Shown: positions 1-55,678 of the stretch, piece after piece | How positions within the stretch are numbered: the stretch's first letter is position 1 | How the letters are laid out: each line of letters opens with the position of its first letter | The notes under the pieces: model-generated | The model's database searches: none | What the model was told of the DNA's origin: nothing | What the model saw: only the letters and a program-made list of their open reading frames with translations | Made by a program: the position numbers and the translations under genes | Source of the DNA: Gammaproteobacteria bacterium | Lineage (GTDB): Bacteria; Pseudomonadota; Gammaproteobacteria; JACCYU01 | NCBI GenBank assembly: GCA_013696315.1 | Contig: JACCYU010000078.1 | Location: 1 to 55,678, forward strand | Length of the DNA: 55,678 nucleotides | Direction: 5' to 3'

Positions 1-405
1 TGTCTGCACCGGCCCGGCAAAATCCAGCATCCCAGTGTAGGTGTAGGCGATGATGTACGCCGGCATCGCCAGCGGCAGCAGCAACGCCCATTCGAATACC
101 GTCCGGCCGGGAAAGCGGCAGGTGGAACACAGCCAGGCCGTGGAGACGCCCAGGCTTAAGGCGCCGACCGCAACCCCCAGCATCAACGCCAGGGAGTTGA
201 GGATATAGCCCTTGAGCACCGTGTCCGCCAGATGCGCCCATACCGCGCGCGCCGGGTGGAACACGAAGCTCGCGACGGTGAGCAACGGTAGCGCGAGCAC
301 CATGGCGATGGCAAACACGCCCGCGTCCCAGGCGCCCGGCCGCCCCCAGATTGCGCGGCCGCGGGACCGGGCGAACGGCAATGTGCCGGTCGGTACGCTG
401 CTCAT
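1..405 (-). CDS. iron(III) ABC transporter permease (FbpB/AfuB-like), N-terminal part; the gene continues past the left edge
   Basis: My own minus-strand translation from ATG (403-405) gives MSSVPTGTLPFARSRGRAIWG...LNSLALMLGVAVGALSLGVSTAWL...LLLPLAMPAYIIAYTYTGMLDFAGPVQ. It is hydrophobic and permease-like, and lies 51 nt downstream of the binding-protein gene. It is open to the window edge, so it is absent from the ORF track. Confidence 0.7.
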   Translation of the reverse strand, partial: MSSVPTGTLPFARSRGRAIWGRPGAWDAGVFAIAMVLALPLLTVASFVFHPARAVWAHLADTVLKGYILNSLALMLGVAVGALSLGVSTAWLCSTCRFPGRTVFEWALLLPLAMPAYIIAYTYTGMLDFAGPVQT

Positions 406-456
406 GGGTTCAGGCTGACAGCTTCACGCCGTGACGCGGTGGGTGCGGCTCGCACG

Positions 457-1479
457 TTACGGCCAGCCGACTCTATCCATCAGCTTCACGGCCTTCGCGT
501 TGAGCTCGCCCAGCCGGGAAAGGTTCAGGCTATCGGCCTTGAAGTCGCCCCAGGAGCGCAAGGTTTCACTTGCCGCGACGCCGACCTTGACGGGATACTC
601 CTGATTCGCCTGCGCGTACCAGTGTTGCGCCTCGTCGCTGACCAGGAATTCAAGCAGCTTCACGGCGTCCTGGCGGTGTCGGGCAGCTTTGGTCACACCC
701 GCTCCGCTAATGTTGACGTGCGTGCCGCGTTCCTCCTGATTGGGCCAGAAGATCGCCACTTTGCTGGCCGCTTCCTGCTGGCTGCGATCAGGATCGTTGA
801 GCATCTGGCCGTAGTAATAAGTGTTGGCGATGGCGATATCGCACACCCCCGCCGCCGCCGCTTCGATCTGATCGCGGTCGCCGTCGGTGGGCTTGCGCGC
901 AAAGTTGTTCACCAGCCCTCTGGCCCAGCGCTCGGCGCGTTCCTCGCCCAGGCTTGCGATCATCGAGGCGACCAGCGACTGGTTGTAGATGTTGCTGGAC
1001 GTGCGGATGCAGATCTCCTTGCGCCAGCGTTTATCGGCTAGCGCCTCGTAAGTCGATAGCTGCGCCGGATCGACTCTTCCCTTCACGTACATGATGGGCC
1101 GCGCGCGCATCGACAGGCCGAACCAGTAACCGTCGGTGTCTCGATAGTTGGCCGGTATCGCGGCGTTGAGAATCGCTGACTGCACCGGCTGCAGCAGACC
1201 CAGCTTTTCAGCGCGATGCAGACGGCCGGCGTCGGTGGTGATCAGCACGTCGGCGGGCGTATTGCGGCCTTCGCTTGCCAGGCGCTGCAGCAGCTCGTCG
1301 GCGTCGCCGGTGACCAGATTAACCTCGATGCCAGTCTGCTCGGTGAAATCGTCCAGCAATGGCTTGATAAGCTGTTCTTCGCGGGCCGAATAGACGCTGA
1401 TGCCCTCGCTGGACGAGTCACAGCCGATCAGGCTAAGCATCGTACATAGGGCGGTCGCGAGCTTGAGAGCGGGTTTCAT
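457..1479 (-). CDS. fbpA: Fe(3+) ABC transporter periplasmic substrate-binding lipoprotein
   Basis: 340-aa ORF with a lipoprotein signal (LSLIGC). Overall resemblance to FbpA/AfuA (SVYSAREEQLIKPLLDDF..., ANTYYYGQM). A permease gene lies downstream. Confidence 0.85.
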   Translation of the reverse strand: MKPALKLATALCTMLSLIGCDSSSEGISVYSAREEQLIKPLLDDFTEQTGIEVNLVTGDADELLQRLASEGRNTPADVLITTDAGRLHRAEKLGLLQPVQSAILNAAIPANYRDTDGYWFGLSMRARPIMYVKGRVDPAQLSTYEALADKRWRKEICIRTSSNIYNQSLVASMIASLGEERAERWARGLVNNFARKPTDGDRDQIEAAAAGVCDIAIANTYYYGQMLNDPDRSQQEAASKVAIFWPNQEERGTHVNISGAGVTKAARHRQDAVKLLEFLVSDEAQHWYAQANQEYPVKVGVAASETLRSWGDFKADSLNLSRLGELNAKAVKLMDRVGWP

Positions 1480-1520
1480 TCAACGAGCCTCCAATAATTT
1501 GTTTGCCGGCGCAGAGTACC

Positions 1521-1539
1521 ATTAATGAGAAACGTTATC
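1521..1539. promoter_or_regulatory. candidate Fur box in the fbpA/glnE divergent region
   Basis: ATTAATGAGAAACGTTATC matches the 19-bp Fur consensus GATAATGATAATCATTATC at 13 of 19 positions. It lies 42-60 nt upstream of the fbpA start. Confidence 0.45.
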
Positions 1540-1698
1540 ATTGCGAAGTGACGCTACAATCGCAAACGCGTTATCGGCCGCGACCACGGCAAATCGTGCC
1601 GGGTTCTGGTACGCTCAAAAGCATGCCTCTCACTCACGGCGGTCCGTAACCCGCCTGGTCCATAACCTGATTGACCCACAAGATTAACGATTAGCGCG

Positions 1699-4596
1699 GT
1701 GTCACCGAATTCTACTAATGAACCAGGCGGCTTGCCGGAGTCCCTGCGCGCCGACGTCCAGCGCCACTGGGAGGCGTTTGACGCCCGCGATGCATTGCAG
1801 GATAGGCGACAGGAGATACTGCGCGTGTGGGCCGCCAGCCCGTTCGCCGCGAAGACCTGCTTACAGAACCCGGAACTGCTGTCCAAGCTGTTCGAGTCCG
1901 GACATCTTCAGCGCGCTTACACCCCGGACGAGATGGCCGCGCGGGTTGCGGGCGCGGTCGAGCCCGCTGCTCCCGAAGCCGCGCTGATACGTGCCTTGCG
2001 CGTGCTGCGCCGGCGGGAGTGGCTGCGCATCGCGTGGCGCGATCTGACCGGTGCTGCCAACCTGGATGAAACCTTGCGCGAACTCTCCGCAATGGCCGGG
2101 CACTTTGCCGAGCAGGCGCTCGAACATTGCTATAGCCGCGCCTGCGAGAGATATGGGGTACCGCGCGACCCGCAAGGCGAGGCGCAGCAGCTGGTGGTGC
2201 TGGGCATGGGCAAGCTGGGCGGGGCTGAGCTGAATTTTTCTTCCGACATCGACTTGATCTTCGCGTATCCGGAAGACGGCCAGACCGACGGCCGCCGCGC
2301 GCGGGACAACCGCGAGTTTTTCACTAGGCTGGGGCAGAGATTCATAAAGGTACTGAGCGAATACACGGCCGAAGGCTTCGTATTCCGCGTCGACATGCGG
2401 CTGCGGCCGTTCGGCGACGGGCCGCTCGCGATCAGCTTCGACGCCATGGAGCATTACTATCAGACGCACGGCCGCGAGTGGGAGCGCTATGCCATGATCA
2501 AGGCGCGGGTCGTCGCCGGCGATCGCGCCAAAGGGGACGAATTGCTGCGGCGTCTGCGACCCTTCGTTTTTCGCCGTTATCTGGACTACGGCGCATTCGG
2601 CAGCCTGCGCGACATGAAAGCGCTGATCGACGGCGAAGTCGCCAGGCGCGAATTGATCGACAACATCAAGCTTGGCGCCGGCGGCATCCGCGAGATCGAG
2701 TTCATCGCGCAGGCCTTTCAACTGGTGCGAGGCGGTCGCGACACGGAACTTCAGCAGCGTGAGCTGCGCGCCGTGTTGCCGTGCCTCGCCAGAAAAGGCC
2801 ATCTCCCGCAAGCGGATGTCGATGCTTTGCTGGCCGCGTACGCGTTCCTGCGACGAGTCGAAAACCGCCTGCAGATGGCGAACGATCAGCAGACGCACGC
2901 GCTGCCCGAGAATGACATCGAACGCGCGCGGCTCGCGTTCGCCATGAATTTCGATGACTGGGCGTCATTCGCTGAAACGCTGGATGCGCATCGCCGACGG
3001 GTGCACGAGCGGTTCGAGCGCACCTTCGCCGAACCCGAGTCTGTTGATCCGGAGGTGGGTCATACCGGCAGCAATCGCGCGCTGGTCGAGCTGTCGCAGG
3101 GCCATTCAGACGACGACCGTACGCTAGCTCTGCTGCGCAAGGCCGGGTTCGACGATCCTTCGACCGTGGTGCCGGCGATCAAGGCCCTTTACACCGGGCA
3201 TGCTTATCAGGCGCAGGATGAAACCAGCCGCGAGCGCCTCAACCGGCTGATGCCCTTGCTACTGGCGGAGGTCGCACGGCAGCCCGATCCTGCCCGGACG
3301 TTGTCGCGAATTCTGCCGCTCATCGAGGCCATCGCGCGGCGCTCGGTTTATCTCGCGTTGCTCGCCGAACATCGCGAGGCGCTCGCGCAGCTCGTAAAAT
3401 TGAGCGCCGCGAGTAAATGGATTGCCGAATATCTGTCCCATCACCCGATTCTGCTGGACGAATTGCTCAACCCCCGCGATCTTTACGCGCCGCCCGACCG
3501 GGCCGGTCTCGCGGCGCGGCTTGGCGATGAGTTTGCCCAAATCGACCCGTTCGATATGGAGGCGCAGATGGAGCGTTTGCGGCAGTTCAAGCAGGTCAAC
3601 GTGCTGCGCGTGGCGGCGGCGGATGTGATGGAAGCGCTGCCCCTGATGCGGATCAGCGATCAACTGACCTGGATCGCGGAGGTGATTCTGGAGCACGTGC
3701 TGAATATCGCCTGGCAGCAGATGACGGCGCGTTACGGCAAGCCCGGCTGCGTAATCGACGGCGAGCAATACCGGCCGGGATTCGCGATTATCGCGTACGG
3801 CAAGCTGGGCGGTATCGAGCTTGGCTACAGTTCTGATCTGGATCTGGTTTATCTGCACGATAGCGCCGGCGAGCAGCAATGCACCGACGGCGAAAAATCG
3901 ATCGATAACGCCACGTTTTTCGTGCGTCTGGCCCAGCGAATCGTGCATGCGCTGACGGCATTTACCCCCGCCGGTCAGCTCTACGAAGTGGACATGCGCC
4001 TGCGCCCCAGTGGTGCGGCGGGGATTCTGGTCAGCGGCGTGCAGTCGTTCGAACTCTATCAGCGCGAAAAGGCCTGGACCTGGGAGCAGCAGGCGTTGGT
4101 GAGAGCGCGGGCGGTGGCAGGCAGCGGGGGAATAGCGTCGCAGTTTCAGCGTATCCGCCACGAGGTGCTGGCGCGTAAAAAAGAAATTCCGCGGCTGCGC
4201 CGCGAGGTGCGTGAGATGCGTGAGCGCATGTGGCGCGAACTGGGCAGTCACGACTATACGCGCTTCGATTTGAAAAAAGACGCCGGCGGTATCGCGGACA
4301 TCGAGTTTATGGTGCAATACCAGGTGCTGGCGCACGCGCACGATCACGCCCGTTTAAGCGAATTCACGGATAATATTCGCATCCTGGACGGCCTCGCCGC
4401 GAGCGGCTTGTTAACGGCCGAGGACGCAGGTTTTCTGCAGGATGCTTATCGCGGTTACCGCGATTCGGTCCACGCGCTGAGCTTGCAAGGCGAGTCCGCC
4501 GCGGTAGTGGATGGCCAAGAATTCGCCGAGGAGCGCGCCGGCGTCCAGCGTTTGTGGCGGGACCTGATGGAAGTGCCCCAACAGAACATACAATGA
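1699..4596 (+). CDS. glnE: bifunctional glutamine synthetase adenylyltransferase/adenylyl-removing enzyme
   Basis: 965 aa with a GTG start. It has two nucleotidyltransferase halves with the paired signatures LGMGKLGGAELNFSSDIDLIF and AYGKLGGIELGYSSDLDLVY. Confidence 0.95.
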   Translation: MSPNSTNEPGGLPESLRADVQRHWEAFDARDALQDRRQEILRVWAASPFAAKTCLQNPELLSKLFESGHLQRAYTPDEMAARVAGAVEPAAPEAALIRALRVLRRREWLRIAWRDLTGAANLDETLRELSAMAGHFAEQALEHCYSRACERYGVPRDPQGEAQQLVVLGMGKLGGAELNFSSDIDLIFAYPEDGQTDGRRARDNREFFTRLGQRFIKVLSEYTAEGFVFRVDMRLRPFGDGPLAISFDAMEHYYQTHGREWERYAMIKARVVAGDRAKGDELLRRLRPFVFRRYLDYGAFGSLRDMKALIDGEVARRELIDNIKLGAGGIREIEFIAQAFQLVRGGRDTELQQRELRAVLPCLARKGHLPQADVDALLAAYAFLRRVENRLQMANDQQTHALPENDIERARLAFAMNFDDWASFAETLDAHRRRVHERFERTFAEPESVDPEVGHTGSNRALVELSQGHSDDDRTLALLRKAGFDDPSTVVPAIKALYTGHAYQAQDETSRERLNRLMPLLLAEVARQPDPARTLSRILPLIEAIARRSVYLALLAEHREALAQLVKLSAASKWIAEYLSHHPILLDELLNPRDLYAPPDRAGLAARLGDEFAQIDPFDMEAQMERLRQFKQVNVLRVAAADVMEALPLMRISDQLTWIAEVILEHVLNIAWQQMTARYGKPGCVIDGEQYRPGFAIIAYGKLGGIELGYSSDLDLVYLHDSAGEQQCTDGEKSIDNATFFVRLAQRIVHALTAFTPAGQLYEVDMRLRPSGAAGILVSGVQSFELYQREKAWTWEQQALVRARAVAGSGGIASQFQRIRHEVLARKKEIPRLRREVREMRERMWRELGSHDYTRFDLKKDAGGIADIEFMVQYQVLAHAHDHARLSEFTDNIRILDGLAASGLLTAEDAGFLQDAYRGYRDSVHALSLQGESAAVVDGQEFAEERAGVQRLWRDLMEVPQQNIQ

Positions 4597-4822
4597 AGCA
4601 AACACGATAAAGCATTAACCGCGAAGCATGCCCAAGGCGCTGAATTCGCAAAGTTGCATATTGCTCAAAGGCGTCATGAGGCAGGCAAGCATCATCCGCC
4701 ATCGTATCCTTCTACGCTTATGTTTAACCTTTTATGCCTTCGCATCCTTTGCGCCTCTGTAGTCTTTGGGTTAACTTCACCGGCCTGCGAATCAAGAATA
4801 GTAAATTACGGGAGTACCCCCG

Positions 4823-5746
4823 ATGTCCATGGCCGATCGTGACGGTCTGATCTGGTTCGACGGCGAGATGGTGCCCTGGCGAGAAGCCAAGGTGCATGTG
4901 CTGACGCATACCCTGCATTACAGCATGGGGGTGTTCGAGGGTGTGCGCGCGTATGACACCCGTCGCGGCACGGCAATCTTCCGGCTTGCCGATCACACCA
5001 GCCGGCTGTTCAACTCGGCGCATATCTTAGGGATGGCCATGCCGTTCGACAAAGAAATGATCAGTGCCGCGCAACTGGCGGTGGTGCGCAAGAATCAACT
5101 CAAATCAGCATACATCCGGCCCATGTGTTTCTACGGCGCGGAGGGCATGGGCCTGCACGCGGAGGGATTGCGCGTGCACTGCATGATCGCGGCCTGGGAG
5201 TGGGGTTCATATCTGGGCAAGGACAATCTCGAAAGGGGCTTGCGCATCAAGACGTCGTCATTCACGCGCCATCACGTCAACATCACCATGTGCAAGGCCA
5301 AGGCGAACGGCAACTACATGAACTCCATGCTCGCCCTTCAAGAGGCCACGCGCGACGGTTACGACGAGGCGCTACTGCTGGACATCGAAGGCTATGTCGC
5401 CGAGGGCAGCGGCGAGAATATCTTCATCGTGCGCGACGGCGTGCTGTACACACCGGACCTCACCTCCGCTTTGGACGGCATTACGCGCCGCACGATTATC
5501 ACCCTGGCGGGGCAACTGGACATCCCGGTGCGCGAGAAGCGCATCTCGCGCGACGAGGTGTACATCGCCGACGAGGCGTTTTTCACCGGCACCGCCGCCG
5601 AAGTGACGCCCATTCGCGAGCTGGACAATCGCGCTATCGGCACCGGCCGGCGCGGCCCCATCACCGAACGCCTGCAGACCATGTTCTTCGATCTCGTCGG
5701 CGGCCGCCGCGACGACCATCAGGACTGGCTCACCCCGGTCGCCTGA
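4823..5746 (+). CDS. ilvE: branched-chain amino acid aminotransferase
   Basis: 307 aa, class-IV aminotransferase pattern (IWFDGEMVPW, YIRP, EGSGENIF, TPIRELD). GGGAG lies upstream of the ATG. Confidence 0.93.
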   Translation: MSMADRDGLIWFDGEMVPWREAKVHVLTHTLHYSMGVFEGVRAYDTRRGTAIFRLADHTSRLFNSAHILGMAMPFDKEMISAAQLAVVRKNQLKSAYIRPMCFYGAEGMGLHAEGLRVHCMIAAWEWGSYLGKDNLERGLRIKTSSFTRHHVNITMCKAKANGNYMNSMLALQEATRDGYDEALLLDIEGYVAEGSGENIFIVRDGVLYTPDLTSALDGITRRTIITLAGQLDIPVREKRISRDEVYIADEAFFTGTAAEVTPIRELDNRAIGTGRRGPITERLQTMFFDLVGGRRDDHQDWLTPVA

Positions 5747-5760
5747 ACTTGAGGAACGCC

Positions 5761-5982
5761 ATGCCCAACCCGCACAGTTCGGACGCGCAGGACAAGTTCA
5801 CAACGCCCAATGACCGGCGCGCATATACCATCGCGCGCGCCGACCTTCCGCTGCACTGTCCGCTGCCGGGCATGAGCCTGTGGGATTCGCACCCGTTGGT
5901 CTACATCCCCATCGAGGACAGCAAGGGCGGACGCATGCGCTGTCCTTATTGCAGCACCGAGTTTGTGCTCTCGAATGAGTGA
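5761..5982 (+). CDS. zinc-finger (zf-CHCC type) domain protein
   Basis: These are the last 73 codons of track ORF 5125..5982, starting at ATG 5761: MPNPHSS...LPLHCPLPGMSLWDSHPLVYIPIEDSKGGRMRCPYCSTEF. The H/C...CxxC layout fits. The rest of the track ORF overlaps ilvE out of frame. Confidence 0.7.
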   Translation: MPNPHSSDAQDKFTTPNDRRAYTIARADLPLHCPLPGMSLWDSHPLVYIPIEDSKGGRMRCPYCSTEFVLSNE

Positions 5983-6036
5983 CTATTCCAGCGCGCGGCC
6001 GCGCGCTGGGTATCGGTCTCACGTGTTGCAAGCCGT

Positions 6037-7326
6037 ATGGTGACAGGCTTATCCACGCAAGTTGGCTGGCAGTCGCGGGCGCAGGCTCCCGTTGACGTTA
6101 CGGCCGCAGGCGTCGTTTTTCTCTTCCCCGTGCTGGCCGTAACGGCGCCCCATGGCGCCACCGGCACCTTCGGGGTCCTGTTCGCCTTGGGGCTAGTGTT
6201 TGGCTGGCAGGGTTGGAGGCAATTGTATCGCTGGGAAAAGCAGGTGCTGACCGGCTTCCTGGCTTACGCCGCTACCGTGGGTTTGAGCATGTTGATCGCG
6301 AGCGAACACTTGGCCGATGCTTTCGACGGTTACAGCAAGCATCTGCGATTCGTGGCATTTGTGCCGATCTATTTGATGACGCGGCGCTTCGGTCTCGATC
6401 TGTCGCGTCCGCTGATCACCGGCATCGTGGCGGGTCTGTTCGTCATGTGCGCGGTCGTCGTGAATCAACGTTATGCGTTAGGCATCGAGCGGCCCGGCGG
6501 CAGTCGCGATCCGGTGCAGTTCGCCGACGTGCTGATGCTCTGCACCGTACTGGCGGGGCTGGCGATGGTCACCCTGCGCGCGCGCGCCTGGCAGAATATA
6601 TTGGGTGCGGTCGCAATCGGCGCCGGCCTGTATGCCAGCTACCTTTCGTTGACGCGCAACGCGTGGCTGCTGGTGCCGATCGTGTTCATTCTGATGCTGG
6701 CCCATGAGCGCCGGCATATGACGCGGTTACGCTCGTTACTCCTGGCCGGTAGTTTCGTGGTGCTGTGTGTGCTCTGCTTACACCCGCGTTCGCTCGTCTT
6801 CGAGGGTTTCCAGTCGGGGTACCAGGACATCGAGCTGTATATGGAGTCCCCGGGCAAATTCAGTTCGTGGGGTCTGCGGCTCAATATGTGGCGCAACGCC
6901 CTGATCATCGGTAGCGATGAGCCGTGGTTCGGTACCGGCTTGGGAGACTATGACGAAGCCGCGGGCGAACTGCTGGCAAGCGGCACGTCCTATTCGCAAG
7001 ATCCAATGCTCCTGGAGCAGGCGCACAACGCCTTTATTCACACGTTTGCCGAGAGTGGTGTTTTCGCCTTGTTAGCCTTCACCGCCGGTCTGTTGGTGAC
7101 GCCGCTGCTGGCGTTCGCCCGTCACTGGGGCACCCGCCGGGAGCACGGCAGCAGCTTTGCCGTCCTTGGCGGGATGACAGTGACGCTCGCCTTCGCCATC
7201 TTCGGTATCGGCCACGCGTGGATGGGCAGTAACAATTTCATCAGTATCTATCTCCTATTCATGCTGGTGTTTCTATCCAGCCTGGCGGTCGCCGAGCATC
7301 GGGCGGCAGCGGATCGGCGGGGATGA
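6037..7326 (+). CDS. O-antigen ligase family membrane protein (Wzy_C/WaaL-like)
   Basis: 429 aa, polytopic. It has a periplasmic loop with the ligase-type motif HNAFIHTFAESGVFALLAF. It sits in an LPS gene cluster. Confidence 0.8.
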   Translation: MVTGLSTQVGWQSRAQAPVDVTAAGVVFLFPVLAVTAPHGATGTFGVLFALGLVFGWQGWRQLYRWEKQVLTGFLAYAATVGLSMLIASEHLADAFDGYSKHLRFVAFVPIYLMTRRFGLDLSRPLITGIVAGLFVMCAVVVNQRYALGIERPGGSRDPVQFADVLMLCTVLAGLAMVTLRARAWQNILGAVAIGAGLYASYLSLTRNAWLLVPIVFILMLAHERRHMTRLRSLLLAGSFVVLCVLCLHPRSLVFEGFQSGYQDIELYMESPGKFSSWGLRLNMWRNALIIGSDEPWFGTGLGDYDEAAGELLASGTSYSQDPMLLEQAHNAFIHTFAESGVFALLAFTAGLLVTPLLAFARHWGTRREHGSSFAVLGGMTVTLAFAIFGIGHAWMGSNNFISIYLLFMLVFLSSLAVAEHRAAADRRG

Positions 7327-7859
7327 TGCATCCGGAGGGCGCCGTCCTGGACCTCGGCTGCGGCGACAACAAGTATCCGGGCAGCGTCGGTGTCGATCAC
7401 TATCCTTTCGACGGCGTGGATCTGGTTGCGAACCTGGACCACACACCCTGGCCGCTGGCTGCTGATGGCTACGACCACATCATCGTGAGCCACCTGATCG
7501 AGCACGTGACAGACATTCCGGCTTTCATGAACGAGGTGCATCGCGTTGGCCGACACGGGGCGCTGGTGGAGGTCACGACGCCGCATTTCTCCTCCCATGA
7601 TTCCTACCAGGACCCGACGCATCGCTGGCATCTGGGCACGCTGTGGCCCCAGATATTCTGCCAGGGTTATCTGCGCAGCCGGGTCGCGCCCTTCAGTATG
7701 GTCTCGGTGGATGTCAGCTTCGGAAAGAACCTGCGCTACTGGTTTCCAAAGCTCGCAATCAGGGCCAAGGGCCTGGGGTGGTGGGAAAAGAATTATGCTT
7801 TCGTTTATCCCGGGCGCGACATGATCACCCGCTTACGAGTGGAAAAGCCCGCGGTTTGA
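7323..7859 (+). CDS. class I SAM-dependent methyltransferase
   Basis: 178 aa with motif I VLDLGCGDN and a Methyltransf_11-like core. ATGA start/stop overlap with the ligase gene. Confidence 0.75.
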   Translation: MMHPEGAVLDLGCGDNKYPGSVGVDHYPFDGVDLVANLDHTPWPLAADGYDHIIVSHLIEHVTDIPAFMNEVHRVGRHGALVEVTTPHFSSHDSYQDPTHRWHLGTLWPQIFCQGYLRSRVAPFSMVSVDVSFGKNLRYWFPKLAIRAKGLGWWEKNYAFVYPGRDMITRLRVEKPAV

Positions 7860-7878
7860 CGTCGGGCCATTTCGCGCC

Positions 7879-8970
7879 ATGCGCCTGTGCCTGGAGTTAA
7901 CCGCCGTATGCCGTCCCGTACGCACCGGCATCGCTCGCTATGCCGAGCATCTGGCGCGGGCAATGGTCGCGGAAGTCGCCGCCGGCGACCGTGCCGATAC
8001 CATTGCCTGCGCCTATCGTCTCTCGCGTTGGCCGCGGCGTCACCTGCGACTGTCGTTGGCGGAGATAAGGTCAATCTGGATTCAGGAACCCTGGTGGCCC
8101 GTGCGGCCTGCTTTCGACCTCGTCCACGGGCTAGACGCGCGCGTGCCAGACTGGAAACACGTCAAAAAGGTCGCTACGGTGCATGATCTATTTTCGCTGC
8201 ATCCCGAGGCGCAAACCCCGGAGGATGCAAGGGAGCGCACCTTGGCCCGGTACCGGTGGCTGGCGCGCATCAGCGATCGGATCATCTGCCCCAGCGAGAG
8301 CACGCGCTCGGATTTTCTAGCCAGGTTCGAGTTTCCACCCGACAGCGTCGAAGTGATCCATCTGGGGGTCGAACCGGGCTTTGCCGCGCCCGCTCCGCGC
8401 GCGCTTGCGCGCTGGCGGCGCGAGCAGGGCTTCGAGCGCGACTATATTCTGTTCGTCGGAGAGTTCGGGCGGCGCAAGAATCTGGCCCGGCTGCTGCGCG
8501 CCTATATACGCTCCGGATTGAGCTCGGCGTACGAGCTGGTTTACGTCGGCCACGACCCGGGCGGCATGCGCGACGGATTCGCGCGAATCATCAATGCTGG
8601 TGGCGTCGCCTCGCGTGTCAGGTTCCCCGGCTACATGACGGGGGCAAACCTGAATTGTCTTTACGCGGCCGCCAGCGCGTTTGCGTTTCCCTCCTTATAT
8701 GAGGGCTTCGGCCTGCCGGTGCTGGAGGCCATGGCCTGTGGCACGCCGGTGCTGACATCGAACCTGAGCGCGACCGCCGAACTCGGCCGCGAGCACGCCG
8801 TGCTGGTGGATCCCTATTCGGAAGCGAGCATCGCAGAGGGATTGTTAAAGGCCGTTAACGTGCCGCTACATGCCCGGCGGGCGGCGATGATATATTCCAG
8901 AAGCTTTACCTGGGCGGAGACCGCGCGAAAGACACACGCGACTTATCGGCAGGCGCTGGGTCGGCATTAG
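7879..8970 (+). CDS. glycosyltransferase family 4 (GT-B, retaining)
   Basis: 363 aa with the E-x7-E region PSLYEGFGLPVLEAMACGTPVLTSN. Confidence 0.85.
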   Translation: MRLCLELTAVCRPVRTGIARYAEHLARAMVAEVAAGDRADTIACAYRLSRWPRRHLRLSLAEIRSIWIQEPWWPVRPAFDLVHGLDARVPDWKHVKKVATVHDLFSLHPEAQTPEDARERTLARYRWLARISDRIICPSESTRSDFLARFEFPPDSVEVIHLGVEPGFAAPAPRALARWRREQGFERDYILFVGEFGRRKNLARLLRAYIRSGLSSAYELVYVGHDPGGMRDGFARIINAGGVASRVRFPGYMTGANLNCLYAAASAFAFPSLYEGFGLPVLEAMACGTPVLTSNLSATAELGREHAVLVDPYSEASIAEGLLKAVNVPLHARRAAMIYSRSFTWAETARKTHATYRQALGRH

Positions 8971-9163
8971 GCGCCGATATTGCTAATTCCAGCGCCTTGC
9001 CGCGATTCTTCCGCCGGCGCACAACCTCCATGAGTGCGGCGCCAAGAGTTCGGGCTTGTGAAAGACCATATACGCGGACCTCGGCTCTGGGATAGGTAGT
9101 ATCGTTACCCGTGGAGATCAGCATCACCAGCGCGCGCGGTCAAGTTAGGTCGGCGTTGCGGTA

Positions 9164-10216
9164 TTATGACGTGCCAAACGTCCGCTTGAAACTGCTAAGG
9201 AACCGCTGAATTTTTATGATCGCCGCGGCTGCCCGGTCGAGGTCAATTGCGCTCATGTCGTGGTCATCAGCGTGCGGCGACGGCGAGAAGGCGAGCCGTC
9301 TGGATGCGTCATTTATCGTTTGCCAGCGCAGCGCGGTCGAGGATTGGCGGCGCGGATAGAACGCCGCGGTCGGGCGGTTCAGCGCGCCGGCGATGTGCAA
9401 TGGCCCGGTGCTGCCGCTGATGAACAGATCGGCAAACGCGATACGGCGCGCGTAATTCACTAGCCCCTCGCGCGAATCGAAAACCACGTGCGCACAGCCG
9501 GCAATCGATGCGGCCAGCTCCCGCGCCCGCGAAAGTTCGCCGGGCCCGGCGCACAACACGAAGACATTGCCATCGTTAGAGGCAAGCCTGGTTGCCAGCG
9601 TGGCGTATTGCGGGATTGAAAGATTCCTGGCCGAGCCGCCGCTGCCGGCATGGATGAAAACCAGCCGCGCATGGTAATCGAAGCCATGTTGCGCCAGTAG
9701 ATCCGCGCGCGCCGCGGCGATCTGCTCGCTGCCGAACTGCAAATAAGGCGGCGCCGCGGGCGGCTTAGGAAGGCGATTCCAAAGGTTCAGCAAATGCTTG
9801 ACCAGATCGACATTGTAGGCGAACTCAGGCTTCTCCGAGCGCGATCGTCGTTGGGTCAAGCGTTGATTGTAGAAAATCTGGGCAAGCTTGGTCGCAGGCG
9901 CGATGCGCACCGGAATCCCCGCGCGCCAGGCGGCCAGGCCGACACGAGAAGTGGAAAATAAAGTTACGATCGCGTCGTAGGCGTTATCGCTGAGCGTCCG
10001 CGTCAGCGCGGAGCCCCGCGGGTCTTCTGCCGGATCGACCACCACGCGGTCAATCCACGGACAGTTTACCGCCAGTGGGCGGGTATACTCCGGCACCAGC
10101 GCGTCGATCCGGCAATCCGGCAGGCTGGTTTTTAACAGCGCAAACGCCGGCCAGGCGAGCATGAAATCGCCGAGCTTGTCGTTGCGAACCACCAGCACCT
10201 TGTGGGTCGGCATCAA
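9164..10216 (-). CDS. glycosyltransferase family 9 (LPS heptosyltransferase family)
   Basis: 350 aa. N-terminus KVLVVRNDKLGDFMLAWPAFALLK, and C-terminal GSTGPLHIAGAL typical of GT9. Confidence 0.8.
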   Translation of the reverse strand: MMPTHKVLVVRNDKLGDFMLAWPAFALLKTSLPDCRIDALVPEYTRPLAVNCPWIDRVVVDPAEDPRGSALTRTLSDNAYDAIVTLFSTSRVGLAAWRAGIPVRIAPATKLAQIFYNQRLTQRRSRSEKPEFAYNVDLVKHLLNLWNRLPKPPAAPPYLQFGSEQIAAARADLLAQHGFDYHARLVFIHAGSGGSARNLSIPQYATLATRLASNDGNVFVLCAGPGELSRARELAASIAGCAHVVFDSREGLVNYARRIAFADLFISGSTGPLHIAGALNRPTAAFYPRRQSSTALRWQTINDASRRLAFSPSPHADDHDMSAIDLDRAAAAIIKIQRFLSSFKRTFGTS

Positions 10217-10346
10217 ACCAGAGTAGCTGATGGAGTATGCGAATCCTAGAGATGTGTCCGTCGCCGGACCAGGGAGGCCTGGAGTTTTCTGCCGGCGCCA
10301 CGGCCGGGGACCTGGCGTGCCACGAACACGGTGTTACCTTAGATTC

Positions 10347-10589
10347 ATGGCCGAATATCGCTTTACTGAATATTTTAACGTACAAGTCCTCCGCAAGCGG
10401 CCATTCCTCAAAAAGGAGTGGTGCATTTACGTTCTGGAAAATGCGGTGCGCGCTGAGCCCCAAGAGCACAATCGATTTCGCTTCTGGGCGGCAGTGCCCG
10501 CGCTTGGCGGCCGATGCTTGAGGGTTATCACGCTTGGGGATAAGGTACCTATTCATAACGCTTTCCCGGTCCGAAAGTTCAAGCCATGA
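10347..10589 (+). CDS. DUF4258-like small protein (putative toxin of a DUF4258/DUF2283 pair)
   Basis: Internal ATG 10347 of track ORF 10230..10589: MAEYRFTEYFNVQVLRKRPFLKKEWC...GGRCLRVITLGDKVPIHNAFPVRKFKP. The L-R-V-(I/V)-T and IHNAF ending match my memory of this family. 4-nt ATGA overlap with the next gene. Confidence 0.6.
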   Translation: MAEYRFTEYFNVQVLRKRPFLKKEWCIYVLENAVRAEPQEHNRFRFWAAVPALGGRCLRVITLGDKVPIHNAFPVRKFKP

Positions 10590-10804
10590 AACTCAATTAC
10601 TATCCTGAAACGGATTCGCTCTATATCGATCTCTCCGAACAGCTCAGCTCAGAGAGCCGGGAGATCTCGGAGGGTGTCGTGCTTGATTATGACGCCCGGG
10701 GAAACCTCGTTGGTATCGACATCGACAATGCCAGCACCAAGGTTGAGCTGAAAGAACTCATCCTCAGCAAGCTACCGGGAAAGGTCGAAATGGTGGCCGC
10801 CTGA
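10586..10804 (+). CDS. DUF2283 domain protein (putative antitoxin partner)
   Basis: 72 aa. MKLNYYPETDSLYIDLSE...VLDYDARGNLVGIDIDNAS is the canonical DUF2283 pattern. Confidence 0.8.
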   Translation: MKLNYYPETDSLYIDLSEQLSSESREISEGVVLDYDARGNLVGIDIDNASTKVELKELILSKLPGKVEMVAA

Positions 10805-11063
10805 CATCGCGCTCTACGGCCGGCTGTCGGTGAGGTCGACGTCATGATCTATGGCGCCGCGCGCTGGCATCGGCATATCGCGAGTCAGATAACGGCAAGT
10901 CGGCGGCGTGAAGGCGTAATTATGTCGCGGGCTGTCTGTAGCCGAGATCGGCCGCTAAAGCTATTCAACATGTAGTTGCAGAGCATGTGGAGGATGCCCA
11001 TCCGTACCAGGTTCGACAAGTGCGAGCGGTGGTTCTGAAATACCACTTAGCGAGTGAACTGTA

Positions 11064-11276
11064 ATGTATCGATACGAGACAATTATCTAATGGAGCGAGG
11101 AAGATCAGTCGTTTATTGCGGAGGCGCCAGAGTTGCCGGGTTGCATGGCGCATGGAGCGTCTCAAGAAGCTGCTTTGGCGAATGCGAAAGATGCAATTCA
11201 ATTGTGGCTGGACACCGCGAAGGAATTCGGCGATCCAATACCAGAACCTAAAGGCCGGCGCCTGATCTATGCTTAA
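11064..11276 (+). pseudogene. hicB: HicB-family antitoxin with an in-frame TAA at codon 9
   Basis: My own translation gives MYRYETII*WSEEDQSFIAEAPELPGCMAHGASQEAALANAKDAIQLWLDTAKEFGDPIPEPKGRRLIYA*. The TAA at 11088-11090 sits where the family has Tyr (IIYWSEEDQ). Confidence 0.7.
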
Positions 11277-11348
11277 AGCACTGCCGGGTGCGAGGACTCG
11301 TGCATCAGTATAGATTCGATATTACGAAAGCATCACCGACGACAGGCT

Positions 11349-11555
11349 ATGCATATCCTGACTATTTCTTCCAAGTTCCAGGTCGTTATCCGTAAAGAAG
11401 TTCGCGAATCTCTCAAGCTCCCTCCCGGCCAGAAGGTTCAAATCGTCCTGTTGGAAAACCGGACCGAGCTTATTCCCGTGCGCCCGCTCACGGAGATGAA
11501 GGGCTTTCTCAAAGGCATCGATACCGACGTTCCGAGAGAGCAAGACAGGACGTGA
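11349..11555 (+). CDS. vapB: AbrB/MazE/SpoVT-type antitoxin (VapB-like)
   Basis: 68 aa. MHILTISSKFQVVIRKEVRESLKLPPGQKVQIV is a typical SpoVT-AbrB swapped-hairpin N-terminus. It lies directly upstream of a PIN-like ORF. Confidence 0.8.
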   Translation: MHILTISSKFQVVIRKEVRESLKLPPGQKVQIVLLENRTELIPVRPLTEMKGFLKGIDTDVPREQDRT

Positions 11556-11921
11556 ATGTTGTCGTCGGGTTGGCTTGAGTATTTCGCATCTGGGCCTAAT
11601 GCCGATTTTCTTCGCAACCGCCATAAAGCCGACGGAGGAACTTCTTGTCCCGACTGCAAGCCTCTACGAAATTTTTTTAAACGTATTCTTCAGCAGCGCG
11701 GTGAAGGCGACGCCTTGCAAGCGGTTGCGCTGATGCAGCAAGGCATTGTTGTCGTGCCCACGGCTTCCCTGGCCTTAACCACCGCGCGGCTGAGCTGTGG
11801 GGAGTTGGCCTTGGCTCTCGTCTGGCTGATCATAGGTCAGCCTAAAATTGCAGGTGAAGAATTTATTCTGCTCGTGACCGGAATGATTGATATGACCGTT
11901 GGCTTAGACGACACTCTATAG
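11552..11921 (+). pseudogene. vapC: PIN-domain VapC-like toxin, apparently decayed
   Basis: SGWLEYFASGPNAD and KRILQQRGEGDALQAVALMQQG match a VapC subfamily. The GTG(11552) frame stops after 8 codons. The ATG(11556) frame lacks the N-terminal catalytic Asp. Between T-runs 11606-11609 and 11672-11678 the family-like sequence FFATAIKPTEELLVPTASLYEIF is in the +1 frame. The C-terminal third is unlike the family. Confidence 0.6.
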
Positions 11922-12183
11922 CTCAACTTGTCGTCTATATTTGGTAGGAGGTTTTGTGGCCTAAACAGCAACGGAAAGCTCGCATTCCAAAATTATGCGC
12001 CTATATGCGTGTTTCTTGGTATTGGTGTGTCGTAGATAAGGCACCTTTGCAGTAGAAGATGTACCACATCGAGCTAATTTCAACGCCTGTATTGCGGAAA
12101 TGCGGGATCGAGAACGTACCGTCGATAAAAATAATAAATGCGGCCAGTAGCGGAGAGGGGCTTGAAGGCGGTGGAGAACCGTA

Positions 12184-13692
12184 GTGGGTTTTGCGGAGTT
12201 GCTACATGAAGTCGACCGGTTAGCGGCCTGCGGTCAGTTGCGGGCAGCGGCCGAAGTCTTGGAGGAGTCAATCGCCCAATCGGGCCGCGATCCGCGTCTT
12301 CTGCGGGCACTTGGCCGGTTGTATCTGCTTGAGCATCGCGCCCACAATGCTGTCAGTATCCTACAAGAAGCCCTCGAACTTCAGCAGCGTGGTCGAATTC
12401 ACGCGTTTCAGGTCGGGCACGAGGAAGTGTCTGCTTTGGACATGGATTACTTAGCAGAACAGGATAGCGCCGCAAGTGGGGTGCGGCTTCAGGAACACGT
12501 CAGCCAGCAGATCCTCGATCAGTCGTCAGATCAGCCCGTAAGTCGGGGCTTGATCGAAATCCAACGCGGTCCGGACACGCTAAGTGTTTCCAATTATCCT
12601 CCGCAACCTGCCTCGCGTTTCGACAGCACCCCCGGTGACCACCAGAGCGATTCACCGAACGACACTTCGTGCCTGCAACAAGACCTCGATGTGCCTTTCG
12701 AGAATGAGCGTCAAATGCGGATCGCGGAGACAAAGATGGCCGCCCTCAGCCTTGATGCATTCAAGGAGGCACTTTACCCGCAAGGCGAGCTCGACTTTGA
12801 GGTTGATGACGAACAAGTCCTGCCCGCATTCGACGATGTTGAATTTCAAGAGTTTCCTGAAGAGCTTGCGTCTCAGAGCGCGTTCTACTACCCGTCCGAC
12901 CAGACCGACGAAGTTGATCCCTACCTAGTCGACATTGAAGAGCTGATCGACGACATCTCAGAAGACGCTGATGAGGAACCTTTACCCCGGGGCGTCACGC
13001 GAGAGCAACGCGCGTTACAAGTCGCCGCAGAATTTCTTGAGCGAGTCGGCTGGGATCGAGAGCACCTACGTCCTTTGCAAGACTTCTTCGTTCGATACGG
13101 CTGGTCCATGGCGCGCGTCGCGCTGGAGAGAGAAATTGAAAAAGGACTCGATCCAGAAGAGTTCCCCATTGCCCTCAGACTGAGAGAAATCTGGGCGGAA
13201 AACGAGCGCTACTGGACGGCATTCTTCTATCCGCCTCAAGCCAAAGATTGCTACCGAGTCATGTCATGGTCGATGGCGATTCTGATCGTTCGCTCCGTCC
13301 CCGGTATTCCGTTCGAGGAGGAACTTGAGCTGTTTGTCGAGAACGAGTTCGATACCTGGTACAGCAGCGACAGTCTTCGTCGTCAGTTCTGCGCGTTCAT
13401 CAAGTATCTCTATTTCCGCGTCGCAGGCGGCAATTGGACGCTGCACCCTTTCTGTCCGGTCAACTTCCCAGAACCTCGTTCAGAAGATTTTGATGATGCG
13501 TCTGATCTAGGATTGACGGATTTGGTGGGTGCCGAAAGACGAAGCATCTTGATGCGATTGGGGGTGCGAATCCATCAATCGAGTACTGATCTAGATTCTC
13601 GTTACACTGGGCATCCGCACATATTGGCGGCAATAGCGCAGGGCGACTACACCGGTCGTGACCATATTACACGGAGCCTAGAAGATGAATGA
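12184..13692 (+). CDS. hypothetical protein: helical/TPR-like N-terminus, extremely acidic middle, unrecognised C-terminal domain
   Basis: 502-aa ORF with a GTG start, preceded by 262 bp of AT-rich non-coding DNA. Residues 201-266 have 26 D/E and no K/R. Its stop overlaps the start of the SNF2 gene by 8 nt (ATGAATGA). Confidence 0.7.
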   Translation: MGFAELLHEVDRLAACGQLRAAAEVLEESIAQSGRDPRLLRALGRLYLLEHRAHNAVSILQEALELQQRGRIHAFQVGHEEVSALDMDYLAEQDSAASGVRLQEHVSQQILDQSSDQPVSRGLIEIQRGPDTLSVSNYPPQPASRFDSTPGDHQSDSPNDTSCLQQDLDVPFENERQMRIAETKMAALSLDAFKEALYPQGELDFEVDDEQVLPAFDDVEFQEFPEELASQSAFYYPSDQTDEVDPYLVDIEELIDDISEDADEEPLPRGVTREQRALQVAAEFLERVGWDREHLRPLQDFFVRYGWSMARVALEREIEKGLDPEEFPIALRLREIWAENERYWTAFFYPPQAKDCYRVMSWSMAILIVRSVPGIPFEEELELFVENEFDTWYSSDSLRRQFCAFIKYLYFRVAGGNWTLHPFCPVNFPEPRSEDFDDASDLGLTDLVGAERRSILMRLGVRIHQSSTDLDSRYTGHPHILAAIAQGDYTGRDHITRSLEDE

Positions 13693-16504
13693 CCTACCAC
13701 TACCAGTATCCGGTTGCTGGGTGCGTGATCGAGAGGAGGGTCGCGCAGACCGACTTGGTATAGTCCGCATGACCGTTCCGCATGATAACGACCCGAAGGC
13801 CAAGGTCGAGTGGTTGAAACCGGATCGCCGGCAATCAATAGTGCCCGTTTCCCAGCTCAGCTGCGGGTTCGGGCTCCGCATGGAGGTGCTTGAAGCGGGC
13901 GGTGGGACTGGGCGCCAGTCGCTGGGTTACGGAGGGATCATCGGCCTGCGAAAACTGGGCAACCGCGAGCAGGTGCTTGTCGACTTCCCGGAGACAGGCA
14001 AGCGCGCATGGCTGCCATATCAGAACCTACGACAGGTCAAGGGCCCGCGTCACCGGTTCATTACGGGTGATACTGGAGACAAAGACTCTCCTGAGCGATT
14101 CAGGCTGAAGGTGCTGGCTCACGCTCTAGAGATTTGGAACGAGAACACCGGAGCTCTGTCGCACCTCGACATAGACCCGCTGCCCCACCAAATCCACCTC
14201 GTTCATCACATTCTCGCCTCGGGCAATCTCAATTGGCTTATCGCCGACGACGTCGGTCTCGGCAAGACGATCGAAATGGGGATGCTGCTGGCCGCGCTGC
14301 AGCAGCGCGAACTGTTAGGTCGAGTGCTACTCATCACGCCGGCTGGTCTCACTAAGCAATGGAAGGACGAGCTCTACTACAAGTTTGGTTTTGAAGGCTT
14401 TGAAATCTACGGCGAGGACTTTTTCATCAACGAGCCTCGCCAGTGGAAGATGCACGACTTCGTCATCGGCTCCATGGATAAACTCAAGCAGGAGACCGAT
14501 CTAAACAGTCTTCTGCATGCGCCGAATTGGGACCTGGTGATCGTGGATGAGGGCCACCGTCTGAGCCGCAGGCAATATGGCATGCGCTACGACTACTCGG
14601 AGCGATTCCAACTTGCACAGGTACTCCGAAGCAGAACCCGCTCGATTGTCCTGCTTACTGCCACGCCGCATCAAGGTATGCAGGACAAATTTATCGCGCT
14701 ACTCGAATTGCTTCGTCCAGAACGCAAAGAGGAGTTACAAACGCTCACGCTTAACCCTGAGATCATTAGCGAGATGGTCTACCGAAATTACAAAGCCGAT
14801 GTGACCGATGCCGTGGGCAACTTCGTCTTTAAGGGCAAGCAGACTCGCACAATTCGAGTGCATCCCAGCGAACAGGCTGTGACGTTCGACCGAGCCCTGC
14901 AGAAGTACCTTCGGCGCGGCTATGCGGCAGGCGGAAACACCGGCGGCACGGCCGGGCGCGCAATTGGGTTCGTGATGACCATCTACCGCAAGCTCGCCGC
15001 GTCTAGTTCGGCGGCGATACTCAACGCGCTCCTAAGACGTAGAGAGCGACTGATTAATGCAAGCGGTGGACAAACTGAAGAGCTGCCGATTGACGAACGT
15101 TATGCCGGCGAATGGGAAGAGCAACAAGAAGCTACGGGGCGAGCATTTTTTGAAGGCGAACTTGCGCTATTAGACCAGCTCATTCAGGGCGCCAAGAGCC
15201 TAAAGCAGCATGACAATAAGCTGTGTGGATTCTGCGACCAGATCATCGGCCAGATCTTGGTCAGCAACCCAAAGGAAAGGGTTTTGATCTTCACTGAGTA
15301 TCGCGGCACTCAGGACTATCTTCGGGAAGAACTCGTGGAGCGGTATGGTGAGCAATGCGTGAGGCTCATACACGGCTCGATGGATCACGAGGAGCGGCGA
15401 CAAGCAATCCAGTATTTCGAGGCAGAGGGCCAGTTCCTGATCTCAACGGAGGCGGGCGGCGAAGGAATCAACCTCCAGCGCCGCTGCCACGTGATGGTGA
15501 ACTACGACTTGCCATGGAATCCTATGCGGCTCGTTCAGCGCGTCGGTCGTCTCTACCGATATGGCCAGGAGATGCCCGTCGTTGTGTTCAACCTCCATGT
15601 AACCGGGACGGTGGACGAAGACATCATTGATCTCATGTATCGACGGCTAAACGCGGTCGTGGCCGATCTGGCGACGGTGTCTCGGCACGAATATAACGAG
15701 CGGCTGGCAGAAGACGTCCTCGGCGAGGTGGCGGAACTGCTCGACGTCGGGACCGTATTAGTGGCAGCAACGGAATCGGGCATTCAGCGGACTCAGCAAC
15801 GTATCGATGAAGCCCTTAAAAAAGCCCGCGGGTCAGCACAGAAGCAGCGCGAGCTATTTGAGCATGCCGCGCGGTACGATGAGGAAGAGTTGGCTGAGAA
15901 TTTACAGATCACTGATCAACACGTCCAAGCGTTTGTGTTCGGCATGTTTAGGCTTATAGGCGTGGAGATCATAGAGATGCTCCACAACAACAAAGTGCTC
16001 AAGATTCGCCTGCCGGACGCCATCCGAAACGAGCTCGGCATGAAGGCGGCGCGTATGGACATTACCTTCGACCGCCTGCTGGCGTCGAATCGCGCTAACA
16101 CTACAATGATGGACCTGACTGCACCGTTCATGACCTATCTAGTGCGCGTGGCAAAGTCCTACGACTTCGGGGGACAATGCGCAGTCATTAAGGCGCTTAC
16201 CGGTGAGTCTGTTCTCACGGCATTATTGCGCTGGCAGGACGATCAGGGTCGGCGCATGCGGCAGTCTTTTAGCGTGTTCAGGCTGGACGGACAATCCGTG
16301 GAAACCAACCCTGCCGAGTTTGGCGTCTGGCTGCTGAGTGAAGCCGTGTCAGGCCATGCTGAGGTCACCCGAGAGCGAAACGAGTCCCTGATGAAACTGG
16401 CCGAGCGTGCCGCCAACGAGGCTCTTGCAGCCGCCAGTAATCGGTATTTGCATCCCGAGAATCTTCAGTGGCTGGCAGGCGGTTGGTTAGCTGTATCAGA
16501 ATAA
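13685..16504 (+). CDS. SNF2-family ATPase/helicase with RapA(HepA)-like architecture
   Basis: 939 aa. Motifs seen: LPHQ; Walker A ADDVGLGKT (14255-14269 covers GLGKT); DEGH (14546-14557); LLTATPHQG; FLISTEAGGEGINLQ; NYDLPWNPMRLVQRVGRLYRYGQ. The N-terminal ~120 aa form two Tudor/SH3-like repeats, with LGYGGIIGL...VLVDFPETGKRAWLPYQNLRQV resembling the RapA N-terminus. The C-terminal region contains ITFDR, as RapA does. Confidence 0.88.
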   Translation: MNDLPLPVSGCWVRDREEGRADRLGIVRMTVPHDNDPKAKVEWLKPDRRQSIVPVSQLSCGFGLRMEVLEAGGGTGRQSLGYGGIIGLRKLGNREQVLVDFPETGKRAWLPYQNLRQVKGPRHRFITGDTGDKDSPERFRLKVLAHALEIWNENTGALSHLDIDPLPHQIHLVHHILASGNLNWLIADDVGLGKTIEMGMLLAALQQRELLGRVLLITPAGLTKQWKDELYYKFGFEGFEIYGEDFFINEPRQWKMHDFVIGSMDKLKQETDLNSLLHAPNWDLVIVDEGHRLSRRQYGMRYDYSERFQLAQVLRSRTRSIVLLTATPHQGMQDKFIALLELLRPERKEELQTLTLNPEIISEMVYRNYKADVTDAVGNFVFKGKQTRTIRVHPSEQAVTFDRALQKYLRRGYAAGGNTGGTAGRAIGFVMTIYRKLAASSSAAILNALLRRRERLINASGGQTEELPIDERYAGEWEEQQEATGRAFFEGELALLDQLIQGAKSLKQHDNKLCGFCDQIIGQILVSNPKERVLIFTEYRGTQDYLREELVERYGEQCVRLIHGSMDHEERRQAIQYFEAEGQFLISTEAGGEGINLQRRCHVMVNYDLPWNPMRLVQRVGRLYRYGQEMPVVVFNLHVTGTVDEDIIDLMYRRLNAVVADLATVSRHEYNERLAEDVLGEVAELLDVGTVLVAATESGIQRTQQRIDEALKKARGSAQKQRELFEHAARYDEEELAENLQITDQHVQAFVFGMFRLIGVEIIEMLHNNKVLKIRLPDAIRNELGMKAARMDITFDRLLASNRANTTMMDLTAPFMTYLVRVAKSYDFGGQCAVIKALTGESVLTALLRWQDDQGRRMRQSFSVFRLDGQSVETNPAEFGVWLLSEAVSGHAEVTRERNESLMKLAERAANEALAAASNRYLHPENLQWLAGGWLAVSE

Positions 16505-16780
16505 AGGATGCTGGTTAGAAAGCAGCACGAACGAGAAGACAAAAGGGGACGTCATAGTCATCGTATCGGCGCTGCTCAGTCGCGCTTTGCCCGTCGATAC
16601 GTTTAATGTGCTCTTGGCTGTCCGTCAGCAATAAGCCTCGCCCTCAAACCGTCGGCACAGTGGTAGGTGAGTGCCGGCTGCGTGTTAGGTGGCTTGCAGC
16701 AGACTGAATGGGAGCGTTAAGCTTCTAGCTGATAGCTGGGCCGGTCATCTCAGTCGCGCCTGCCCGCGAGCGCTCCCATT

Positions 16781-16808
16781 CGATCATGCGCGTCCGATCA
16801 TGCGCGTC
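16781..16808. repeat. perfect 14-bp tandem duplication (CGATCATGCGCGTC x2)
   Basis: Read directly: 16781-16794 equals 16795-16808. It lies about 100 bp upstream of hldE. Confidence 0.95.
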
Positions 16809-16902
16809 GCGGCTGCGCTTGAATTACGCGATCGCTTCGTCCAGTGGCCTGAGAACAATCGATCGTATAAGCTGATTCCGCTTAACCGAACCCACTGACT
16901 GC

Positions 16903-18330
16903 ATGCGACTTTCAATTCCGGGTTTCTCTAACGCCCGAGTGCTGGTGGTCGGCGACCTGATGCTTGACCGCTACTGGTATGGCGCGACCTCCCGGATCTC
17001 ACCCGAGGCGCCGGTGCCGGTCATCAATGTCGGCGAGGAGGAAGAGCGTGCGGGCGGCGCGGGCAATGTAGCGCTGAATGTTGCGGCACTGGGCGGCGCC
17101 GTTACCCTGATCGGCTTCACCGGTGACGATCAGGCGGCGACCTCGCTCAAGGCGCTGCTGGAACGCGACGGCGTGCGCTGTCATTTCATCACTGTCGCAC
17201 AGCGCACGACCAGCACCAAGTTGCGCGTGATCAGCCGCCATCAGCAGTTGATCCGCCTGGATTTCGAGGATGGTTTCGCGGATGTCGATCAGGCAGCGCT
17301 TGCAGGCTCGTACACGCGCAACCTGGCGACGCATGATCTCGTGATCCTGTCCGATTACGGTAAAGGCGCCTTACGCGACGTTAAATCGCTCATTGAACAT
17401 GCTCGGCGTGCCGGCAAGCCGGTGTTGGTCGATCCGAAAGGTGCGGATTTCGGACGCTATCGCGGCGCCACAGCCATCACTCCGAATCAGGCCGAATTCG
17501 AGGCGGTGACGGGAATTTGCGCGAACGACGTTGAGATGACCGCGAAAGGGCAGCGTCTGCTCGCCGATCTCGAGCTGGAGGCGCTGCTCGTTACTCGCAG
17601 CGAAAAAGGCATGCTTTTGTTGCGTGTCGGCTCGCCGCCGCTGGCATTTCCCACTCATGCCAGCGATGTATTCGACGTCACGGGCGCCGGCGATACCGTG
17701 ATCGGCGTGCTGGGCGCAGCGCTCGCGGTCGGGACGTCTATGCCGGAGGCGGTCGCGCTTGCGAACCTGGCGGCTGGTGTGGTGGTGCGCAAGCTCGGCA
17801 CGGCCACCGCGTCTTTGCGCGAACTTCAGACCGCGATGCTGAAGCATGAGCCCCTGCAACGCGGCCTGGTGACCGAAGTAGCGCTGGTGGCGTTGCTGGA
17901 GAAGGCGCGCGCCAGCGGCGAGAGAGTGGTGATGACCAACGGGTGTTTCGATATCCTGCACGCGGGTCACGTGGCTTATCTCTCGCAGGCCGCGCAGCGG
18001 GGTGATCGGCTGGTGGTGGCGGTTAACGATGACGACTCGGTGCGACGCCTGAAGGGGTCGAATCGGCCGGTCAATCCGCTGATGCAGCGCATGGCGGTGC
18101 TGGCCGGGCTGGAAAGCGTAGACTGGGTGGTCTCGTTTGCCGAGGATACGCCGCGGCGGCTGATCGAGGCGTTGAGTCCCGACACTCTAGTCAAGGGCGG
18201 CGATTATCGACCGGACGACGTGGAGGGCGGCGACTGGGTGCGCGCGCACGGCGGCGAGGTCATCGTATTGGATTACATCGACGGGTGTTCCACCAGCGCG
18301 ATCATCGCCGCCATACGCAAAGGCATCTGA
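16903..18330 (+). CDS. hldE: bifunctional D-beta-D-heptose 7-phosphate kinase / heptose 1-phosphate adenylyltransferase
   Basis: 475 aa. Ribokinase-like N-domain (DVTGAGDTV) plus cytidylyltransferase C-domain ([12 protein letters not shown]). Confidence 0.95.
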
Positions 18331-18335
18331 AACGC

Positions 18336-19298
18336 ATGATTATCGTAACCGGCGGCGCCGGCTTTATCGGCAGCAACATAGTCCGGGCTCTCAACGCACG
18401 GAGTCGCGCCGACATTCTGGTGGTCGACCACTTGCGCAACGGCGCCAAGTTCATGAATCTCGCCGACTGCGACATTTACGATTATCTGGACAGGGACGAT
18501 TGCTTGCGGCGCGTACACGATGGCAAAGCGTTCGCCGGCGCCATCGACGCCGTGTTTCATCAGGGGGCGTGCGCGACCACCACGGAGTGGGATGGCCGCT
18601 ACATGCTGGAAAACAACTACGAATACTCCAAAGCGCTGCTGCATTACTGCATGGGACGTGACGTGCCGTTCATCTACGCCTCATCGGCCTCGGTGTACGG
18701 CAGGGGTCCGGACTTCAAGGAAGAGCGCCGCCACGAGCGACCGGTAAACGTTTACGCCTACTCAAAGTTTCTGTTCGACCAATACGTGCGCCGCGCGCTT
18801 GTATCGGCGCGCAGCCAGATCGTCGGCCTGCGTTATTTCAACGTGTACGGGCCGCGCGAGCAGCACAAGGGCGCGATGGCGAGCGTCGCCTTTCACTTCA
18901 ACCGGCAGGTGCTGGAAACCGGCAGAATCCGACTGTTCAGCGGCTCTGACGGTTACGCCGACGGTGAGCAGCGCCGGGATTTTATCTATGTGGACGACGT
19001 GGCCGAAGTGAATCTATGGTTGCTGGGGCATCCGGCGATCTCGGGGATCTTCAACCTCGGCACCGGCCGCAGCCAGACGTTCAATGAGGTGGCGCGCGCG
19101 GTGACCAGCTATCACGGCTTCGGTGACATCGAGTACATCCCGTTCCCGGACGCGCTCAAGGGTCGTTACCAGAGTTTTACTGAAGCCGATATGGAGCACT
19201 TTCGCGAGGCGGGGCTTATTCATCGCTTCAGGCCGGTGGAGGAAGGGGTGCCGCTCTATCTCGATGCGCTGAACAAGGGGCCGCGTAACGCATCATGA
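18336..19298 (+). CDS. hldD: ADP-L-glycero-D-manno-heptose 6-epimerase
   Basis: Internal ATG 18336 of track ORF 18285..19298: [16 protein letters not shown]. Catalytic YAYSKFLFD is present. The start lies 5 nt after the hldE stop. Confidence 0.93.
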
Positions 19299-19326
19299 TG
19301 CGCCACATCGGCGCTCGGGTTGTGCG

Positions 19327-20385
19327 GTGACAGGCCCGGAGCGCGTGCTGGTGGTGGGTCCAGCGTGGGTCGGCGACATGATCATGGCGCAGACGCTGTT
19401 CAAGCTCTTGCGCCGCCAGCACCCGGAAATCGAGATCGACGTGCTGGCGCCGGCCTGGTCGGCGCCGCTGCTGGCGCGCATGCCGGAGGTGCGCGAAGCG
19501 GTGCAGGTGCCGCTGGGACACGGTGAGTTACGCTTGCGCACGCGTTATCGACTGGGCCGCGAACTCGCGCGGCGCGGATATCACCAGGCGCTGATCCTGC
19601 CGCGTTCTTTCAAATCGGCCATTATTCCCTGGTTTGCGAGGGTGCCACGCCGCACGGGGTATCTGGGTGAGAGCCGTTACGGCGTGATCAATGATCGGCG
19701 GCCGCTGGACCCGGCGGCCATGCCGCTAGTGGTGCAGCGTTACGCGGGTCTGGGGCTTGCGCCGGGCGCGTGCGCGCCGCCGCTGGAAGAGCTGCCGCGG
19801 CCGGCCCTGACAGTGGACGAGGTCAATGGCTTGCGGCTGGTCGCGCAACTGGGTCTTTCCGCGACCGGGCCGGTGGTCGGGTTAATGCCCGGCGCGGAGT
19901 ACGGGCCCGCCAAGCAATGGCCACCGGATTACTATGCCGCCCTGGCGCGGCGTCTGGCGGAAAATGGCGTGCAAACCTGGGTGCTCGGGTCGCAAAAGGA
20001 TTTCGAGCTTGGCGAGTCTATCGTTATGCAATCCAGACTGGGTTTAACTGCGGGTAGCGTGAATCTGTGCGGCAAAACACAAATGCACGATGCCATCGAT
20101 CTGCTCGCGCGCGTGCAGGTTGCGGTGACCAACGATTCCGGTCTCATGCACGTGGCCGCCGCGGTGGGCGTGCCGCTGGTGACGCTCTATGGTTCATCCA
20201 CGCCCGCTTACACGCCGCCGTTGTCCGCACGCGCGACGATTATGTATCTGAACGTCGCGTGCAGTCCCTGTTTCGACCGCACCTGCCGCTTCGGGCATTA
20301 CAATTGTCTGCGCGATATCGCCGTAGCCGACGTATTCAACGCAACCTGCCGACAGCTCGTTTCGAGCTCAGACGGTCGCCATTGA
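19327..20385 (+). CDS. waaF: ADP-heptose:LPS heptosyltransferase II
   Basis: 352 aa with a GTG start. VLVVGPAWVGDMIMAQTLFKLL...LILPRSFKSAIIPWFARVPRRTGYLGE is WaaF-like. Confidence 0.88.
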   Translation: MTGPERVLVVGPAWVGDMIMAQTLFKLLRRQHPEIEIDVLAPAWSAPLLARMPEVREAVQVPLGHGELRLRTRYRLGRELARRGYHQALILPRSFKSAIIPWFARVPRRTGYLGESRYGVINDRRPLDPAAMPLVVQRYAGLGLAPGACAPPLEELPRPALTVDEVNGLRLVAQLGLSATGPVVGLMPGAEYGPAKQWPPDYYAALARRLAENGVQTWVLGSQKDFELGESIVMQSRLGLTAGSVNLCGKTQMHDAIDLLARVQVAVTNDSGLMHVAAAVGVPLVTLYGSSTPAYTPPLSARATIMYLNVACSPCFDRTCRFGHYNCLRDIAVADVFNATCRQLVSSSDGRH

Positions 20386-20426
20386 TCGTGGCAAGGCGCA
20401 AGGCGCTGATATTGCGTATCGGAAAC

Positions 20427-21512
20427 ATGATAAACAAACTTGCTACAAACAGCCCCGCGGTTGCAAACAGACACTTCGTGTTGAGCCGGCCGGACAGCAT
20501 TGGCGATGTGGTGCTGACCCTGCCCATGGCTGGCGTGCTGAAAGCGGCGTTCCCCGGTTGCCGCGTTTCGCTGCTGGGACGCAACTATACCCGACCGCTG
20601 GCGCTGGCTTGCGAACACTTGGACGGCGTGTACGCATGGGACGAGATCGAGTCCACGCCGCATGTCGAGCAGGTCGCGCAGTTCAGGGCAATGGGCGCGG
20701 ACGCGATTTTCCACGTGCTGCCAAAACCAGAGATCGCGCGGCTCGCCAAAGCTGCTCAAATCCCGCTGCGCATCGCGACCTCGCGACGCATGTCACACTG
20801 GCTGACCTGCAACCGGCTGGTGTATCTGCACCGGCATCATTCGCCGCTGCATGAAGCCCAGTTAAATCTGAAACTGTTGCGCGGCGTGGGTTTGCGCGAT
20901 ACGTACAGCCTCGACGAGATGCGCGACTGCTTCGGGCTGAACATCGTGCCCCAGCTGCGGCCGGCGCTGGCCGCCGCGATCGATCCTGAGCGTTTCAATC
21001 TGATCGTGCACCCCAAGTCCGGCGGCACCTCGCGCGAGTGGCCGATCGAGCATTTCGCGGCGCTGATCGGGAACCTGCGCGCGGCGCGCTTCAATGTTTT
21101 CGTCACCGGCAGCCACAGGGAGGCGGAACAGGTCCGATCCAGCCTGCCCATGCACCTGCCGCACGTGCACGACGTTATGGGGCGGCTCATGCTGACCGAC
21201 CTGATCGCGCTGATGCACCGGGTCGATGGGCTGCTTGCGGCCAGTACGGGGCCGCTGCATATGGCCGCCGCCATCGGCCTGCACGTGGTTGGTCTCTACG
21301 CGCCGGTGGGCTCCAAGCACGCGGGTCGCTGGGGGCCGATCGGCCCCAGAACCAGCGTTTTTCAGCTCCCGGAGAAATGCTCGCTATGTCGCCGATCCAA
21401 TGTTTGCGCGTGCATGCGGCGCATCACGTCCGCCGAGGTCAGCGCTTATCTGTGCGGCCTCGCGCGACCGGCCACGACCGATGGCGTCGCAACCACGCCG
21501 GCCCGGCGGTAA
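20427..21512 (+). CDS. glycosyltransferase family 9 (heptosyltransferase family)
   Basis: Internal ATG 20427 of track ORF 20067..21512. The upstream part overlaps waaF out of frame. FVLSRPDSIGDVVLTLPMAGVLK and STGPLHMAAAIGL are GT9 motifs. Confidence 0.8.
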   Translation: MINKLATNSPAVANRHFVLSRPDSIGDVVLTLPMAGVLKAAFPGCRVSLLGRNYTRPLALACEHLDGVYAWDEIESTPHVEQVAQFRAMGADAIFHVLPKPEIARLAKAAQIPLRIATSRRMSHWLTCNRLVYLHRHHSPLHEAQLNLKLLRGVGLRDTYSLDEMRDCFGLNIVPQLRPALAAAIDPERFNLIVHPKSGGTSREWPIEHFAALIGNLRAARFNVFVTGSHREAEQVRSSLPMHLPHVHDVMGRLMLTDLIALMHRVDGLLAASTGPLHMAAAIGLHVVGLYAPVGSKHAGRWGPIGPRTSVFQLPEKCSLCRRSNVCACMRRITSAEVSAYLCGLARPATTDGVATTPARR

Positions 21513-21754
21513 GCGCCGTGCGCAAACTGCGCCGTGGCGAGCCGGGTCATGCCGCCGCGGCGCATGGACCGAGACGGCAGGAACGGTTGTGAAAAGTTAT
21601 CTGGGCCAGGATTATCGAATTTAGTGCCGTCCGGTGCTAAAGTTCCGCTCTCGCGGGATGCAGGGCCTGAAACTGGCCGCAGCCGCGGGAGTGCTCGTCT
21701 TAATAATATTGGCCGAATGTCGGTCCACCGCGCCCGAGGGAGCGTTGCCATAAC

Positions 21755-22171
21755 ATGAGCCTGGTCAGCATACCGGTGTCGATCGGTGAACTCATCGACA
21801 AACTCGTGATTCTGGAAATCAAGGCCGACCGCATCCGCGAGCCAGCCAAGCTGCAACATATCAACCACGAACTGGATCTGCTCACCAATACCTGGCTCAC
21901 CTCCGGCCAGGCCGGCGCGGAGATCGGCGCACAGCGCGAGGCGCTGAAGGCCGTCAACGAAGCGTTGTGGGATATCGAGGACCAGATACGCCAGAAGGAA
22001 GCGGACGCTGAGTTCGATCAGAAATTCATCGAGCTGGCGCGCGCAATCTACATCAACAACGATCGGCGCTCCGCGCTCAAGCGGGAGATCAACCGGTTGC
22101 TGGGATCGGAACTCGTCGAGGAAAAGTCCTATCCCGCTTACGCTCCCGCCACAGGCGAAGGCATTCCATAA
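21755..22171 (+). CDS. DUF6165-like protein commonly found in LPS core clusters
   Basis: 138 aa. SIPVSIGELIDKLVILEIKADRI...LWDIEDQIR matches my memory of the DUF6165 pattern. Confidence 0.65.
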   Translation: MSLVSIPVSIGELIDKLVILEIKADRIREPAKLQHINHELDLLTNTWLTSGQAGAEIGAQREALKAVNEALWDIEDQIRQKEADAEFDQKFIELARAIYINNDRRSALKREINRLLGSELVEEKSYPAYAPATGEGIP

Positions 22172-22261
22172 AGAAGCGCTGAACAAGTCCACCAAGAATC
22201 TTCCAGACGCGGCGGGCAGATCGATGCGGGTGGTGCAGTCAGGGGGCGTGTCATTGAGGCA

Positions 22262-22981
22262 ATGCGTGAGGCTATCTCAAGCTCCGGCGGAGAATATATG
22301 CTGTATGACGCCGAAGCTGCCGAAATCCTCGACCGCGCGTGGTTCGATCCCGCCGCGCTGACCGCGCGTGGAAAAGTCATCGGCAGCGCGGGGGGGCGCG
22401 GCAGCGCGCTGTTTTTTCGTCAGGAAGCCGCGGAATACGTATTGCGGCATTATCGACGCGGAGGCATAGTCGCGGCGCTGCTTGATGATCGCTATATTTA
22501 CACCGGCCTGCATCGAACCCGTGCCTGGCGCGAGTGGCGCCTGCTGGCCGCGCTGGCGCGACGCAACCTGCCGGCGCCACGGCCATGCGCCGCGCGCGTG
22601 GTCATCGCGGGCGCGTTCTACCGAGCCGACCTGATTACCTATCGACTGATGAACGCCACGCCGCTGTCCGAACTGCTGGCGCGCGCGCCGCTGGCCGCGG
22701 AAACGTGGGGTGAAATCGGGCGCGTGATCGCGACGTTTCACGCTGCGCGCGTGTGGCACGCCGATCTCAACGCGCACAACGTTCTGCTGAACTCGGGCGG
22801 CGCCGTGACCCTCATCGATTTCGACCGCGCCAGGGTCAGGTCGCCGGCCGCGCGCTGGCGGCGCGCCAATCTTGCGCGTCTGCATCGCTCGCTGCGCAAG
22901 CTCAAATATCTCAACGCCGGATTGCACTTCAGCGAGTCCGATTTCGACGCCTTGCATACAGGCTACGTATCGGCGGCCTGA
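22262..22981 (+). CDS. kdkA: 3-deoxy-D-manno-octulosonic acid (Kdo) kinase
   Basis: 239 aa. LRHYRRGG, the kinase catalytic loop HADLNAHNVLL, and IDFDR. It is adjacent to waaA. Confidence 0.88.
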   Translation: MREAISSSGGEYMLYDAEAAEILDRAWFDPAALTARGKVIGSAGGRGSALFFRQEAAEYVLRHYRRGGIVAALLDDRYIYTGLHRTRAWREWRLLAALARRNLPAPRPCAARVVIAGAFYRADLITYRLMNATPLSELLARAPLAAETWGEIGRVIATFHAARVWHADLNAHNVLLNSGGAVTLIDFDRARVRSPAARWRRANLARLHRSLRKLKYLNAGLHFSESDFDALHTGYVSAA

Positions 22982-24252
22982 GCTGATGGGTAGCGCAGGC
23001 GGCACAGCGGTTCCAGCCGTTCGAGATACGCCTGCAACACATGCTCGTGCCCACGCATGAAAGCGGCCGCGCGCTGGCCCAGCGCTTTACGCAATTCCGC
23101 GTCGGTGAGCAGGCGTTCAAGCGCGAAGCCGAGCTCGCGGTCGTCCTGCGCCATCAGCAGACCTTCCGCCGCCAGCAGGCTGCGCGTTTCCTCGGCGAAA
23201 TTGTCCATGTGCCGGCCAACCAGCACCGCCTTGGCAAGACGCGCCGGCTCGAGAATATTATGGCCGCCGCGCGGAATCAGCGACCCGCCCATGAATACGA
23301 ACGCGGCGTGCGTCATCAACGACTGCAATTCGCCCAGGGTGTCGGCTAGGTAGATACGGGTCGTCGGCTTCACCGCATCGCCGCGGCCGCGCACTGCGAT
23401 CTCGAAACCCAGTGGCGCGAGTTCCTTGAGGATCGCGTGGCGGCGTTCCGGATGGCGCGGCGCGATCACGAGCAGTTCGCTGGTGGCGGGCAGGCGCCGC
23501 CAGATGCGCGCCAGATGCAATTCCTCATGCGGATGCGTGGAAGCCGCAAGCCAGTAGGGCCGGCCGACCGGGTCGTGCGCGGACAAGGCCTGACCGGACT
23601 GGGCCGGCGTCGGTCCGGTCGCGGCGAATTTGATGTTGCCGACAATGACCAGCCGGCCCACTGGCGTGCCCAGCCGACGGAATTTACTCGCATCCGCATC
23701 GCTCCGGGCGAGAATCGCAGCGACCTGGCCGAGCGCGTGGGCGTAGGCTCGCCGCAGTGGCGCCGGCGCCCTCAAGGTACGCTCGGAAAGTCGCGCGTTG
23801 ATCAGGATCAACGGGATATCGAGGGTCGCGCACTGCTGATATAGATTGGGCCACAACTCCGTCTCCATCACCACCAGACAGCGCGGCCGCACTGTCCTCA
23901 AGAAACGCGCGACGCTGAAATTGAAGTCCAGCGGCAGATAGGCGTGCGTTATGTCCGCCCCCATTTCCTGCAATGCAACCGCGCGCCCGGTGGGTGTGTT
24001 GGTGGTAACGAGTAGCGGCGTTTCGGGATAACGGGCGCGCAGGGCGTTAAGCAGCGGCAATGCGGCGTTCACTTCGCCGACCGAGGCGCAATGCATCCAC
24101 ACCGGCTGCGTCATGTCGGGCAGGTGGCGGCCGAGTCGTTGCCATAGGTAATCCGCGCCGCCATCGCGCGCCGCGCGCCACAGCGTATAGCCGATGAAAA
24201 GCGGCGAGGCGACGAGAAGCGCCGCGCGGTAGGGCAGCAACTCCTTGATCAC
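22963..24252 (-). CDS. waaA: 3-deoxy-D-manno-octulosonic acid transferase
   Basis: 429 aa with a GTG start. N-terminal anchor plus WMHCASVGEV, typical of KdtA. The 3' end overlaps kdkA by 19 nt, convergently. Confidence 0.92.
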   Translation of the reverse strand: MIKELLPYRAALLVASPLFIGYTLWRAARDGGADYLWQRLGRHLPDMTQPVWMHCASVGEVNAALPLLNALRARYPETPLLVTTNTPTGRAVALQEMGADITHAYLPLDFNFSVARFLRTVRPRCLVVMETELWPNLYQQCATLDIPLILINARLSERTLRAPAPLRRAYAHALGQVAAILARSDADASKFRRLGTPVGRLVIVGNIKFAATGPTPAQSGQALSAHDPVGRPYWLAASTHPHEELHLARIWRRLPATSELLVIAPRHPERRHAILKELAPLGFEIAVRGRGDAVKPTTRIYLADTLGELQSLMTHAAFVFMGGSLIPRGGHNILEPARLAKAVLVGRHMDNFAEETRSLLAAEGLLMAQDDRELGFALERLLTDAELRKALGQRAAAFMRGHEHVLQAYLERLEPLCRLRYPSAQAADT

Positions 24253-24324
24253 AGCACGGTGATCACAGCAGGTTGAACCCGACAGGGTGGATCACGATAG
24301 GCTTGATTACACGGGCTGGATTAC
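24246..24324. repeat. array of GATYAC-centred repeats at about 14.5-bp spacing, overlapping the waaA start
   Basis: TGATCACAGCA occurs at 24246-24256 and again at 24260-24270. GATCAC is at 24290, and GATTAC at 24305 and 24319. The first copy contains the waaA GTG (24250-24252). Confidence 0.8.
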
Positions 24325-24366
24325 CACAAGATGCTCACGAATGCTCCATCATACCCGCTTGGGGGC

Positions 24367-25701
24367 TTAGTACAGCCAGTCATTGAGGCTGACGAGGTCA
24401 TTTCCGCCCAGGGTGCCAGCCGCCTGTTTGAGTCGCAAGGTATTCAGCAGGTAGTTGTAGCGGGCGCGGGACAGGTCGCGCTGGGTACGAAAGGTCTCGC
24501 GCAGCGCTAACAGCACGTCCACCGAGGTGCGCGTACCGACTCTGAATCCGGCCCGCGCCGCGGCCGCGGCCGCGCGGTTCGATGCCAGCGCCTGCCTGAG
24601 TGCCTTGACCCGGCTGATGCCCGCGATCACGTTCAGATAGGAGGCGCGCGTCTGGCGTATTGCCTCGCGGCGCTGCAACTCCTGCAGATCCTGTGATTGC
24701 TCGAAGAGGTAACTGGCTTCGCGCGTGCTGGAGGTGACGAACCCGCCGGAGAAGATCGGGATATTGAGTTCCAGGCCGACCGACTGGTCATCCGTCTCAG
24801 TGGCGCCGAACACCCCGCCACCGGAATCGTTCTCGGCTTTTTGTGCGAACAATCCTAAGGTCGGGTAGTGTCCGGCCCGGCGCCTGTCCACTTCCAGCGA
24901 GGCGGTCTCGGTGGCGAACTGGGCGGCGATCAGCTGCAGGTTCTGCTCGTTGGCCGTTCGCACCCACTGATCGACATCCGCCGGGTCGGGTGTCAGCAGC
25001 GGGATGCGATTCTGCAAGTCGCGCAGACGTCCGGGCAACTGACCGGTGATTACCTGCAGCGCTTCGCGGGTGACGGCCAGCTGGTTTTGCGCGCTGACCT
25101 GCTGCGCGACGGCCAGATCGTACGCTGCCCGTGCTTCCTTCACATCGGTGATGGCGATCATGCCGACCTCAAAGCGCTTTCGTGCCTGCTCCAGCTGGCG
25201 GCCGATGGCCTTTTTCTCGGAGACCGCAAACTGGAGCCCGTCCCGTGCCGCCAGCACGTTGAAATAAGCCTCGCTTACGCGCAGCACCAGTGCCTGCGCG
25301 ATCGCATCCAGCTCGGCCTGCGCCTGCGCGATGCTGGAATCCGCCTGCCATAACTGCACGATGAGCGAATGATCGTAAATCACCTGATCCAGCCGCAGGG
25401 TGTAGCCATCGGTATCGAAACCGCCGGACTGAGTGTTCACCAAGCCGTCCTGGGTGCGTGTGGAATCGAGTGTCTGCCAGATATACTGGCCGCTCAAATT
25501 GACTTGCGGCAGCAGCGCTGACCACGCCTGCGGGCGAAACTCCCCGGTCGCCTGGAAGTCCGCCTGCGCGGCCTGCAGTTGCGCATCCTCCCGCGCGGCC
25601 AACTGGTAAATATCCAGCAGGTCTTCAGCCTGCGCGGGCGCGGCCGCGAGCACCGCTACGCCGGCCACACACGCCAGCAACCGCATTCTTGTACGCATCA
25701 T
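24367..25701 (-). CDS. tolC: TolC-family outer membrane channel
   Basis: 444 aa. Signal peptide ending AQA, an internally duplicated alpha/beta-barrel repeat pattern, and an LYQLA...-type N-terminus. Confidence 0.9.
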   Translation of the reverse strand: MMRTRMRLLACVAGVAVLAAAPAQAEDLLDIYQLAAREDAQLQAAQADFQATGEFRPQAWSALLPQVNLSGQYIWQTLDSTRTQDGLVNTQSGGFDTDGYTLRLDQVIYDHSLIVQLWQADSSIAQAQAELDAIAQALVLRVSEAYFNVLAARDGLQFAVSEKKAIGRQLEQARKRFEVGMIAITDVKEARAAYDLAVAQQVSAQNQLAVTREALQVITGQLPGRLRDLQNRIPLLTPDPADVDQWVRTANEQNLQLIAAQFATETASLEVDRRRAGHYPTLGLFAQKAENDSGGGVFGATETDDQSVGLELNIPIFSGGFVTSSTREASYLFEQSQDLQELQRREAIRQTRASYLNVIAGISRVKALRQALASNRAAAAAARAGFRVGTRTSVDVLLALRETFRTQRDLSRARYNYLLNTLRLKQAAGTLGGNDLVSLNDWLY

Positions 25702-25755
25702 GTTTCAAAGTTCCCCTCATTCAACATCGACTGTCGCCTGCCGCTATCGCCACAC

Positions 25756-25795
25756 CAGAGCGTGCCCTATCAGAGTGTGCCATATCAGAATATGA
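25756..25795. repeat. 15-bp tandem repeat (about 2.7 copies) spanning the 3' end of the pcm-like gene
   Basis: CAGAGCGTGCCCTAT / CAGAGTGTGCCATAT / CAGAATATGA. In mRNA sense this reads F I F * Y G T L * * G T L W. Confidence 0.9.
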
Positions 25796-26438
25796 AAGGG
25801 GATTTCCTGGACGTGTTCAATAGCGCGGGTAGCTCGGTTTCAAACAGTTTTTTTCGTGAGAACTCATGCTCGCCTGTGCGCGTCACCCGCATCGCGGACA
25901 TGACCGGCCGCTCGCCGACGATGACGAACAGGCGCCCGCCGATGGCAAGCTGTTGTTCGAAGACGGGCCGATATTCCGGCACCGAGCCGGTGACCGCGAT
26001 GACATCGTAACGTTCATCAGAAAGCCAGCCGCTGGCCGCGTCGCCGACGCCCACATTGACATTACGAATTTCCAGCGCGGCCAGTTGCATTTTGGCATCC
26101 TCGATCAGGTCATCGAAGAAATCCACGCTCTCGACCTGGCCGCCCAGCCTCGCCAGACATGCCGTGACAAAACCGGTGCCGGTGCCGATCTCCAGGATGC
26201 GATCGCCGAAGCGGATACCCAGCGCCTGCAGCATGCGACCCTCGACTTTCGGCGCCATCATGGTCTGCCCATGTGTCAGCGGGATGCCGAAATCAGCGAA
26301 CGCGAGATTTTTATAACGTGCCGGCACGAAGCGTTCGCGCGGCACCGAGGTAAGCGCATTCAGCACATCCTCGTCCAGCACCTCCCACGCGCGAAGCTGC
26401 TGTTCGATCATGTTGTCGCGGGCCTGTACGAGATTCAT
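25785..26438 (-). CDS. protein-L-isoaspartate O-methyltransferase family protein
   Basis: 217 aa with SAM motif ILEIGTGTGFVTACLA. PCMT-like, in the frequently seen pairing with tolC. Confidence 0.85.
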   Translation of the reverse strand: MNLVQARDNMIEQQLRAWEVLDEDVLNALTSVPRERFVPARYKNLAFADFGIPLTHGQTMMAPKVEGRMLQALGIRFGDRILEIGTGTGFVTACLARLGGQVESVDFFDDLIEDAKMQLAALEIRNVNVGVGDAASGWLSDERYDVIAVTGSVPEYRPVFEQQLAIGGRLFVIVGERPVMSAMRVTRTGEHEFSRKKLFETELPALLNTSRKSPFIF

Positions 26439-26579
26439 GCGTGTTCTAAGTTATCGTAGCTAGGGTCGCTAAGATTACGGACACCGGCCGCCGCAGACAA
26501 GTCCGCGGGCGCGGCCCGCCTGCCGCCGGCGCCGCGCGTGGTTGCAAAGCGCGGAAATTTTCTATAACTTCAGCCGCAT

Positions 26580-26659
26580 CGAGACTAGGGGTGCCCGGTA
26601 ATGGGCTGAGAGATACCCTTGGAACCTGAACCGGATTGTACCGGCGGAGGGAAGGCTCG
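26580..26659 (+). promoter_or_regulatory. TPP (THI-box) riboswitch
   Basis: CGAGACUAGGGGUGCC..GGGCUGAGAGAUACCCUUGGAACCUGAACCGGAUUGUACCGGCGGAGGGAAGGCUCG. All THI-box hallmarks are present (GGGGUGC, CUGAGA, ACCCUU.GAACCUGA, GGGAA). The P1 stem is CGAG/CUCG. It lies directly upstream of thiC. Confidence 0.92.
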
Positions 26660-26662
26660 TGA

Positions 26663-28642
<1,980 letters not shown>

Positions 28643-28644
28643 GC

Positions 28645-28980
28645 ATGCGCGCATCGATTGCGTTCGTGTTGCTGTTGTTGGCCGCGCAGGCGGCGGGCAA
28701 AGAGGTGGCGCGGAAATACATAAAGCTGGTGGGGGCCAACGACGCGGCCTGTGTTTCATTAGGTGGCCAGATGCGGCAGGTGGTCAACACCCACGACGGG
28801 CGCGCCATTGAAGTTTCGCTGGAACGGCGTATGGGCGAGACGGTGCAGCCGGGGCGTGTGGTCGACATCGCACGGCCGGACGGGAAGCCGATCGATCTCG
28901 GATGTACGCGCATAGTCGGCGGATATGCGCAGGAGTGGGTCGTTATCGACGCCGAGTTCACGCGGGCAATGCGTCGTTAA
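28645..28980 (+). CDS. small secreted hypothetical protein
   Basis: ATG at 28645, 3 nt after the thiC stop. Signal peptide MRASIAFVLLLLAAQAAG. No family recognised. Confidence 0.5.
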   Translation: MRASIAFVLLLLAAQAAGKEVARKYIKLVGANDAACVSLGGQMRQVVNTHDGRAIEVSLERRMGETVQPGRVVDIARPDGKPIDLGCTRIVGGYAQEWVVIDAEFTRAMRR

Positions 28981-29019
28981 CATGCGTCATTTACAGGCCA
29001 TCACCGCAACGGGAGTACG

Positions 29020-29394
29020 GTGAACGAATCCACAGTGCGGGAGCTGGTTGACTGCTTTCTCGATGCGATCGAGGCGCGCGACTTCGAGCAGGCGCAACAA
29101 TGCCTGTCGGCCGACGAGTTTCTTTATACAAGTCCCATCGAGACGTTCGACAATGCTGCGGAGTTTATCGCGGACATTAACCGCGTGGGTCCGGTACTTA
29201 AACGCATCGAGCGCCGCAAGCTGTTCGTGGACGGCGACCAGGCGTGCGCGATATTCAATCTGATAACCACCATGGATGCATTGGCCAACACCCGGATCGC
29301 GCAATGGATGAGGGCCAGAGACGGCAAAATTGTATCGATCGAAGTATTTTTTGACGCGCACGCTTATTCAAGCATGTTCGAGACGCTCAACTGA
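29020..29394 (+). CDS. NTF2/SnoaL-like family protein
   Basis: 124 aa with a GTG start after GGGAG. VRELVDCFLDAIEARDFEQAQQCLSADEF...DGKIVSIEVFFD is the SnoaL-like pattern. Confidence 0.65.
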   Translation: MNESTVRELVDCFLDAIEARDFEQAQQCLSADEFLYTSPIETFDNAAEFIADINRVGPVLKRIERRKLFVDGDQACAIFNLITTMDALANTRIAQWMRARDGKIVSIEVFFDAHAYSSMFETLN

Positions 29395-29552
29395 TATGTT
29401 GTTCGGAGTATCTTTTGCGCAATCTATATGCTCCGTATGAATGACGTTAGGGTAGATTGTTCGATAGATGCAGTGCCCAAATTGCTGGAACAACAAAGCC
29501 TGCGCACGGACCGCGGTCTATCGTTGTTCACCAACCCTAGAGAGGCTAACGC

Positions 29553-29822
29553 ATGAGCACATCCAAACCGCCCGCGGCGCCGAAAAAACGTATGGCCAGG
29601 GCCAAAACGCCGGCTGTTAAAAAGACCGCCGCGCGCAGTAAACCCGTGAAACAAACGCCATCGCTGACCTTGAACCCCGAGGAACGCTGGCGGATGGTTG
29701 CGGTGGCGGCCTACCACATCGCGGAAAAGCGGGGTTTTTCGCCGGGCATCGCGCTGGATGACTGGCTGAACGCCGAACGGGAGGTCGAGGCGTTGCTGGG
29801 CACGCAGCAGCGCAAAGCCTAG
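29553..29822 (+). CDS. DUF2934 domain protein
   Basis: 89 aa. Basic N-terminus followed by RWRMVAVAAYHIAEKRGFSPGIALDDWLNAEREV, the DUF2934 signature. Confidence 0.75.
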   Translation: MSTSKPPAAPKKRMARAKTPAVKKTAARSKPVKQTPSLTLNPEERWRMVAVAAYHIAEKRGFSPGIALDDWLNAEREVEALLGTQQRKA

Positions 29823-29907
29823 CGTCTTTGGACTTGTTGCAGCAACGCCATTGATGTCGCCGCGCATTGATTTGATCCGCGCCCGTGGCGCGGAATTAAC
29901 CGGCGAA

Positions 29908-30786
29908 CTAACCGGCCAGCAAGTCTTTCGCTTGGTTGATTTTGGCGGCCAGGTAATTGGTGCCACCGCGATCCGGGTGCATTTTCTGCATCAAGCGTCG
30001 GTGCGCGTCGGTGACGGTCTTGGCATCGGCGCCGGCCTTGAGGCCCAGTATTTCGTAGGCTTCCTCGTGGCTCATGCCTTTGCCCATGCCTCCACCATTG
30101 GCTTTGCTCTGTCTGGAGTCTGCGCGGTCTTGTTTTTCCGTGCGATCGGATTTGCTCTCTGACTTGTTATCCGCATGGGCTTCGCCGGATTCCTGCCTGG
30201 CGCTGGTGCCGTGCGCCTGCTCGATGTAGGCCGCCAGCAGTGCCGCCGATTCGGCGTCGCGGCGGGTGTACTGGGCGTGCAGCGCCTGCAACTTTTTGAG
30301 CGTCAGTTCGCTCAAGTGCCCGCCGCTGTGGACGCCGCTCACGATTTTGCCGCGCATTTCGCCGGTCTGCTCGCTTATCGACATCCGCAGGTAACGTGTC
30401 TGGACATTCGTGTAGCCATTATTGCCCCCGCTATCGTCCGATGATTTCGCCTTTGACGCGCGCTTGCGCGAGGACTTGCGCGATCGGGCGCGGGCGGGTG
30501 GGGGCGCTTTTGGTTTCGCGACCGCAGCGCGCCACAACAGGGGCAGCAGCCGGACCACGATGGGCAGAAGAGCGCCGATGACGGCGAATACCCAGTGCAG
30601 CGATCCCGAAAATACCATCGCGAGCAGCGCCACAAGAGCGATGACGATGCCCGCCTGCGAGAGGAATAGCCGGAATTTGCCGGGCGGCTGCCGTCCGACC
30701 ATACTGACCAGCAGAAAGATGGACAGCAGAATTAAAATGCCGACGGGAATGCGCCACCGATAAACTTCCGTGAGAAAAAATTCCAT
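29908..30786 (-). CDS. membrane-anchored J-domain (DnaJ-like) protein
   Basis: Internal ATG 30786 of track ORF 29908..30972. It has 2-3 N-terminal transmembrane helices and a basic linker. The C-terminal J domain reads AYEILGLKAGADAKTVTDAHRRLMQKMHPDRGG (HPD motif). Confidence 0.8.
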   Translation of the reverse strand: MEFFLTEVYRWRIPVGILILLSIFLLVSMVGRQPPGKFRLFLSQAGIVIALVALLAMVFSGSLHWVFAVIGALLPIVVRLLPLLWRAAVAKPKAPPPARARSRKSSRKRASKAKSSDDSGGNNGYTNVQTRYLRMSISEQTGEMRGKIVSGVHSGGHLSELTLKKLQALHAQYTRRDAESAALLAAYIEQAHGTSARQESGEAHADNKSESKSDRTEKQDRADSRQSKANGGGMGKGMSHEEAYEILGLKAGADAKTVTDAHRRLMQKMHPDRGGTNYLAAKINQAKDLLAG

Positions 30787-31162
30787 ATTCGTCGTTGCCC
30801 TTAACGGATCGCGGTTCGCGCGATACAAAAAGCCCTGGCTTGCTAGCCAGCGCGTCGATAAATATGCAGAATAATAATGGATTTTCCTGGAGTTCCGAGT
30901 TGCCGTGCGGCATACGGTGCCAGGCTGCCTAATCGTCGATGTTAGCGTAGGCGGGCATTTTCGTCGTCCCACCTCTTCGGGTGTCGATAAACTGATACAG
31001 CTTACGCACCGCTTGGTATCCGTTTAGTCTACCCAGCGTTTGGGGCAGGCGTAAAGGCAGGCGCCGTTATGCCTGGCCCAGGCGGGCGGAGAATAGTACA
31101 TGAAATGGCGCCGCGGCATCCACAGACGCATGCCTGGCGGAGCGCGGCGTTACACTGACTGC

Positions 31163-31185
31163 CGACCCTGATGGTCGACCCTGAT
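31163..31185. repeat. 13-bp-period tandem duplication (CGACCCTGAT x2)
   Basis: CGACCCTGAT occurs at 31163-31172 and again at 31176-31185, about 30 nt upstream of the MotA-like start. Confidence 0.9.
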
Positions 31186-31213
31186 AGCGGACAAATAAAT
31201 CAAAGGCGGGTCA

Positions 31214-32185
31214 ATGCAAGATTTCAATGCGAATTACAGCCGGCAGATCATGTTCCGGCTGGCCGTGGCGGCAATACTGCTGCTCGTGGTGATGTTTCTG
31301 TGCCGTCGGTTTATCTTCGATTTTTACATTGGCGGTCAGGTCACGATCGCCGGTTATATCATCAACAGCGCGACCCTGACCTTGTTCCTGGCGGGGCTGA
31401 TCGCGATCGTCGCGGGGCTGCGTCACTATTCGCGCGAGGAAGCCGCGCTGGCCAGATTCATGCGCTCGCTGGACGACGAGCAGCGCGATTTAACGGCGGG
31501 CGTAAACCCGCGCAGCATCATCCATAGACGCTATGCCGCCATTTTAAGAATCAGCAAGCAGAACGCGCCGGTCGATCACGGCGCGCTGACCGCGCTGCTG
31601 CTGGCCGATGAGAGCAAGCGATTGTCGTTCCCGCGTTTTGTCAACAATATTCTGATCCTGATGGGCGTATTCGGCACCATTGTTGGTCTGGCGATCGCGC
31701 TTGTGGGTGCGGCCGATCTGCTCGAAGCGGAACAGAACTTAGGCAGCATGGATGTGCTGATCCACGGCATGTCGGTCGCGCCGGCCACGACCATCATCGC
31801 GATCATCTGTTATGTGTTCACCGGTTACTTTTATATCCGCCTGACCGATGCGCAGACACACGTCATCAGCGGCGTCGAGCAGGTGACCCAGCTTTACCTG
31901 CTGCCACGGTTTTCCCGCAACGCCGATTCGATCATGCACGAGATCGCGCATCTGGTCGATCAACTCAGGCAGACCGCGGAGAGCATGCGCGGCAGTCAGA
32001 CCGAATACGCCGAGGCCGGTATCCGCCTGCGCGAAACGGTCAACGACTACGCGCAGGTCGGTCACCGCATGAGCATGATGCTGGCTGAACTGGACTCGCG
32101 CATGAGCGGCATGACCGGCGACGTGCGCACGATCAAAAGCATGCTGCGCGATGGATTCCGCCTGCCGGCCGGCGATTCGCGTTAA
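31214..32185 (+). CDS. MotA/TolQ/ExbB-like proton-channel protein with an extended helical C-terminal tail
   Basis: 323 aa with 2+2 transmembrane topology. The TM3/TM4 block FVNNILILMGVFGTIVGLAIAL...GMSVAPATTIIAIICYVFTGYFY resembles the MotA_ExbB core. About 110 aa of helical tail follow TM4. Confidence 0.65.
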   Translation: MQDFNANYSRQIMFRLAVAAILLLVVMFLCRRFIFDFYIGGQVTIAGYIINSATLTLFLAGLIAIVAGLRHYSREEAALARFMRSLDDEQRDLTAGVNPRSIIHRRYAAILRISKQNAPVDHGALTALLLADESKRLSFPRFVNNILILMGVFGTIVGLAIALVGAADLLEAEQNLGSMDVLIHGMSVAPATTIIAIICYVFTGYFYIRLTDAQTHVISGVEQVTQLYLLPRFSRNADSIMHEIAHLVDQLRQTAESMRGSQTEYAEAGIRLRETVNDYAQVGHRMSMMLAELDSRMSGMTGDVRTIKSMLRDGFRLPAGDSR

Positions 32186-33723
32186 TGAGCCGGGGCTTTG
32201 TCGATCTGCGTGTAGCGCACGGCGACGCGCTATCCGAACACAACGCGGTATGGCCCTCGTTCACCGACATCATGACGGTGGTGGTCATGATCTTTCTGTT
32301 GACCAGCATGGTGTTGATCATGCGCAACTGGGAACTGGTCGAGACTCTGCGCGGCAGCATCGAGGCCGAGCAACGGGCTGCCGAGACGGCGCGCGACAGA
32401 ACGCAAGCTCAGGCTGCGGTGGAACAGCAACTCGTGCGCGCGCAAGCGGAAATCGCGGATCTTAAGGTGCGACTCGAGCGCGCCGCCAGTGAAGCGCAGC
32501 GCGACGCACAACTACTGGCCGAGCGCGACAGCAGCCTGTCGTCTGCACGCTCCGCGGTCAAGCGACTGTCCGCGACTTTACTGTCGTCGTATGACGAAAC
32601 GGATTCGCTGCGCGCCGAGCGCGCGCAACTGTTAAGCGCGGTCGCGCGGACAGAGTCGGAACTCGAATCCTCTAGGGCAAGTGCCGCGGATCTGTCGGGC
32701 AATCTGGCTTCGTCGCGGCAGCGGGTGAGCGCGCTGGAGCAGGAGGCGCGGCAGGCCGCGGCACGGCGCGAGGAATTGCAGACGGCTTTCGAGGCGCAGC
32801 GCGCCGACTCCAGCCGCCTCCAGGAAGCGTTACAGTCATCCCGCCAGCAGGTCGGCGCGCTGGAATCAACGCTCGAGCAGGCACGGCAGCGCGGCGGTCA
32901 AATGCAGGCGCAATACGCCGCGCGCCAGACCGAGTTGCAGGCCGCGGAGTCGAGAATCGCGGAGCTTGCGCAGTCGCTGGAGGCTTTCACCGCACGGGTC
33001 AGCACCCTTGAACAGGCGAACGAACAAGTGCGCGCCGAGCGCGCGGCGTTGCGGGATTCGCTGGCAGGCGGCGAAACTGACCTGATCGCGGCGGAGGCGC
33101 GAATCGCGCAGCTTTCCCGGGAACTCGAAGCGGCGTCGGAGACCGAGCGCGCCATGCAGAGCCGGGTCGAGCAGGCGCGCACCGAGACCTTAGAACTCCG
33201 GGCGGCCTACGATCGTCAGCAAAGCCGTGTGAGCGCGGCGCGGGAACGGTCCGCGGAACTCGATATGACCTTGGGCGCTCGCACGCAAGAATTGCGCGAC
33301 ATTCGTCAGGAGCGCGTGGAAGCCGTGCAGCAAAGCCAGCAAAGCGAACAGCGGCTGACGGAATTGCGGGGCGATTTCGACACCTTGCGGGTCAAGTACG
33401 ACCGGCTGATTCAGCCCGCGCGCAGCGCCGACGGCAAACACGTCGTGGAAGTGCGTTACGACAAGGAACCCGATGGCTACCGCATCGGTTTGAAAGACAG
33501 CGCGGATCAGGCATTTAGTACCGTGAGCGGTTCGCAGATGATGCGCCGGCTGGACGAACTCAAGGCACGTTACGGCAATGATTTGTACGTGCGCGTTATC
33601 ATCCCCGACAACAGTGGGCTGTCCTACAACGAGGCCTGGGATTTTACCAACGACGTCCTCAGCCGTTACGATTATTACTATCAGACTGCCGGGCGCGAAC
33701 CTGGCGCGGAGGCCGTTGAGTAA
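32185..33723 (+). CDS. MotB-like membrane anchor fused to about 350 aa of coiled coil and a C-terminal globular domain
   Basis: 512 aa, with a TAATG overlap with the upstream gene. N-terminus VWPSFTDIMTVVVMIFLLT is like the MotB/ExbD plug-TM segment, with Asp28 at 32266-32268. Residues ~50-405 are A/E/Q/R-rich heptad-like sequence. The C-terminal ~100 aa (VEVRYDKEPDGYRIGL...YVRVIIPDNSGLSYNEAWDF) are not clearly OmpA-like. Confidence 0.6.
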   Translation: MSRGFVDLRVAHGDALSEHNAVWPSFTDIMTVVVMIFLLTSMVLIMRNWELVETLRGSIEAEQRAAETARDRTQAQAAVEQQLVRAQAEIADLKVRLERAASEAQRDAQLLAERDSSLSSARSAVKRLSATLLSSYDETDSLRAERAQLLSAVARTESELESSRASAADLSGNLASSRQRVSALEQEARQAAARREELQTAFEAQRADSSRLQEALQSSRQQVGALESTLEQARQRGGQMQAQYAARQTELQAAESRIAELAQSLEAFTARVSTLEQANEQVRAERAALRDSLAGGETDLIAAEARIAQLSRELEAASETERAMQSRVEQARTETLELRAAYDRQQSRVSAARERSAELDMTLGARTQELRDIRQERVEAVQQSQQSEQRLTELRGDFDTLRVKYDRLIQPARSADGKHVVEVRYDKEPDGYRIGLKDSADQAFSTVSGSQMMRRLDELKARYGNDLYVRVIIPDNSGLSYNEAWDFTNDVLSRYDYYYQTAGREPGAEAVE

Positions 33724-33813
33724 GCGCGGCCCCGGCGGTATGTCATTCGCGATCCCGCGCGTCGTTCGGGTATCGCGCGATCCTGACGCGAGCGGCGGTT
33801 CGGAAGCATCCTG

Positions 33814-35013
33814 ATGTCGTCTCCACATTCAGAATCGACGCGGCATGCGCTGGCGCTGCCCGCGCCCGATCCGGACGCGCAGGCATTGAGCGCCGCGCTG
33901 GTGGACGAGATCCGGCGCGCCATCGAAACCGACGGTGGCAGCATCGGCTTCGACCGCTATATGGAAATGGCGTTGTACGCGCCGCGGCTTGGCTATTATC
34001 ATAATGGCTCGCGCAAATTCGGCGCTGATGGCGACTTTGTCACCGCGCCCGAGCTCTCGCCGCTTTTTGCGCGCGCAATCGCGCGTCACTGCGCGCTGGC
34101 GCTCAAGGAACTCGAAGGCGGCGACCTGCTGGAGTTCGGTCCGGGATCGGGGGCGCTTGCGGCGGAACTGCTGGCGGATCTGGAGCGTCTCGGTGCGCTG
34201 CCAGGCCGTTACCTTATGCTGGAACTGAGCGGCGAATTGCGCCAACGCCAGCACGAGCGGTTGTGTGCATCTGTGCCGCACTTAACTGAACGAGTCGAGT
34301 GGCTGCAAGTCCTCCCCGCCCAGGGTTTTGCCGGCGTGGTGCTGGCCAATGAGGTGCTGGACGCTATGCCGGTCATGTGTTTCGCGGTGCGCGACGGTGC
34401 AGTCTTCGAGCGGCGCGTGGGGTACGATTCAGTCGGCCGGCTAGACTTTCGGGAGCGCACCGCCGATGTGCCGACGCGGGCGCAGGTTGACAATATCACC
34501 GCGGCCTTGCCGGGGCCGCTACCTGACGGTTATCGCAGCGAATTCAGCCCCGCGCTCGATGCGTGGGTGGGCGCGCTCGGCGCACGGCTGGCGCGCGGAC
34601 TGGTTCTGATCTGCGACTACGGTTATCCGCGCGGCGAGTACTATCATCCGCAGCGACGTGACGGCACCTTGCTGTGCCACTATCGCCACCGCGCCCATGC
34701 GGATCCCTTCTTCTATCCCGGCTTGCAGGACATCAGCGCCAACGTGGATTTCACTGTGGTCGCGGAAGCGGCCGCGACGGCGGAACTCGACCTGCTGGCA
34801 TACACAAGTCAGGCGCAATTCCTGCTGGGAAGCGGTCTGCTGGAGACACTGGAACTCGCCGATAATGCCGCGGCATATCTGCGCGTGGCTCAGGAAATAA
34901 AATTACTGACGTTGCCCGGTGAGATGGGGGATCGCTTTCAGGTAATGGCGCTTGGGAAACACTACGCCCCGACTATGCGCTTCTCGTTGCGGGATTTCCG
35001 CGGGCGCCTGTAG
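33814..35013 (+). CDS. SAM-dependent methyltransferase, MidA/NDUFAF7 (DUF185) family
   Basis: 399 aa. FDRYMEMALYAPRLGYYHNGSRKFGADGDFVTAPELSPLFA is the family N-terminal signature. Confidence 0.85.
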   Translation: MSSPHSESTRHALALPAPDPDAQALSAALVDEIRRAIETDGGSIGFDRYMEMALYAPRLGYYHNGSRKFGADGDFVTAPELSPLFARAIARHCALALKELEGGDLLEFGPGSGALAAELLADLERLGALPGRYLMLELSGELRQRQHERLCASVPHLTERVEWLQVLPAQGFAGVVLANEVLDAMPVMCFAVRDGAVFERRVGYDSVGRLDFRERTADVPTRAQVDNITAALPGPLPDGYRSEFSPALDAWVGALGARLARGLVLICDYGYPRGEYYHPQRRDGTLLCHYRHRAHADPFFYPGLQDISANVDFTVVAEAAATAELDLLAYTSQAQFLLGSGLLETLELADNAAAYLRVAQEIKLLTLPGEMGDRFQVMALGKHYAPTMRFSLRDFRGRL

Positions 35014-35090
35014 ACTTAAACGTCGGAAGCTTTCGCGGCTCATGTCTATCTCTGACGACGTATTCCTGAATCTGCTCGAATGGATCGGTT

Positions 35091-36368
35091 TTATCGCGTG
35101 GTGCTGGGCGTGGTGTTGCTGACAGTGTTTGTCTGATCGTGGCTGGCACCGGGACTTCGCAAATCGCGGATCGCCGCGATGCGCCGCGCACGTAATGAAC
35201 GCTTCAGCGCCTCGCCCTTGAGGCCCGCGCGCGCCAGTGCGCCCGCATCCACACCTGCGGCCGCCGCGCGCGCCGCGCGCAGGATTCCGGCCTGCGGATA
35301 GTCGTTATCCTGCATGCCCGCACGTCCGCGCGCGTCCGCCTCGCAGGCCAACAGAAACTGCTCAAAACGCTGCGGGCGACGAAACGCATCCACCCGCTCG
35401 AGCACGTTCAATGTCGTCGCGGCTCGCAGTTCCAGCGCGCGATGACAATGCAGGTGATAACGCGCGACCTGGCCGGCCAGCGCGCGATATTCATTTGGCG
35501 CCTTGAGCCGGTCGCACACTGCGGCTACCAGTTCGCCGCCACGCTGCTCGTGGCGGTAATGGTGCGGCCATTGTTCGCGCGGCGTGACACCCTTGCCGAG
35601 ATCGTGTGTTAGCGCGGCAAATCGGGTCCGCGGGTCTGTAGTGAGCCGCGCGGCTTCGGTCAATACCAGCAAAGTGTGCACGCCGGTATCTATTTCCGGG
35701 TGATAGCGGGCGGGTTGCGGCACGCCGAACAACCGGTCGAGTTCGGGGAATATCGCCGCCAGGGCGCCGCACCTGCGCAGCACCTCGAAGAACTCGGCGG
35801 GCGTGCGCTCGCCCAACGCCTTGACGAGCTCCTGCCAGACGCGCTCGGGCACCAGCGCGTCCGCTTCGCCGCTCTTGACCATCGCGCGCATGAGCGCGAT
35901 GGTTTCTTCGGCGACCTTGAATCCCAGGTGTTTGAAGCGGGCCGCGAAACGTGCGGTTCTCAAAATCCGCACGGGATCTTCCGCGAAGGCAGGCGAAATG
36001 TGGCGCAGCACGCGCTGCCGCAGATCGTCGCGACCGCCGTAGAAGTCGATGACGTTGCCGGTGTCGTCCTCGGCCAGGGCGTTGATGGTCAGGTCGCGGC
36101 GCAGGAGATCCTGTTCCAGGCTGACGTCCGGTGCGGCATGAACGCTGAATCCGCGATAGCCCGCGGTGGTCTTGCGCTCGGTGCGGGCGAGCGCGTATTC
36201 CTCTTTGGTACGCGGATGCAGAAATACCGGAAAGTCCCGGCCAACTGCCTTGTACCCTTGCGCTTCCAGGTCTTCCTGCCTCGCGCCCACCACCACCCAG
36301 TCGCGTTCCTTGACCGACAGACCCAGCAGTTTGTCGCGCACGGCGCCGCCCACCATAAAAATCTTCAT
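35091..36368 (-). CDS. cca: multifunctional CCA-adding enzyme / tRNA nucleotidyltransferase with HD domain
   Basis: Internal ATG 36368 of track ORF 35091..36947: MKIFMVGGAVRDKLLG, RRDLTINA, HD motif ALTHDLGK. Confidence 0.92.
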   Translation of the reverse strand: MKIFMVGGAVRDKLLGLSVKERDWVVVGARQEDLEAQGYKAVGRDFPVFLHPRTKEEYALARTERKTTAGYRGFSVHAAPDVSLEQDLLRRDLTINALAEDDTGNVIDFYGGRDDLRQRVLRHISPAFAEDPVRILRTARFAARFKHLGFKVAEETIALMRAMVKSGEADALVPERVWQELVKALGERTPAEFFEVLRRCGALAAIFPELDRLFGVPQPARYHPEIDTGVHTLLVLTEAARLTTDPRTRFAALTHDLGKGVTPREQWPHHYRHEQRGGELVAAVCDRLKAPNEYRALAGQVARYHLHCHRALELRAATTLNVLERVDAFRRPQRFEQFLLACEADARGRAGMQDNDYPQAGILRAARAAAAGVDAGALARAGLKGEALKRSLRARRIAAIRDLRSPGASHDQTNTVSNTTPSTTR

Positions 36369-36466
36369 GCGCAAAAGCCTAGCGCATAACCGCTGAGGAA
36401 TGCGACTGATCCGTGGCCGGATAACGATGGTGGAAATCGCGCTGTACGTGTTAAGTTTCTTGAGCC

Positions 36467-37522
36467 ATGCACAATCGTTGCCGATTTTTAACGATAGTAC
36501 TGCTGGCGTGGTCGCTCCCCGCATGCGGTACGATGTCGTATTACGCGCAATCCATCGGCGGCCAGCTGCGTTTGCTGTCCAGCCGCGAACCGGTCGCGGC
36601 ATTACTGAAAGACCCTGGCACGGATGCGAAACTAAAAAACCGCCTGGCGCGGACACAGGCGATGCGCAGCTTTGCAAGCGAGGTGCTCGCACTGCCCGAC
36701 AACGACAGTTACCGCGGCTATGTGCAGCTTGAAAGTCCATACGTCGTCTGGTCGCTGTTCGCCACACCGGAATTTTCGCTGCGACCGCGGCAATGGTGTT
36801 TCCCCATCGCCGGTTGCGTGCCGTATCGTGGCTATTTCGCCGCGCGCGACGCGCGAAAATTTGCGCGCGCGCTGCGGGCTGAAGGCATGGATGTGTACGT
36901 CGGCGGCGTCGCGGCGTATTCGACCCTGGGCTGGTTCGACGATCCACTGCTCAGCAGCATGCTTTATCGCGGCGAAACAGAAACCGCGGCCATCATCTTC
37001 CACGAATTGGCGCACGCTAAAGTGTATGCGGCCGGTGACGCGGTGTTCAACGAAAGCTTCGCGATGACGGTCGAGCACGCGGGCATGCATCGCTGGCTGG
37101 CGGCGCACGGCACGAGCGCGCAACGGCGGGCCTATCGAACCACGTGGCGACACAAACAGGTATTTTACGATCTTATCGAAACCGCTCGCGCGCGCCTGTC
37201 CGCGCTTTACGCGAGCGACGCGAAGCCGGCGTTCAAGCGTCGAGGGAAGCGACGGATGATCGCGCAACTGCGCGCGCAATATGTGCGCCTGCAACAACGC
37301 CGAACCGGTCGTGACGGCTACGATCACTGGTTCAACGCGCCGATCAACAACGCCAAGCTGGCGGCGGTTGCTATCTACCGAGAGCTGGTGCCTGATTTCG
37401 AACGATTAATGGCCGCCTGTGACGGCGATTTAGCGCGGTTCTATGCCGCAGTGGCGGCACTGGGCGAGCTTGAACCGAATCGGCGCCATGCTCATCTGAA
37501 CTCGGCCCATGGCTGCTCGTAA
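36467..37522 (+). CDS. putative zinc aminopeptidase lipoprotein (Aminopep family)
   Basis: 351 aa. Lipobox LPAC, HELAH zinc motif, and CFPIAGCVPYRGYF typical of this family. Confidence 0.75.
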   Translation: MHNRCRFLTIVLLAWSLPACGTMSYYAQSIGGQLRLLSSREPVAALLKDPGTDAKLKNRLARTQAMRSFASEVLALPDNDSYRGYVQLESPYVVWSLFATPEFSLRPRQWCFPIAGCVPYRGYFAARDARKFARALRAEGMDVYVGGVAAYSTLGWFDDPLLSSMLYRGETETAAIIFHELAHAKVYAAGDAVFNESFAMTVEHAGMHRWLAAHGTSAQRRAYRTTWRHKQVFYDLIETARARLSALYASDAKPAFKRRGKRRMIAQLRAQYVRLQQRRTGRDGYDHWFNAPINNAKLAAVAIYRELVPDFERLMAACDGDLARFYAAVAALGELEPNRRHAHLNSAHGCS

Positions 37523-37775
37523 TCGTGCGCGACATCTAAGAGGGTACGGTAGTTGGAGTAGCGCGCCAGCCATGGACTAAAAAGACGGCGATCCAAACAG
37601 GCCGGTGCGCAAGAGTGACAATACGCTTCAGCGTTGTTGCTCTGATCCGCTAGAGACGCTTGAGAAACCTCTAGGTTCCTGCGGATATTGCCCGGGCATC
37701 CGTGCTTGTATGCTCCGGAAGAGCCGCCGCAACGATCAGGGTTTCTGAAGAAGTAAACGAAGCAGAGACTGGTGA

Positions 37776-39052
37776 ATGGACACCTACGCTGTGACTGCCC
37801 CCGCCGCTATGTACGAACATAACGTCACGACCGCTGGTCGCGAGCTCTCTCGGGCATGGCGCGCCATTGTCGCGCAGGCGCGCTGTGTCCTGGTCGCCGA
37901 GGTTTCAGACACGAACGCCAAGGTTCGCGGCTGGCGTACCCACCGGTGGATCGCAGGGCACGTTCATTGAGGTAACAGTTTCTGCCGTCGAAGCGACGGA
38001 CGAAGGGCGTCTCTGCACGATCTTTCTGCGCGATGTCAACCAGCGCGAAAAGGCCGAACGCGAGCTGCGCAAACTTCAAACGGAGCACCTTAACTGGCAG
38101 GAGGAGATCAGCCGGCGGATCGGTCTCGGCAAAATCGAGTTTATCGGCGATTCAGCCGAAATGCGCGCCATCGCCAAGAGCATCAAGGTGGTGGCGAATA
38201 CCGACGCCACAGTGCTGCTGACTGGCGAGACGGGGACCGGTAAGGAGTTGATCGCCAAGGCCCTGCACAATGCCAGCGGGCGCAAGGACAAAATGCTGAT
38301 CATCGTCAATTGCGCCGCGCTGCCCAGCGAGTTGATCGAAAGCGAGCTCTTCGGACACGAAATGGGGGCCTTCACCAGCGCCACTGCGCAGCGCAAGGGC
38401 AGGTTCGAACTCGCCGACGGCGGCACCATCTTCCTCGCGACCAGCGGGACTGCCCTAAGCAATTGGACCTGATGTTGATTGCCAAATTGTGGCCAGGTAA
38501 ACGTGGCGGACCGACTTTCTGGCATCCGGTTGAGCATCTCGTACGGGTCTTCGAGACAGTTGCTAAATTGAAGATCCGCTCTGTTATGCGCGCCATGGTG
38601 CCGAAGTTGTTCGCACGCAAGCTTCCGCAGCAGTACTTCGATCGTCTATCCCGTTGCGGCGTCGAGATCACGGACGACTTTATAAGCGCAGATGATCTGT
38701 GGACCGCCATGTCCACGTCACGCCTGGTCTTTTGCGACCGGGTCGGCATATGTGCATATCGTGGCGCATGATCGATCAGCTCGCGATGGGCGCATGCACT
38801 CTGTTGGATCGCGCGCCGTATCCGGAATGGCCGGTACCATTGCGGGCCGATCATGAGTTCGTAGACGGTACGTGCGGCGTTGGCCCGGATGAGGTGCTGC
38901 CGGATGAAGCCGCTTATGAGCGCTTTGCTGACACGATCATGGCGTTGCTGGCTGATCCCGAACGAGCAGCGGCGGTACGGCGCGCGGCGGCCGCATATTT
39001 CGATCGGCATGCGACGGCCACGACTGCCGATGCTTACGCTGGGCGAAGGTAG
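37776..39052 (+). pseudogene. decayed sigma-54-dependent transcriptional activator (PAS remnant, AAA+, HTH remnant) spread over three frames
   Basis: Frame of 37867: PAS tail TFIEVTVSAVE...IFLRDVNQREKAEREL, then IGDSAEMRAI, Walker A LLTGETGTGKEL, and ELFGHEMGAFTSA (degenerate GAFTGA). GGTIFL is then followed by no DE. The continuation is in another frame (VRVFETV ~ VRIIAAT; YFDRLSRCGVEI ~ LYYRLNVFPIEI). A third frame follows (WPVPLRADHEFV ~ WPGNVRELENVI, with an AA-rich HTH-like end). Confidence 0.6.
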
Positions 39053-39223
39053 GCGCTCTAGCACAGCCTGAATCCAAATTGTCTGCGCATCAGCTTGTGC
39101 ATGTTTGGTTGCCCGTGCGCGCTGGAGCCCTTGATGGCTCGCAGACTGTCGTAGCGATGACTCGTAAAGCCTTGGTTACCCGCAATCATCGCGCGACGAG
39201 GGGCAGGATGCTTCAAGGGATTT

Positions 39224-40123
39224 TCAGCGCCTTCCAAGATAGCCGGGCACGACGGATTCCAGCGAGGTCGGACAGCGCTCGGCGCCGACACAGACGCTGT
39301 CGCGGGTGAGCGACCGGTAATTGTCCAGCGAGAACGGCTTGCCCGGCACATATTCGAGCAGGTTCGCCTGCGCTCTGGACAGGCGCGCCGGCAGGCCAAT
39401 GATCAGCCGCCTGACATCCATCACGCGGGCGATGTATCGAACCACCTCCAGGAGCGTGTAGTTGTGCGGGCCGCACAAATCGATGCGCCTGCCGAATGTC
39501 GTGCGGTCGCGTAGCGCGGCCTCGAAGGCGTCCACCACATCGCCGACGTAAACCGGCGCGAAGCGGGCGTTGGGACAGGCCAGCGGCAGTACCGGCGAGA
39601 ACCTGAGCAGGCCAGCGAAGCGATTGATGAAGCTGTCGTCGGGCCCAAAGATCACCGACGGCCGAAAACTCGTTACGCTGAGATGCTCGCCGGGCCTGGC
39701 ATGGACAAAATCTTCCGCCGCGCCCTTGCTGCGCGAATAAAAACTGGGGCCGGTGGCGGCGTCGGCGCCAAGCGCGCTCATCTGCAGCAGCCGCCGCACA
39801 CCTGCCCGCCGGCAGGCTGTGATTACCGCGCGCGCCAGTTCGACGTGCGCGCGCTGGAAACCCGCGCCATCGTGACCGCGTTCGTTAAGAATTCCGACCA
39901 GGTTGATGACGGTGTCGCAGCCCTGAAAATGCCGTCTCAGTTGCGTGGGGTCGTGCACGTCGGCTTCGATCAGCCTGATTGTGGGCAGCACCAGCAAACC
40001 GCGGTGACGCTCGGGCCTGCGCGTCAATACTTTCACTCGCAGCTGCCGTTCCGCCAGCCGGCTGACGAGGTGCCGCCCAACAAAACCCGTGCCCCCCAGC
40101 ACACAAATAACCTGCTCGCTCAT
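39224..40123 (-). CDS. NAD(P)H-binding SDR, complex I NDUFA9-like family
   Basis: 299 aa with Rossmann motif VLGGTGFVGRHLV. NmrA/NDUFA9-like throughout. Confidence 0.8.
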   Translation of the reverse strand: MSEQVICVLGGTGFVGRHLVSRLAERQLRVKVLTRRPERHRGLLVLPTIRLIEADVHDPTQLRRHFQGCDTVINLVGILNERGHDGAGFQRAHVELARAVITACRRAGVRRLLQMSALGADAATGPSFYSRSKGAAEDFVHARPGEHLSVTSFRPSVIFGPDDSFINRFAGLLRFSPVLPLACPNARFAPVYVGDVVDAFEAALRDRTTFGRRIDLCGPHNYTLLEVVRYIARVMDVRRLIIGLPARLSRAQANLLEYVPGKPFSLDNYRSLTRDSVCVGAERCPTSLESVVPGYLGRR

Positions 40124-40170
40124 CCTGGGAATCGAATTTCGTCGGAGATCGTGCGCAACGCGCGCGACTT

Positions 40171-41445
40171 TCAGGCCGTGCGGCGTGCCGCCCGACGTCG
40201 TCCCGGTCTGCCGGCGCCTGCGTTGCTCGCCGGCAGGCGGGGCTTGCGCTCGATCCTGGCTGGCGGGCGCGGGACGACGAGCAGTTCCGGTTCGACATCC
40301 GCGGCGGGAATCTTGTAGTTTAGAAACTCCTCGATACCCGGCAGGTGAACCGCGTAATCCTCGCAGGCGAAGCTGATGGCGTCGCCTTCCGCGCCAGCGC
40401 GCGCGGTACGCCCGATGCGGTGCACGTAGTCTTCCGCGGATTCTGGCAGATCGAAGTTTATAATGTGGCTGACGGCAGGAATGTGCAGGCCGCGCGAGGC
40501 GACATCGGTCGCCACCAGCAGCGGATACTCGCCGGAGAGAAAACCTTGCAGCAGCGTTTGACGTTTGCGCTGCGGGACATCGCCGGACAACAGCGCGACC
40601 TGATAATCGTTGCCGATGAGCCAGGCCGCGACCTTTTCCGCGACGTGTTTGGTGTTGACGAAAATCATGGTGCGTTCCGGGCGATGCCGTCGCAGCAGGC
40701 CGATCAGCAACGGGATCTTGTCGGCATTGGACGGATAATAGATGATCTGGCGTACGTTGTCGGCCGCGACCTGGTCGGACTCGATCTTGATCAGTTCCGG
40801 GTTGTTCATGTGTTCGTAGGCCAGCTCCATCACGCGATACGAGAGGGTTGCCGAAAACAGCATGGAGAGGCGCTCCTCGGGCTTGGGCATGCGCCGCAGC
40901 AGAAAACGGATGTCCTTGATGAAGCCGAGATCGAACATGCGATCGGCCTCGTCCAGCACCAGGATTTCGATGGCGCGCAGATCAAACACCTTTTGCTTGA
41001 AATAATCGATAATGCGCCCCGGTGTGCCTATGAGGATGTCAACACCCGCCGTCAAGGTGTCGCGCTGTTTCACGTAGTCGGTGCCGCCATAAATCAACCC
41101 CAGTTCGAAGCCCGTGTGGCGGCCCAGCTGCACGGCGTCCTTGTGAATTTGTATGGCGAGTTCCCGCGTCGGCGCGAGGATCAGCGCGCGCGGCTGCGTG
41201 ACGGTGCGGGTGGCGGGCGCCTCTGTGCTCAGTAGGTGCGTATACATCGCGACGAGAAACGCCGCGGTCTTGCCGGTACCGGTCTGCGCCTGACCGGCGA
41301 CGTCGCGGCCGGCGAGCAGGTTCGGCAGGGCGCGGGCCTGAATGAGTGTGCAACGCGAGAAACCCGCGTGGTCCAGCCCCTGCTGGACTGGCGCCGGCAA
41401 CTCGAACTGGGAAAAACTTATGTCGGATAACAGTTGAGTGGTCAT
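40171..41445 (-). CDS. rhlB: ATP-dependent DEAD-box RNA helicase
   Basis: 424 aa. Q motif, [25 protein letters not shown], and an Arg-rich tail. Classical rhlB-trxA-rho neighbourhood. Confidence 0.88.
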
Positions 41446-41573
41446 CGGTCAAGCATAGCGTAATTTGTCGCATGGCGGCTAACCCCTGCGGACATGGACT
41501 TGTTTTGGTCTATGCGTTAATCTCTTGGCCATTAAAATTAACCGCGCGTCACTCCGCTGCGAAGGCTTATCCC

Positions 41574-41900
41574 GTGAGCGAAAAAATCACTCATATTACC
41601 GACGACAGTTTCGACGCTGAAGTGCTCAGCGCGGAGATGCCGGTACTGGTCGATTACTGGGCGGAATGGTGTGGCCCGTGCAAGATGATCGCGCCGATTC
41701 TGGATCAGATCGCTAGCGACTACGACGGTAAACTGAAGGTGACCAAGCTCAACATTGACGACAATCCCGCCGCGCCGCGTCGCTATGGCATACGCGGCAT
41801 CCCCACGCTCATGATCTTCAAGGATGGCGATGTGCAGGCCACCAAGATAGGCGCTGTATCGAAGTCGCAGCTGACCGCATTTATCGATGACAGCATTTAG
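41574..41900 (+). CDS. trxA: thioredoxin
   Basis: GTG 41574 within track ORF 41346..41900: [18 protein letters not shown]...[13 protein letters not shown]. 108 aa. Confidence 0.93.
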
Positions 41901-42212
41901 GTCGCGGATTGCAATAATTTACGCGTGAAGAATTAACGCTGGACGGCCCGCAGGTATGGTGTTAGCATCCAGCAGAATTTAGTTTATTCCTGCCGTTCAG
42001 GCATTTCCTCTTTTTAGCAAACGATACACTGCCAAGACGACGTCCCAGTGGGCGAGAAGCGTTTAAATTGCGCCGTCAAAAGCCAGGCTTTCATCGATAA
42101 ATAAGACCTCTGGCGCCTGCCAAAGGCCCTATGCCGGAATCTGTTTCCAGTGCTGCCGCGCGTATGTGCGCGCCGGCCAGCGCGTTATATCCATTGACGG
42201 TAGCGCAGACTT

Positions 42213-43469
42213 ATGAACCTCACCGAACTCAAGCAGAAACCCGCCGCCGAACTGGTGGACGTCGCCCAGAGCGTGGGTGTAGACGGGATGGCCCGCTCGC
42301 GCAAACAGGACATTATCTTTTCCATTCTCAAGGCGCACGCCAAGAGTGGCGAAGACATCTTCGGCGACGGGGTGCTGGAAATTCTGCAGGACGGGTTCGG
42401 TTTCCTGCGCTCCGCCGACTGTTCTTATCTGGCCGGCCCCGACGATATTTACGTCTCTCCCAGCCAGATACGCCGCTTCAGCCTGCGCACCGGCGACACC
42501 GTATCCGGCAAGATCCGGCCGCCGAAAGACGGCGAACGTTATTTCGCACTGCTGAAGGTCGATCAGATCAACTTCGAGGCACCGGAGAATGCGAAGTACA
42601 AGGTATTGTTCGAAAACCTCACGCCGCTGCACGCCGAAAAAAGGCTTAAGCTGGAGCGCGGCAACGGCAGCACCGAGGACATCACGGCGCGCGTAATCGA
42701 CATCGTGGCGCCCATCGGCAAAGGTCAGCGCGGGCTGATCGTGTCGCCGCCCAAGGCAGGCAAGACCATCATGTTGCAGAACATCTCGCAGAGCATCGCC
42801 ATCAATCATCCCGACTGCTATCTCATTGTGCTGCTTATCGACGAGCGTCCGGAAGAGGTCACCGAGATGGAGCGGATGGTAAAAGGGGAGGTCGTGTCCA
42901 GCACTTTCGACGAGCCCGCCACCCGCCACGTACAGGTCGCCGAGATGGTGATCGAGAAGGCCAAGCGACTGGTCGAACACAGGCTGGACGTGGTGATATT
43001 GCTGGATTCAATTACCCGTCTCGCGCGAGCCTACAACACGGTAGTACCATCCTCGGGCAAGGTGCTGACCGGCGGGGTGGACGCCAACGCGCTGCAGAAG
43101 CCCAAGCGCTTTTTCGGCGCGGCGCGTAACATTGAGGAAGGCGGTTCGTTGACGATCATCGCCACCGCGCTGATCGACACCGGCTCCAAGATGGACGACG
43201 TGATCTTCGAGGAATTCAAGGGCACCGGCAACATGGAAATCCACCTGGATCGCCGCATCTACGAGCGGCGGGTTTTCCCGGCCATCAACATCAATCGCTC
43301 GGGCACCCGCCGCGAGGAGCTGCTCACCAGCCCCGACGAATTGCAGAAAATGTGGGTACTGCGCAAATTTCTCAATCAGATGGACGAAGTGGAAGCCATG
43401 GATTTCATGCTGGGGCGCTTGCAATCGACCAAGACCAACAACGAATTCTTCGAGGCGATGAAGCGTTAG
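42213..43469 (+). CDS. rho: transcription termination factor Rho
   Basis: 418 aa. MNLTELK, GFGFLR RNA-binding motif, Walker A PPKAGKT. A 312-nt leader precedes it. Confidence 0.97.
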
Positions 43470-43515
43470 GCCGCTTCAGCAAGATAATCAGCGGGCCAAC
43501 AGTCGCTGGTTAAAC

Positions 43516-44811
43516 TCAACTGCCGCCATCAGCGCGGCGGTTCATGGCCCGATAGCCAATGTCCGTTCGGTAATACGCACCTTCCCACCCGACGCGACGT
43601 ACCCCCCGGTAAGCGAGACTCCGCGCTTCTTCGACGGTAGCGCCGAGCGCCGTGACGCACAGCACGCGCCCGCCGCAGGTGACGATGGCTCCGTCGCATT
43701 CGGCGGTGCCGGCGTGAAACACCTTTACGTCGTCAGCGTCAATGTCGTGCAGGCCGCCAATCGTATGGCCGGACTTGCAGACGCCGGGATAACCGTCCGC
43801 GGCCATGACCACGCCCAGTGCCACCCGCGGGTCCCATTCGACCTTCGCATCCGCAAATTTTTCGCCAAGCGCGGCCAGGCAAAGCTCGACGAGATCCGTT
43901 CGCAGCCGCATCAACAGTGGCTGCGTCTCCGGATCGCCCAGACGACAATTGAATTCAAGCACCTTGGACCTGCCCGCGGCATCGATCATCAGACCGGCAT
44001 ATAAAAAGCCGGTATACGGATTGCCTTCGGCGGCCATGCCGCGCACGGTTGGTTCGATCACCTCGCGCATGATGCGCGCGTGTACGTCAGACGTGACGAC
44101 CGGCGCCGCTGAATATGCGCCCATGCCGCCCGTGTTGGGGCCGGTGTCTCCGTCGTCGCGCGGCTTGTGATCCTGCGAGGTCGCGAGCGGCAATACCTGT
44201 TCGCCGTTCACCATGCAGATAAAACTCGCTTCTTCGCCCTCCAGGAATTCTTCTAACACCACTTGCGTTCCGGCGGCGCCATAAGTTCGGCCACCCAGCA
44301 TGTCGCGGGCCGCGGCGATCGCCTCGTTCTCGCTGTACGCAAGGACCACACCCTTGCCCGCAGCCAGCCCATCGGCCTTGATCACGATGGGCGCGCCGCG
44401 CTCACGGATGTACGCGGTGGCGCTTTCTATATCGGTAAACGCGGCGAACGCCGCGGTGGGGATCTGGTGGCGCGCGAGAAACTCCTTGCTGAAGCGTTTC
44501 GAGCCTTCCAGTTGCGCGGCATCTTTCGTCGGGCCGAAAATACGCAAGCCGGCGGCTTGAAAGGCATCGACTATGCCCGCCACCAGCGGCGCCTCGGGTC
44601 CGACTATCGTCAGGTCGATCGCACTGGCGCACGCGAACTCCAGCAACCCGGCAGTATCTTCCGCGCCGATTTCGACATTCTCCGTCTTCGGCTCGCGCGC
44701 TGTGCCGGCGTTGCCGGGTGCTACGAACACGCGTTCGACTCGCGGCGATTGCGCGACTTTCCAGGCAAGCGCGTGTTCACGCCCGCCGCCGCCAATTATC
44801 AGAATTTTCAT
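43516..44811 (-). CDS. purD: phosphoribosylamine-glycine ligase
   Basis: Internal ATG 44811 of track ORF 43516..44874: MKILIIGGGGREHALAWK. ATP-grasp fold throughout. Confidence 0.94.
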   Translation of the reverse strand: MKILIIGGGGREHALAWKVAQSPRVERVFVAPGNAGTAREPKTENVEIGAEDTAGLLEFACASAIDLTIVGPEAPLVAGIVDAFQAAGLRIFGPTKDAAQLEGSKRFSKEFLARHQIPTAAFAAFTDIESATAYIRERGAPIVIKADGLAAGKGVVLAYSENEAIAAARDMLGGRTYGAAGTQVVLEEFLEGEEASFICMVNGEQVLPLATSQDHKPRDDGDTGPNTGGMGAYSAAPVVTSDVHARIMREVIEPTVRGMAAEGNPYTGFLYAGLMIDAAGRSKVLEFNCRLGDPETQPLLMRLRTDLVELCLAALGEKFADAKVEWDPRVALGVVMAADGYPGVCKSGHTIGGLHDIDADDVKVFHAGTAECDGAIVTCGGRVLCVTALGATVEEARSLAYRGVRRVGWEGAYYRTDIGYRAMNRRADGGS

Positions 44812-44916
44812 CGTCATCTTCAGGGTCATGCGGCGAGCATAGCGTCGAAGCCCGGGTGAGACCAGAGACGCCAATCTCTAAGCAAGCAGCAACAATGATG
44901 GGATTACGCGGCCGTC

Positions 44917-45801
44917 CTATCCATACTTCGGCAGCGCATACGCAAGCGCCAAGGGCAGGGTCACCACCGTCGCCAGGTTGCTGAGCATGACGATGGACGC
45001 CACCTTGGTAGGTTCCTGACGGTAGCGCTCGGCGAATAAAAAATTCAGCACCGCCGGCGGCAGCGCGCCGAACAGAAACAGCACGCCCGCCTGCGCTTTC
45101 GGCAAATCGAGAAACGCCAGCATCAGCGCGGCGATCAAGAGGCCGCTGACCGGCGCGAACACCGCGCCCAGCAGACCGATACGCCACTCGCCGAAGTCAC
45201 CGTCGGTGAGCCGCACGCCCAGCGCGAACAGCATCAGCGGCACGGCGATCTGGCCCAGCATGTTAATGGGCAGGGCTATGGCCTTCGGCACATTCACGCC
45301 CGCCATACTGATCGTCAGTGCAACGATGGCGGTGACGATCACGGGCTGTTTGAACACCGTCATTATGCGTGCGTGCTGATCGAGAATGTAAGTGCCCAAG
45401 CCGAAGTGCGCCAGATTGCCGAGCAGAAAAAGAATCAGCGCCGCCGGCAGCCCGGCATCGCCGAAGGCCAGCACCAGCAGCGGCAGCCCCATGTTGCCGG
45501 CGTTGCGAAACATCATGGGCGGCGCGAACGTCTTGAACTGAATCGATGTTAATCGCGTCAGCACCCAGGCGAGCAGGCCCGAACCTAAAATCACCACAGT
45601 TCCACCCAGCGCGAGCTGCGCGTGCGCCAGATTGAAAGACTGCGTCGACAACGCCGAAAAGACCAGCGCGGGCACGAACACATCGAGATTAATGCGGTTG
45701 GCGACTTCCATTGCCGGCCGCCGGTAATGTCCGTACGCGACGCCCACCGCGACGATCACGAAGATGGGCAGGACGATTTCCAGGATGCGGGCCATGAGCA
45801 T
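44917..45801 (-). CDS. AEC (auxin efflux carrier) family transporter
   Basis: Internal ATG 45801 of track ORF 44917..46029. 294 aa, about 8-10 transmembrane helices, with MFRNAGNMGLPL and ALPPAV motifs typical of the AEC family. Confidence 0.8.
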   Translation of the reverse strand: MLMARILEIVLPIFVIVAVGVAYGHYRRPAMEVANRINLDVFVPALVFSALSTQSFNLAHAQLALGGTVVILGSGLLAWVLTRLTSIQFKTFAPPMMFRNAGNMGLPLLVLAFGDAGLPAALILFLLGNLAHFGLGTYILDQHARIMTVFKQPVIVTAIVALTISMAGVNVPKAIALPINMLGQIAVPLMLFALGVRLTDGDFGEWRIGLLGAVFAPVSGLLIAALMLAFLDLPKAQAGVLFLFGALPPAVLNFLFAERYRQEPTKVASIVMLSNLATVVTLPLALAYALPKYG

Positions 45802-45807
45802 GGAAAA

Positions 45808-45838
45808 TCCCCCTTGATCCCCCTTTGGAAAAGGGGGA
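45808..45838 (-). promoter_or_regulatory. duplicated Shine-Dalgarno with an anti-SD hairpin in the AEC transporter leader
   Basis: The mRNA sense reads UCCCCCUU-UUCCA-AAGGGGGA-UC-AAGGGGGA-UUUUCC-AUG. An 8-bp perfect stem forms between 45831-45838 and 45818-25. An identical AAGGGGGA (45808-15) sits 6 nt from the start codon. Confidence 0.5.
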
Positions 45839-45916
45839 AGAATAGCGCTGCCGCTTCGGCGATGGCGAATGAATATCGCCCCTCTCTTGTTGCAAAGAGG
45901 GGATAGGGAAGATTTT

Positions 45917-47482
45917 TCAGTGTCGGAAATGCCGCACGCCCGTGAACACCATCGCCATGCCGTGCTCGTCCGCGGCGGTGATGATTTCCCCATCGCGCTG
46001 CGAGCCGCCGGGCTGGATGACAGCGGCAATACCGGCTAGATGCGCGGCGTCGATGCCGTCGCGGAAAGGGAAAAAAGCATCGGACGCCATCACCGCGCCC
46101 GCGAGCGGCAGGCCCTCGTCGGCTGCCTTCAGCCCCGCGATGCGGGCCGAATAGACACGGCTCATCTGGCCGGCGCCGATGCCTAGAGTGTGTTCGTCGC
46201 GCGCGTAAACTATGGCGTTCGACTTGACGAACTTCGCTACCCGCCAGGCGAACAGAAGGTCGTCGAGCTCCTGCCAGCCGGGCGCACGTTTGCTGACCAC
46301 CTTGAGGTCGTCTGACGTGATCGCGCGATTGTCCGCGGTCTGCATCAGCAGTCCGGAGCCGATCCGTTTTATGTCGTGCGTGTTGTAACCGTCGCCCGGC
46401 GGAATCTCCAGCGCGCGCATACCGGCTTTACGCTGAATAACTTTGAGCGCATCCGTCTCGAAGCCCGGCGCCAGCAATACTTCGACGAATTGATGCTCGA
46501 TGATAGTTTTAGCGGTGGCCGCGTTGAGTATTCGATTGAAGGCGATGATACCGCCAAAGGCCGAGGTGGGATCGGTGCGATAGGCGCGATCGTAAGCGGC
46601 GCCGATATCTTTCGCGACAGCGGCGCCGCACGGGTTGGCGTGCTTGACGATCACGCAGGCCGGCTGCCCGAAATGGCGCACGCACTCCCACGCCGTATCG
46701 GCGTCCGCGATATTGTTGAAGGACAGTTCCTTGCCCTGTAACTGCCGGAAAGTGGCGAGCGTGCCGGGGGCAGGATATAAATCTCGATACAATGCCGCCT
46801 GCTGGTGCGGGTTCTCGCCGTAGCGCAGGTCCATGACCTTCACGAAACGACCATTGGCCTGCGCGGGAAACGGTTGGCGCGCGCCGTGGCCGTCCAGCGA
46901 AGAAAGATAATCGCTGATCGCGCCATCGTAAACCGCGACGTGATTGAACGCCGCCACGGCGAGGCCGAAGCGCGTCCAGTCCGAGATCGCGCCGTCGCGT
47001 TCCAGGGCCAAGAGCGCGTCTGCATATTGCGCCGGGTCGGTCAGCACGGCCACGTGCGCGTGGTTCTTGGCCGCCGCGCGCAGCATCGCCGGCCCGCCGA
47101 TGTCGATGTTCTCGATCGCTTCGGCCAGCGTATGGTCAGCGCGCGCCACAGTCTGCTCGAAGGGATAGAGGTTCACCACCAGCAGATCGATGGGCGGAAT
47201 ATCCATGCTGGCCATGACCGCGTCATCTTCGCCGGGCCGGCCGAGGATGCCGCCGTGAATCCTGGGATGCAGGGTCTTGACCCGCCCGTCCATGATCTCG
47301 GGAAAGCCGGTGTAATCGGAGACCTCGATAACCGGAATGTCATGCTTGGCCAGCAGGCGCGCGGTCCCGCCGGTGGACAGTATCTCCATGCCCAGTTTGC
47401 GCAGGCGTTGCGCGAGTTCAACGATACCGTTCTTGTCGGAAACACTGAGCAGCGCGCGTGCGGGTGACGGAGTCATGGGCAA
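45917..47482 (-). CDS. purH: bifunctional AICAR formyltransferase / IMP cyclohydrolase
   Basis: 521 aa. [15 protein letters not shown] (MGS-like domain) and a C-terminal AICARFT domain ending [11 protein letters not shown]. Confidence 0.96.
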
Positions 47483-47564
47483 TTAGTAATCAGCCTCTGC
47501 ATTATTGGCCGGTGCATGAACCTCTGCAGGGTGTTCAGTTTGATCCCGTACGCCGGCGCATAGC

Positions 47565-47720
47565 GACACATCCAGGCGCCGCGTAGCCCTCCATGGCGAA
47601 AAACGTCCCGACTGCTCACCCACTGCGGTCGGTGGATACGCCCGCAAGCTTGTGTGCGCCCGCCCGGACGGGGTGGCGGGTTACCACCCTGCATCGTCAC
47701 ATCGCCAGATCACCTTACCG
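47565..47720 (-). promoter_or_regulatory. weak candidate ZTP (pfl-motif) riboswitch-like leader upstream of purH
   Basis: The minus-strand RNA contains, in canonical order, GUGAUCUGGCGA (consensus GUGACUGGCGA), the hairpin GGGUGG-uaacccg-CCACCC, and about 110 nt later GCGCCUGGAU (consensus CCGCCUGGGC). There are several mismatches and no P1 could be verified. Confidence 0.3.
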
Positions 47721-47795
47721 TTATGCCAGAGGTGCAGCGGATCGATCCGGCGCGAGTGAATGATCGCCGCCCGGAACGGGCATAACGGCGAACGC

Positions 47796-48074
47796 CTACT
47801 CTAGTCCGTAATGCTTGAGCTTTTTGCGCAAGGTGCCACGATTGAGACCAAGACACTGCGCGGCCTGGGTCTGGTTACCGTCGCAGCGCTTCATCAGGAT
47901 TTCGAGCAGCGGTCGCTCGACTTCCTCGATCACCAGGCGATAAAGGCTGTCCGGCTGATGGCCATTTAGCTGATCGAAAAAGAGCGACATGGCAATTCTT
48001 ACCGCCGTGCATAGCGGTTGTTTGCGTCGCTCCTGGTTGGGCAATACCGATGCCGAATGCTGAACCATTCGCAT
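47796..48074 (-). CDS. fis: DNA-binding protein Fis
   Basis: 92 aa with C-terminal HTH GNQTQAAQCLGLNRGTLRKKLKHYGL. Confidence 0.9.
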   Translation of the reverse strand: MRMVQHSASVLPNQERRKQPLCTAVRIAMSLFFDQLNGHQPDSLYRLVIEEVERPLLEILMKRCDGNQTQAAQCLGLNRGTLRKKLKHYGLE

Positions 48075-48214
48075 ATCTTAGTTTATCTCCGGTCAGCTTC
48101 AAGGCGGGAATCACTAGGCGGCCCCGGTGTCCGATCAAGTGCTGAGACTCGAAACGAACTAGTTACCAGTGTTGACGGCATACCGGCGCGCCCGGCTTGC
48201 CCGGGACGGCTCTT

Positions 48215-48481
48215 TTAAATTTTTGTGGGTGTAAGTGCGCGATGACTTACGGGATGGTTATCATGGCATTCGCTCCGAATGCTGCCAACCCCTTCAAGCA
48301 TTTTTTTTGCCGCAGAAATAACCGGCGGTAATCGATAATCGAAATGGCAAGTGGACCTAAAGGATCGGTCACTTCCGTTCAAAAGGTGATCGCGCTCAAG
48401 ATAGGCATTGCCGGCCAGCAGCAGTAAACTGATGACGATGATCAGCGCGTCACGCGAAATACTGACTTGTAGGTCGGGCAC
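48215..48481 (-). CDS. doubtful small ORF (one hydrophobic helix) in the AT-rich prmA-fis spacer
   Basis: 88-aa track ORF with no recognisable family. It occupies the position where dusB would be expected. Confidence 0.2.
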   Translation of the reverse strand: MPDLQVSISRDALIIVISLLLLAGNAYLERDHLLNGSDRSFRSTCHFDYRLPPVISAAKKMLEGVGSIRSECHDNHPVSHRALTPTKI

Positions 48482-48491
48482 TTGCGAACCA

Positions 48492-49404
48492 TCAGCGGCT
48501 CGCCGGGCGTCTGAGCCCTGCCAGCAGTGACCAGCCCCCTTTTGCTTGTGCCGGCGCGAACGTAAACCACGGCGAATAAACGGCGGCCAAGGCGTCAGCC
48601 TGCTCGGTCAGCAGTCCGGACAGCACCACACGCCCGCCGGGCATCACGCGCGTAGCGAAGGTTTGCGCCAGCCCAATTAGCGGACGCGCCACGATGTTGG
48701 CGAGCAGCAGGTCGGCCGCATGCATGGGGAGTTCCTCAGGGCAATACGTCTGCAGCGCGCGTGTCCCGATGCCGTTGCGCGCGGCATTGTCGCGCGTGGC
48801 GAAGAGCGCCTGCGGGTCGATGTCCACCGCGTATACGCGGCGCGCGCCGAGTTTCAGCGCCGCCAGCCCGAGGATGCCAGAGCCACAACCATAGTCGATC
48901 ACCTCGCAGTTGCGGGGGCGGATTCGCGTCCAGCCACTGAAGACACAGCGCGGTGGTAGGGTGATCCCCTGTGCCGAAGGCGAGGCCGGGATCGAGAAAA
49001 AGATCGACCGACGAGGATATCTGGACAGGGTGGTCACGCTCAGGGTGCCGAGCTTGGGGGCCATCGCCGCGGCGTACGCGCAAGCGACGCCCGAATGTCA
49101 AGGTCGCGCAATCGTGTTTCCAGACTTGCGTCCAGTCCCGCTCCGCAAGGCGCGTAATTTCCAGCGGGGGCCGGCCCGCGAGCATGCCGTGCAAACGCCG
49201 TTGCAATGATTCAGTGTCGATGTTATCGGCATACAGACCCGTGACGACAACGGTGGGCCACACGGGCGCCTCCCCCGGCCGCGGTTCCAGCACGGGATCG
49301 TCGGCGGCGTCACGCAAGGTCACCGAACAGGCGCCATGATCCAGCAGCGCCTGCTCGGTTGAGGCAAGTTGCGCGCGATCAATGGTGAGGGAGATTTGAA
49401 GCAT
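48492..49404 (-). pseudogene. prmA: ribosomal protein L11 methyltransferase, interrupted by a +1 frameshift in a homopolymer
   Basis: The N-terminal part is in the frame of ORF 48736..49404 (LDPGLAFGTGDHPTTALCLQWLDANPPP). The C-terminal part is in the frame of ORF 48492..49064 (NCEVIDYGCGSGILGLAALKLGA...DIDPQAL). The total span is 913 nt, which is 3n+1. The switch maps to the G5 run at 48914-48918. Confidence 0.85.
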
Positions 49405-49489
49405 ACATAACGCGCGTGGGCGCAGTTCTTCGAAGCTTAGGCGCGCCAGGAGCGGACTTTGCGAAACCAGCTTCGCGCGAGCGGGCTCT

Positions 49490-50830
49490 CTAAAGCCCCA
49501 GCTTCTTTTCGAGATAATGAATATCCGTGGCGCCTTTCTGGAAGTTCGCGTCCTGCATGATGTCGCGATGCAGCGGGATGTTCGTCTTGATGCCTTCGAT
49601 TACCGCCTCGCTGAGTGCGCCTTTCATGCGGCTGATCGCGGACTCGCGATTCTCGCCGAATGCGATCAGTTTGCCGATCATAGAATCGTAATACGGCGGC
49701 ACCGTGTAGCCGTTATAGACATGGGAATCGACCCGGATACCCGGCCCGCCGGGGCAATGAAACTGCGTAATCACACCCGGCGACGGCATGAAGCTGCGCG
49801 AGTCTTCGGCGTTGATGCGGCACTCGATCGCGTGGCCGCGAATGACCACGTCTTTTTGCCGCATGCTGAGCTTTTCATCGGCGGCGATCAGCAGTTGCTG
49901 TTTGACGATATCGATGCCGGTGATCATCTCGGTCACCGGATGTTCGACCTGCACGCGCGTGTTCATCTCGATGAAGTAAAATTCGCCGTCCTCGAACAGA
50001 AACTCGAAGGTGCCGGCGCTGCGATAACCGATCCGTTTACAGGCATCGACCACCAGTTGGCCCAGTTTGGTGCGCTGCCGATCGGTAAGCTCGGGCGCCG
50101 GCGCCTCTTCGATTATCTTCTGATGGCGGCGTTGCATGGAGCAGTCGCGCTCGCCTAAATGGATAATGTTGCCGTGATTATCGGCCAGCACCTGAAATTC
50201 GACGTGGCGCGGCCGCTCCATATACTTTTCCATGTACACCACGTTGCTGCCGAATGCCGACGTGGACTCCGCGCGCGTGAGCGCGATCGCGTTCAACAGC
50301 GCGCCTTCCCCGTGCACCACTCGCATGCCGCGCCCGCCGCCGCCGCCCGCCGCCTTGATAGTGACCGGATAGCCGATCTGTTTGGCCAGCAGCAGATTGG
50401 TGTCCTGGCTGTCGTCCAGCGAACCCTCGGAACCTGGCACGCAGGGCACGCCCGCCTTGCGCATGGCGTCGCGCGCGGAAATCTTGTCGCCCATCAGACG
50501 GATGGTCTCCGGCCGCGGACCGATAAATTTAAAGCCGCTGGATTCCACCCGCTCGGCGAAGTCGGCGTTCTCCGACAGGAATCCGTAACCCGGATGAATG
50601 GCGACCGCGTCGGTCACCTCGGCGGCGCTGATGATGGCGGGAATATTCAGATAACTTTCGTTCGCGGACGGCGGGCCTATGCAAACGGATTCATCGGCCA
50701 GCTTGACGTGCATCAGCGCGCGATCGACATCCGAATGGACGGCCACGGTCTTGATGCCCAGTTCGCGGCACGCGCGCAGGATGCGCAGCGCGATCTCGCC
50801 GCGATTGGCGATAACGATTTTGTCCAGCAT
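49490..50830 (-). CDS. accC: acetyl-CoA carboxylase biotin carboxylase subunit
   Basis: 446 aa. [24 protein letters not shown]-grasp fold. Confidence 0.97.
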
Positions 50831-50908
50831 GCGGGCTAAATCTGGGCAACCAGGTGTGTAGACATATCAACCGATGACTGGCAGGCGATAACCCATTAGT
50901 TGGTAATG

Positions 50909-50953
50909 CATTATTCGATGACCCATTATTCGATGAGTCATTACTCAATAACA
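50909..50953. repeat. three 15-bp tandem units reiterating the accB 3' end including its stop codon
   Basis: CATTATTCGATGACC / CATTATTCGATGAGT / CATTACTCAATAACA. In mRNA sense this reads V I E * * L I E * W V I E * C I T N *. Confidence 0.9.
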
Positions 50954-51408
50954 AATAGGCTCTGGCCGAATTCCACCGGCTGGCCGTTTTCCGCCAGCAC
51001 CGCGCTGATCGCGCCGGCTTTGTCGGCCTCGATCTGGTTCAACATCTTCATCGCTTCGATGATGCACAGCGTGTCGCCGACCTCAACATTCTGGCCGATA
51101 TCGACAAACGGTTTGGCGCCCGGTGAAGGCGCGCGATAAAACGTGCCGACCATGGGGGAGGTGACCCGATGTCCGGTAATCGCCGGCTCTACCGTTTCCG
51201 CGTCAGTGGATGAGGGCGCGGCGGGACGCCCCTGAGTTTCGCCCACAGGATGCGACGATGCGCCGCCCGAAATATAAATTGGTGTGCCGGCGGGTGGCGG
51301 TCGCTCACGACTGACGCGCACCCACTCCTCGCCCTCCCTGATTTCGATTTCCGCGACACCCGACTCGTTGAGCAGTTCGATCAGCTTTCTGATTTTTCGA
51401 ATATCCAT
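50941..51408 (-). CDS. accB: acetyl-CoA carboxylase biotin carboxyl carrier protein
   Basis: 155 aa with the biotinylation motif [14 protein letters not shown]. Confidence 0.95.
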
Positions 51409-51479
51409 GATGTTCCCAGTTCAACGTTGCGCGAAACGTCGCGGATTCTCACTCGCTAGTCCGGTTATTGTCGTTCAGG

Positions 51480-51923
51480 TTAATGGGATTTCAAGGCGTC
51501 GATGACCGCTGTCAGCGCGAGTTCGTATCCCCTGGCGCCCAAACCCGCGATCACAGCCACCGCGATGTCCGACAGATACGAATGACGGCGAAACGCCTCG
51601 CGTGCGTGGATGTTGGTGATGTGAACCTCGATAAACGGAACTTCCGCCGCCAGCAGTGCGTCGCGCAGGGCAATGCTCGTGTGGGTGAACGCGCCCGGAT
51701 TGAAGATTATGAATGCCGTGCCGTCACTACGCGCTGCGTGAATGCGCTCGATCAACTCATGTTCCGCGTTACTTTGCAGCGCACTGAGCACATGTCCGGC
51801 GGACTGCGCCTGGCCCTTGAGCGTAGCGCCAATCGATTCCAGGGTGGCGGCCCCGTAACGCTCCGGCTCGCGCGTCCCCAGCAGATTCAGGTTGGGCCCG
51901 TTTAGCAGCAGTATTTTTGCCAT
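51480..51923 (-). CDS. aroQ: type II 3-dehydroquinate dehydratase
   Basis: 147 aa. [21 protein letters not shown], and [12 protein letters not shown]. Confidence 0.95.
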
Positions 51924-52136
51924 TCCTAGATAATCTTCGTCAATGGCTGATGATGGATGACTTGATGTTATACGAGCGCACCGGATTGTGCACGACCCTT
52001 TCCGTCATGTCCAGATTGCTGCCGTTGGCTGCAACTTCGCGTCAGAATGGGCGAAATATGACTTAAATAGCGGGGGAATCTACACCGCCACGGCCTGTTA
52101 CACGCGCATGTTCGGGCGGTCGCGGTTGAGCGAGGT

Positions 52137-52700
52137 TCACAGCAGCTTCGATAACTCGTCAATGAGTTCCCGTCTGCTCAGACGCCCCGCCTTGATGAAA
52201 CGAATCACGCCGTCGCGGTCGATCAGCACACTGTGCGGCAAGCCACCGGAAGCGTTGCCGTATCGATCCGCGATGGCTATGGCGTTTTCGTGGCCAATGA
52301 GTTGCGGGTAGTCCGCACCGATTTCTTCAATGAAGCGCGCGACTGCCCGCGGCCGGTCCAGCGCCACGCCGACCACCTGGAACCCGCGCGCGCCGAACTC
52401 AATTTGCGTTTGCGCGAACTCGGGCATTTCTTCGCGGCACGGCGGACACCAGGTGGCCCAGAAATTCAGCAATATGACCTTGCCGTCCCAGCGGCTGATC
52501 GATACGGGCCGGCCATCGAGATCAGGCAGTCTAAACGCCGGACGCGGTGCGCCCAGCAGATCCTGCGGCGCTTCAGGCGCCACTGCCACTGATGGTGATG
52601 TCGCGGGTTGCGGGGCGCGTGACCATTGATAAATGGAAAAACCCGCGAGCGCCGCGCCCAGCGCCACCAGCAGGTAAGCGACTGGAATACCGCGTGTCAC
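52137..52700 (-). CDS. TlpA-family membrane-anchored thiol:disulfide oxidoreductase
   Basis: 187 aa with one N-terminal transmembrane helix and a thioredoxin fold carrying WATWCPPC. Confidence 0.85.
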   Translation of the reverse strand: MTRGIPVAYLLVALGAALAGFSIYQWSRAPQPATSPSVAVAPEAPQDLLGAPRPAFRLPDLDGRPVSISRWDGKVILLNFWATWCPPCREEMPEFAQTQIEFGARGFQVVGVALDRPRAVARFIEEIGADYPQLIGHENAIAIADRYGNASGGLPHSVLIDRDGVIRFIKAGRLSRRELIDELSKLL

Positions 52701-53371
52701 GGGCGCGCTAACCGCGAAGCTGCCGTTAACGCAGCGCGGCCAAGGCCGTGGCGGGCGATGACGCGGCTGTGCGTCCCCGGCGGGTTACTGAACGTCGCGT
52801 CCGCGTCACCGTTCGGGGCAGCGGCGGGAACGCGCAGGCGTACCTGTTTGTCGATCGGCGGGCAGCAGATGCCGGCCTCGGCGCAGCCCTGATATCTTAC
52901 ATTCAATGTGATGGTGCGCGCGGCGGTGGTATCGCGCCGCAGGGGCAACGTGATTTCCAGCAGTTCCCGCGTGTAGATCTCGACTCTGCCGAAGTACTCG
53001 TCTTCCTCCATTTCGCCTGCGGGGAATTCCGCACTGCCCAGCCTTACGCCATTGCCCCGCAAGCTGAATCGCAGCTTGTCCCGGTAAAGGTAGTAGCCCT
53101 GCGCGATCTGCCAGGACGCGAGCAGGCTGGACGCATTCCGTGTGGTAACGTTCAGTTTGAACGCCTCGTCCGCCGGTAGAAACTCCGGTTGCCCGCCGCC
53201 GAACAGCTTGCCCAGCGCATCAAACGGGTTCGCGCCGGCCGCGAGGTTTGTATGCTGCGCCGATGCCGGTTCATTCGGCGCGGACAGCGCGAGGCACAGC
53301 AGCAGGATACATAGCGCCGCCGTCCATTTCCGATGTGTGTTGCTCAGGCTGTAGTCTGCGCCGCGATCCAT
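52697..53371 (-). CDS. DsbD N-terminal (alpha) domain-only periplasmic protein
   Basis: 224 aa. Signal peptide, FLPADEAFKL, YYLYRDKL, and YQGCAEAGICCPP, which are the DsbD-alpha hallmarks. No transmembrane (beta) or thioredoxin (gamma) domain follows. ATGA-type 4-nt overlap with the tlpA-like gene. Confidence 0.75.
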   Translation of the reverse strand: MDRGADYSLSNTHRKWTAALCILLLCLALSAPNEPASAQHTNLAAGANPFDALGKLFGGGQPEFLPADEAFKLNVTTRNASSLLASWQIAQGYYLYRDKLRFSLRGNGVRLGSAEFPAGEMEEDEYFGRVEIYTRELLEITLPLRRDTTAARTITLNVRYQGCAEAGICCPPIDKQVRLRVPAAAPNGDADATFSNPPGTHSRVIARHGLGRAALTAASRLARP

Positions 53372-53676
53372 TCGAGATACCCGTCAAGTCCCCGCGCGAT
53401 TGGAGTCGCGATAATTTCCGGAAGTTCATAAGGGTGCGCGTCCCGAATGGCGCTCTCCAGCGCCGGATAGCGTGCAGCCGTGGTTTTCATGAGCAATAGA
53501 TGCTCGGTATCGGTACGCGCCTCGCTCTGCCACTCGTAGACGGATGTCATCTGCGGGAGCACGTTAACGCAGGCGGCGAGCTTTTGCCGCACGATGTGCT
53601 TGGCCGCAAGCAGCGCTGATTCGGCATCGGGATAGGTCGCAAAAACGAGTAGTGAGTCAGTCATAATCGAACGCAA
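53344..53676 (-). CDS. cutA: divalent-cation tolerance protein CutA
   Basis: 110 aa. LVFATYPDAESA...KLAACVNVLP...SVYEWQ is the CutA pattern, and the gene sits upstream of dsbD-like genes as in E. coli. Confidence 0.88.
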   Translation of the reverse strand: MRSIMTDSLLVFATYPDAESALLAAKHIVRQKLAACVNVLPQMTSVYEWQSEARTDTEHLLLMKTTAARYPALESAIRDAHPYELPEIIATPIARGLDGYLEWIAAQTTA

Positions 53677-53763
53677 AATAACGGGTTTACAACGGAGACA
53701 TTGAATTGGCGCGTTCCGGCCCCATGTTTACATGTCAGTGAATTTCATCTTATCTGATTTTCG

Positions 53764-54240
53764 ATGCGACCTTTCCCATTATTAGCCGCGGCGCTGATCG
53801 GCGTGCCGCTGCTGGAAATCTACCTTTTCATCAAAGTTGGCGGCGTCATCGGCGCGTTCCCGACGATTGTGCTCACCGTGCTGACCGCGGTCTTCGGCGC
53901 GATGCTGGTGCGCGCGCAAGGCACTGCCGCGCTGCGGCGCGCGCAGGCGAGTCTGCGGCGCGACGAGATGCCGGCGCGCGAATTGCTAGAAGCCGCCGCG
54001 CTGCTGGTGGGTGGCGTGTTGCTCGTGATTCCCGGTTTTTTCACCGATGCGATTGGATTTTTGATCCTGTGGCCGGCCAGCCGCGCGTTCCTGCTTAGCC
54101 GCCTGTTGCCGCGCATGCGGATCGTCGCCGTGCACAATGTAAACCGTCCGGCGAAGAGGGTAAACGGGCCCGCGAGGGGGCCGACGGCGGGAACCGGCCG
54201 CGTAATCGAGGGTGAATCCAGGCGTAAACCGGAGAATTAA
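53764..54240 (+). CDS. fxsA: FxsA family inner-membrane protein
   Basis: 158 aa. LLEIYLFIKVGGVIGAFPTIVLTVLTAVFGAMLVRAQG and PGFFTDAIGFLIL are FxsA signatures. Confidence 0.85.
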   Translation: MRPFPLLAAALIGVPLLEIYLFIKVGGVIGAFPTIVLTVLTAVFGAMLVRAQGTAALRRAQASLRRDEMPARELLEAAALLVGGVLLVIPGFFTDAIGFLILWPASRAFLLSRLLPRMRIVAVHNVNRPAKRVNGPARGPTAGTGRVIEGESRRKPEN

Positions 54241-54247
54241 TCGTGCG

Positions 54248-54274
54248 CTTGACAAGCCGCTGGCCGCCATTATG
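54248..54274 (+). promoter_or_regulatory. candidate sigma-32 heat-shock promoter of groESL
   Basis: CTTGACA-N12-CCATTAT, compared with consensus CTTGAAA-N13-15-CCCCATNT. It lies about 100 nt upstream of groES. Confidence 0.45.
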
Positions 54275-54372
54275 ATTGGCACTCACCGTCGGCGACTGCC
54301 AGCAAGGGCATCGCCAGTTCACAATAAAGTTCGACAGTTCAACAAGCTTGGTAAATTTCAGGAGTTTTGCCT

Positions 54373-54663
54373 ATGAATATCCGTCCCCTTCACGATCGAG
54401 TCATAATCAAACGTATGGAAGAAGAGAGAACCAGTCCCGGAGGGATCGTAATTCCCGATAGCGCCGCGGAGAAGCCCATCAAGGGCGAAGTCCGAGCCGT
54501 CGGCAACGGCAAGATTCTCGACAGCGGAGAGAAGCGCGCGCTGGATGTGAGTGCCGGCGACAAGGTTCTGTTCGGCAAATATTCCGGGACCGAGGTCAAG
54601 GTGGATGGCGAAGACCTGCTGGTGATGCGCGAAGACGACATCATGGCGGTCATCGACGCCTGA
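54373..54663 (+). CDS. groES: co-chaperonin GroES
   Basis: ATG 54373 lies after [35 protein letters not shown]. 96 aa. Confidence 0.97.

Positions 54664-55678
<1,015 letters not shown>

Follow-up and report, generated by a model that had tools for sequence, protein, structure and literature searches.

The 2 genes described here lie in a low-GC islet (positions 10230-16797) of the window, which is the whole 55,678-nt stretch of gammaproteobacterial DNA that was analyzed. The islet has a GC content of 55.0% vs 62.1% and 62.2% in its flanks and is inserted in an LPS-core locus, between a group of genes comprising waaL, a methyltransferase, GT4, and GT9 and the genes hldE and hldD, in agreement with the first-pass annotation, which had described atypical GC and an insertion in a receptor-biosynthesis locus. 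The islet is missing from the matching site of a relative with 85-88% nucleotide identity, and the site is empty in L096 and L097; alignment with L096 picks up again at position 16798. Both genes are intact and encoded on the forward strand, as are all features given below. Gene 1 (hereafter G1; 12184-13692) starts with GTG and encodes 502 aa, and gene 2 (hereafter SNF2; 13685-16504) starts with ATG and encodes a RapA-like SNF2 ATPase of 939 aa. As originally read, the end of G1, with its TGA stop, overlaps the ATG start of SNF2 by 8 nt (GAAGATGAATGA, 13685-13692). Tight junctions are a trait of the whole family, with overlapping genes in 35 of 84 loci and a spacing of ≤20 nt in a further 25 (together 60/84). 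Upstream of G1 lies an AT-rich leader of 262 bp (11922-12183; 46.6% GC), previously called non-coding and indeed lacking any ORF of ≥50 aa wholly inside it, which is presumed to contain the promoter; 7 nt 5' of the GTG lies a Shine-Dalgarno sequence, GGAG (12173-12176). The single sigma-70-like match in the leader (12108-12135) was no better than in shuffled sequence, and promoter and terminator scans of the locus yielded nothing above the shuffled-sequence level, so co-transcription is argued from the junction geometry. The gap 3' of SNF2 measures 398 bp (16505-16902), close to the ~400 bp of non-coding DNA first noted, and includes the non-coding tail of the islet (16505-16797), ending where homology to L096 resumes.

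We identified 2 tetratricopeptide repeats (TPRs) at the N-terminus of G1 (residues 1-76; 12184-12411), modeled with a pLDDT of 94-98, of which ~62 residues superpose on TPR structures at an rmsd of ~1.1 Å in Foldseek; the G1 family profile also matched consensus TPR proteins, down to 5.6e-55. The TPR module was present in 105 of 152 family members. A disordered polyacidic linker, delimited by pLDDT and composition, occupies residues 114-267 (12523-12984), with 26% D+E, 5% K+R, a pI of 4.05, and a pLDDT <50 across residues 115-246. The linker was net acidic in 148/148 family members, and the 60 aa preceding the C-terminal domain reach 38% D+E in the family. The conserved all-alpha C-terminal domain (residues 268-420; 12985-13443; pLDDT mostly >90) was found in 152/152 members and forms the family's invariant core, being the sole region common to G1 and a Deinococcus partner of 1315 aa. 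Its invariant residues (A281, A330, W337, S361, W362, P376, and W392) are aromatic or structural, not catalytic. The domain had zero matches in Pfam, NCBIfam, PADLOC, PHROGs, PDB, and BFVD, and it is a new helical domain. The lower-confidence tail (residues 421-502; 13444-13689) carries a conserved SDLGLTD motif (440-446), and W, F, and Y make up 13.2% of the last 235 aa. Mean pLDDT of the G1 model is ~69 overall, and library matches for full G1 were limited to sub-threshold TPRs. The first-pass annotation had described a protein of no recognized family with a TPR-like N-terminus, a hyper-acidic center, and a C-terminus rich in W/F/Y, and each part of this description held. G1 diverges much faster than SNF2 (77% vs 85% in L002), and in L003, G1 has 30% identity while SNF2 is highly similar.

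The SNF2 protein begins with a tandem Tudor-like domain (residues 1-120; 13685-14044) of 2 five-stranded small beta-barrels, recognized from predicted secondary structure. This domain is basic (pI 9.6), as it is across the clade (median 9.5; 82% above 8, n=71), compared with 4.46 in RapA and ~4.7 in paralogues without G1, and it complements the acidic tail of the G1 partner. The Swi2/Snf2 ATPase core (residues 158-660; 14156-15664), supported by SNF2-rel_dom and Helicase_C matches, includes a GLGKT Walker A motif with K194, DEGH (288-291), and the motif VI sequence QRVGRLYRYGQ, and these ATPase motifs are invariant across the clade. Two alpha+beta C-terminal domains of the RapA/BrxHII type follow (residues 744-935; 15914-16489), modeled with a pLDDT of 80-92, in a model with a mean pLDDT of ~69 overall; here the RapA_C match is weak and a conserved nuclease motif is absent. 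Neither the domain libraries nor the structure model revealed a nuclease or methylase domain in SNF2, in agreement with the first-pass annotation, which had seen neither and had described a full set of SNF2 motifs. The label "RapA-like" proved true for the whole fold by hhalign, structure, and Foldseek, and full-length RapA was a better structural match than RapA truncated at its N-terminus.

In 78 of 80 SNF2 loci from reference genomes, the gene directly upstream was a relative of G1 in the same orientation; contig ends cut the remaining 2 and left <200 bp of upstream sequence. Since it recurs in 78/80 independent genomes, this adjacency exceeds chance. In the reverse test, 6/6 divergent G1 relatives (P0001-P0003, P0126, P0272, and P0246) precede an SNF2 gene of the same clade. 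Conservation of the neighborhood is limited to G1 and SNF2, and the 2 genes are one obligate operon. The pair is patchy, with 120 tblastn-confirmed matches in a collection holding one genome each for 185,579 species, and spans Gammaproteobacteria, Desulfobacterota, Bdellovibrionota, Cytophagales, Thermoanaerobaculia, UBP9, and Deinococcus. One MAG carries 2 copies (L015 and L028), another locus (L008) holds the pair as Tn7-like cargo, and 4 of 72,556 plasmid records contain it, whereas no homologue was identified among 50,697 phage records. Both prospects raised by the first-pass annotation, that G1 relatives might occur unlinked to SNF2 and that the pair might be a universal core locus, thus found the opposite answer: the pair is accessory and horizontally mobile.

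Mobility raises the question of whether the pair serves the element that carries it, through anti-defense or anti-restriction, in which the polyacidic tail would mimic DNA as Ocr does, or through maintenance or exclusion of competing elements. Its presence in Tn7-like cargo and on plasmids, the universal polyacidic linker, and the frequent proximity of restriction-modification (RM) systems would fit such a role. We nevertheless consider it quite improbable, as most copies sit on chromosomes and have no element genes next to them, plasmid copies are rare, phage records lack homologues and PHROGs has none for G1, and known DNA-mimic anti-restriction proteins are small, folded, and motor-free.

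The context of the pair is mostly defense genes, consistent with the mobile, defense-like setting first suggested. Recurring neighbors include type III Mod/Res, type I HsdRMS, BrxR, Mrr, DrmA/DrmB of DISARM, a PglW-like kinase, and a NERD helicase, together with Dsr1, HNH, a restriction endonuclease, DarTG, and ZorA-like genes. In PADLOC, 82 immediate neighbors matched 208 families, and a labeled defense neighbor was present ≤6 genes away in at least 34 of 84 loci, as a raw count. The order G1>SNF2>Mod (~930 aa)>Res (~1050 aa) was observed in a single orientation in ~9-11 of the 84 loci; DrmA and DrmB adjoin the pair in 3 loci, and L044 and L077 have the order G1>SNF2>NERD-helicase>DrmA>DrmB. 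These arrangements argue for a helper cassette in immunity that relies on DNA modification (type I or type III RM, DISARM), comparable to BrxHII in BREX or DrmD in DISARM, with solo copies being orphaned remnants or acting in trans with RM encoded elsewhere; the best PADLOC and NCBIfam matches of SNF2 (BrxH, DrmD, and HmaA) and the fact that every characterized relative acts inside multi-gene systems point the same way. We find such dependence rather unlikely, however, as an RM or DISARM partner is absent beside the pair in most loci, no Mod/Res, Hsd, or Drm genes were identified anywhere within the 55 kb window, and the constant partner is G1, not a methyltransferase. On the SNF2 tree, moreover, every deep-branching clade is made up of solo loci, and RM-linked and solo loci interleave.

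One locus (L005) places the pair among housekeeping genes, which would suit a specialized RapA paralogue with its own regulator, serving transcription, by recycling RNA polymerase or rescuing it under stress (e.g., high salt), and not immunity. RapA (HepA) is the Swi2/Snf2 ATPase that recycles RNA polymerase in E. coli, where rapA mutants are salt-sensitive; many hosts of the pair are marine or halophilic (Marinobacter, Vreelandella, Spiribacter, Salinisphaera, and Nitrosococcus halophilus), and the RapA-like fold extends to the tandem Tudor N-domain. This explanation is very improbable in our view, given a score far under the RapA equivalog cut-off, an N-domain charge opposite to that of RapA, patchy occurrence across phyla, the low-GC islet with its empty site in a close relative, carriage by Tn7 and plasmids, and the abundance of defense genes among neighbors.

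The pair looks like an undescribed 2-gene defense module. We give slightly better than an even chance to the reading that it is a self-contained, horizontally mobile, nuclease-free anti-phage (anti-invader) module, a role suggested through guilt by association. SNF2 would be the motor, a RapA-like Swi2/Snf2 dsDNA translocase that, by analogy with RapA and Mot1, may push on or strip a DNA-bound protein machine and leave the DNA uncut. Against the defense reading, many loci of the pair, this window included, have no recognizable effector, and L005 lies in a housekeeping setting. G1 may be its non-catalytic regulatory and sensing subunit, docking onto the helicase through the all-alpha C-terminal domain. 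Judging from composition alone, the polyacidic linker could act as a nucleic-acid mimic that fills the basic tandem-Tudor domain or the DNA groove, holding the motor inactive until the variable TPR module senses a putative infection cue, a peptide from phage or host, and the brake is released. The freed ATPase would then remodel or evict a complex needed by the invader; RNA polymerase on invading DNA is the leading candidate target because the SNF2 fold is RapA-like. In some lineages, the motor may feed an adjacent type III RM or DISARM system.

The libraries and searchable literature contained no description of the G1-SNF2 pair, in line with its initial designation as undescribed. In sequence and in structure, the best match of SNF2 is RapA (hhalign of SNF2 158-851 with RapA 147-818, 27% identity, probability 99.9; Foldseek of full-length RapA against the SNF2 model, 3.7e-30). 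The 2 proteins are similar in length (968 aa for RapA), lack a nuclease, and have the same order of tandem small beta-barrels, Snf2 core, and alpha+beta C-terminal domains. However, the RapA N-domain is acidic, rapA is a core gene adjoining rluA with no G1-like partner, and orthology was rejected, with SNF2 scoring 200.6 bits vs a cut-off of 576. The best NCBIfam match is DrmD of class 1 DISARM (NF038317, 8.5e-93), an assignment also rejected (score 312 vs cut-off 610); DrmD has no G1-type partner, and the window and most loci lack DrmA, DrmB, and DrmMI. The top PADLOC matches, BrxHI|BrxHII (1.2e-89) and HmaA (8.7e-85), are all Swi2/Snf2-type motors that serve immunity. BrxHII and the helicases of BREX-related systems are described as combining Tudor, Swi2/Snf2, inactive REase, and alpha+beta C-terminal domains in parallel to RapA (PMC12839542), and HmaA has a fused PD-(D/E)xK nickase and partners HmaB and HmaC (PMC11232893). 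BrxHII of type 3 BREX has a single Tudor and partners PglZ, BrxC, and PglXI, whereas SNF2 has a tandem barrel; neither BREX nor Hma has a G1 partner, and the pair here lacks a nuclease and BREX or Hma genes. BrxHII-like paralogues without G1 in the same loci share 27% identity with SNF2. Two SNF2 helicases reported recently belong to anti-phage systems that were tested by experiment: ArmA of ARMADA type II, which is BrxHII-like with a RapA-type domain, and IetH of ietHAS, which is DrmD-like and depends on intact Walker A and DEAH motifs (PMC12458937; PMC13069673). Their partners (ArmB, ArmC, and ArmD; IetA ATPase and IetS protease) do not include a protein with the TPR, acidic, and C-terminal parts of G1. 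Mot1/BTAF1 is a nuclease-free eukaryotic Swi2/Snf2 protein that strips TBP from DNA and has a helical-repeat recognition module. The likeness is a functional analogy, with no homology claimed beyond the ATPase core; the repeat module of Mot1 is fused to its motor, whereas G1 is not part of the motor polypeptide and carries a polyacidic linker.

Both genes of the pair were intact on the forward strand of the window. Gene 1 (G1; 12184-13692, GTG start, 502 aa), with a GGAG 7 nt upstream of its start codon, overlapped gene 2 (13685-16504, ATG start, 939 aa) by 8 nt (GAAGATGAATGA). The 262 bp upstream of G1 had a GC content of 46.6%, the gap downstream of gene 2 measured 398 bp, and promoter and terminator scans of the locus performed no better than on shuffled sequence. 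The reading frames, their overlap, the AT-rich leader, the acidic center and W/F/Y-rich C-terminus of G1, and the SNF2 motifs of gene 2 were all present as described in the first-pass annotation. The pair lies in an islet of 6.6 kb (10230-16797) with a GC content of 55.0% vs 62% on either flank, bordered by LPS-core genes (waaL, a methyltransferase, GT4, and GT9) on one side and by hldE and hldD on the other. A metagenomic relative (L096) shared 85-88% nucleotide identity with the window solely from 16798 rightwards and had an unrelated glycosyltransferase upstream of hldE, with the islet absent, and in a further locus (L097), waaL was directly upstream of hldE. This makes the pair a lineage-specific insertion, and the atypical GC content and the insertion in a receptor-biosynthesis locus noted earlier both stand.

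Other features of the islet and its nearest relative were also recorded. At the left edge (10230-10804), a 119-aa ORF without a family match overlapped a 72-aa DUF2283 gene (E = 1.8e-17) by 4 nt, and by layout the 2 genes look like a toxin-antitoxin pair. Two abutting small plus-strand ORFs at 11349-11921 matched phage families of unknown function (68 aa, phrog_10557, 3.9e-18; 121 aa, phrog_9972, 3.4e-13) and may be a second toxin-antitoxin-like or a prophage-derived pair; a 100-aa ORF on the opposite strand (11322-11624) is probably spurious, because it overlaps them and has no match. A locus from NCBI MAG GCA_051001175.1 (L001) was 99.66% identical to window positions 9679-21000. In that locus, a single gap at about 6900-7040 frameshifts the SNF2 gene after "...AVSGHA", replacing the last ~45 residues and giving a product of 917 aa, which reflects either an assembly error or recent inactivation; the window copy is intact and agrees with the family through its C-terminus.

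We searched for relatives of both proteins to establish how strictly the 2 genes are linked. A word-indexed protein search recovered just 3 relatives of G1 and its profile version gained none, the word index probably being swamped by acidic low-complexity words, and an exhaustive profile search identified 538 clusters (50% identity) at E<=1e-3, with 390 at E<=1e-10. This SNF2 gene was downstream of all 3 direct relatives, and the reverse test with the divergent family members P0126, P0272, and P0246 also identified it downstream in each, so that none of these 6 G1 relatives lacked it. From the SNF2 side, there were hundreds of relatives at 56-60% identity, and the first 3 neighborhoods each had an upstream gene of 510-558 aa without a Pfam match, all of them G1 homologs. 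When 80 loci retrieved with SNF2 as the query from one-genome-per-species references were scanned with the G1 HMM, 78 had a G1-family ORF immediately upstream in the same orientation, and the remaining 2 had less than 200 bp of upstream sequence. Stop-start junctions overlapped in 35 of 84 non-redundant loci (most commonly by 4 nt) and were separated by 20 nt or less in 25 more, with a median of 8 nt. Clustering of the neighbors identified G1 and SNF2 as the only conserved genes. The pair is thus an obligate operon of 2 tightly coupled genes; the 78/80 recurrence and the confident G1 fold ruled out both chance adjacency and a spurious G1 ORF. SNF2 genes lacking G1 in the same loci, grouped with the family by BLAST, were rejected as members: their identity (27%) was confined to the core, their N- and C-terminal regions could not be aligned to the clade, and they form a separate BrxHII-like family. 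Such a second SNF2 gene (~968 aa, with an acidic N-terminus and 27% identity in the core) was present in L021 (9361-16116), L037 (6606-14038), and L064 (12863 onwards), adjoining a 1533-aa Eco57I/MmeI-like methyltransferase a few kb from the pair, an arrangement that resembles ARMADA or BREX-related cassettes.

Gene 2 was classed as a Swi2/Snf2 ATPase, with both Pfam domains above their gathering thresholds (PF00176, SNF2-rel_dom, 62.2 bits vs 24.9; PF00271, Helicase_C, 80.1 bits vs 23.5) and motifs I, II, and VI intact (GLGKT with K194, DEGH at 288-291, and QRVGRLYRYGQ); GLGKT, DEGH, and QRxGRxxRxGQ were invariant across its clade. The closest solved protein by sequence was RapA (3e-41), to which residues 158-851 aligned over RapA 147-818 with 27% identity in a profile comparison (hhalign), and the best matches in defense libraries were BrxHI|BrxHII (1e-89), HmaA, and DrmD. 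The AlphaFold model (mean pLDDT 69.5, with the N-domain, core, and C-terminus well predicted) contained two small beta-barrels in succession, each of five strands (residues 12-60 and 67-117), a bilobed ATPase, and two alpha+beta C-terminal domains (residues 744-935). Foldseek ranked full-length RapA first (3.7e-30) vs ~1e-24 for N-terminally truncated RapA, with ISWI and CHD1 well behind (~1e-17 to 1e-16), so that the tandem Tudor-like N-domain, Snf2 core, and RapA-type C-terminal domains of RapA are all found in gene 2; Pfam RapA_C remained sub-threshold (E 0.017-0.058). A published description of RapA, BrxHII, and BREX-related helicases includes a Tudor domain, a Swi2/Snf2 core, an inactive REase-like domain, and an alpha+beta C-terminal domain, with the tandem Tudor pair as a RapA feature (PMC12839542), and the predicted structure of gene 2 fits this architecture. 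Neither a nuclease or methylase domain nor a conserved nuclease motif was identified in Pfam, the clade alignment, or the model, in agreement with the earlier description of gene 2 as RapA-like with no nuclease or methylase visible in its sequence.

G1 had no significant match in Pfam, NCBIfam, PADLOC, or PHROGs beyond a sub-threshold TPR (TPR_19, 18.9 bits vs a cut-off of 25), and its composition was 26% D+E with a pI of 4.05 in residues 114-267 and 13.2% W+F+Y in the last 235 residues. The structure model, built from a 60-sequence alignment, comprised a TPR pair (residues 1-76, pLDDT 94-98), a disordered stretch (115-246, pLDDT <50), and an all-alpha domain (~268-420, pLDDT mostly >90). The N-terminus, previously called only TPR-like, is solidly TPR at the family level: the family profile matched consensus TPR proteins down to 5.6e-55, TPR_19 was matched by 34 of 60 members, and the model superposed on TPR structures with an rmsd of ~1.1 A over ~62 residues. 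For the C-terminal domain, no match was found in PDB or BFVD, and fold and profile searches returned TPR alone, so they gave no lead on its fold family. Among 60 diverse members, no Pfam or PADLOC model spanned this domain: Pfam returned TPR-type families and a few isolated weak matches, and PADLOC returned weak PDC-M71B matches in 2 members (best 4e-4) and a weak BrxC match in 1. The window G1 had no match in PADLOC v2 at E<=1, and NCBIfam 20.0 and PHROGs returned nothing relevant. The earlier remark that no family could be recognized for G1 was thereby borne out, and G1 defines a new protein family, whose confidently folded C-terminal domain has no known relative.

The C-terminal domain was present in all 152 members examined and the TPR in 105, and the linker was net acidic in 148 of 148 (median 26% D+E vs 7% K+R), with 38% D+E in the 60 residues before the domain. 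The invariant residues of the C-terminal domain (A281, A330, W337, S361, W362, P376, and W392) are aromatic or structural and non-catalytic. On the Deinococcus aquaticus megaplasmid pDATS01 (L091, 5051-8998), the 1315-aa partner carried coiled-coil repeats and an extended stretch rich in proline where G1 has its TPR and acidic linker, and only the C-terminal domain (residues 1158-1275, E = 1e-25) was shared with G1, so the N-terminal portion of the partner can be exchanged.

The acidic linker of G1 has a counterpart in gene 2, where the pI of the N-domain was 9.6 in the window and 9.5 as the clade median, with 82% of members above 8 (n = 71), as opposed to 4.46 in E. coli RapA and ~4.7 in paralogs without G1. 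As the basic N-domain occurs solely where there is an acidic-tailed partner, these compositions suggest that the tail interacts with the N-domain or competes with nucleic acid for that surface. They also bear on whether gene 2 is simply the housekeeping rapA of the organism, which we rejected on this opposite charge, on a score of 200.6 bits vs a cut-off of 576 for the RapA equivalog (NCBIfam NF003426), and on the empty site; the core status of RapA is contradicted for the pair by its patchy distribution and by that same site, so the pair is not a core locus. A RapA paralog serving transcription under stress would account for the fold and for the halophilic hosts and is highly improbable given the mobility, the patchiness, and the charge of the N-domain.

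The recurrent neighbor families of the pair were almost all defense genes, in keeping with the defense-like module proposed earlier. A type III-like Mod (~930 aa) at +1 and a Res-like helicase (~1050 aa) at +2 were identified in ~9-11 loci, with Thiorhodococcus drewsii and Pseudomonas sp. HAR-UPW-AIA-41 among the hosts of such Mod/Res-linked loci, and other recurrent neighbors included type I HsdM/HsdS/HsdR, BrxR, Mrr, DISARM DrmA and DrmB, a PglW/MkoA-like kinase, a NERD helicase, an Eco57I-like methyltransferase, and a HEPN-like protein. Single examples had Dsr1, HNH, and a restriction endonuclease near the pair on a Nitrosococcus plasmid, and DarTG with a ZorA-like gene elsewhere. RefSeq labels the 2 genes of the pair "hypothetical protein" and "helicase-related protein". 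With PADLOC, 208 families were matched at E<=1e-10 among 82 immediate neighbors, a figure that counts families and not neighbors with a match. The distribution of the pair is accessory, mobile, and among defense genes. No relative was identified in 50,697 phage records and only 4 among 72,556 plasmids; this absence from phages and rarity on plasmids make it very unlikely that the pair serves a mobile element, for example in anti-restriction.

Several of these loci had distinctive arrangements. In L008 (1738-6271), the pair, BrxR, type I restriction-modification genes, and a Schlafen/AlbA-type gene came immediately after TnsA-like, Mu-transposase-C, TniB, and TniQ genes, and the pair there is therefore Tn7-like transposon cargo. 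In 2 Pseudomonas loci (L012 and L029, ~7700-21600), G1, SNF2, Mod (~930 aa), Res-like (~1050 aa), a 114-aa gene, and a 745-aa PglW/MkoA-like kinase shared one orientation with a divergent BrxR upstream, a cluster that may represent a composite system with the pair at its center. L044 and L077 encoded G1, SNF2, a NERD-UvrD-type helicase, DrmA, DrmB, and 2 further genes (~390 and 556-559 aa) on one strand, a DISARM-like array with the pair in the place of DrmD. Five Alcanivoracaceae loci (L047, L049, L053, L063, and L064) had, at position -2 and directly upstream of G1, a gene for a 218-aa protein that contains an R-x4-H motif and weakly matches HEPN_RiboL-PSP (E = 0.006); the gene was also found near the pair in 2-3 further loci. 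The MAG Motiliproteus sp. ES15-01 carried 2 copies of the pair on different contigs (L015 and L028), each with a type III-like Mod downstream.

The in-line Mod/Res and Drm loci would fit a pair that acts as a non-autonomous helper of restriction-modification or DISARM systems. Against this stand the many solo loci and the SNF2 tree, in which Mod/Res-linked loci fall in 2 subclades, with solo pairs scattered among them and every deep branch solo, and we regard the helper role as unlikely. The window pair is itself solo, with no Mod/Res, Hsd, Drm, BrxR, PglW-like, or Mrr relative in the 55 kb. We conclude that the pair is probably a defense module in the broad sense, and the earlier interpretation holds as far as sequence analysis reaches.

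Gene 2 has the appearance of an active RapA-like translocase without a nuclease, and G1 is a non-catalytic partner that combines a conserved docking-type domain with a polyacidic linker, universal in the family and disordered in the model, and a variable N-terminal recognition module. We lean, by a little, toward a full explanation in which the 2 proteins would form a defense complex anchored by the C-terminal domain of G1, with the acidic linker mimicking nucleic acid and holding the motor off until the TPR senses an infection cue. The freed motor would then remodel or evict a DNA-bound machine needed by the invader, for which RNA polymerase is the leading candidate because of the RapA-like fold, and in some lineages it may assist an adjacent restriction-modification or DISARM system. 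A narrower proposal, which we consider doubtful, is autonomous, nuclease-free immunity acting on transcription, in which a motor released by the TPR would eject RNA polymerase from invading DNA and the polyacidic tail would serve as a DNA mimic; the polymerase engaged may be that of the host or of the phage, and the tail might gate the motor or plug the polymerase channel. If correct, defense would proceed by eviction of a protein machine rather than by nucleic-acid cleavage or NAD/nucleotide depletion, a principle not yet shown for any SNF2 defense helicase, and would offer a handle on what BrxHII, DrmD, and ArmA do. The conserved pairing of acidic tail and basic N-domain leads to a specific hypothesis of autoinhibition that is open to mutational testing.

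We compared the pair with known systems and identified no description of it in a full-text literature search and no such system in PADLOC v2 or NCBIfam 20.0, consistent with the first-pass view that this exact pair had not been described. The closest trace that we found is a figure legend of the CoCoNuT paper, which names "TPR", "SWI2/SNF2", "Mod/Res", and "STK" as ancillary genes of Pseudomonas defense superoperons, the legend itself giving no analysis. Membership in DISARM, BREX, Hma, Zorya, and Hna was rejected on scores and on missing nuclease or partner genes, and the difference from DISARM, Zorya, and Hna drawn earlier was likewise evident. For DISARM class 1 (DrmA, DrmB, and the DrmMI methylase), gene 2 scored 312.4 bits vs a DrmD cut-off of 610 (NF038317), and DrmA/DrmB relatives were nowhere in the window and beside the pair in 3 of 84 loci. 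BREX types 2/3/5/6 combine BrxHI/BrxHII with PglZ, BrxC, and a PglX-type methyltransferase, whereas the window pair is flanked by small ORFs and LPS genes, with no adjacent large ATPase, phosphatase, or methyltransferase gene. HmaA is a Snf2 helicase with a fused C-terminal PD-(D/E)xK nuclease and HmaB and HmaC as partners (PMC11232893); in contrast to Hma and type 1 BREX-related systems, gene 2 ends at 939 aa in RapA-type domains without a conserved nuclease motif, and the better-scoring of the 2 stretches matched by the HmaA profile (1176 positions) covered profile positions 99-399 only. ZorD and Hna join a Snf2-type helicase to an Mrr-like or other nuclease, which gene 2 lacks, as it lacks that of HmaA, and ZorD profiles matched it at the Helicase_C lobe only (residues 526-658).

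Gene 2 belongs in the RapA/BrxHII/DrmD/HmaA/ArmA/IetH group of SNF2 helicases, and the pair appears to be an SNF2-helicase-based defense module of minimal architecture whose obligate partner is new, bringing no categorically new principle unless eviction holds. It is one of many predicted defense candidates, yet it is widespread and strictly linked, escapes current annotation, and lends itself to mechanistic study, and if it protects against phage, it would be a widespread system wholly missed by PADLOC v2 and NCBIfam 20.0. Helicases of the RapA-like SNF2 type are found again and again in BREX, DISARM, Hma, ARMADA, and ietHAS, and the window pair has none of the partner genes of these 5 systems beside it; with one obligate non-catalytic partner and no methylase, nuclease, or other ATPase, it offers the simplest setting for asking what such a motor does in immunity.

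Follow-up and report, generated by a model that had tools for sequence, protein, structure and literature searches.

A RapA-like SNF2 helicase and its tryptophan-rich partner as a candidate two-gene defence cassette

Within the window, the whole 55,678-nucleotide stretch of DNA analysed here, an open reading frame at 13685..16504 (+ strand) encodes a RapA-like SNF2 ATPase of 939 aa, raising the question of whether it is a second RapA that acts on RNA polymerase or a helicase of another kind. We favour, with a probability of roughly 0.6, a two-gene cassette of the defence-island kind, gained by horizontal transfer and formed by the SNF2 gene and its upstream partner, and not a second RapA; the pair is best read as an undescribed candidate defence module without a recognisable nuclease. 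Both genes lie in a low-GC islet (10217..16902; G+C 0.51-0.58 versus 0.61-0.68 in the flanks) inside an LPS-core cluster, bounded by a GT9 heptosyltransferase gene (9164-10216, minus strand) on one side and hldE (16903-18330) on the other. A search for direct repeats flanking the islet found none, and a 99%-identical MAG (GCA_051001175.1) carries the same islet at the same site. Toxin-antitoxin-type remnants share the islet on the + strand (10586..11921): a DUF2283 gene (10586-10804), a HicB-like fragment (11133-11276) and a MazE/AbrB-like antitoxin (11349-11555), together with a 121-aa ORF (11556-11921) that matches phrog_9972.

The strings on which a preliminary description had based its comparison with RapA are all present in the translated 939-aa ORF: residues 10-58 are GCWVRDREEGRADRLGIVRMTV...VEWLKPDRRQSIVPVSQL, residues 80-118 are LGYGGIIGLRKLGNREQVLVDFPETGKRAWLPYQNLRQV, residues 166-202 are LPHQIHLVHHIL...WLIADDVGLGKTIEMGMLL and ITFDR occupies residues 793-797. 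The RapA sequences it had given are also accurate, as our reference, E. coli rapA b0059 (968 aa), contains LGLGTVVAV..., LIPHQLNIAHDV... and ITITFDRE. In an AlphaFold2 model that draws on 120 homologues (mean pLDDT 75.9; 72-89 for the N-terminal blocks), residues 12-60 and 67-117 are each predicted as a set of five strands, after which come linker helices and the core. The first forms a predicted five-stranded SH3/Tudor-like barrel (residues 8-60; 13706..13864, + strand; strands 12-15, 24-31, 38-45, 50-54 and 58-60). In the publicly annotated sister MAG the SNF2 start lies 50 aa further downstream, but the longer start is supported because W12, V13, G25, V27, V41 and W43 of the first barrel are kept across the family. 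The second predicted barrel (residues 64-118; 13874..14038, + strand; strands 67-70, 82-91, 94-101, 106-111 and 115-117) is the more conserved of the two, with G81, R89, Q96, G105, W109, P111 and K119 invariant in or near it, and the N-terminal 120 residues have a pI of 9.6.

By its motifs, the motor that follows is an intact, active Swi2/Snf2 ATPase. Lobe 1 (residues 160-360; 14162..14764, + strand; Pfam SNF2-rel_dom at 168-353) retains Walker A (GLGKT, K194) and DEGH (D288, E289), lobe 2 (residues 521-660; 15245..15664, + strand; Pfam Helicase_C at 521-627) has QRVGRLYRYGQ as motif VI, and K194, D288, E289, R619, R622 and R625 are invariant among 120 sequences. Beyond the core lies a first C-terminal alpha+beta domain containing ITFDR (residues 733-825; 15881..16159, + strand; secondary structure from the model), which aligns to RapA ~700-797 and is the equivalent of the degenerate REase-like domain of RapA and BrxHII. 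RapA_C is sub-threshold on the window protein (12.9 bits, 732-833) and matches 10 of 50 family members at E<=1 (best 3.3e-6). No conserved lysine or (D/E)xK motif was found among the invariant columns of residues 733-825, so this domain is probably not catalytic, in agreement with PMC12839542. The predicted last domain (residues 832-935; 16178..16489, + strand) has strands at 832-835, 842-851, 857-867 and 872-874, helices at 877-882 and 896-917 and then a fifth strand at 923-935, with L848, W850, Q851, G855, R857, R859, W882, P924, W929 and W934 invariant. This modelled topology fits the C-terminal domain of RapA and BrxHII, whose five-stranded sheet is interrupted ahead of strand 5 by two long helices (PMC12839542).

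The similarity to RapA past the generic SNF2 core, which the preliminary description had proposed, is statistically solid: phmmer aligns SNF2 residues 524-830 to RapA 497-797, and profile-profile alignment pairs family columns 146-852 with RapA 131-816 (probability 99.9%, E 2.6e-32). RapA is also the top Foldseek match of the model (E 3.7e-33 over 1114 columns), with the next SNF2 protein, ISW1, ~15 orders of magnitude behind; model, structural search and profile alignment thus bear out a RapA-like domain plan along the whole length. The proposed tandem Tudor/SH3-like folds held up in part. Two five-stranded barrels are predicted at positions matching the RapA Tudor domains (RapA 3-53 and 55-118 in Pfam), but they have no detectable sequence likeness to them: BLAST of the barrels against the RapA Tudors gives 16.5 bits (E 7.9), no better than chance, Pfam Tudor_1_RapA and Tudor_RapA do not match the SNF2 protein at E<=10, and the best hhalign barrel/Tudor pairing has a P of 0.006 and a probability of 6%. 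Removing the N-terminus of RapA leaves its score against the family profile unchanged.

What did not hold is the contrast between a RapA plan and a typical defence helicase. The same plan has been published for BrxHII and BREX-related helicases, which consist of Tudor, Swi2/Snf2, inactive REase and C-terminal alpha+beta domains (PMC12839542), and for both DISARM class I and ARMADA the SNF2 component is termed a 'BrxHII/RapA-like helicase' (PMC12458937). The best NCBIfam model for the window protein is DrmD (312 bits, 167-825; RapA 200.6), and its PADLOC scores are 300 bits for BrxHI|BrxHII (149-840), 283 for HmaA and 275 for DrmD. By profile score RapA is more distant kin of the family than methylase-linked defence helicases are, since the family HMM gives 480-570 bits for helicases beside Eco57I/PglX-like methylases and ~150 for RapA. 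Each of the nearest outgroup helicases is preceded by such a methylase, of ~1100 aa; tblastn matches to these helicases start only at query residues 78-138, so that in sequence at least the first barrel is not common to both. Judged on these scores rather than on a rooted phylogeny, the family belongs to the RapA-like defence-helicase radiation (the BrxHII/DrmD/ArmA/HmaA group). The real RapA-like distinction is the predicted tandem of N-terminal barrels as opposed to a single one, and only at the level of fold.

The dedicated partner suspected earlier is indeed a constant companion. In 30 of the 39 full-length SNF2 loci the partner HMM finds it directly upstream on the same strand, and in the remaining nine the ORF abutting the SNF2 gene upstream belongs to a family that hhalign matches to the partner C-domain; pairing is thus obligate across the 39 sampled genomes. 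There is no conserved third gene, as any further gene is shared by at most 4 of 30 loci. In the window the SNF2 start and partner stop overlap by 8 nt, and the junction as read from the sequence (13673..13692, + strand) is GGAG, 8 nt and then ATGAATGA, an arrangement consistent with translational coupling. The partner gene (12184..13692, + strand) encodes 502 aa with a pI of 4.46, and its family, whose homologues are the upstream genes adjoining SNF2 homologues, comprises 538 clusters at 50% identity. Residues 1-76 (12184..12411, + strand) form two predicted TPR repeats: helices span 3-76 (pLDDT 94-98), Foldseek superposes the region on TPR modules at ~1 A rmsd over 62-66 residues, the family profile matches consensus TPR chains at positions 21-86, and TPR_19 matches 34 of 67 members. 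Residues 113-250 (12520..12933, + strand) form a strongly acidic linker that is predicted to be disordered (pLDDT 30-44 for the greater part, net charge down to -13 per 40 residues), differs in length among homologues and aligns poorly. An all-alpha tryptophan-rich domain follows (residues 270-415; 12991..13428, + strand; pLDDT 85-97), in which 67 sequences share W337, S361, W362, P376 and W392 without exception and W290, W307 and W344 almost without exception; the domain has no PDB, BFVD or Pfam match. This C-terminal domain is the constant part of the family and the N-terminal part varies: the 1315-aa Deinococcus partner carries it at its C-terminus, and diverged Dehalococcoidia-type upstream genes hold it as well (hhalign probability 93.8%, E 1.8e-7). 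The partner family has no PADLOC, PHROG or NCBIfam match and NCBI names the family helicase only 'helicase-related protein', which counts against a defence reading; the pair is likewise unnamed in PADLOC and NCBIfam, and we found no paper describing it. No nuclease or other effector domain was recognised in either protein, a lack that would be uncommon in a stand-alone defence system and is a further point against that reading.

The two-gene cassette is horizontally mobile. It occurs in Aeromonas, Pseudomonas, Acinetobacter, Psychrobacter and Dyella, in Desulfobacteraceae, Cytophagales, Latescibacteria, Dehalococcoidia and Caldilineaceae, on Nitrosococcus and Deinococcus plasmids and as Tn7-like cargo, a patchy and sporadic distribution across phyla. 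It also has a defence-island context, with neighbours that include BrxR and type I R-M, type III R-M, and Dsr1/REase/HNH; seven of ten sampled large neighbours (a sample, not a controlled enrichment) are Tmn, MkoA, PglZ, BrxL, LeoBC, DrmD-like or PbeA. In some genomes the pair stands alone, flanked by housekeeping genes, an observation that weighs against defence.

Could the protein nonetheless be a RapA paralogue carried by an islet, docking on RNA polymerase as RapA does and working on host or phage transcription complexes, with the partner as specificity factor? We consider this unlikely, although the tandem barrels are placed as RapA's two Tudors are (the published description of BrxHII-type helicases has one), no solved fold comes closer than RapA over roughly the full length, both proteins have the 'TFDR' region and part of RapA_C, and several bacterial factors (Mfd-RID, CarD, NusG) contact RNA polymerase through Tudor/KOW-like barrels. 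RapA binds the RNA polymerase beta flap-tip helix through L216, V217, L220, I540 and I541 and a salt bridge from R226 (PMC8501970), and these residues are invariant in RapA orthologues. In the SNF2 family the six positions are Q/K, E/D, N/Y/H, H, Q/A/P and mostly E/D, so that five of six hydrophobic contacts have become polar or charged and the R226 salt bridge is replaced, as in methylase-linked helicases, whereas catalytic control positions in the same comparison are 100% conserved. The aligned residues thus give no sign of the RapA docking surface, which argues against RNA polymerase as the likely target. Moreover, the barrels lack sequence similarity to the RapA Tudors, the RapA profile scores the family (103-135 bits) below methylase-linked defence helicases (143-178 bits), and the C-terminal similarity is also found in BrxHII and DrmD and is therefore not RapA-specific. 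Nor is the gene a vertically inherited rapA orthologue, as the preliminary description had allowed: it reaches 200.6 bits against the NCBIfam RapA equivalog cut-off of 576, lies in a low-GC islet and has relatives scattered through many phyla, on plasmids and in Tn7-like cargo.

A toxin-antitoxin-like or abortive module, in which the free SNF2 motor would be toxic and the acidic partner an antitoxin lost or titrated on infection or element loss, seems to us just as improbable. It would account for an acidic upstream partner with a disordered linker beside a basic helicase N-terminal region, for a gene order in which the antitoxin comes first and its stop overlaps the next start, and for the many toxin-antitoxin remnants in the islet and the plasmid-borne copies, and the RapA NTD is a known autoinhibitory element (PMC8501970). 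However, a partner of at least 500 aa (up to 1315) whose N-terminus varies while a folded domain is conserved resembles a sensor more than a labile antitoxin, and the pair is kept stably in chromosomes between housekeeping genes. Least likely, in our view, is a non-defence role as an accessory motor in DNA repair, recombination or transcription, or in the service of the carrier elements. The lack of a nuclease or effector domain, the loci without defence neighbours and the Tn7-like and plasmid-borne copies, which might serve the element, would suit such a role; the sporadic spread across phyla, the frequent location among R-M, BREX, Mokosh, Eleos, Tmn and Dsr1 genes, nearest relatives in methylase-helicase defence modules and a fast-evolving partner with a variable N-terminus, typical of conflict systems, do not.

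In the defence cassette that we prefer, the partner would be a sensor or regulator docked on the helicase via its constant W-rich domain, and its acidic linker may touch the basic barrels. These barrels would gate the ATPase, as in RapA, until the partner passes on an infection cue and so frees the motor, which would then translocate on double-stranded DNA of the invading element and strip or block protein-DNA complexes. Because neither protein has a recognisable nuclease, the effect on the invader would be non-nucleolytic or reliant on host nucleases. The defence function, the barrel gating and the DNA substrate are our inferences, as is the partner-helicase contact, which we draw from synteny.

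A RapA-like plan is thus already known for defence helicases (BrxHII, DrmD, ArmA and BREX-related systems), and it is the pair itself that is undescribed. RapA/HepA, the E. coli RNA-polymerase-associated Swi2/Snf2 ATPase (PDB 6BOG, 4S20 and 8T0L), shares with the SNF2 protein the overall order of parts, the core motifs, similar length (968 and 939 aa), two N-terminal barrels at equivalent positions and a homologous post-core region to about residue 830, TFDR motif included, and is its best solved structural match. Identity is just 25-32% where alignable, however, and the SNF2 family is mobile and islet-borne with an obligate upstream partner, whereas rapA has no such partner and in E. coli sits between rluA and polB. 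BrxHII (type 3 BREX) and the BREX-related (BR, Hma-type) helicases resemble the SNF2 protein in their published domain plan and length (~940 aa), in defence-island location and in supplying its best defence match in PADLOC (BrxHI|BrxHII), but are described with a single Tudor where the SNF2 family has two predicted barrels (PMC12839542). They work with a BrxC/DUF499 ATPase, a PglX-type methylase and PglZ, none of which is conserved beside the SNF2 family, which has the TPR/W-rich partner instead. DrmD (DISARM class I) and ArmA (ARMADA) belong to a 'BrxHII/RapA-like helicase + PglX-like methylase' module; among NCBIfam models DrmD scores best, and the nearest outgroup helicases are likewise methylase-preceded, yet the 312 bits of the SNF2 protein fall under the DrmD equivalog cut-off of 610, and in place of a conserved DrmA/DrmB/YprA-like or methylase gene the SNF2 family has a non-enzymatic-looking TPR protein as its partner.

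The 939-aa SNF2 protein (hereafter the helicase), encoded by an open ORF at 13685–16504 (+), belongs to a conserved gene pair. Directly upstream, at 12184–13692 (+), lies the ORF of a 502-aa protein of pI 4.46 (the partner), whose last 8 nt overlap the SNF2 ORF; at the junction, GGAG is followed by 8 nt and then by ATGAATGA. On unrelated contigs the upstream genes of SNF2 homologues are partner homologues, and an exhaustive profile search placed 538 clusters at 50% identity in the partner family, 390 of them with E≤1e-10. A partner HMM identifies the directly upstream gene in 30 of the 39 full-length loci in species-representative genomes; in the other 9 (Dehalococcoidia, Chloroflexota, Arenicellales and others) the family of the abutting upstream ORF matches the partner C-domain in profile-profile comparison (93.8%, E 1.8e-7). 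There is no third conserved gene, any other gene recurring in at most 4 of 30 loci. The dedicated partner suggested in the preliminary description is thus borne out: pairing with a TPR/W-rich protein is obligate and, judging from the overlap, probably translationally coupled.

The AlphaFold2 model of the partner, based on 67 sequences, contains confident TPR-like helices at residues 3–76, a disordered and strongly acidic linker at 113–250 (its net charge falls as low as −13 over 40 residues) and a confident all-alpha domain at 270–415 with many tryptophans invariant in the 67 sequences. The TPR part is the only region matched in PDB, BFVD or Pfam; no fold was found for the C-domain using Foldseek (PDB, BFVD), Pfam on the 67 members or a profile against PDB sequences. 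On Deinococcus plasmids a 1315-aa protein takes the upstream place and has the W-rich domain at its extreme C-terminus. As the upstream proteins, this one included, share the C-domain, the W-rich domain is the constant element and the N-terminal part the variable one. In the copy on Deinococcus aquaticus pDATS01 (comparison locus L089, 4051–7998), the 1315-aa partner has no Pfam or PADLOC match and only its last ~120 residues match the C-domain, so that its N-terminal 1150 residues represent an alternative "front end".

The pair is mobile and resides in defense islands. Its carriers are found in Gamma-, Alpha- and Deltaproteobacteria, Bacteroidota, Latescibacteria, Chloroflexota and Deinococcota. 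At locus L001 1738–6271 (metagenome contig k141_601077), a Tn7-like module (TnsA-like, Mu-transposase C, TniB, TniQ) lies immediately upstream of the pair, and BrxR, type I R-M and an AlbA_2/HATPase gene follow downstream, forming a compact mobile defense cargo array. On the Nitrosococcus plasmid pNHAL01 the pair is located between Dsr1 and restriction/HNH genes; in some loci it adjoins type III R-M genes, and in a few there are adjacent methylases. Seven of ten sampled large neighbors were identified as Tmn, Mokosh MkoA, BREX PglZ-BrxL, Eleos LeoBC, a DrmD-like helicase and PbeA. No phage-borne homologue of either protein was detected in 50,697 phage records. In one locus only (L020 138–8793, Desulfobacteraceae MAG PIVS01000022.1) the pair comes right after type-1 BREX PglZ and BrxL on the same strand, an adjacency that could reflect either an accessory association or simple packing of the island.

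The window carries the pair in a 6.7-kb stretch (the islet, 10217–16902) with a G+C content of 0.51–0.58 compared with 0.61–0.68 outside. The islet interrupts an LPS-core cluster, with a GT9 heptosyltransferase gene on one side and hldE on the other; the cluster comprises glnE, ilvE, an O-antigen-ligase-like gene, glycosyltransferases, hldE, hldD, waaF, a Kdo kinase gene, waaA and tolC. The same insertion is present in a 99%-identical gammaproteobacterial MAG (the sister MAG, GCA_051001175.1). When an islet-free relative was sought through exact matches to the hldE and SNF2 proteins of the window, neither protein was on record, and the islet-bearing 99% sister MAG was the only relative found. 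A search of the islet for tRNA genes, an integrase and direct repeats on its flanks found none, and promoter and terminator scans of it returned counts no better than those from shuffled sequence. Taken together, the low G+C content of the islet, the scattered carriers and the plasmid, Tn7-like and defense settings refute a single vertically inherited rapA; a mobile defense-type cassette fits these data.

Some further features of the window were observed. Toxin-antitoxin-type leftovers occupy 10586–11921 of the islet: a DUF2283 gene (10586–10804), a 47-aa HicB-like antitoxin fragment that looks degraded (11133–11276), a MazE/AbrB-like antitoxin (11349–11555) and, adjacent to it, a 121-aa ORF (11556–11921) with a phrog_9972 match and no Pfam family, which may be degraded too. 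Toward the islet's right edge, a 14-nt unit is perfectly duplicated in tandem (CGATCATGCGCGTC x2, 16781–16808) in the spacer that separates the SNF2 stop from hldE. The mechanical ORF of a third GT9 heptosyltransferase (20067–21512, 481 aa, GTG) overlaps waaF by ~320 nt; its real start is probably near 20430, since the product in the sister MAG has 361 aa. The O-antigen ligase-like Wzy_C gene of the LPS-core cluster (6037–7326) is overlapped by a small SAM-methyltransferase-like gene (7323–7859), and neither has an NCBIfam equivalog.

The helicase is a Swi2/Snf2 (SF2) protein in which Pfam detects SNF2-rel_dom (residues 168–353, 5.5e-17) and Helicase_C (521–627, 1.8e-22) and no domain beyond these generic lobes. 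The peptides previously quoted from it are all present at their places, and the E. coli RapA strings given for comparison agree with rapA (b0059). The motor motifs GLGKT (Walker A), DEGH and QRVGRLYRYGQ are intact, and K194, D288, E289, R619, R622 and R625 are invariant in 120 homologues. AlphaFold2, run on an alignment of 120 sequences (mean pLDDT 75.9), predicts two five-stranded barrels, with strands within residues 12–60 (barrel 1) and 67–117 (barrel 2), followed by linker helices, the two lobes of the motor, which contain a helical insertion, and two alpha+beta domains, the first (REase-like) at ~733–825 and the final one, in which two helices separate four strands from a fifth, at ~832–935. 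The invariant columns of the REase-like domain include no conserved lysine or (D/E)xK motif, which agrees with the inactive REase described in PMC12839542, and no recognizable nuclease is present in the helicase or the partner. As far as can be judged from sequence, the SNF2 motor of the helicase is active, and its accessory domains are of the RapA/BrxHII type. In the annotation of the sister MAG (L090 4303–6972, JBPCNN010000057.1) the SNF2 gene starts 50 codons downstream and encodes 889 aa, which would remove barrel 1; we favor the 939-aa form because W12, V13, G25, V27, V41 and W43 are conserved family-wide and because of the overlapping start.

Among solved structures, the best sequence match is RapA (phmmer, E 4e-33), with helicase residues 134–350 corresponding to RapA 121–338 and 524–830 to RapA 497–797, the TFDR motif included. 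A profile of 50 helicase members aligns over columns 146–852 with positions 131–816 of a RapA profile (probability 99.9%, E 2.6e-32), the latter being shallow and containing only the Enterobacterales orthologues of at least 83% identity that a word-indexed search yielded. RapA also tops the Foldseek matches in the PDB (6BOG, E 3.7e-33, 1114 alignment columns), then an N-terminally truncated RapA (E 2.6e-30, 988 columns, 126 fewer than full-length), with ISW1 as the best non-RapA SNF2 protein (1.9e-18). These three comparisons indicate that the likeness reaches well past the generic SNF2 core, as had been suspected. The models dedicated to RapA score the helicase below threshold: the equivalog NF003426 gives 200.6 bits against a 576-bit cut-off, its best stretch pairing residues 117–354 with profile positions 107–342, and RapA_C (PF12137, gathering score 26.8) gives 12.9 bits over profile positions 93–196 only, compared with 515.7 bits over positions 1–360 for E. 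coli RapA (its C-terminal 360 residues). RapA_C reaches E≤1 in 10 of the 50 helicase family members (best 3.3e-6), with a partial match every time. A second rapA in the window was also considered; the sole RapA-sized ORF (1699–4596, 965 aa) is glnE.

The tandem Tudor/SH3-like segments proposed for the N-terminus appear to hold at the level of predicted fold, as the two predicted barrels occupy places equivalent to those of RapA's two Tudor domains (3–53 and 55–118 in Pfam), but the proposed sequence resemblance is within chance. BLAST of the barrels against the RapA Tudors gives 16.5 bits (E 7.9), and phmmer with helicase residues 1–162 finds no PDB match at E≤10. Neither Tudor_1_RapA (PF18339) nor Tudor_RapA (PF18337) matches the helicase at E≤10, and both are missing from the best 25 of 48 families in a scan of 50 helicase members. 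The helicase family profile scores truncated RapA at 147.4 bits and full-length RapA at 146.8. With isolated domains, the best hhalign pairing is barrel 2 with RapA Tudor 1 (P 0.006, probability 6%); the LGYGGIIGL/LGLGTVVAV match noted earlier falls in this pairing, yet is chance-level and out of register. Homology at the sequence level was therefore rejected, nothing being significant by phmmer, Pfam, family profile or hhalign. Because RapA's own two Tudors also fail to detect each other (hhalign, P 0.2), the missing signal is compatible with common ancestry.

The preliminary description contrasted the RapA plan with that of a typical defense helicase. This contrast is misplaced and the headline of the description not new, because the RapA-like architecture of defense helicases is already published. 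BrxHII of type-3 BREX and helicases of BREX-related systems combine Tudor, Swi2/Snf2, inactive REase and C-terminal alpha+beta domains, a plan that parallels RapA except for one Tudor in BrxHII and a tandem pair in RapA (PMC12839542), and DISARM class I and ARMADA have as their SNF2 component a "BrxHII/RapA-like helicase", usually accompanied by a PglX-like methylase (PMC12458937). In PADLOC-DB v2.0.0 the helicase matches generic SNF2 defense models (BrxHI|BrxHII 300 bits, HmaA 283, DrmD 275), and no model matched the partner in its window, Thiorhodococcus, Nitrosococcus, Deinococcus or metagenome versions. Among NCBIfam models DrmD (NF038317, 312.4 bits against a 610-bit cut-off) outscores RapA (200.6), each under its equivalog cut-off. 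In a reference genome scan the nearest outgroup helicases (Binatia, Acidobacteriota, Planctomycetota) are each preceded by a ~1100-aa Eco57I/PglX-like methylase. The helicase family HMM scores these methylase-linked helicases at 480–570 bits and RapA at ~150, and the RapA HMM scores them at 143–178 bits, above the 103–135 bits of the helicase family. These profile scores indicate that the helicase family is a branch of the defense-helicase radiation, no nearer to RapA than its cousins. The outgroup pairs (MAG loci L045–L054, e.g. L050 2622–8718), an N6-methyltransferase of this type followed by a RapA-like SNF2 protein of ~940–1000 aa, resemble ARMADA/DISARM-type modules; in L049 a 1231-aa UvrD/AAA_30 helicase follows.

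RNA polymerase had been named as the likely target. Cryo-EM shows the RNAP beta flap-tip helix held by RapA L216, V217, L220, L229, I540 and I541, with a salt bridge from R226, and RapA activation needs the flap-tip contact and the beta' zinc-binding domain (PMC8501970). We compared these positions, which fall in confidently aligned core segments, between 17 RapA orthologues and the helicase family, represented by 120 sequences and a further 10 divergent ones. None of the seven varies among the orthologues, whereas the helicase family has Q/K at L216, E/D at V217, N/Y/H at L220, I at L229, H at I540, Q/A/P at I541 and mostly E/D at R226. The methylase-linked helicases have replacements of a similar kind. 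The Walker A, DExH and arginine-finger columns, taken as controls, do not differ between the groups. The replaced contacts indicate that RapA's known docking surface is absent from the helicase family, and RNA polymerase as the likely target is not supported; RNAP might still be bound in another mode.

We propose that the partner is a sensor/regulator, in which the variable N-terminus would sense and the constant domain would dock. The basic barrels (pI 9.6) would gate the ATPase, as the RapA NTD gates its own (PMC8501970), and may be the site that the partner engages. The released motor would then translocate on invader dsDNA and displace or block protein-DNA complexes. An RNAP-directed RapA paralogue would suit the whole-length likeness to RapA and has the replaced flap-tip contacts against it; we consider it unlikely. 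One variant would use a docking mode other than the flap-tip contact: the barrels would be true counterparts of RapA's RNAP-binding NTD, and the partner would sense infection and free a RapA-like motor to displace RNA polymerase, of host or phage, from DNA, a nuclease-free, transcription-targeted defense. This is a long shot. A toxin-antitoxin-like arrangement of the coupled helicase and partner is improbable. In some loci the pair stands by itself amid housekeeping genes and in others among defense genes; a non-defense role seems quite unlikely.

BREX type 3, DISARM class I, ARMADA and Hma-type systems all have a RapA-like Swi2/Snf2 helicase among their core components, and the sensor-regulated cassette proposed here may be the simplest setting of such a motor, with one non-enzymatic-looking partner and neither methylase nor nuclease. 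We found no literature description of such an SNF2 + TPR two-gene system (a two-barrel RapA-like helicase with a TPR/acidic/W-rich partner), and the pair is absent from PADLOC-DB 2.0 and has no specific NCBIfam model. If phage-protective, it would offer a convenient minimal system for how a RapA-like motor switches on and acts on invading DNA, and the partner domain without known fold would join the list of defense-associated domains. For annotation, RapA-like architecture alone does not mean "acts on RNA polymerase". The pair differs from DISARM class I in that DrmA, DrmB and the methylase are absent from the window islet and none is conserved across 30 loci. With BrxHII and Hma-type helicases, the helicase shares, by predicted secondary structure and by alignment to RapA and BrxH models, the order Tudor, Swi2/Snf2, inactive REase and C-terminal alpha+beta, although they have one barrel whereas two are predicted here. 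Those helicases are encoded in operons with a BrxC/DUF499 ATPase and a PglX-type methylase (and PglZ in BREX-3), whereas here the only conserved neighbor is the partner.

Follow-up and report, generated by a model that had tools for sequence, protein, structure and literature searches.

Two genes on the plus strand were located at positions 31,214 to 33,723 of the window, by which we mean the whole 55,678-nucleotide stretch of DNA that was analysed. The genes, referred to here as A and B, and the features within them are as follows.

31214..32185, + strand: gene A, an ORF of 323 aa, putative channel subunit of the MotA/ExbB/TolQ superfamily
31631..31843, + strand: residues 140-210 of A, the TM3-loop-TM4 core and best-conserved part (from invariant columns in 82 sequences)
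31844..32182, + strand: residues 211-323 of A, a predicted helical cytoplasmic tail with invariant G314-F-R-L317 at its end (from AlphaFold2 helices and invariant columns)
32183..32187, + strand: TAATG stop/start overlap joining A and B (read from the sequence)
32185..33723, + strand: gene B, an ORF of 512 aa, putative axle-type subunit
32248..32322, + strand: residues 22-46 of B, the WPSFTD motif and single predicted TM helix with Asp28 (codon 32266-32268; from the conserved motif and profile matches)
32323..33384, + strand: residues 47-400 of B, a membrane-proximal segment (RNWELV...) followed by a predicted coil of ~49 heptads (from heptad register and family spacing)
33385..33720, + strand: residues 401-512 of B, a predicted family-specific C-terminal globular domain with YDYYYQ at its end (from AlphaFold2 and conservation)

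The first-pass annotation had described the two genes as coupled by a TAATG at 32183-32187, and both the coordinates and the overlap were verified. The pair was also kept together in other genomes: A and B were adjacent and in the same orientation in 76 of the 84 related loci, the gap between them was -4 to +5 bases in most cases, and B lay immediately downstream of A wherever the contig permitted a view. For the remaining eight loci a complete ORF of B was not recovered, and in several of these the contig ended soon after A. Since adjacency was observed in 76 of 84 loci and Asp28 of B was kept in 222 of 223 homologues, it was excluded that A and B are chance ORFs.

Four hydrophobic segments in a 2+2 arrangement were found in A. 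No Lys or Arg was present in the two short loops, 12 were present in the loop spanning residues 69-139 and 13 in the tail (211-323); these loop charges fit a topology of four TM helices with both termini cytoplasmic. In the Pfam scan, MotA_ExbB (PF01618) was aligned to residues 133-218 of the window's A, the TM3-TM4 region, with 19.3 bits, below the cut-off of 22.9, and two orthologues scored above the cut-off, namely P0146 (71 % identical, 28.4 bits) and P0190 (48 %, 26.1 bits). By these comparisons the A family appears to qualify for membership of PF01618, whereas the window's A by itself does not. The AlphaFold2 monomer model of A (pLDDT 79.7) contained helices at residues 176-233 and 239-315. 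When this model was compared with the PDB using Foldseek, the top 39 matches were all ExbB, TolQ, PomA, MotA or ZorA chains, with a probability of 1.00 in all but two of them, a target TM-score of up to 0.62 and modest E-values (2e-3 to 6e-2); the closest folds were ExbB and TolQ. MotA/ExbB chains were absent from the PDB matches to an HMMER profile of the family.

Across 82 sequences of A, residues G151, V152, G154, T155, H184, M186, A189, T193 and Y200 were invariant, which gave the core pattern G151-V-(F)-G154-T155 and H184-(G)-M186...T193...Y200. In an hhalign comparison, GVFGT155 of A was paired with GLFGT145 of E. coli TolQ, the TM4 Thr being off by one residue. The Pfam matches of the orthologues and the top 39 Foldseek matches were in agreement with the MotA/ExbB/TolQ-like TM3/TM4 block claimed at first pass, and the assignment of A as a channel subunit of this superfamily is supported at the level of sequence and predicted structure. 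Each of the three outcomes that would have refuted the first-pass annotation (no MotA/ExbB profile match for A, Asp28 not conserved, the genes not syntenic) was looked for, and in each case the result favoured the annotation, for A through its orthologues and predicted fold. The helical cytoplasmic tail of ~110 aa, also proposed earlier, corresponded to residues 211-323 and contained the AlphaFold2 helix 239-315. Its length, measured from HGMS to GFRL, was fixed in 75 of 85 sequences, at 116 aa, and was 14 aa greater in the window's clade.

The N-terminal part of B carried the sequence VWPSFTDIMTVVVMIFLLT (residues 22-40), which contains Asp28, the membrane-proximal residue that the first-pass annotation had singled out as a hallmark and that was retained in all but one of the 223 homologues mentioned above. 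The stretch W23-P-S-F-T-D28 was invariant among 25 sequences, and 1196 homologues of B were found in total. Apart from coiled coils, the best PDB matches of the anchor were the ZorB chains 8vvn_B (E 3.2e-5) and 8vvi_A, and in PADLOC the ZorB models were matched with E 3e-6 to 1e-4 (ZorB1, E 3e-6). The Pfam family ExbD (PF02472) reached 24.4 bits (cut-off 25.4) with the homologue P0013, over residues 24-48 alone, and gave no match to the window's B at E up to 1. No orientation signal was found in the charges flanking the TM helix. Judged from sequence, B is probably an axle-type subunit with an ExbD/MotB/ZorB-like anchor. A further match was obtained between residues 20-221 of B and positions 13-214 of the NCBIfam model NF006542 (PRK09039, 'peptidoglycan-binding protein'; E 7.8e-7). 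This match, which takes in the anchor and coiled coil, suggests a similar N-terminal architecture and may largely reflect coiled-coil composition; B was rejected as a member because it scored 28 bits where 388 are required, and no peptidoglycan-binding domain was found in the window's B.

The ZorB matches of the anchor bear on an alternative in which A and B would be a minimal or degenerate ZorAB anti-phage module, with B sensing the envelope, A rotating and the tail of A signalling to effectors encoded at other sites. Many ZorA models were also weakly matched by A (E 3e-4 and weaker) and, as in ZorA, TM4 is followed by a helical tail in the cytoplasm, the tip of which is conserved. However, the PADLOC matches to ZorA and ZorB covered partial regions (E 3e-6 to 0.6), and the NCBIfam models ZorA_4 and ZorA_2 gave 16 bits against 500 and 10.4 bits against 100, respectively. 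The tail of A has ~110 aa, whereas that of E. coli ZorA (residues 223-729) has ~500 aa and measures ~70 nm, and each truncation of the ZorA tail that was tested abolished defence (PMC11946911). In ZorB, no flexible linker separates the TM helix from the periplasmic part (PMC11946911), and likewise the coil of B follows the TM helix directly; on the other hand, the OmpA-like peptidoglycan-binding dimer of ZorB is absent from B according to the Pfam scan, and the long coiled coil of A/B would, relative to ZorAB, belong to the other subunit and lie on the other side of the membrane.

Following the TM helix of B, residues N48, W49 and L51 were conserved. The region 50-400 was rich in Ala/Arg/Glu/Gln (19/13/13/11 %) with zero Pro, and one heptad register extended from approximately residue 64 to 400 (~340 aa); modal members likewise kept a single register through the entire coil. 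The ~350-aa heptad-like coil reported in the first-pass annotation was therefore present in the window's B, but it was not typical of the family. The usual B has ~305-320 aa and ~22 heptads, which would measure ~24 nm as a straight rod, and the window's B is a length outlier with 27 heptads more than usual. Its expansion was partly made up of 49-aa repeats, with self-identity peaks at 49, 98, 147 and 196.

Both ends of B were conserved and the middle was variable in sequence and length, which therefore fits the role of a spacer. Between WPSFTD and the PAR motif in the head, the spacing had a mode of 200 aa and a range of 130-452 aa, corresponding to a roughly three-fold spread in stalk length. 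A value of 4 mod 7 was obtained for 167 of 186 cluster representatives, and likewise for 59 of 64 loci from species genomes. The heptad phase was kept at spacings of 389 (window), 403 (L004) and 452 aa (L006), and in other clades it was often lost when the spacing exceeded ~330 aa. An antiparallel hairpin had been considered at first pass; no conserved break was found in the coil, and indels between close relatives were of 7, 7 and 49 aa. Because the anchor-to-head spacing shifts in whole heptads, the sequences favour an unbroken, rigid stalk over a hairpin. Judged from anchor homology and from where the Asp lies, this coil would be in the periplasm, which is usually ~20-30 nm wide. If straight, the 52-nm stalk of the window's B would exceed this width. 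The three-fold range of stalk length across the family is awkward for a strict periplasm-spanning ruler.

The prominence of the coil raises an alternative of another kind, namely that B is mainly a periplasmic scaffold, tether or spacer (for example in envelope spacing or in organising a periplasmic structure), with A as a mere membrane partner and ion flow as non-essential. It is true that B is mostly coiled coil (~20 to ~58 heptads), that tandem expansion of a 49-aa repeat is typical of structural fibres and that the pair has no known output partner. However, the near-absolute conservation of Asp28 and WPSFTD in B, and of GxFGT and the polar TM4 residues in A, is hard to explain without ion coupling, and A is the better conserved of the two proteins (mean column identity 56 %). 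We consider a mainly structural role to be quite improbable.

The C-terminal ~110 aa of B were predicted by AlphaFold2 to form a compact alpha/beta domain with the order beta-beta-beta-alpha-beta-alpha and a core pLDDT of >90. This head contained 22 invariant columns, including many invariant aromatic residues, and was found in 360 clusters; it was C-terminal in all 150 listed matches, in proteins of up to ~540 aa. In MotB, the corresponding region consists of a flexible linker followed by a peptidoglycan-binding domain, ZorB is also peptidoglycan-binding, and ExbD and TolR carry a small domain. The end of B had looked unlike an OmpA/peptidoglycan-binding domain from the outset, and this impression was borne out: neither OmpA (PF00691) nor MotB_plug (PF13677) was found in B by a Pfam scan at E up to 1, and the predicted topology was different. 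A structure search with the head gave nothing significant in the PDB or among viral structures, ExbD/TolR chains being absent from the top 50 Foldseek matches, and its sequence profile gave no match in the PDB, with ExbD/TolR chains absent at E up to 10. Weak Pfam ExbD matches were obtained in 4 of 22 head domains (best E 0.007); their register agreed with that of an hhalign match to E. coli ExbD that was itself non-significant. The order of strands and helices was compatible with the ExbD/TolR fold, though this order is non-diagnostic. On the profile searches and the predicted model, the head is not OmpA-like and had no significant match to a solved fold.

These ExbD-like traces are pertinent to a further reading, according to which the pair would be an energiser in the style of ExbBD/TolQR, powering a TonB/TolA-like or other TM-anchored partner docked outside the A ring, while the coil and head of B anchor or regulate. 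The nearest folds of A (ExbB and TolQ), the ExbD score on the anchor of P0013 and the weak head matches in the expected register all point this way, and motors with unlinked or newly recognised transducers have been discussed (PMC12204202). However, a TonB-, TolA- or vWA-type gene was conserved beside the pair in none of the 84 loci, the ExbD-like signal in the head was non-significant, and a separate transducer would be unnecessary given that B already has a long element to cross the periplasm and a conserved head at its far end. A partner of this kind thus appears rather unlikely.

The A/B pair was found in at least 503 species genomes, mostly of uncultured Gammaproteobacteria. The host group is large, mostly uncultured and often sulfur-oxidising. 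No relatives were detected in the viral contigs of IMG/VR or the plasmids of PLSDB, and no conserved third gene was found beside the pair among the 84 loci. The description of the pair as an orphan was found to apply to the window's clade as well as to diverged loci, as no flagellar, Tol, TonB or Zorya genes were present within 10 kb in L001, L003 and L004 or in conserved neighbour clusters. The neighbours were housekeeping genes that differed between lineages; in 28 of the 84 loci the pair adjoined thiC. Identity co-varied between A and B (r = 0.92) and between A and the neighbouring thiC (r = 0.71). In the window itself, the neighbours first recognised as a J-domain protein and a MidA-type methyltransferase were confirmed by PF00226 (29.6 bits, cut-off 27.8) and Methyltransf_28 (E 7e-60), respectively. 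Many homologues of B carry the annotation 'chromosome segregation ATPase', apparently a mis-annotation caused by the coiled coil, and the identification of A/B corrects this common label.

This context adds to the points against a Zorya-like sensor. No zorC, D, E, F or G, nuclease or helicase gene was conserved nearby, and effector genes are lacking beside A/B; the site next to thiC in 28 of the 84 loci is a conserved chromosomal one, divergence of the pair tracks that of thiC, and, unlike Zorya, A/B is positionally stable and was off mobile elements in the viral and plasmid collections searched. A degenerate anti-phage module is accordingly highly improbable, and the pair looks like a self-contained, vertically inherited chromosomal housekeeping module of the envelope rather than a mobile defence system.

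On balance, we favour as somewhat probable that A and B are the two components of an ion-driven membrane motor of the same 5:2 kind as MotAB, ExbBD, TolQR and ZorAB, forming a distinct and uncharacterised subfamily. By analogy with these systems, A would form the channel ring in the inner membrane, presumably as a pentamer, and B the central axle, presumably as a dimer, whose TM helix bears Asp28 as the ion acceptor. Rotation of A relative to B would then be driven as this residue is protonated and deprotonated. Beyond its anchor, B would run straight on through the periplasm as a parallel coiled-coil stalk, rigid and without interruption, and this stalk would hold the head at a fixed structural register, ~24 nm away in the usual member and up to ~52 nm here if straight. 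The head would most likely bind a conserved component of the envelope, be it the cell wall or a target at the outer membrane, and B would thereby unite in one protein the axle role of TolR/ExbD and the role of TolA/TonB as a long transducer across the periplasm. The 5:2 stoichiometry, the ion flow, the target of the head, the moving partner and the biological role of the pair are what we infer in this proposal. A bolder version is possible and is put forward tentatively: A/B would be a new class of 5:2 motor, in which the Asp-bearing axle is itself a heptad-exact coiled-coil drive shaft or force transducer. Through a head of new type, it would bring proton-motive energy from the inner membrane to a conserved target at the wall or outer membrane, as a fusion of TolR/ExbD and TolA/TonB functions with a housekeeping role in often sulfur-oxidising Gammaproteobacteria.

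The proposed motor shares features with several known systems. With ExbB-ExbD and TolQ-TolR it has in common the best-matching predicted fold of A, the GxFGT motif in TM3, a single N-terminal TM helix in B with an Asp near its cytoplasmic end, and translational coupling of the genes. However, A has four TM helices (2+2) as compared with three, the likeness of the ExbD/TolR periplasmic domain to the head of B was non-significant, no tonB, tolA, tolB or pal adjoins A/B, and the helical element and distal domain are carried by the axle itself, whereas in Tol and Ton they belong to a separate TolA or TonB outside the ring. It is generally known that domains II and III of TolA form a long helical periplasmic element and a small distal globular domain (PMC12204202), and B is similar in this respect. 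The flagellar stators MotA-MotB and PomA-PomB resemble the pair in the 2+2 TM layout of A (PomA and MotA were among the Foldseek matches) and, for B, in a TM helix with a conserved Asp, after which comes a conserved membrane-proximal segment where the plug would be. In contrast to MotB, B gave a match to neither PF13677 nor PF00691; in contrast to MotA, the cytoplasmic loop of A is short (~70 aa), and flagellar genes are not found nearby.

The nearest analogue in form is GldL-GldM (PorL-PorM), which serves gliding motility and type IX secretion and in which the inner dimeric subunit also carries a long and rather rigid periplasmic shaft; that of GldM is 18 nm long and is thought to transmit mechanical energy outward (PMC9389320). 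The likeness is one of form alone, with no detectable sequence relation, and no GldL or GldM family was found in Pfam scans of A, B and their homologues. Furthermore, the shaft of GldM is built of four globular domains as opposed to the coiled coil of B, and GldLM belongs to Bacteroidota and has many partner genes, while A/B belongs to Gammaproteobacteria and has none.

To our knowledge, the understood classes of 5:2 motor are few, namely the flagellar stators, Ton, Tol, Agl gliding, GldLM/PorLM and Zorya, and each of them has revealed its own route from ion flow to work. In A/B, a canonical Asp-bearing axle joined to a rigid stalk of heptad-stepped length and to a head of unmatched fold may represent a new route for carrying membrane energy across the envelope. 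If the pair is a working motor, it would mean that axle and periplasmic transducer can be a single polypeptide, and it would offer a simple two-gene system in which to ask whether the axle or the ring moves. It would also provide a natural ruler, with heptads added or removed, on the transmission of mechanical energy across the periplasm.

Our analysis confirmed the gene pair observed in the first-pass annotation and supported its interpretation as a motor-type system, with corrections to the length of the coiled coil and to the proposed hairpin. The two genes, a channel-like subunit (A) and an axle-type subunit (B), were obtained from the ORF listing as follows:

31214-32185, + strand: gene A, ORF of 323 aa
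32185-33723, + strand: gene B, ORF of 512 aa

In the sequence GCGTTAATGAGC, the TAA occupies positions 32183-32185 and the ATG positions 32185-32187; thus the TAATG overlap claimed for the two genes is real. Both start codons were consistent with the N-termini of the homologues (for A, MxDFxANYSR; for B, MxxGFxDLR). At the DNA level there was neither a sigma-70-like promoter nor any significant tandem repeat, and terminator-like sites were not in excess (4 found versus 2.8 expected from shuffled controls).

Protein A contained four hydrophobic segments (approximately residues 8-40, 45-71, 141-172 and 180-206). The short loops 33-43 and 166-180 were free of Lys/Arg, whereas the 69-139 loop carried 12 and the 211-323 tail 13 such residues; this distribution, together with the four segments, fits a 2+2 transmembrane protein with both ends in the cytoplasm. 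The proposed likeness of A to MotA/ExbB was sustained at the level of the family but not by the Pfam score of the window's own protein, which matched MotA_ExbB over residues 133-218 with 19.3 bits, under the curated cut-off of 22.9, while orthologues of 71 % and 48 % identity exceeded it with 28.4 and 26.1 bits. An AlphaFold2 model built from an alignment of 82 family sequences (mean pLDDT 79.7) predicted long helices at 8-29, 45-87, 122-171, 176-233 and 239-315. When this model was compared with the PDB by Foldseek, the top 39 hits were all ExbB, TolQ, PomA, MotA or ZorA chains, with probability 1.00 for all but two, target-normalised TM-scores of at most 0.62 and modest E-values (2e-3 to 6e-2). 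Nine columns were invariant among the 82 sequences (G151, V152, G154, T155, H184, M186, A189, T193 and Y200), and GVFGT155 aligned on GLFGT145 of E. coli TolQ (hhalign, E 0.007). A HMMER search of PDB sequences with the A-family profile returned nothing beyond coiled-coil noise, located on the tail, and retrieved no MotA/ExbB chain; the superfamily link thus rests on Pfam, Foldseek and the motifs, and the A family is a distant branch. We conclude that A is a member of the MotA/ExbB/TolQ superfamily, outside all its named families.

The cytoplasmic tail of A was found to be of nearly constant length. The distance from HGMS to GFRL was fixed at 116 aa in 75 of 85 sequences, the GFRL tip being invariant; the clade of the window has a tail 14 aa longer than this standard. 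In three loci of uncultured Thiotrichaceae (L024, L074 and L071) the tail was longer by 32, 64 and 96 aa, respectively, which suggests a 32-aa repeat.

Protein B possessed a single hydrophobic segment (residues 21-52), the beginning of which reads V22-W-P-S-F-T-D28. Residues W23 to D28 (W23, P24, S25, F26, T27 and D28) were invariant in 25 diverse homologues, and the Asp following WPxFx was present in 222 of the 223 homologues that have an N-terminus, bearing out the conservation expected of the membrane-proximal Asp28. It is located at the cytoplasmic end of the transmembrane helix, and a conserved RNWELV segment lies just outside the membrane, at the position of the MotB plug. When the B family profile was searched against solved structures, the best matches other than coiled coils were 8vvn_B (E 3.2e-5) and 8vvi_A, both of them ZorB chains, from Zorya types I and II (PMC11890865), in the anchor region only; the ZorB models of PADLOC matched this region as well (E 3e-6 to 1e-4). 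In one B homologue, P0013, residues 24-48 matched Pfam ExbD with 24.4 bits, under the cut-off of 25.4. The Pfam scan gave no match of B to MotB_plug or to OmpA families, in line with the earlier view that its C-terminal end is not a standard OmpA/peptidoglycan-binding domain, and neither Pfam nor NCBIfam contains a family for B or its head domain (residues 401-512).

Residues 50-400 of B lack Pro and are rich in Ala (19 %), Arg (13 %), Glu (13 %) and Gln (11 %). Matches to PADLOC LmuB/JetC, to NCBIfam SMC/Rad50 and among the precomputed Pfam hits (e.g., PF25764 KIF21A_4th) were judged to reflect coiled-coil composition; PF24161 was not reproduced by Pfam scanning. Many of the B homologues (P0003-P0120) are labelled by JGI as 'chromosome segregation ATPase', 'septal ring factor EnvC' or 'SbcCD ATPase subunit', most likely a mis-annotation arising from the same composition.

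The coiled coil of about 350 aa ascribed to B is present in the window; however, it is an expanded outlier of about 49 heptads, the modal stalk of the family being about 22 heptads. Most homologues were 294-326 aa long; aligned with them, the window's protein has about 200 additional residues inserted mid-coil. A heptad scan revealed that the window's B keeps the same register from approximately residue 64 to 400, and modal members likewise showed one continuous register. As a measure of stalk length, the spacing between WPSFTD and the head motif PARxxxGK was used. Among 186 full-length cluster representatives this spacing followed the series 172, 179, 186, 193, 200, 207, 214 and so on, with a mode of 200 (n=80), and it was 4 mod 7 in 167 of them and in 59/64 loci of an independent species-genome set. 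The window (389, equal to 200 + 27 x 7) and its relatives L004 (403) and L006 (452) kept this phase, the indels among the three being 7, 7 and 49 aa. An antiparallel hairpin had been suggested for the coil, and a Gly237-Gly238 pair does occur near its middle; this pair is absent in L006 and the indels are whole heptads, and such a hairpin was therefore rejected as a feature of the family. We therefore read B, from its sequence, as a continuous coiled coil with its register fixed at both ends, a putative rigid stalk that would be neither a hairpin nor a flexible linker.

Within the expanded part, an SSxxRVSxLE motif recurred with a spacing of 49 aa in L004 and L006 and of 42 and 50 aa in the window, and self-identity peaked at offsets of 49, 98, 147 and 196; the expansion thus arose through tandem duplications of a unit of seven heptads. 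With the textbook coiled-coil rise of 0.1485 nm per residue, the computed stalk length was about 24.5 nm for the modal protein and about 52.6 nm for that of the window. Among cluster representatives outside the window's clade with a spacing above about 330 aa, the 4-mod-7 phase was often lost (for example 331, 341, 342, 350, 369, 379 and 421); in these long variants the stalk may be interrupted by stutters or breaks, or may have another geometry.

Conservation within B was highest over the last ~110 aa, where 22 columns are invariant and Tyr and Trp are frequent. AlphaFold2 predicted a strand-strand-strand-helix-strand-helix arrangement with pLDDT >90. Foldseek against the PDB gave at best E 0.04, with RNase-H-like and uS11 folds, and nothing useful was returned from the viral structures of BFVD; the head-domain profile had no relevant match in PDB sequences. 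Pfam ExbD weakly matched 4 of 22 head domains (best E 0.007), and an hhalign comparison with E. coli TolR and ExbD was not significant, the ExbD match sharing its register with the weak Pfam hits. Neither the window nor any of the 84 loci contained an ExbD/TolR gene that could have served for profile building. On these alignments, an ExbD/TolR origin of the head is possible, though not proven. When the head alone was used for an exhaustive phmmer search of 1.84 billion representatives, 360 clusters matched; in each of the 150 matches listed the head was C-terminal, in proteins of up to ~540 aa, the shortest entries looking like fragments. The head domain thus appears confined to the B architecture.

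A pattern search with one genome per species showed that at least 503 genomes encode a relative of A. The best 80 of these were nearly all metagenome-assembled Gammaproteobacteria, the named groups being Thiotrichaceae, Ectothiorhodospiraceae, Chromatiales, Thiohalomonadaceae, Sedimenticola and lucinid clam symbionts; no cultured host was found, all cluster members inspected being metagenome-assembled 'hypothetical protein' entries. In 76 of 84 loci B followed immediately downstream of A, so the synteny of the pair holds in other genomes; in the remaining 8 a complete B ORF was not recovered, and in several of these the contig ends soon after A. Clustering of all ORFs of the 84 loci gave no conserved third gene. 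The neighbours were lineage-specific, namely thiC (upstream, in 28 loci), MlaC (nearby, in 25), PCMT (22), 2OG-oxygenase (20), TolC (14), TerB and glutaredoxin; in the gene tables of diverged loci L001 has MgtC and PilZ, L003 has thiC and L004 shows the window's own arrangement. Pairwise identities in 25 loci correlated between A and B (r = 0.92) and between A and ThiC (r = 0.71), and this co-variation fits vertical inheritance; as the pairs are not independent, the p-values carry no weight here. A mobile or defence origin was rejected, as no relatives were found in IMG/VR viral contigs or PLSDB plasmids and the GC content at the locus is ordinary. Two loci with the pair, L073 and L055, belong to bins labelled 'Halobacteria archaeon' and 'Desulfuromonadales'; their proteins are 48-49 % identical to gammaproteobacterial ones, and the contigs are probably mis-binned.

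The neighbours named in the first-pass annotation were recovered by Pfam as a membrane J-domain protein (PF00226, 29.6 bits; cut-off 27.8) and a MidA-type Methyltransf_28 enzyme (E 7e-60). The J-domain gene is restricted to close relatives of the window and absent across the rest of the family. The true start of its 354-aa ORF (29908-30972, - strand) is probably further downstream; in the syntenic L004 this region is annotated as a 278-aa DnaJ-domain gene and a separate 132-aa gene. LPS-core genes, tolC and thiC are also present around the pair. A TPP riboswitch (RF00059, 26577-26669, + strand, 70.1 bits; gathering score 54.3) immediately precedes thiC (26666-28642); the riboswitch is unremarkable in itself and confirms thiC as a regulatory unit separate from the pair. 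At ~10000-16500 the GC content falls to 0.54-0.55, versus ~0.61 elsewhere, and a 502-aa protein without a Pfam hit (12184-13692) overlaps a 939-aa SNF2-family helicase (13685-16504); this segment, inserted amid LPS-core genes (Wzy_C ligase, GT4, heptosyltransferase and HldE), could represent an acquired island or a pair of defence-type genes. The strongly negative AT skew (-0.194) at 6001-8000 coincides with an O-antigen-ligase-like membrane protein gene (6037-7326) and probably reflects the T-rich codon usage of a polytopic membrane protein.

The pair differs from four families of known motors. Unlike flagellar MotB, it has neither plug nor OmpA domain and no flagellar context. It scored far under the Zorya cut-offs and has no effector genes with it; its A tail is ~110 aa, against ~500 aa in ZorA (PMC11946911), and B is without a peptidoglycan-binding domain. 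No tonB, tolA or pal gene is near the pair and the head is not demonstrably ExbD-like, in difference from Ton/Tol, and there is no sequence relationship to GldLM. In overall form the pair would, by analogy, be most like a TolR + TolA fusion or GldM. We found no description of this architecture in the literature on 5:2 motors, MotAB evolution, periplasmic force transducers and Zorya; surveys of MotAB homologues (PMC12505986) and of periplasmic force transducers (PMC12204202) report many uncharacterised motor homologues, but not this one.

Taken together, the conserved channel subunit, the axle with its invariant Asp and RNWELV segment, and the tight translational coupling point to a 5:2-type ion-driven motor, for which we infer the 5:2 stoichiometry, the ion flow, a coil situated in the periplasm and the binding target of the head. 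Ion flow would turn A relative to B. The output side would be distinctive, as the axle would run straight into a rigid stalk holding the head far from the membrane; in the most likely arrangement, the head would attach to some conserved part of the envelope, either in the cell wall or at the outer membrane. The stalk would either withstand the torque, in which case B would be a stator held in place like MotB and ZorB, or transmit it, with B turning as a shaft in the way suggested for GldM (PMC9389320). For the A tail, which has a fixed length and an invariant GFRL end, possible functions are docking onto a partner in the cytoplasm and anchoring of the ring. While the motor core is already familiar and many orphan motor homologues exist, this family is a good testable case by virtue of its heptad-exact stalk, unassigned head, broad distribution and simple organisation in two genes.
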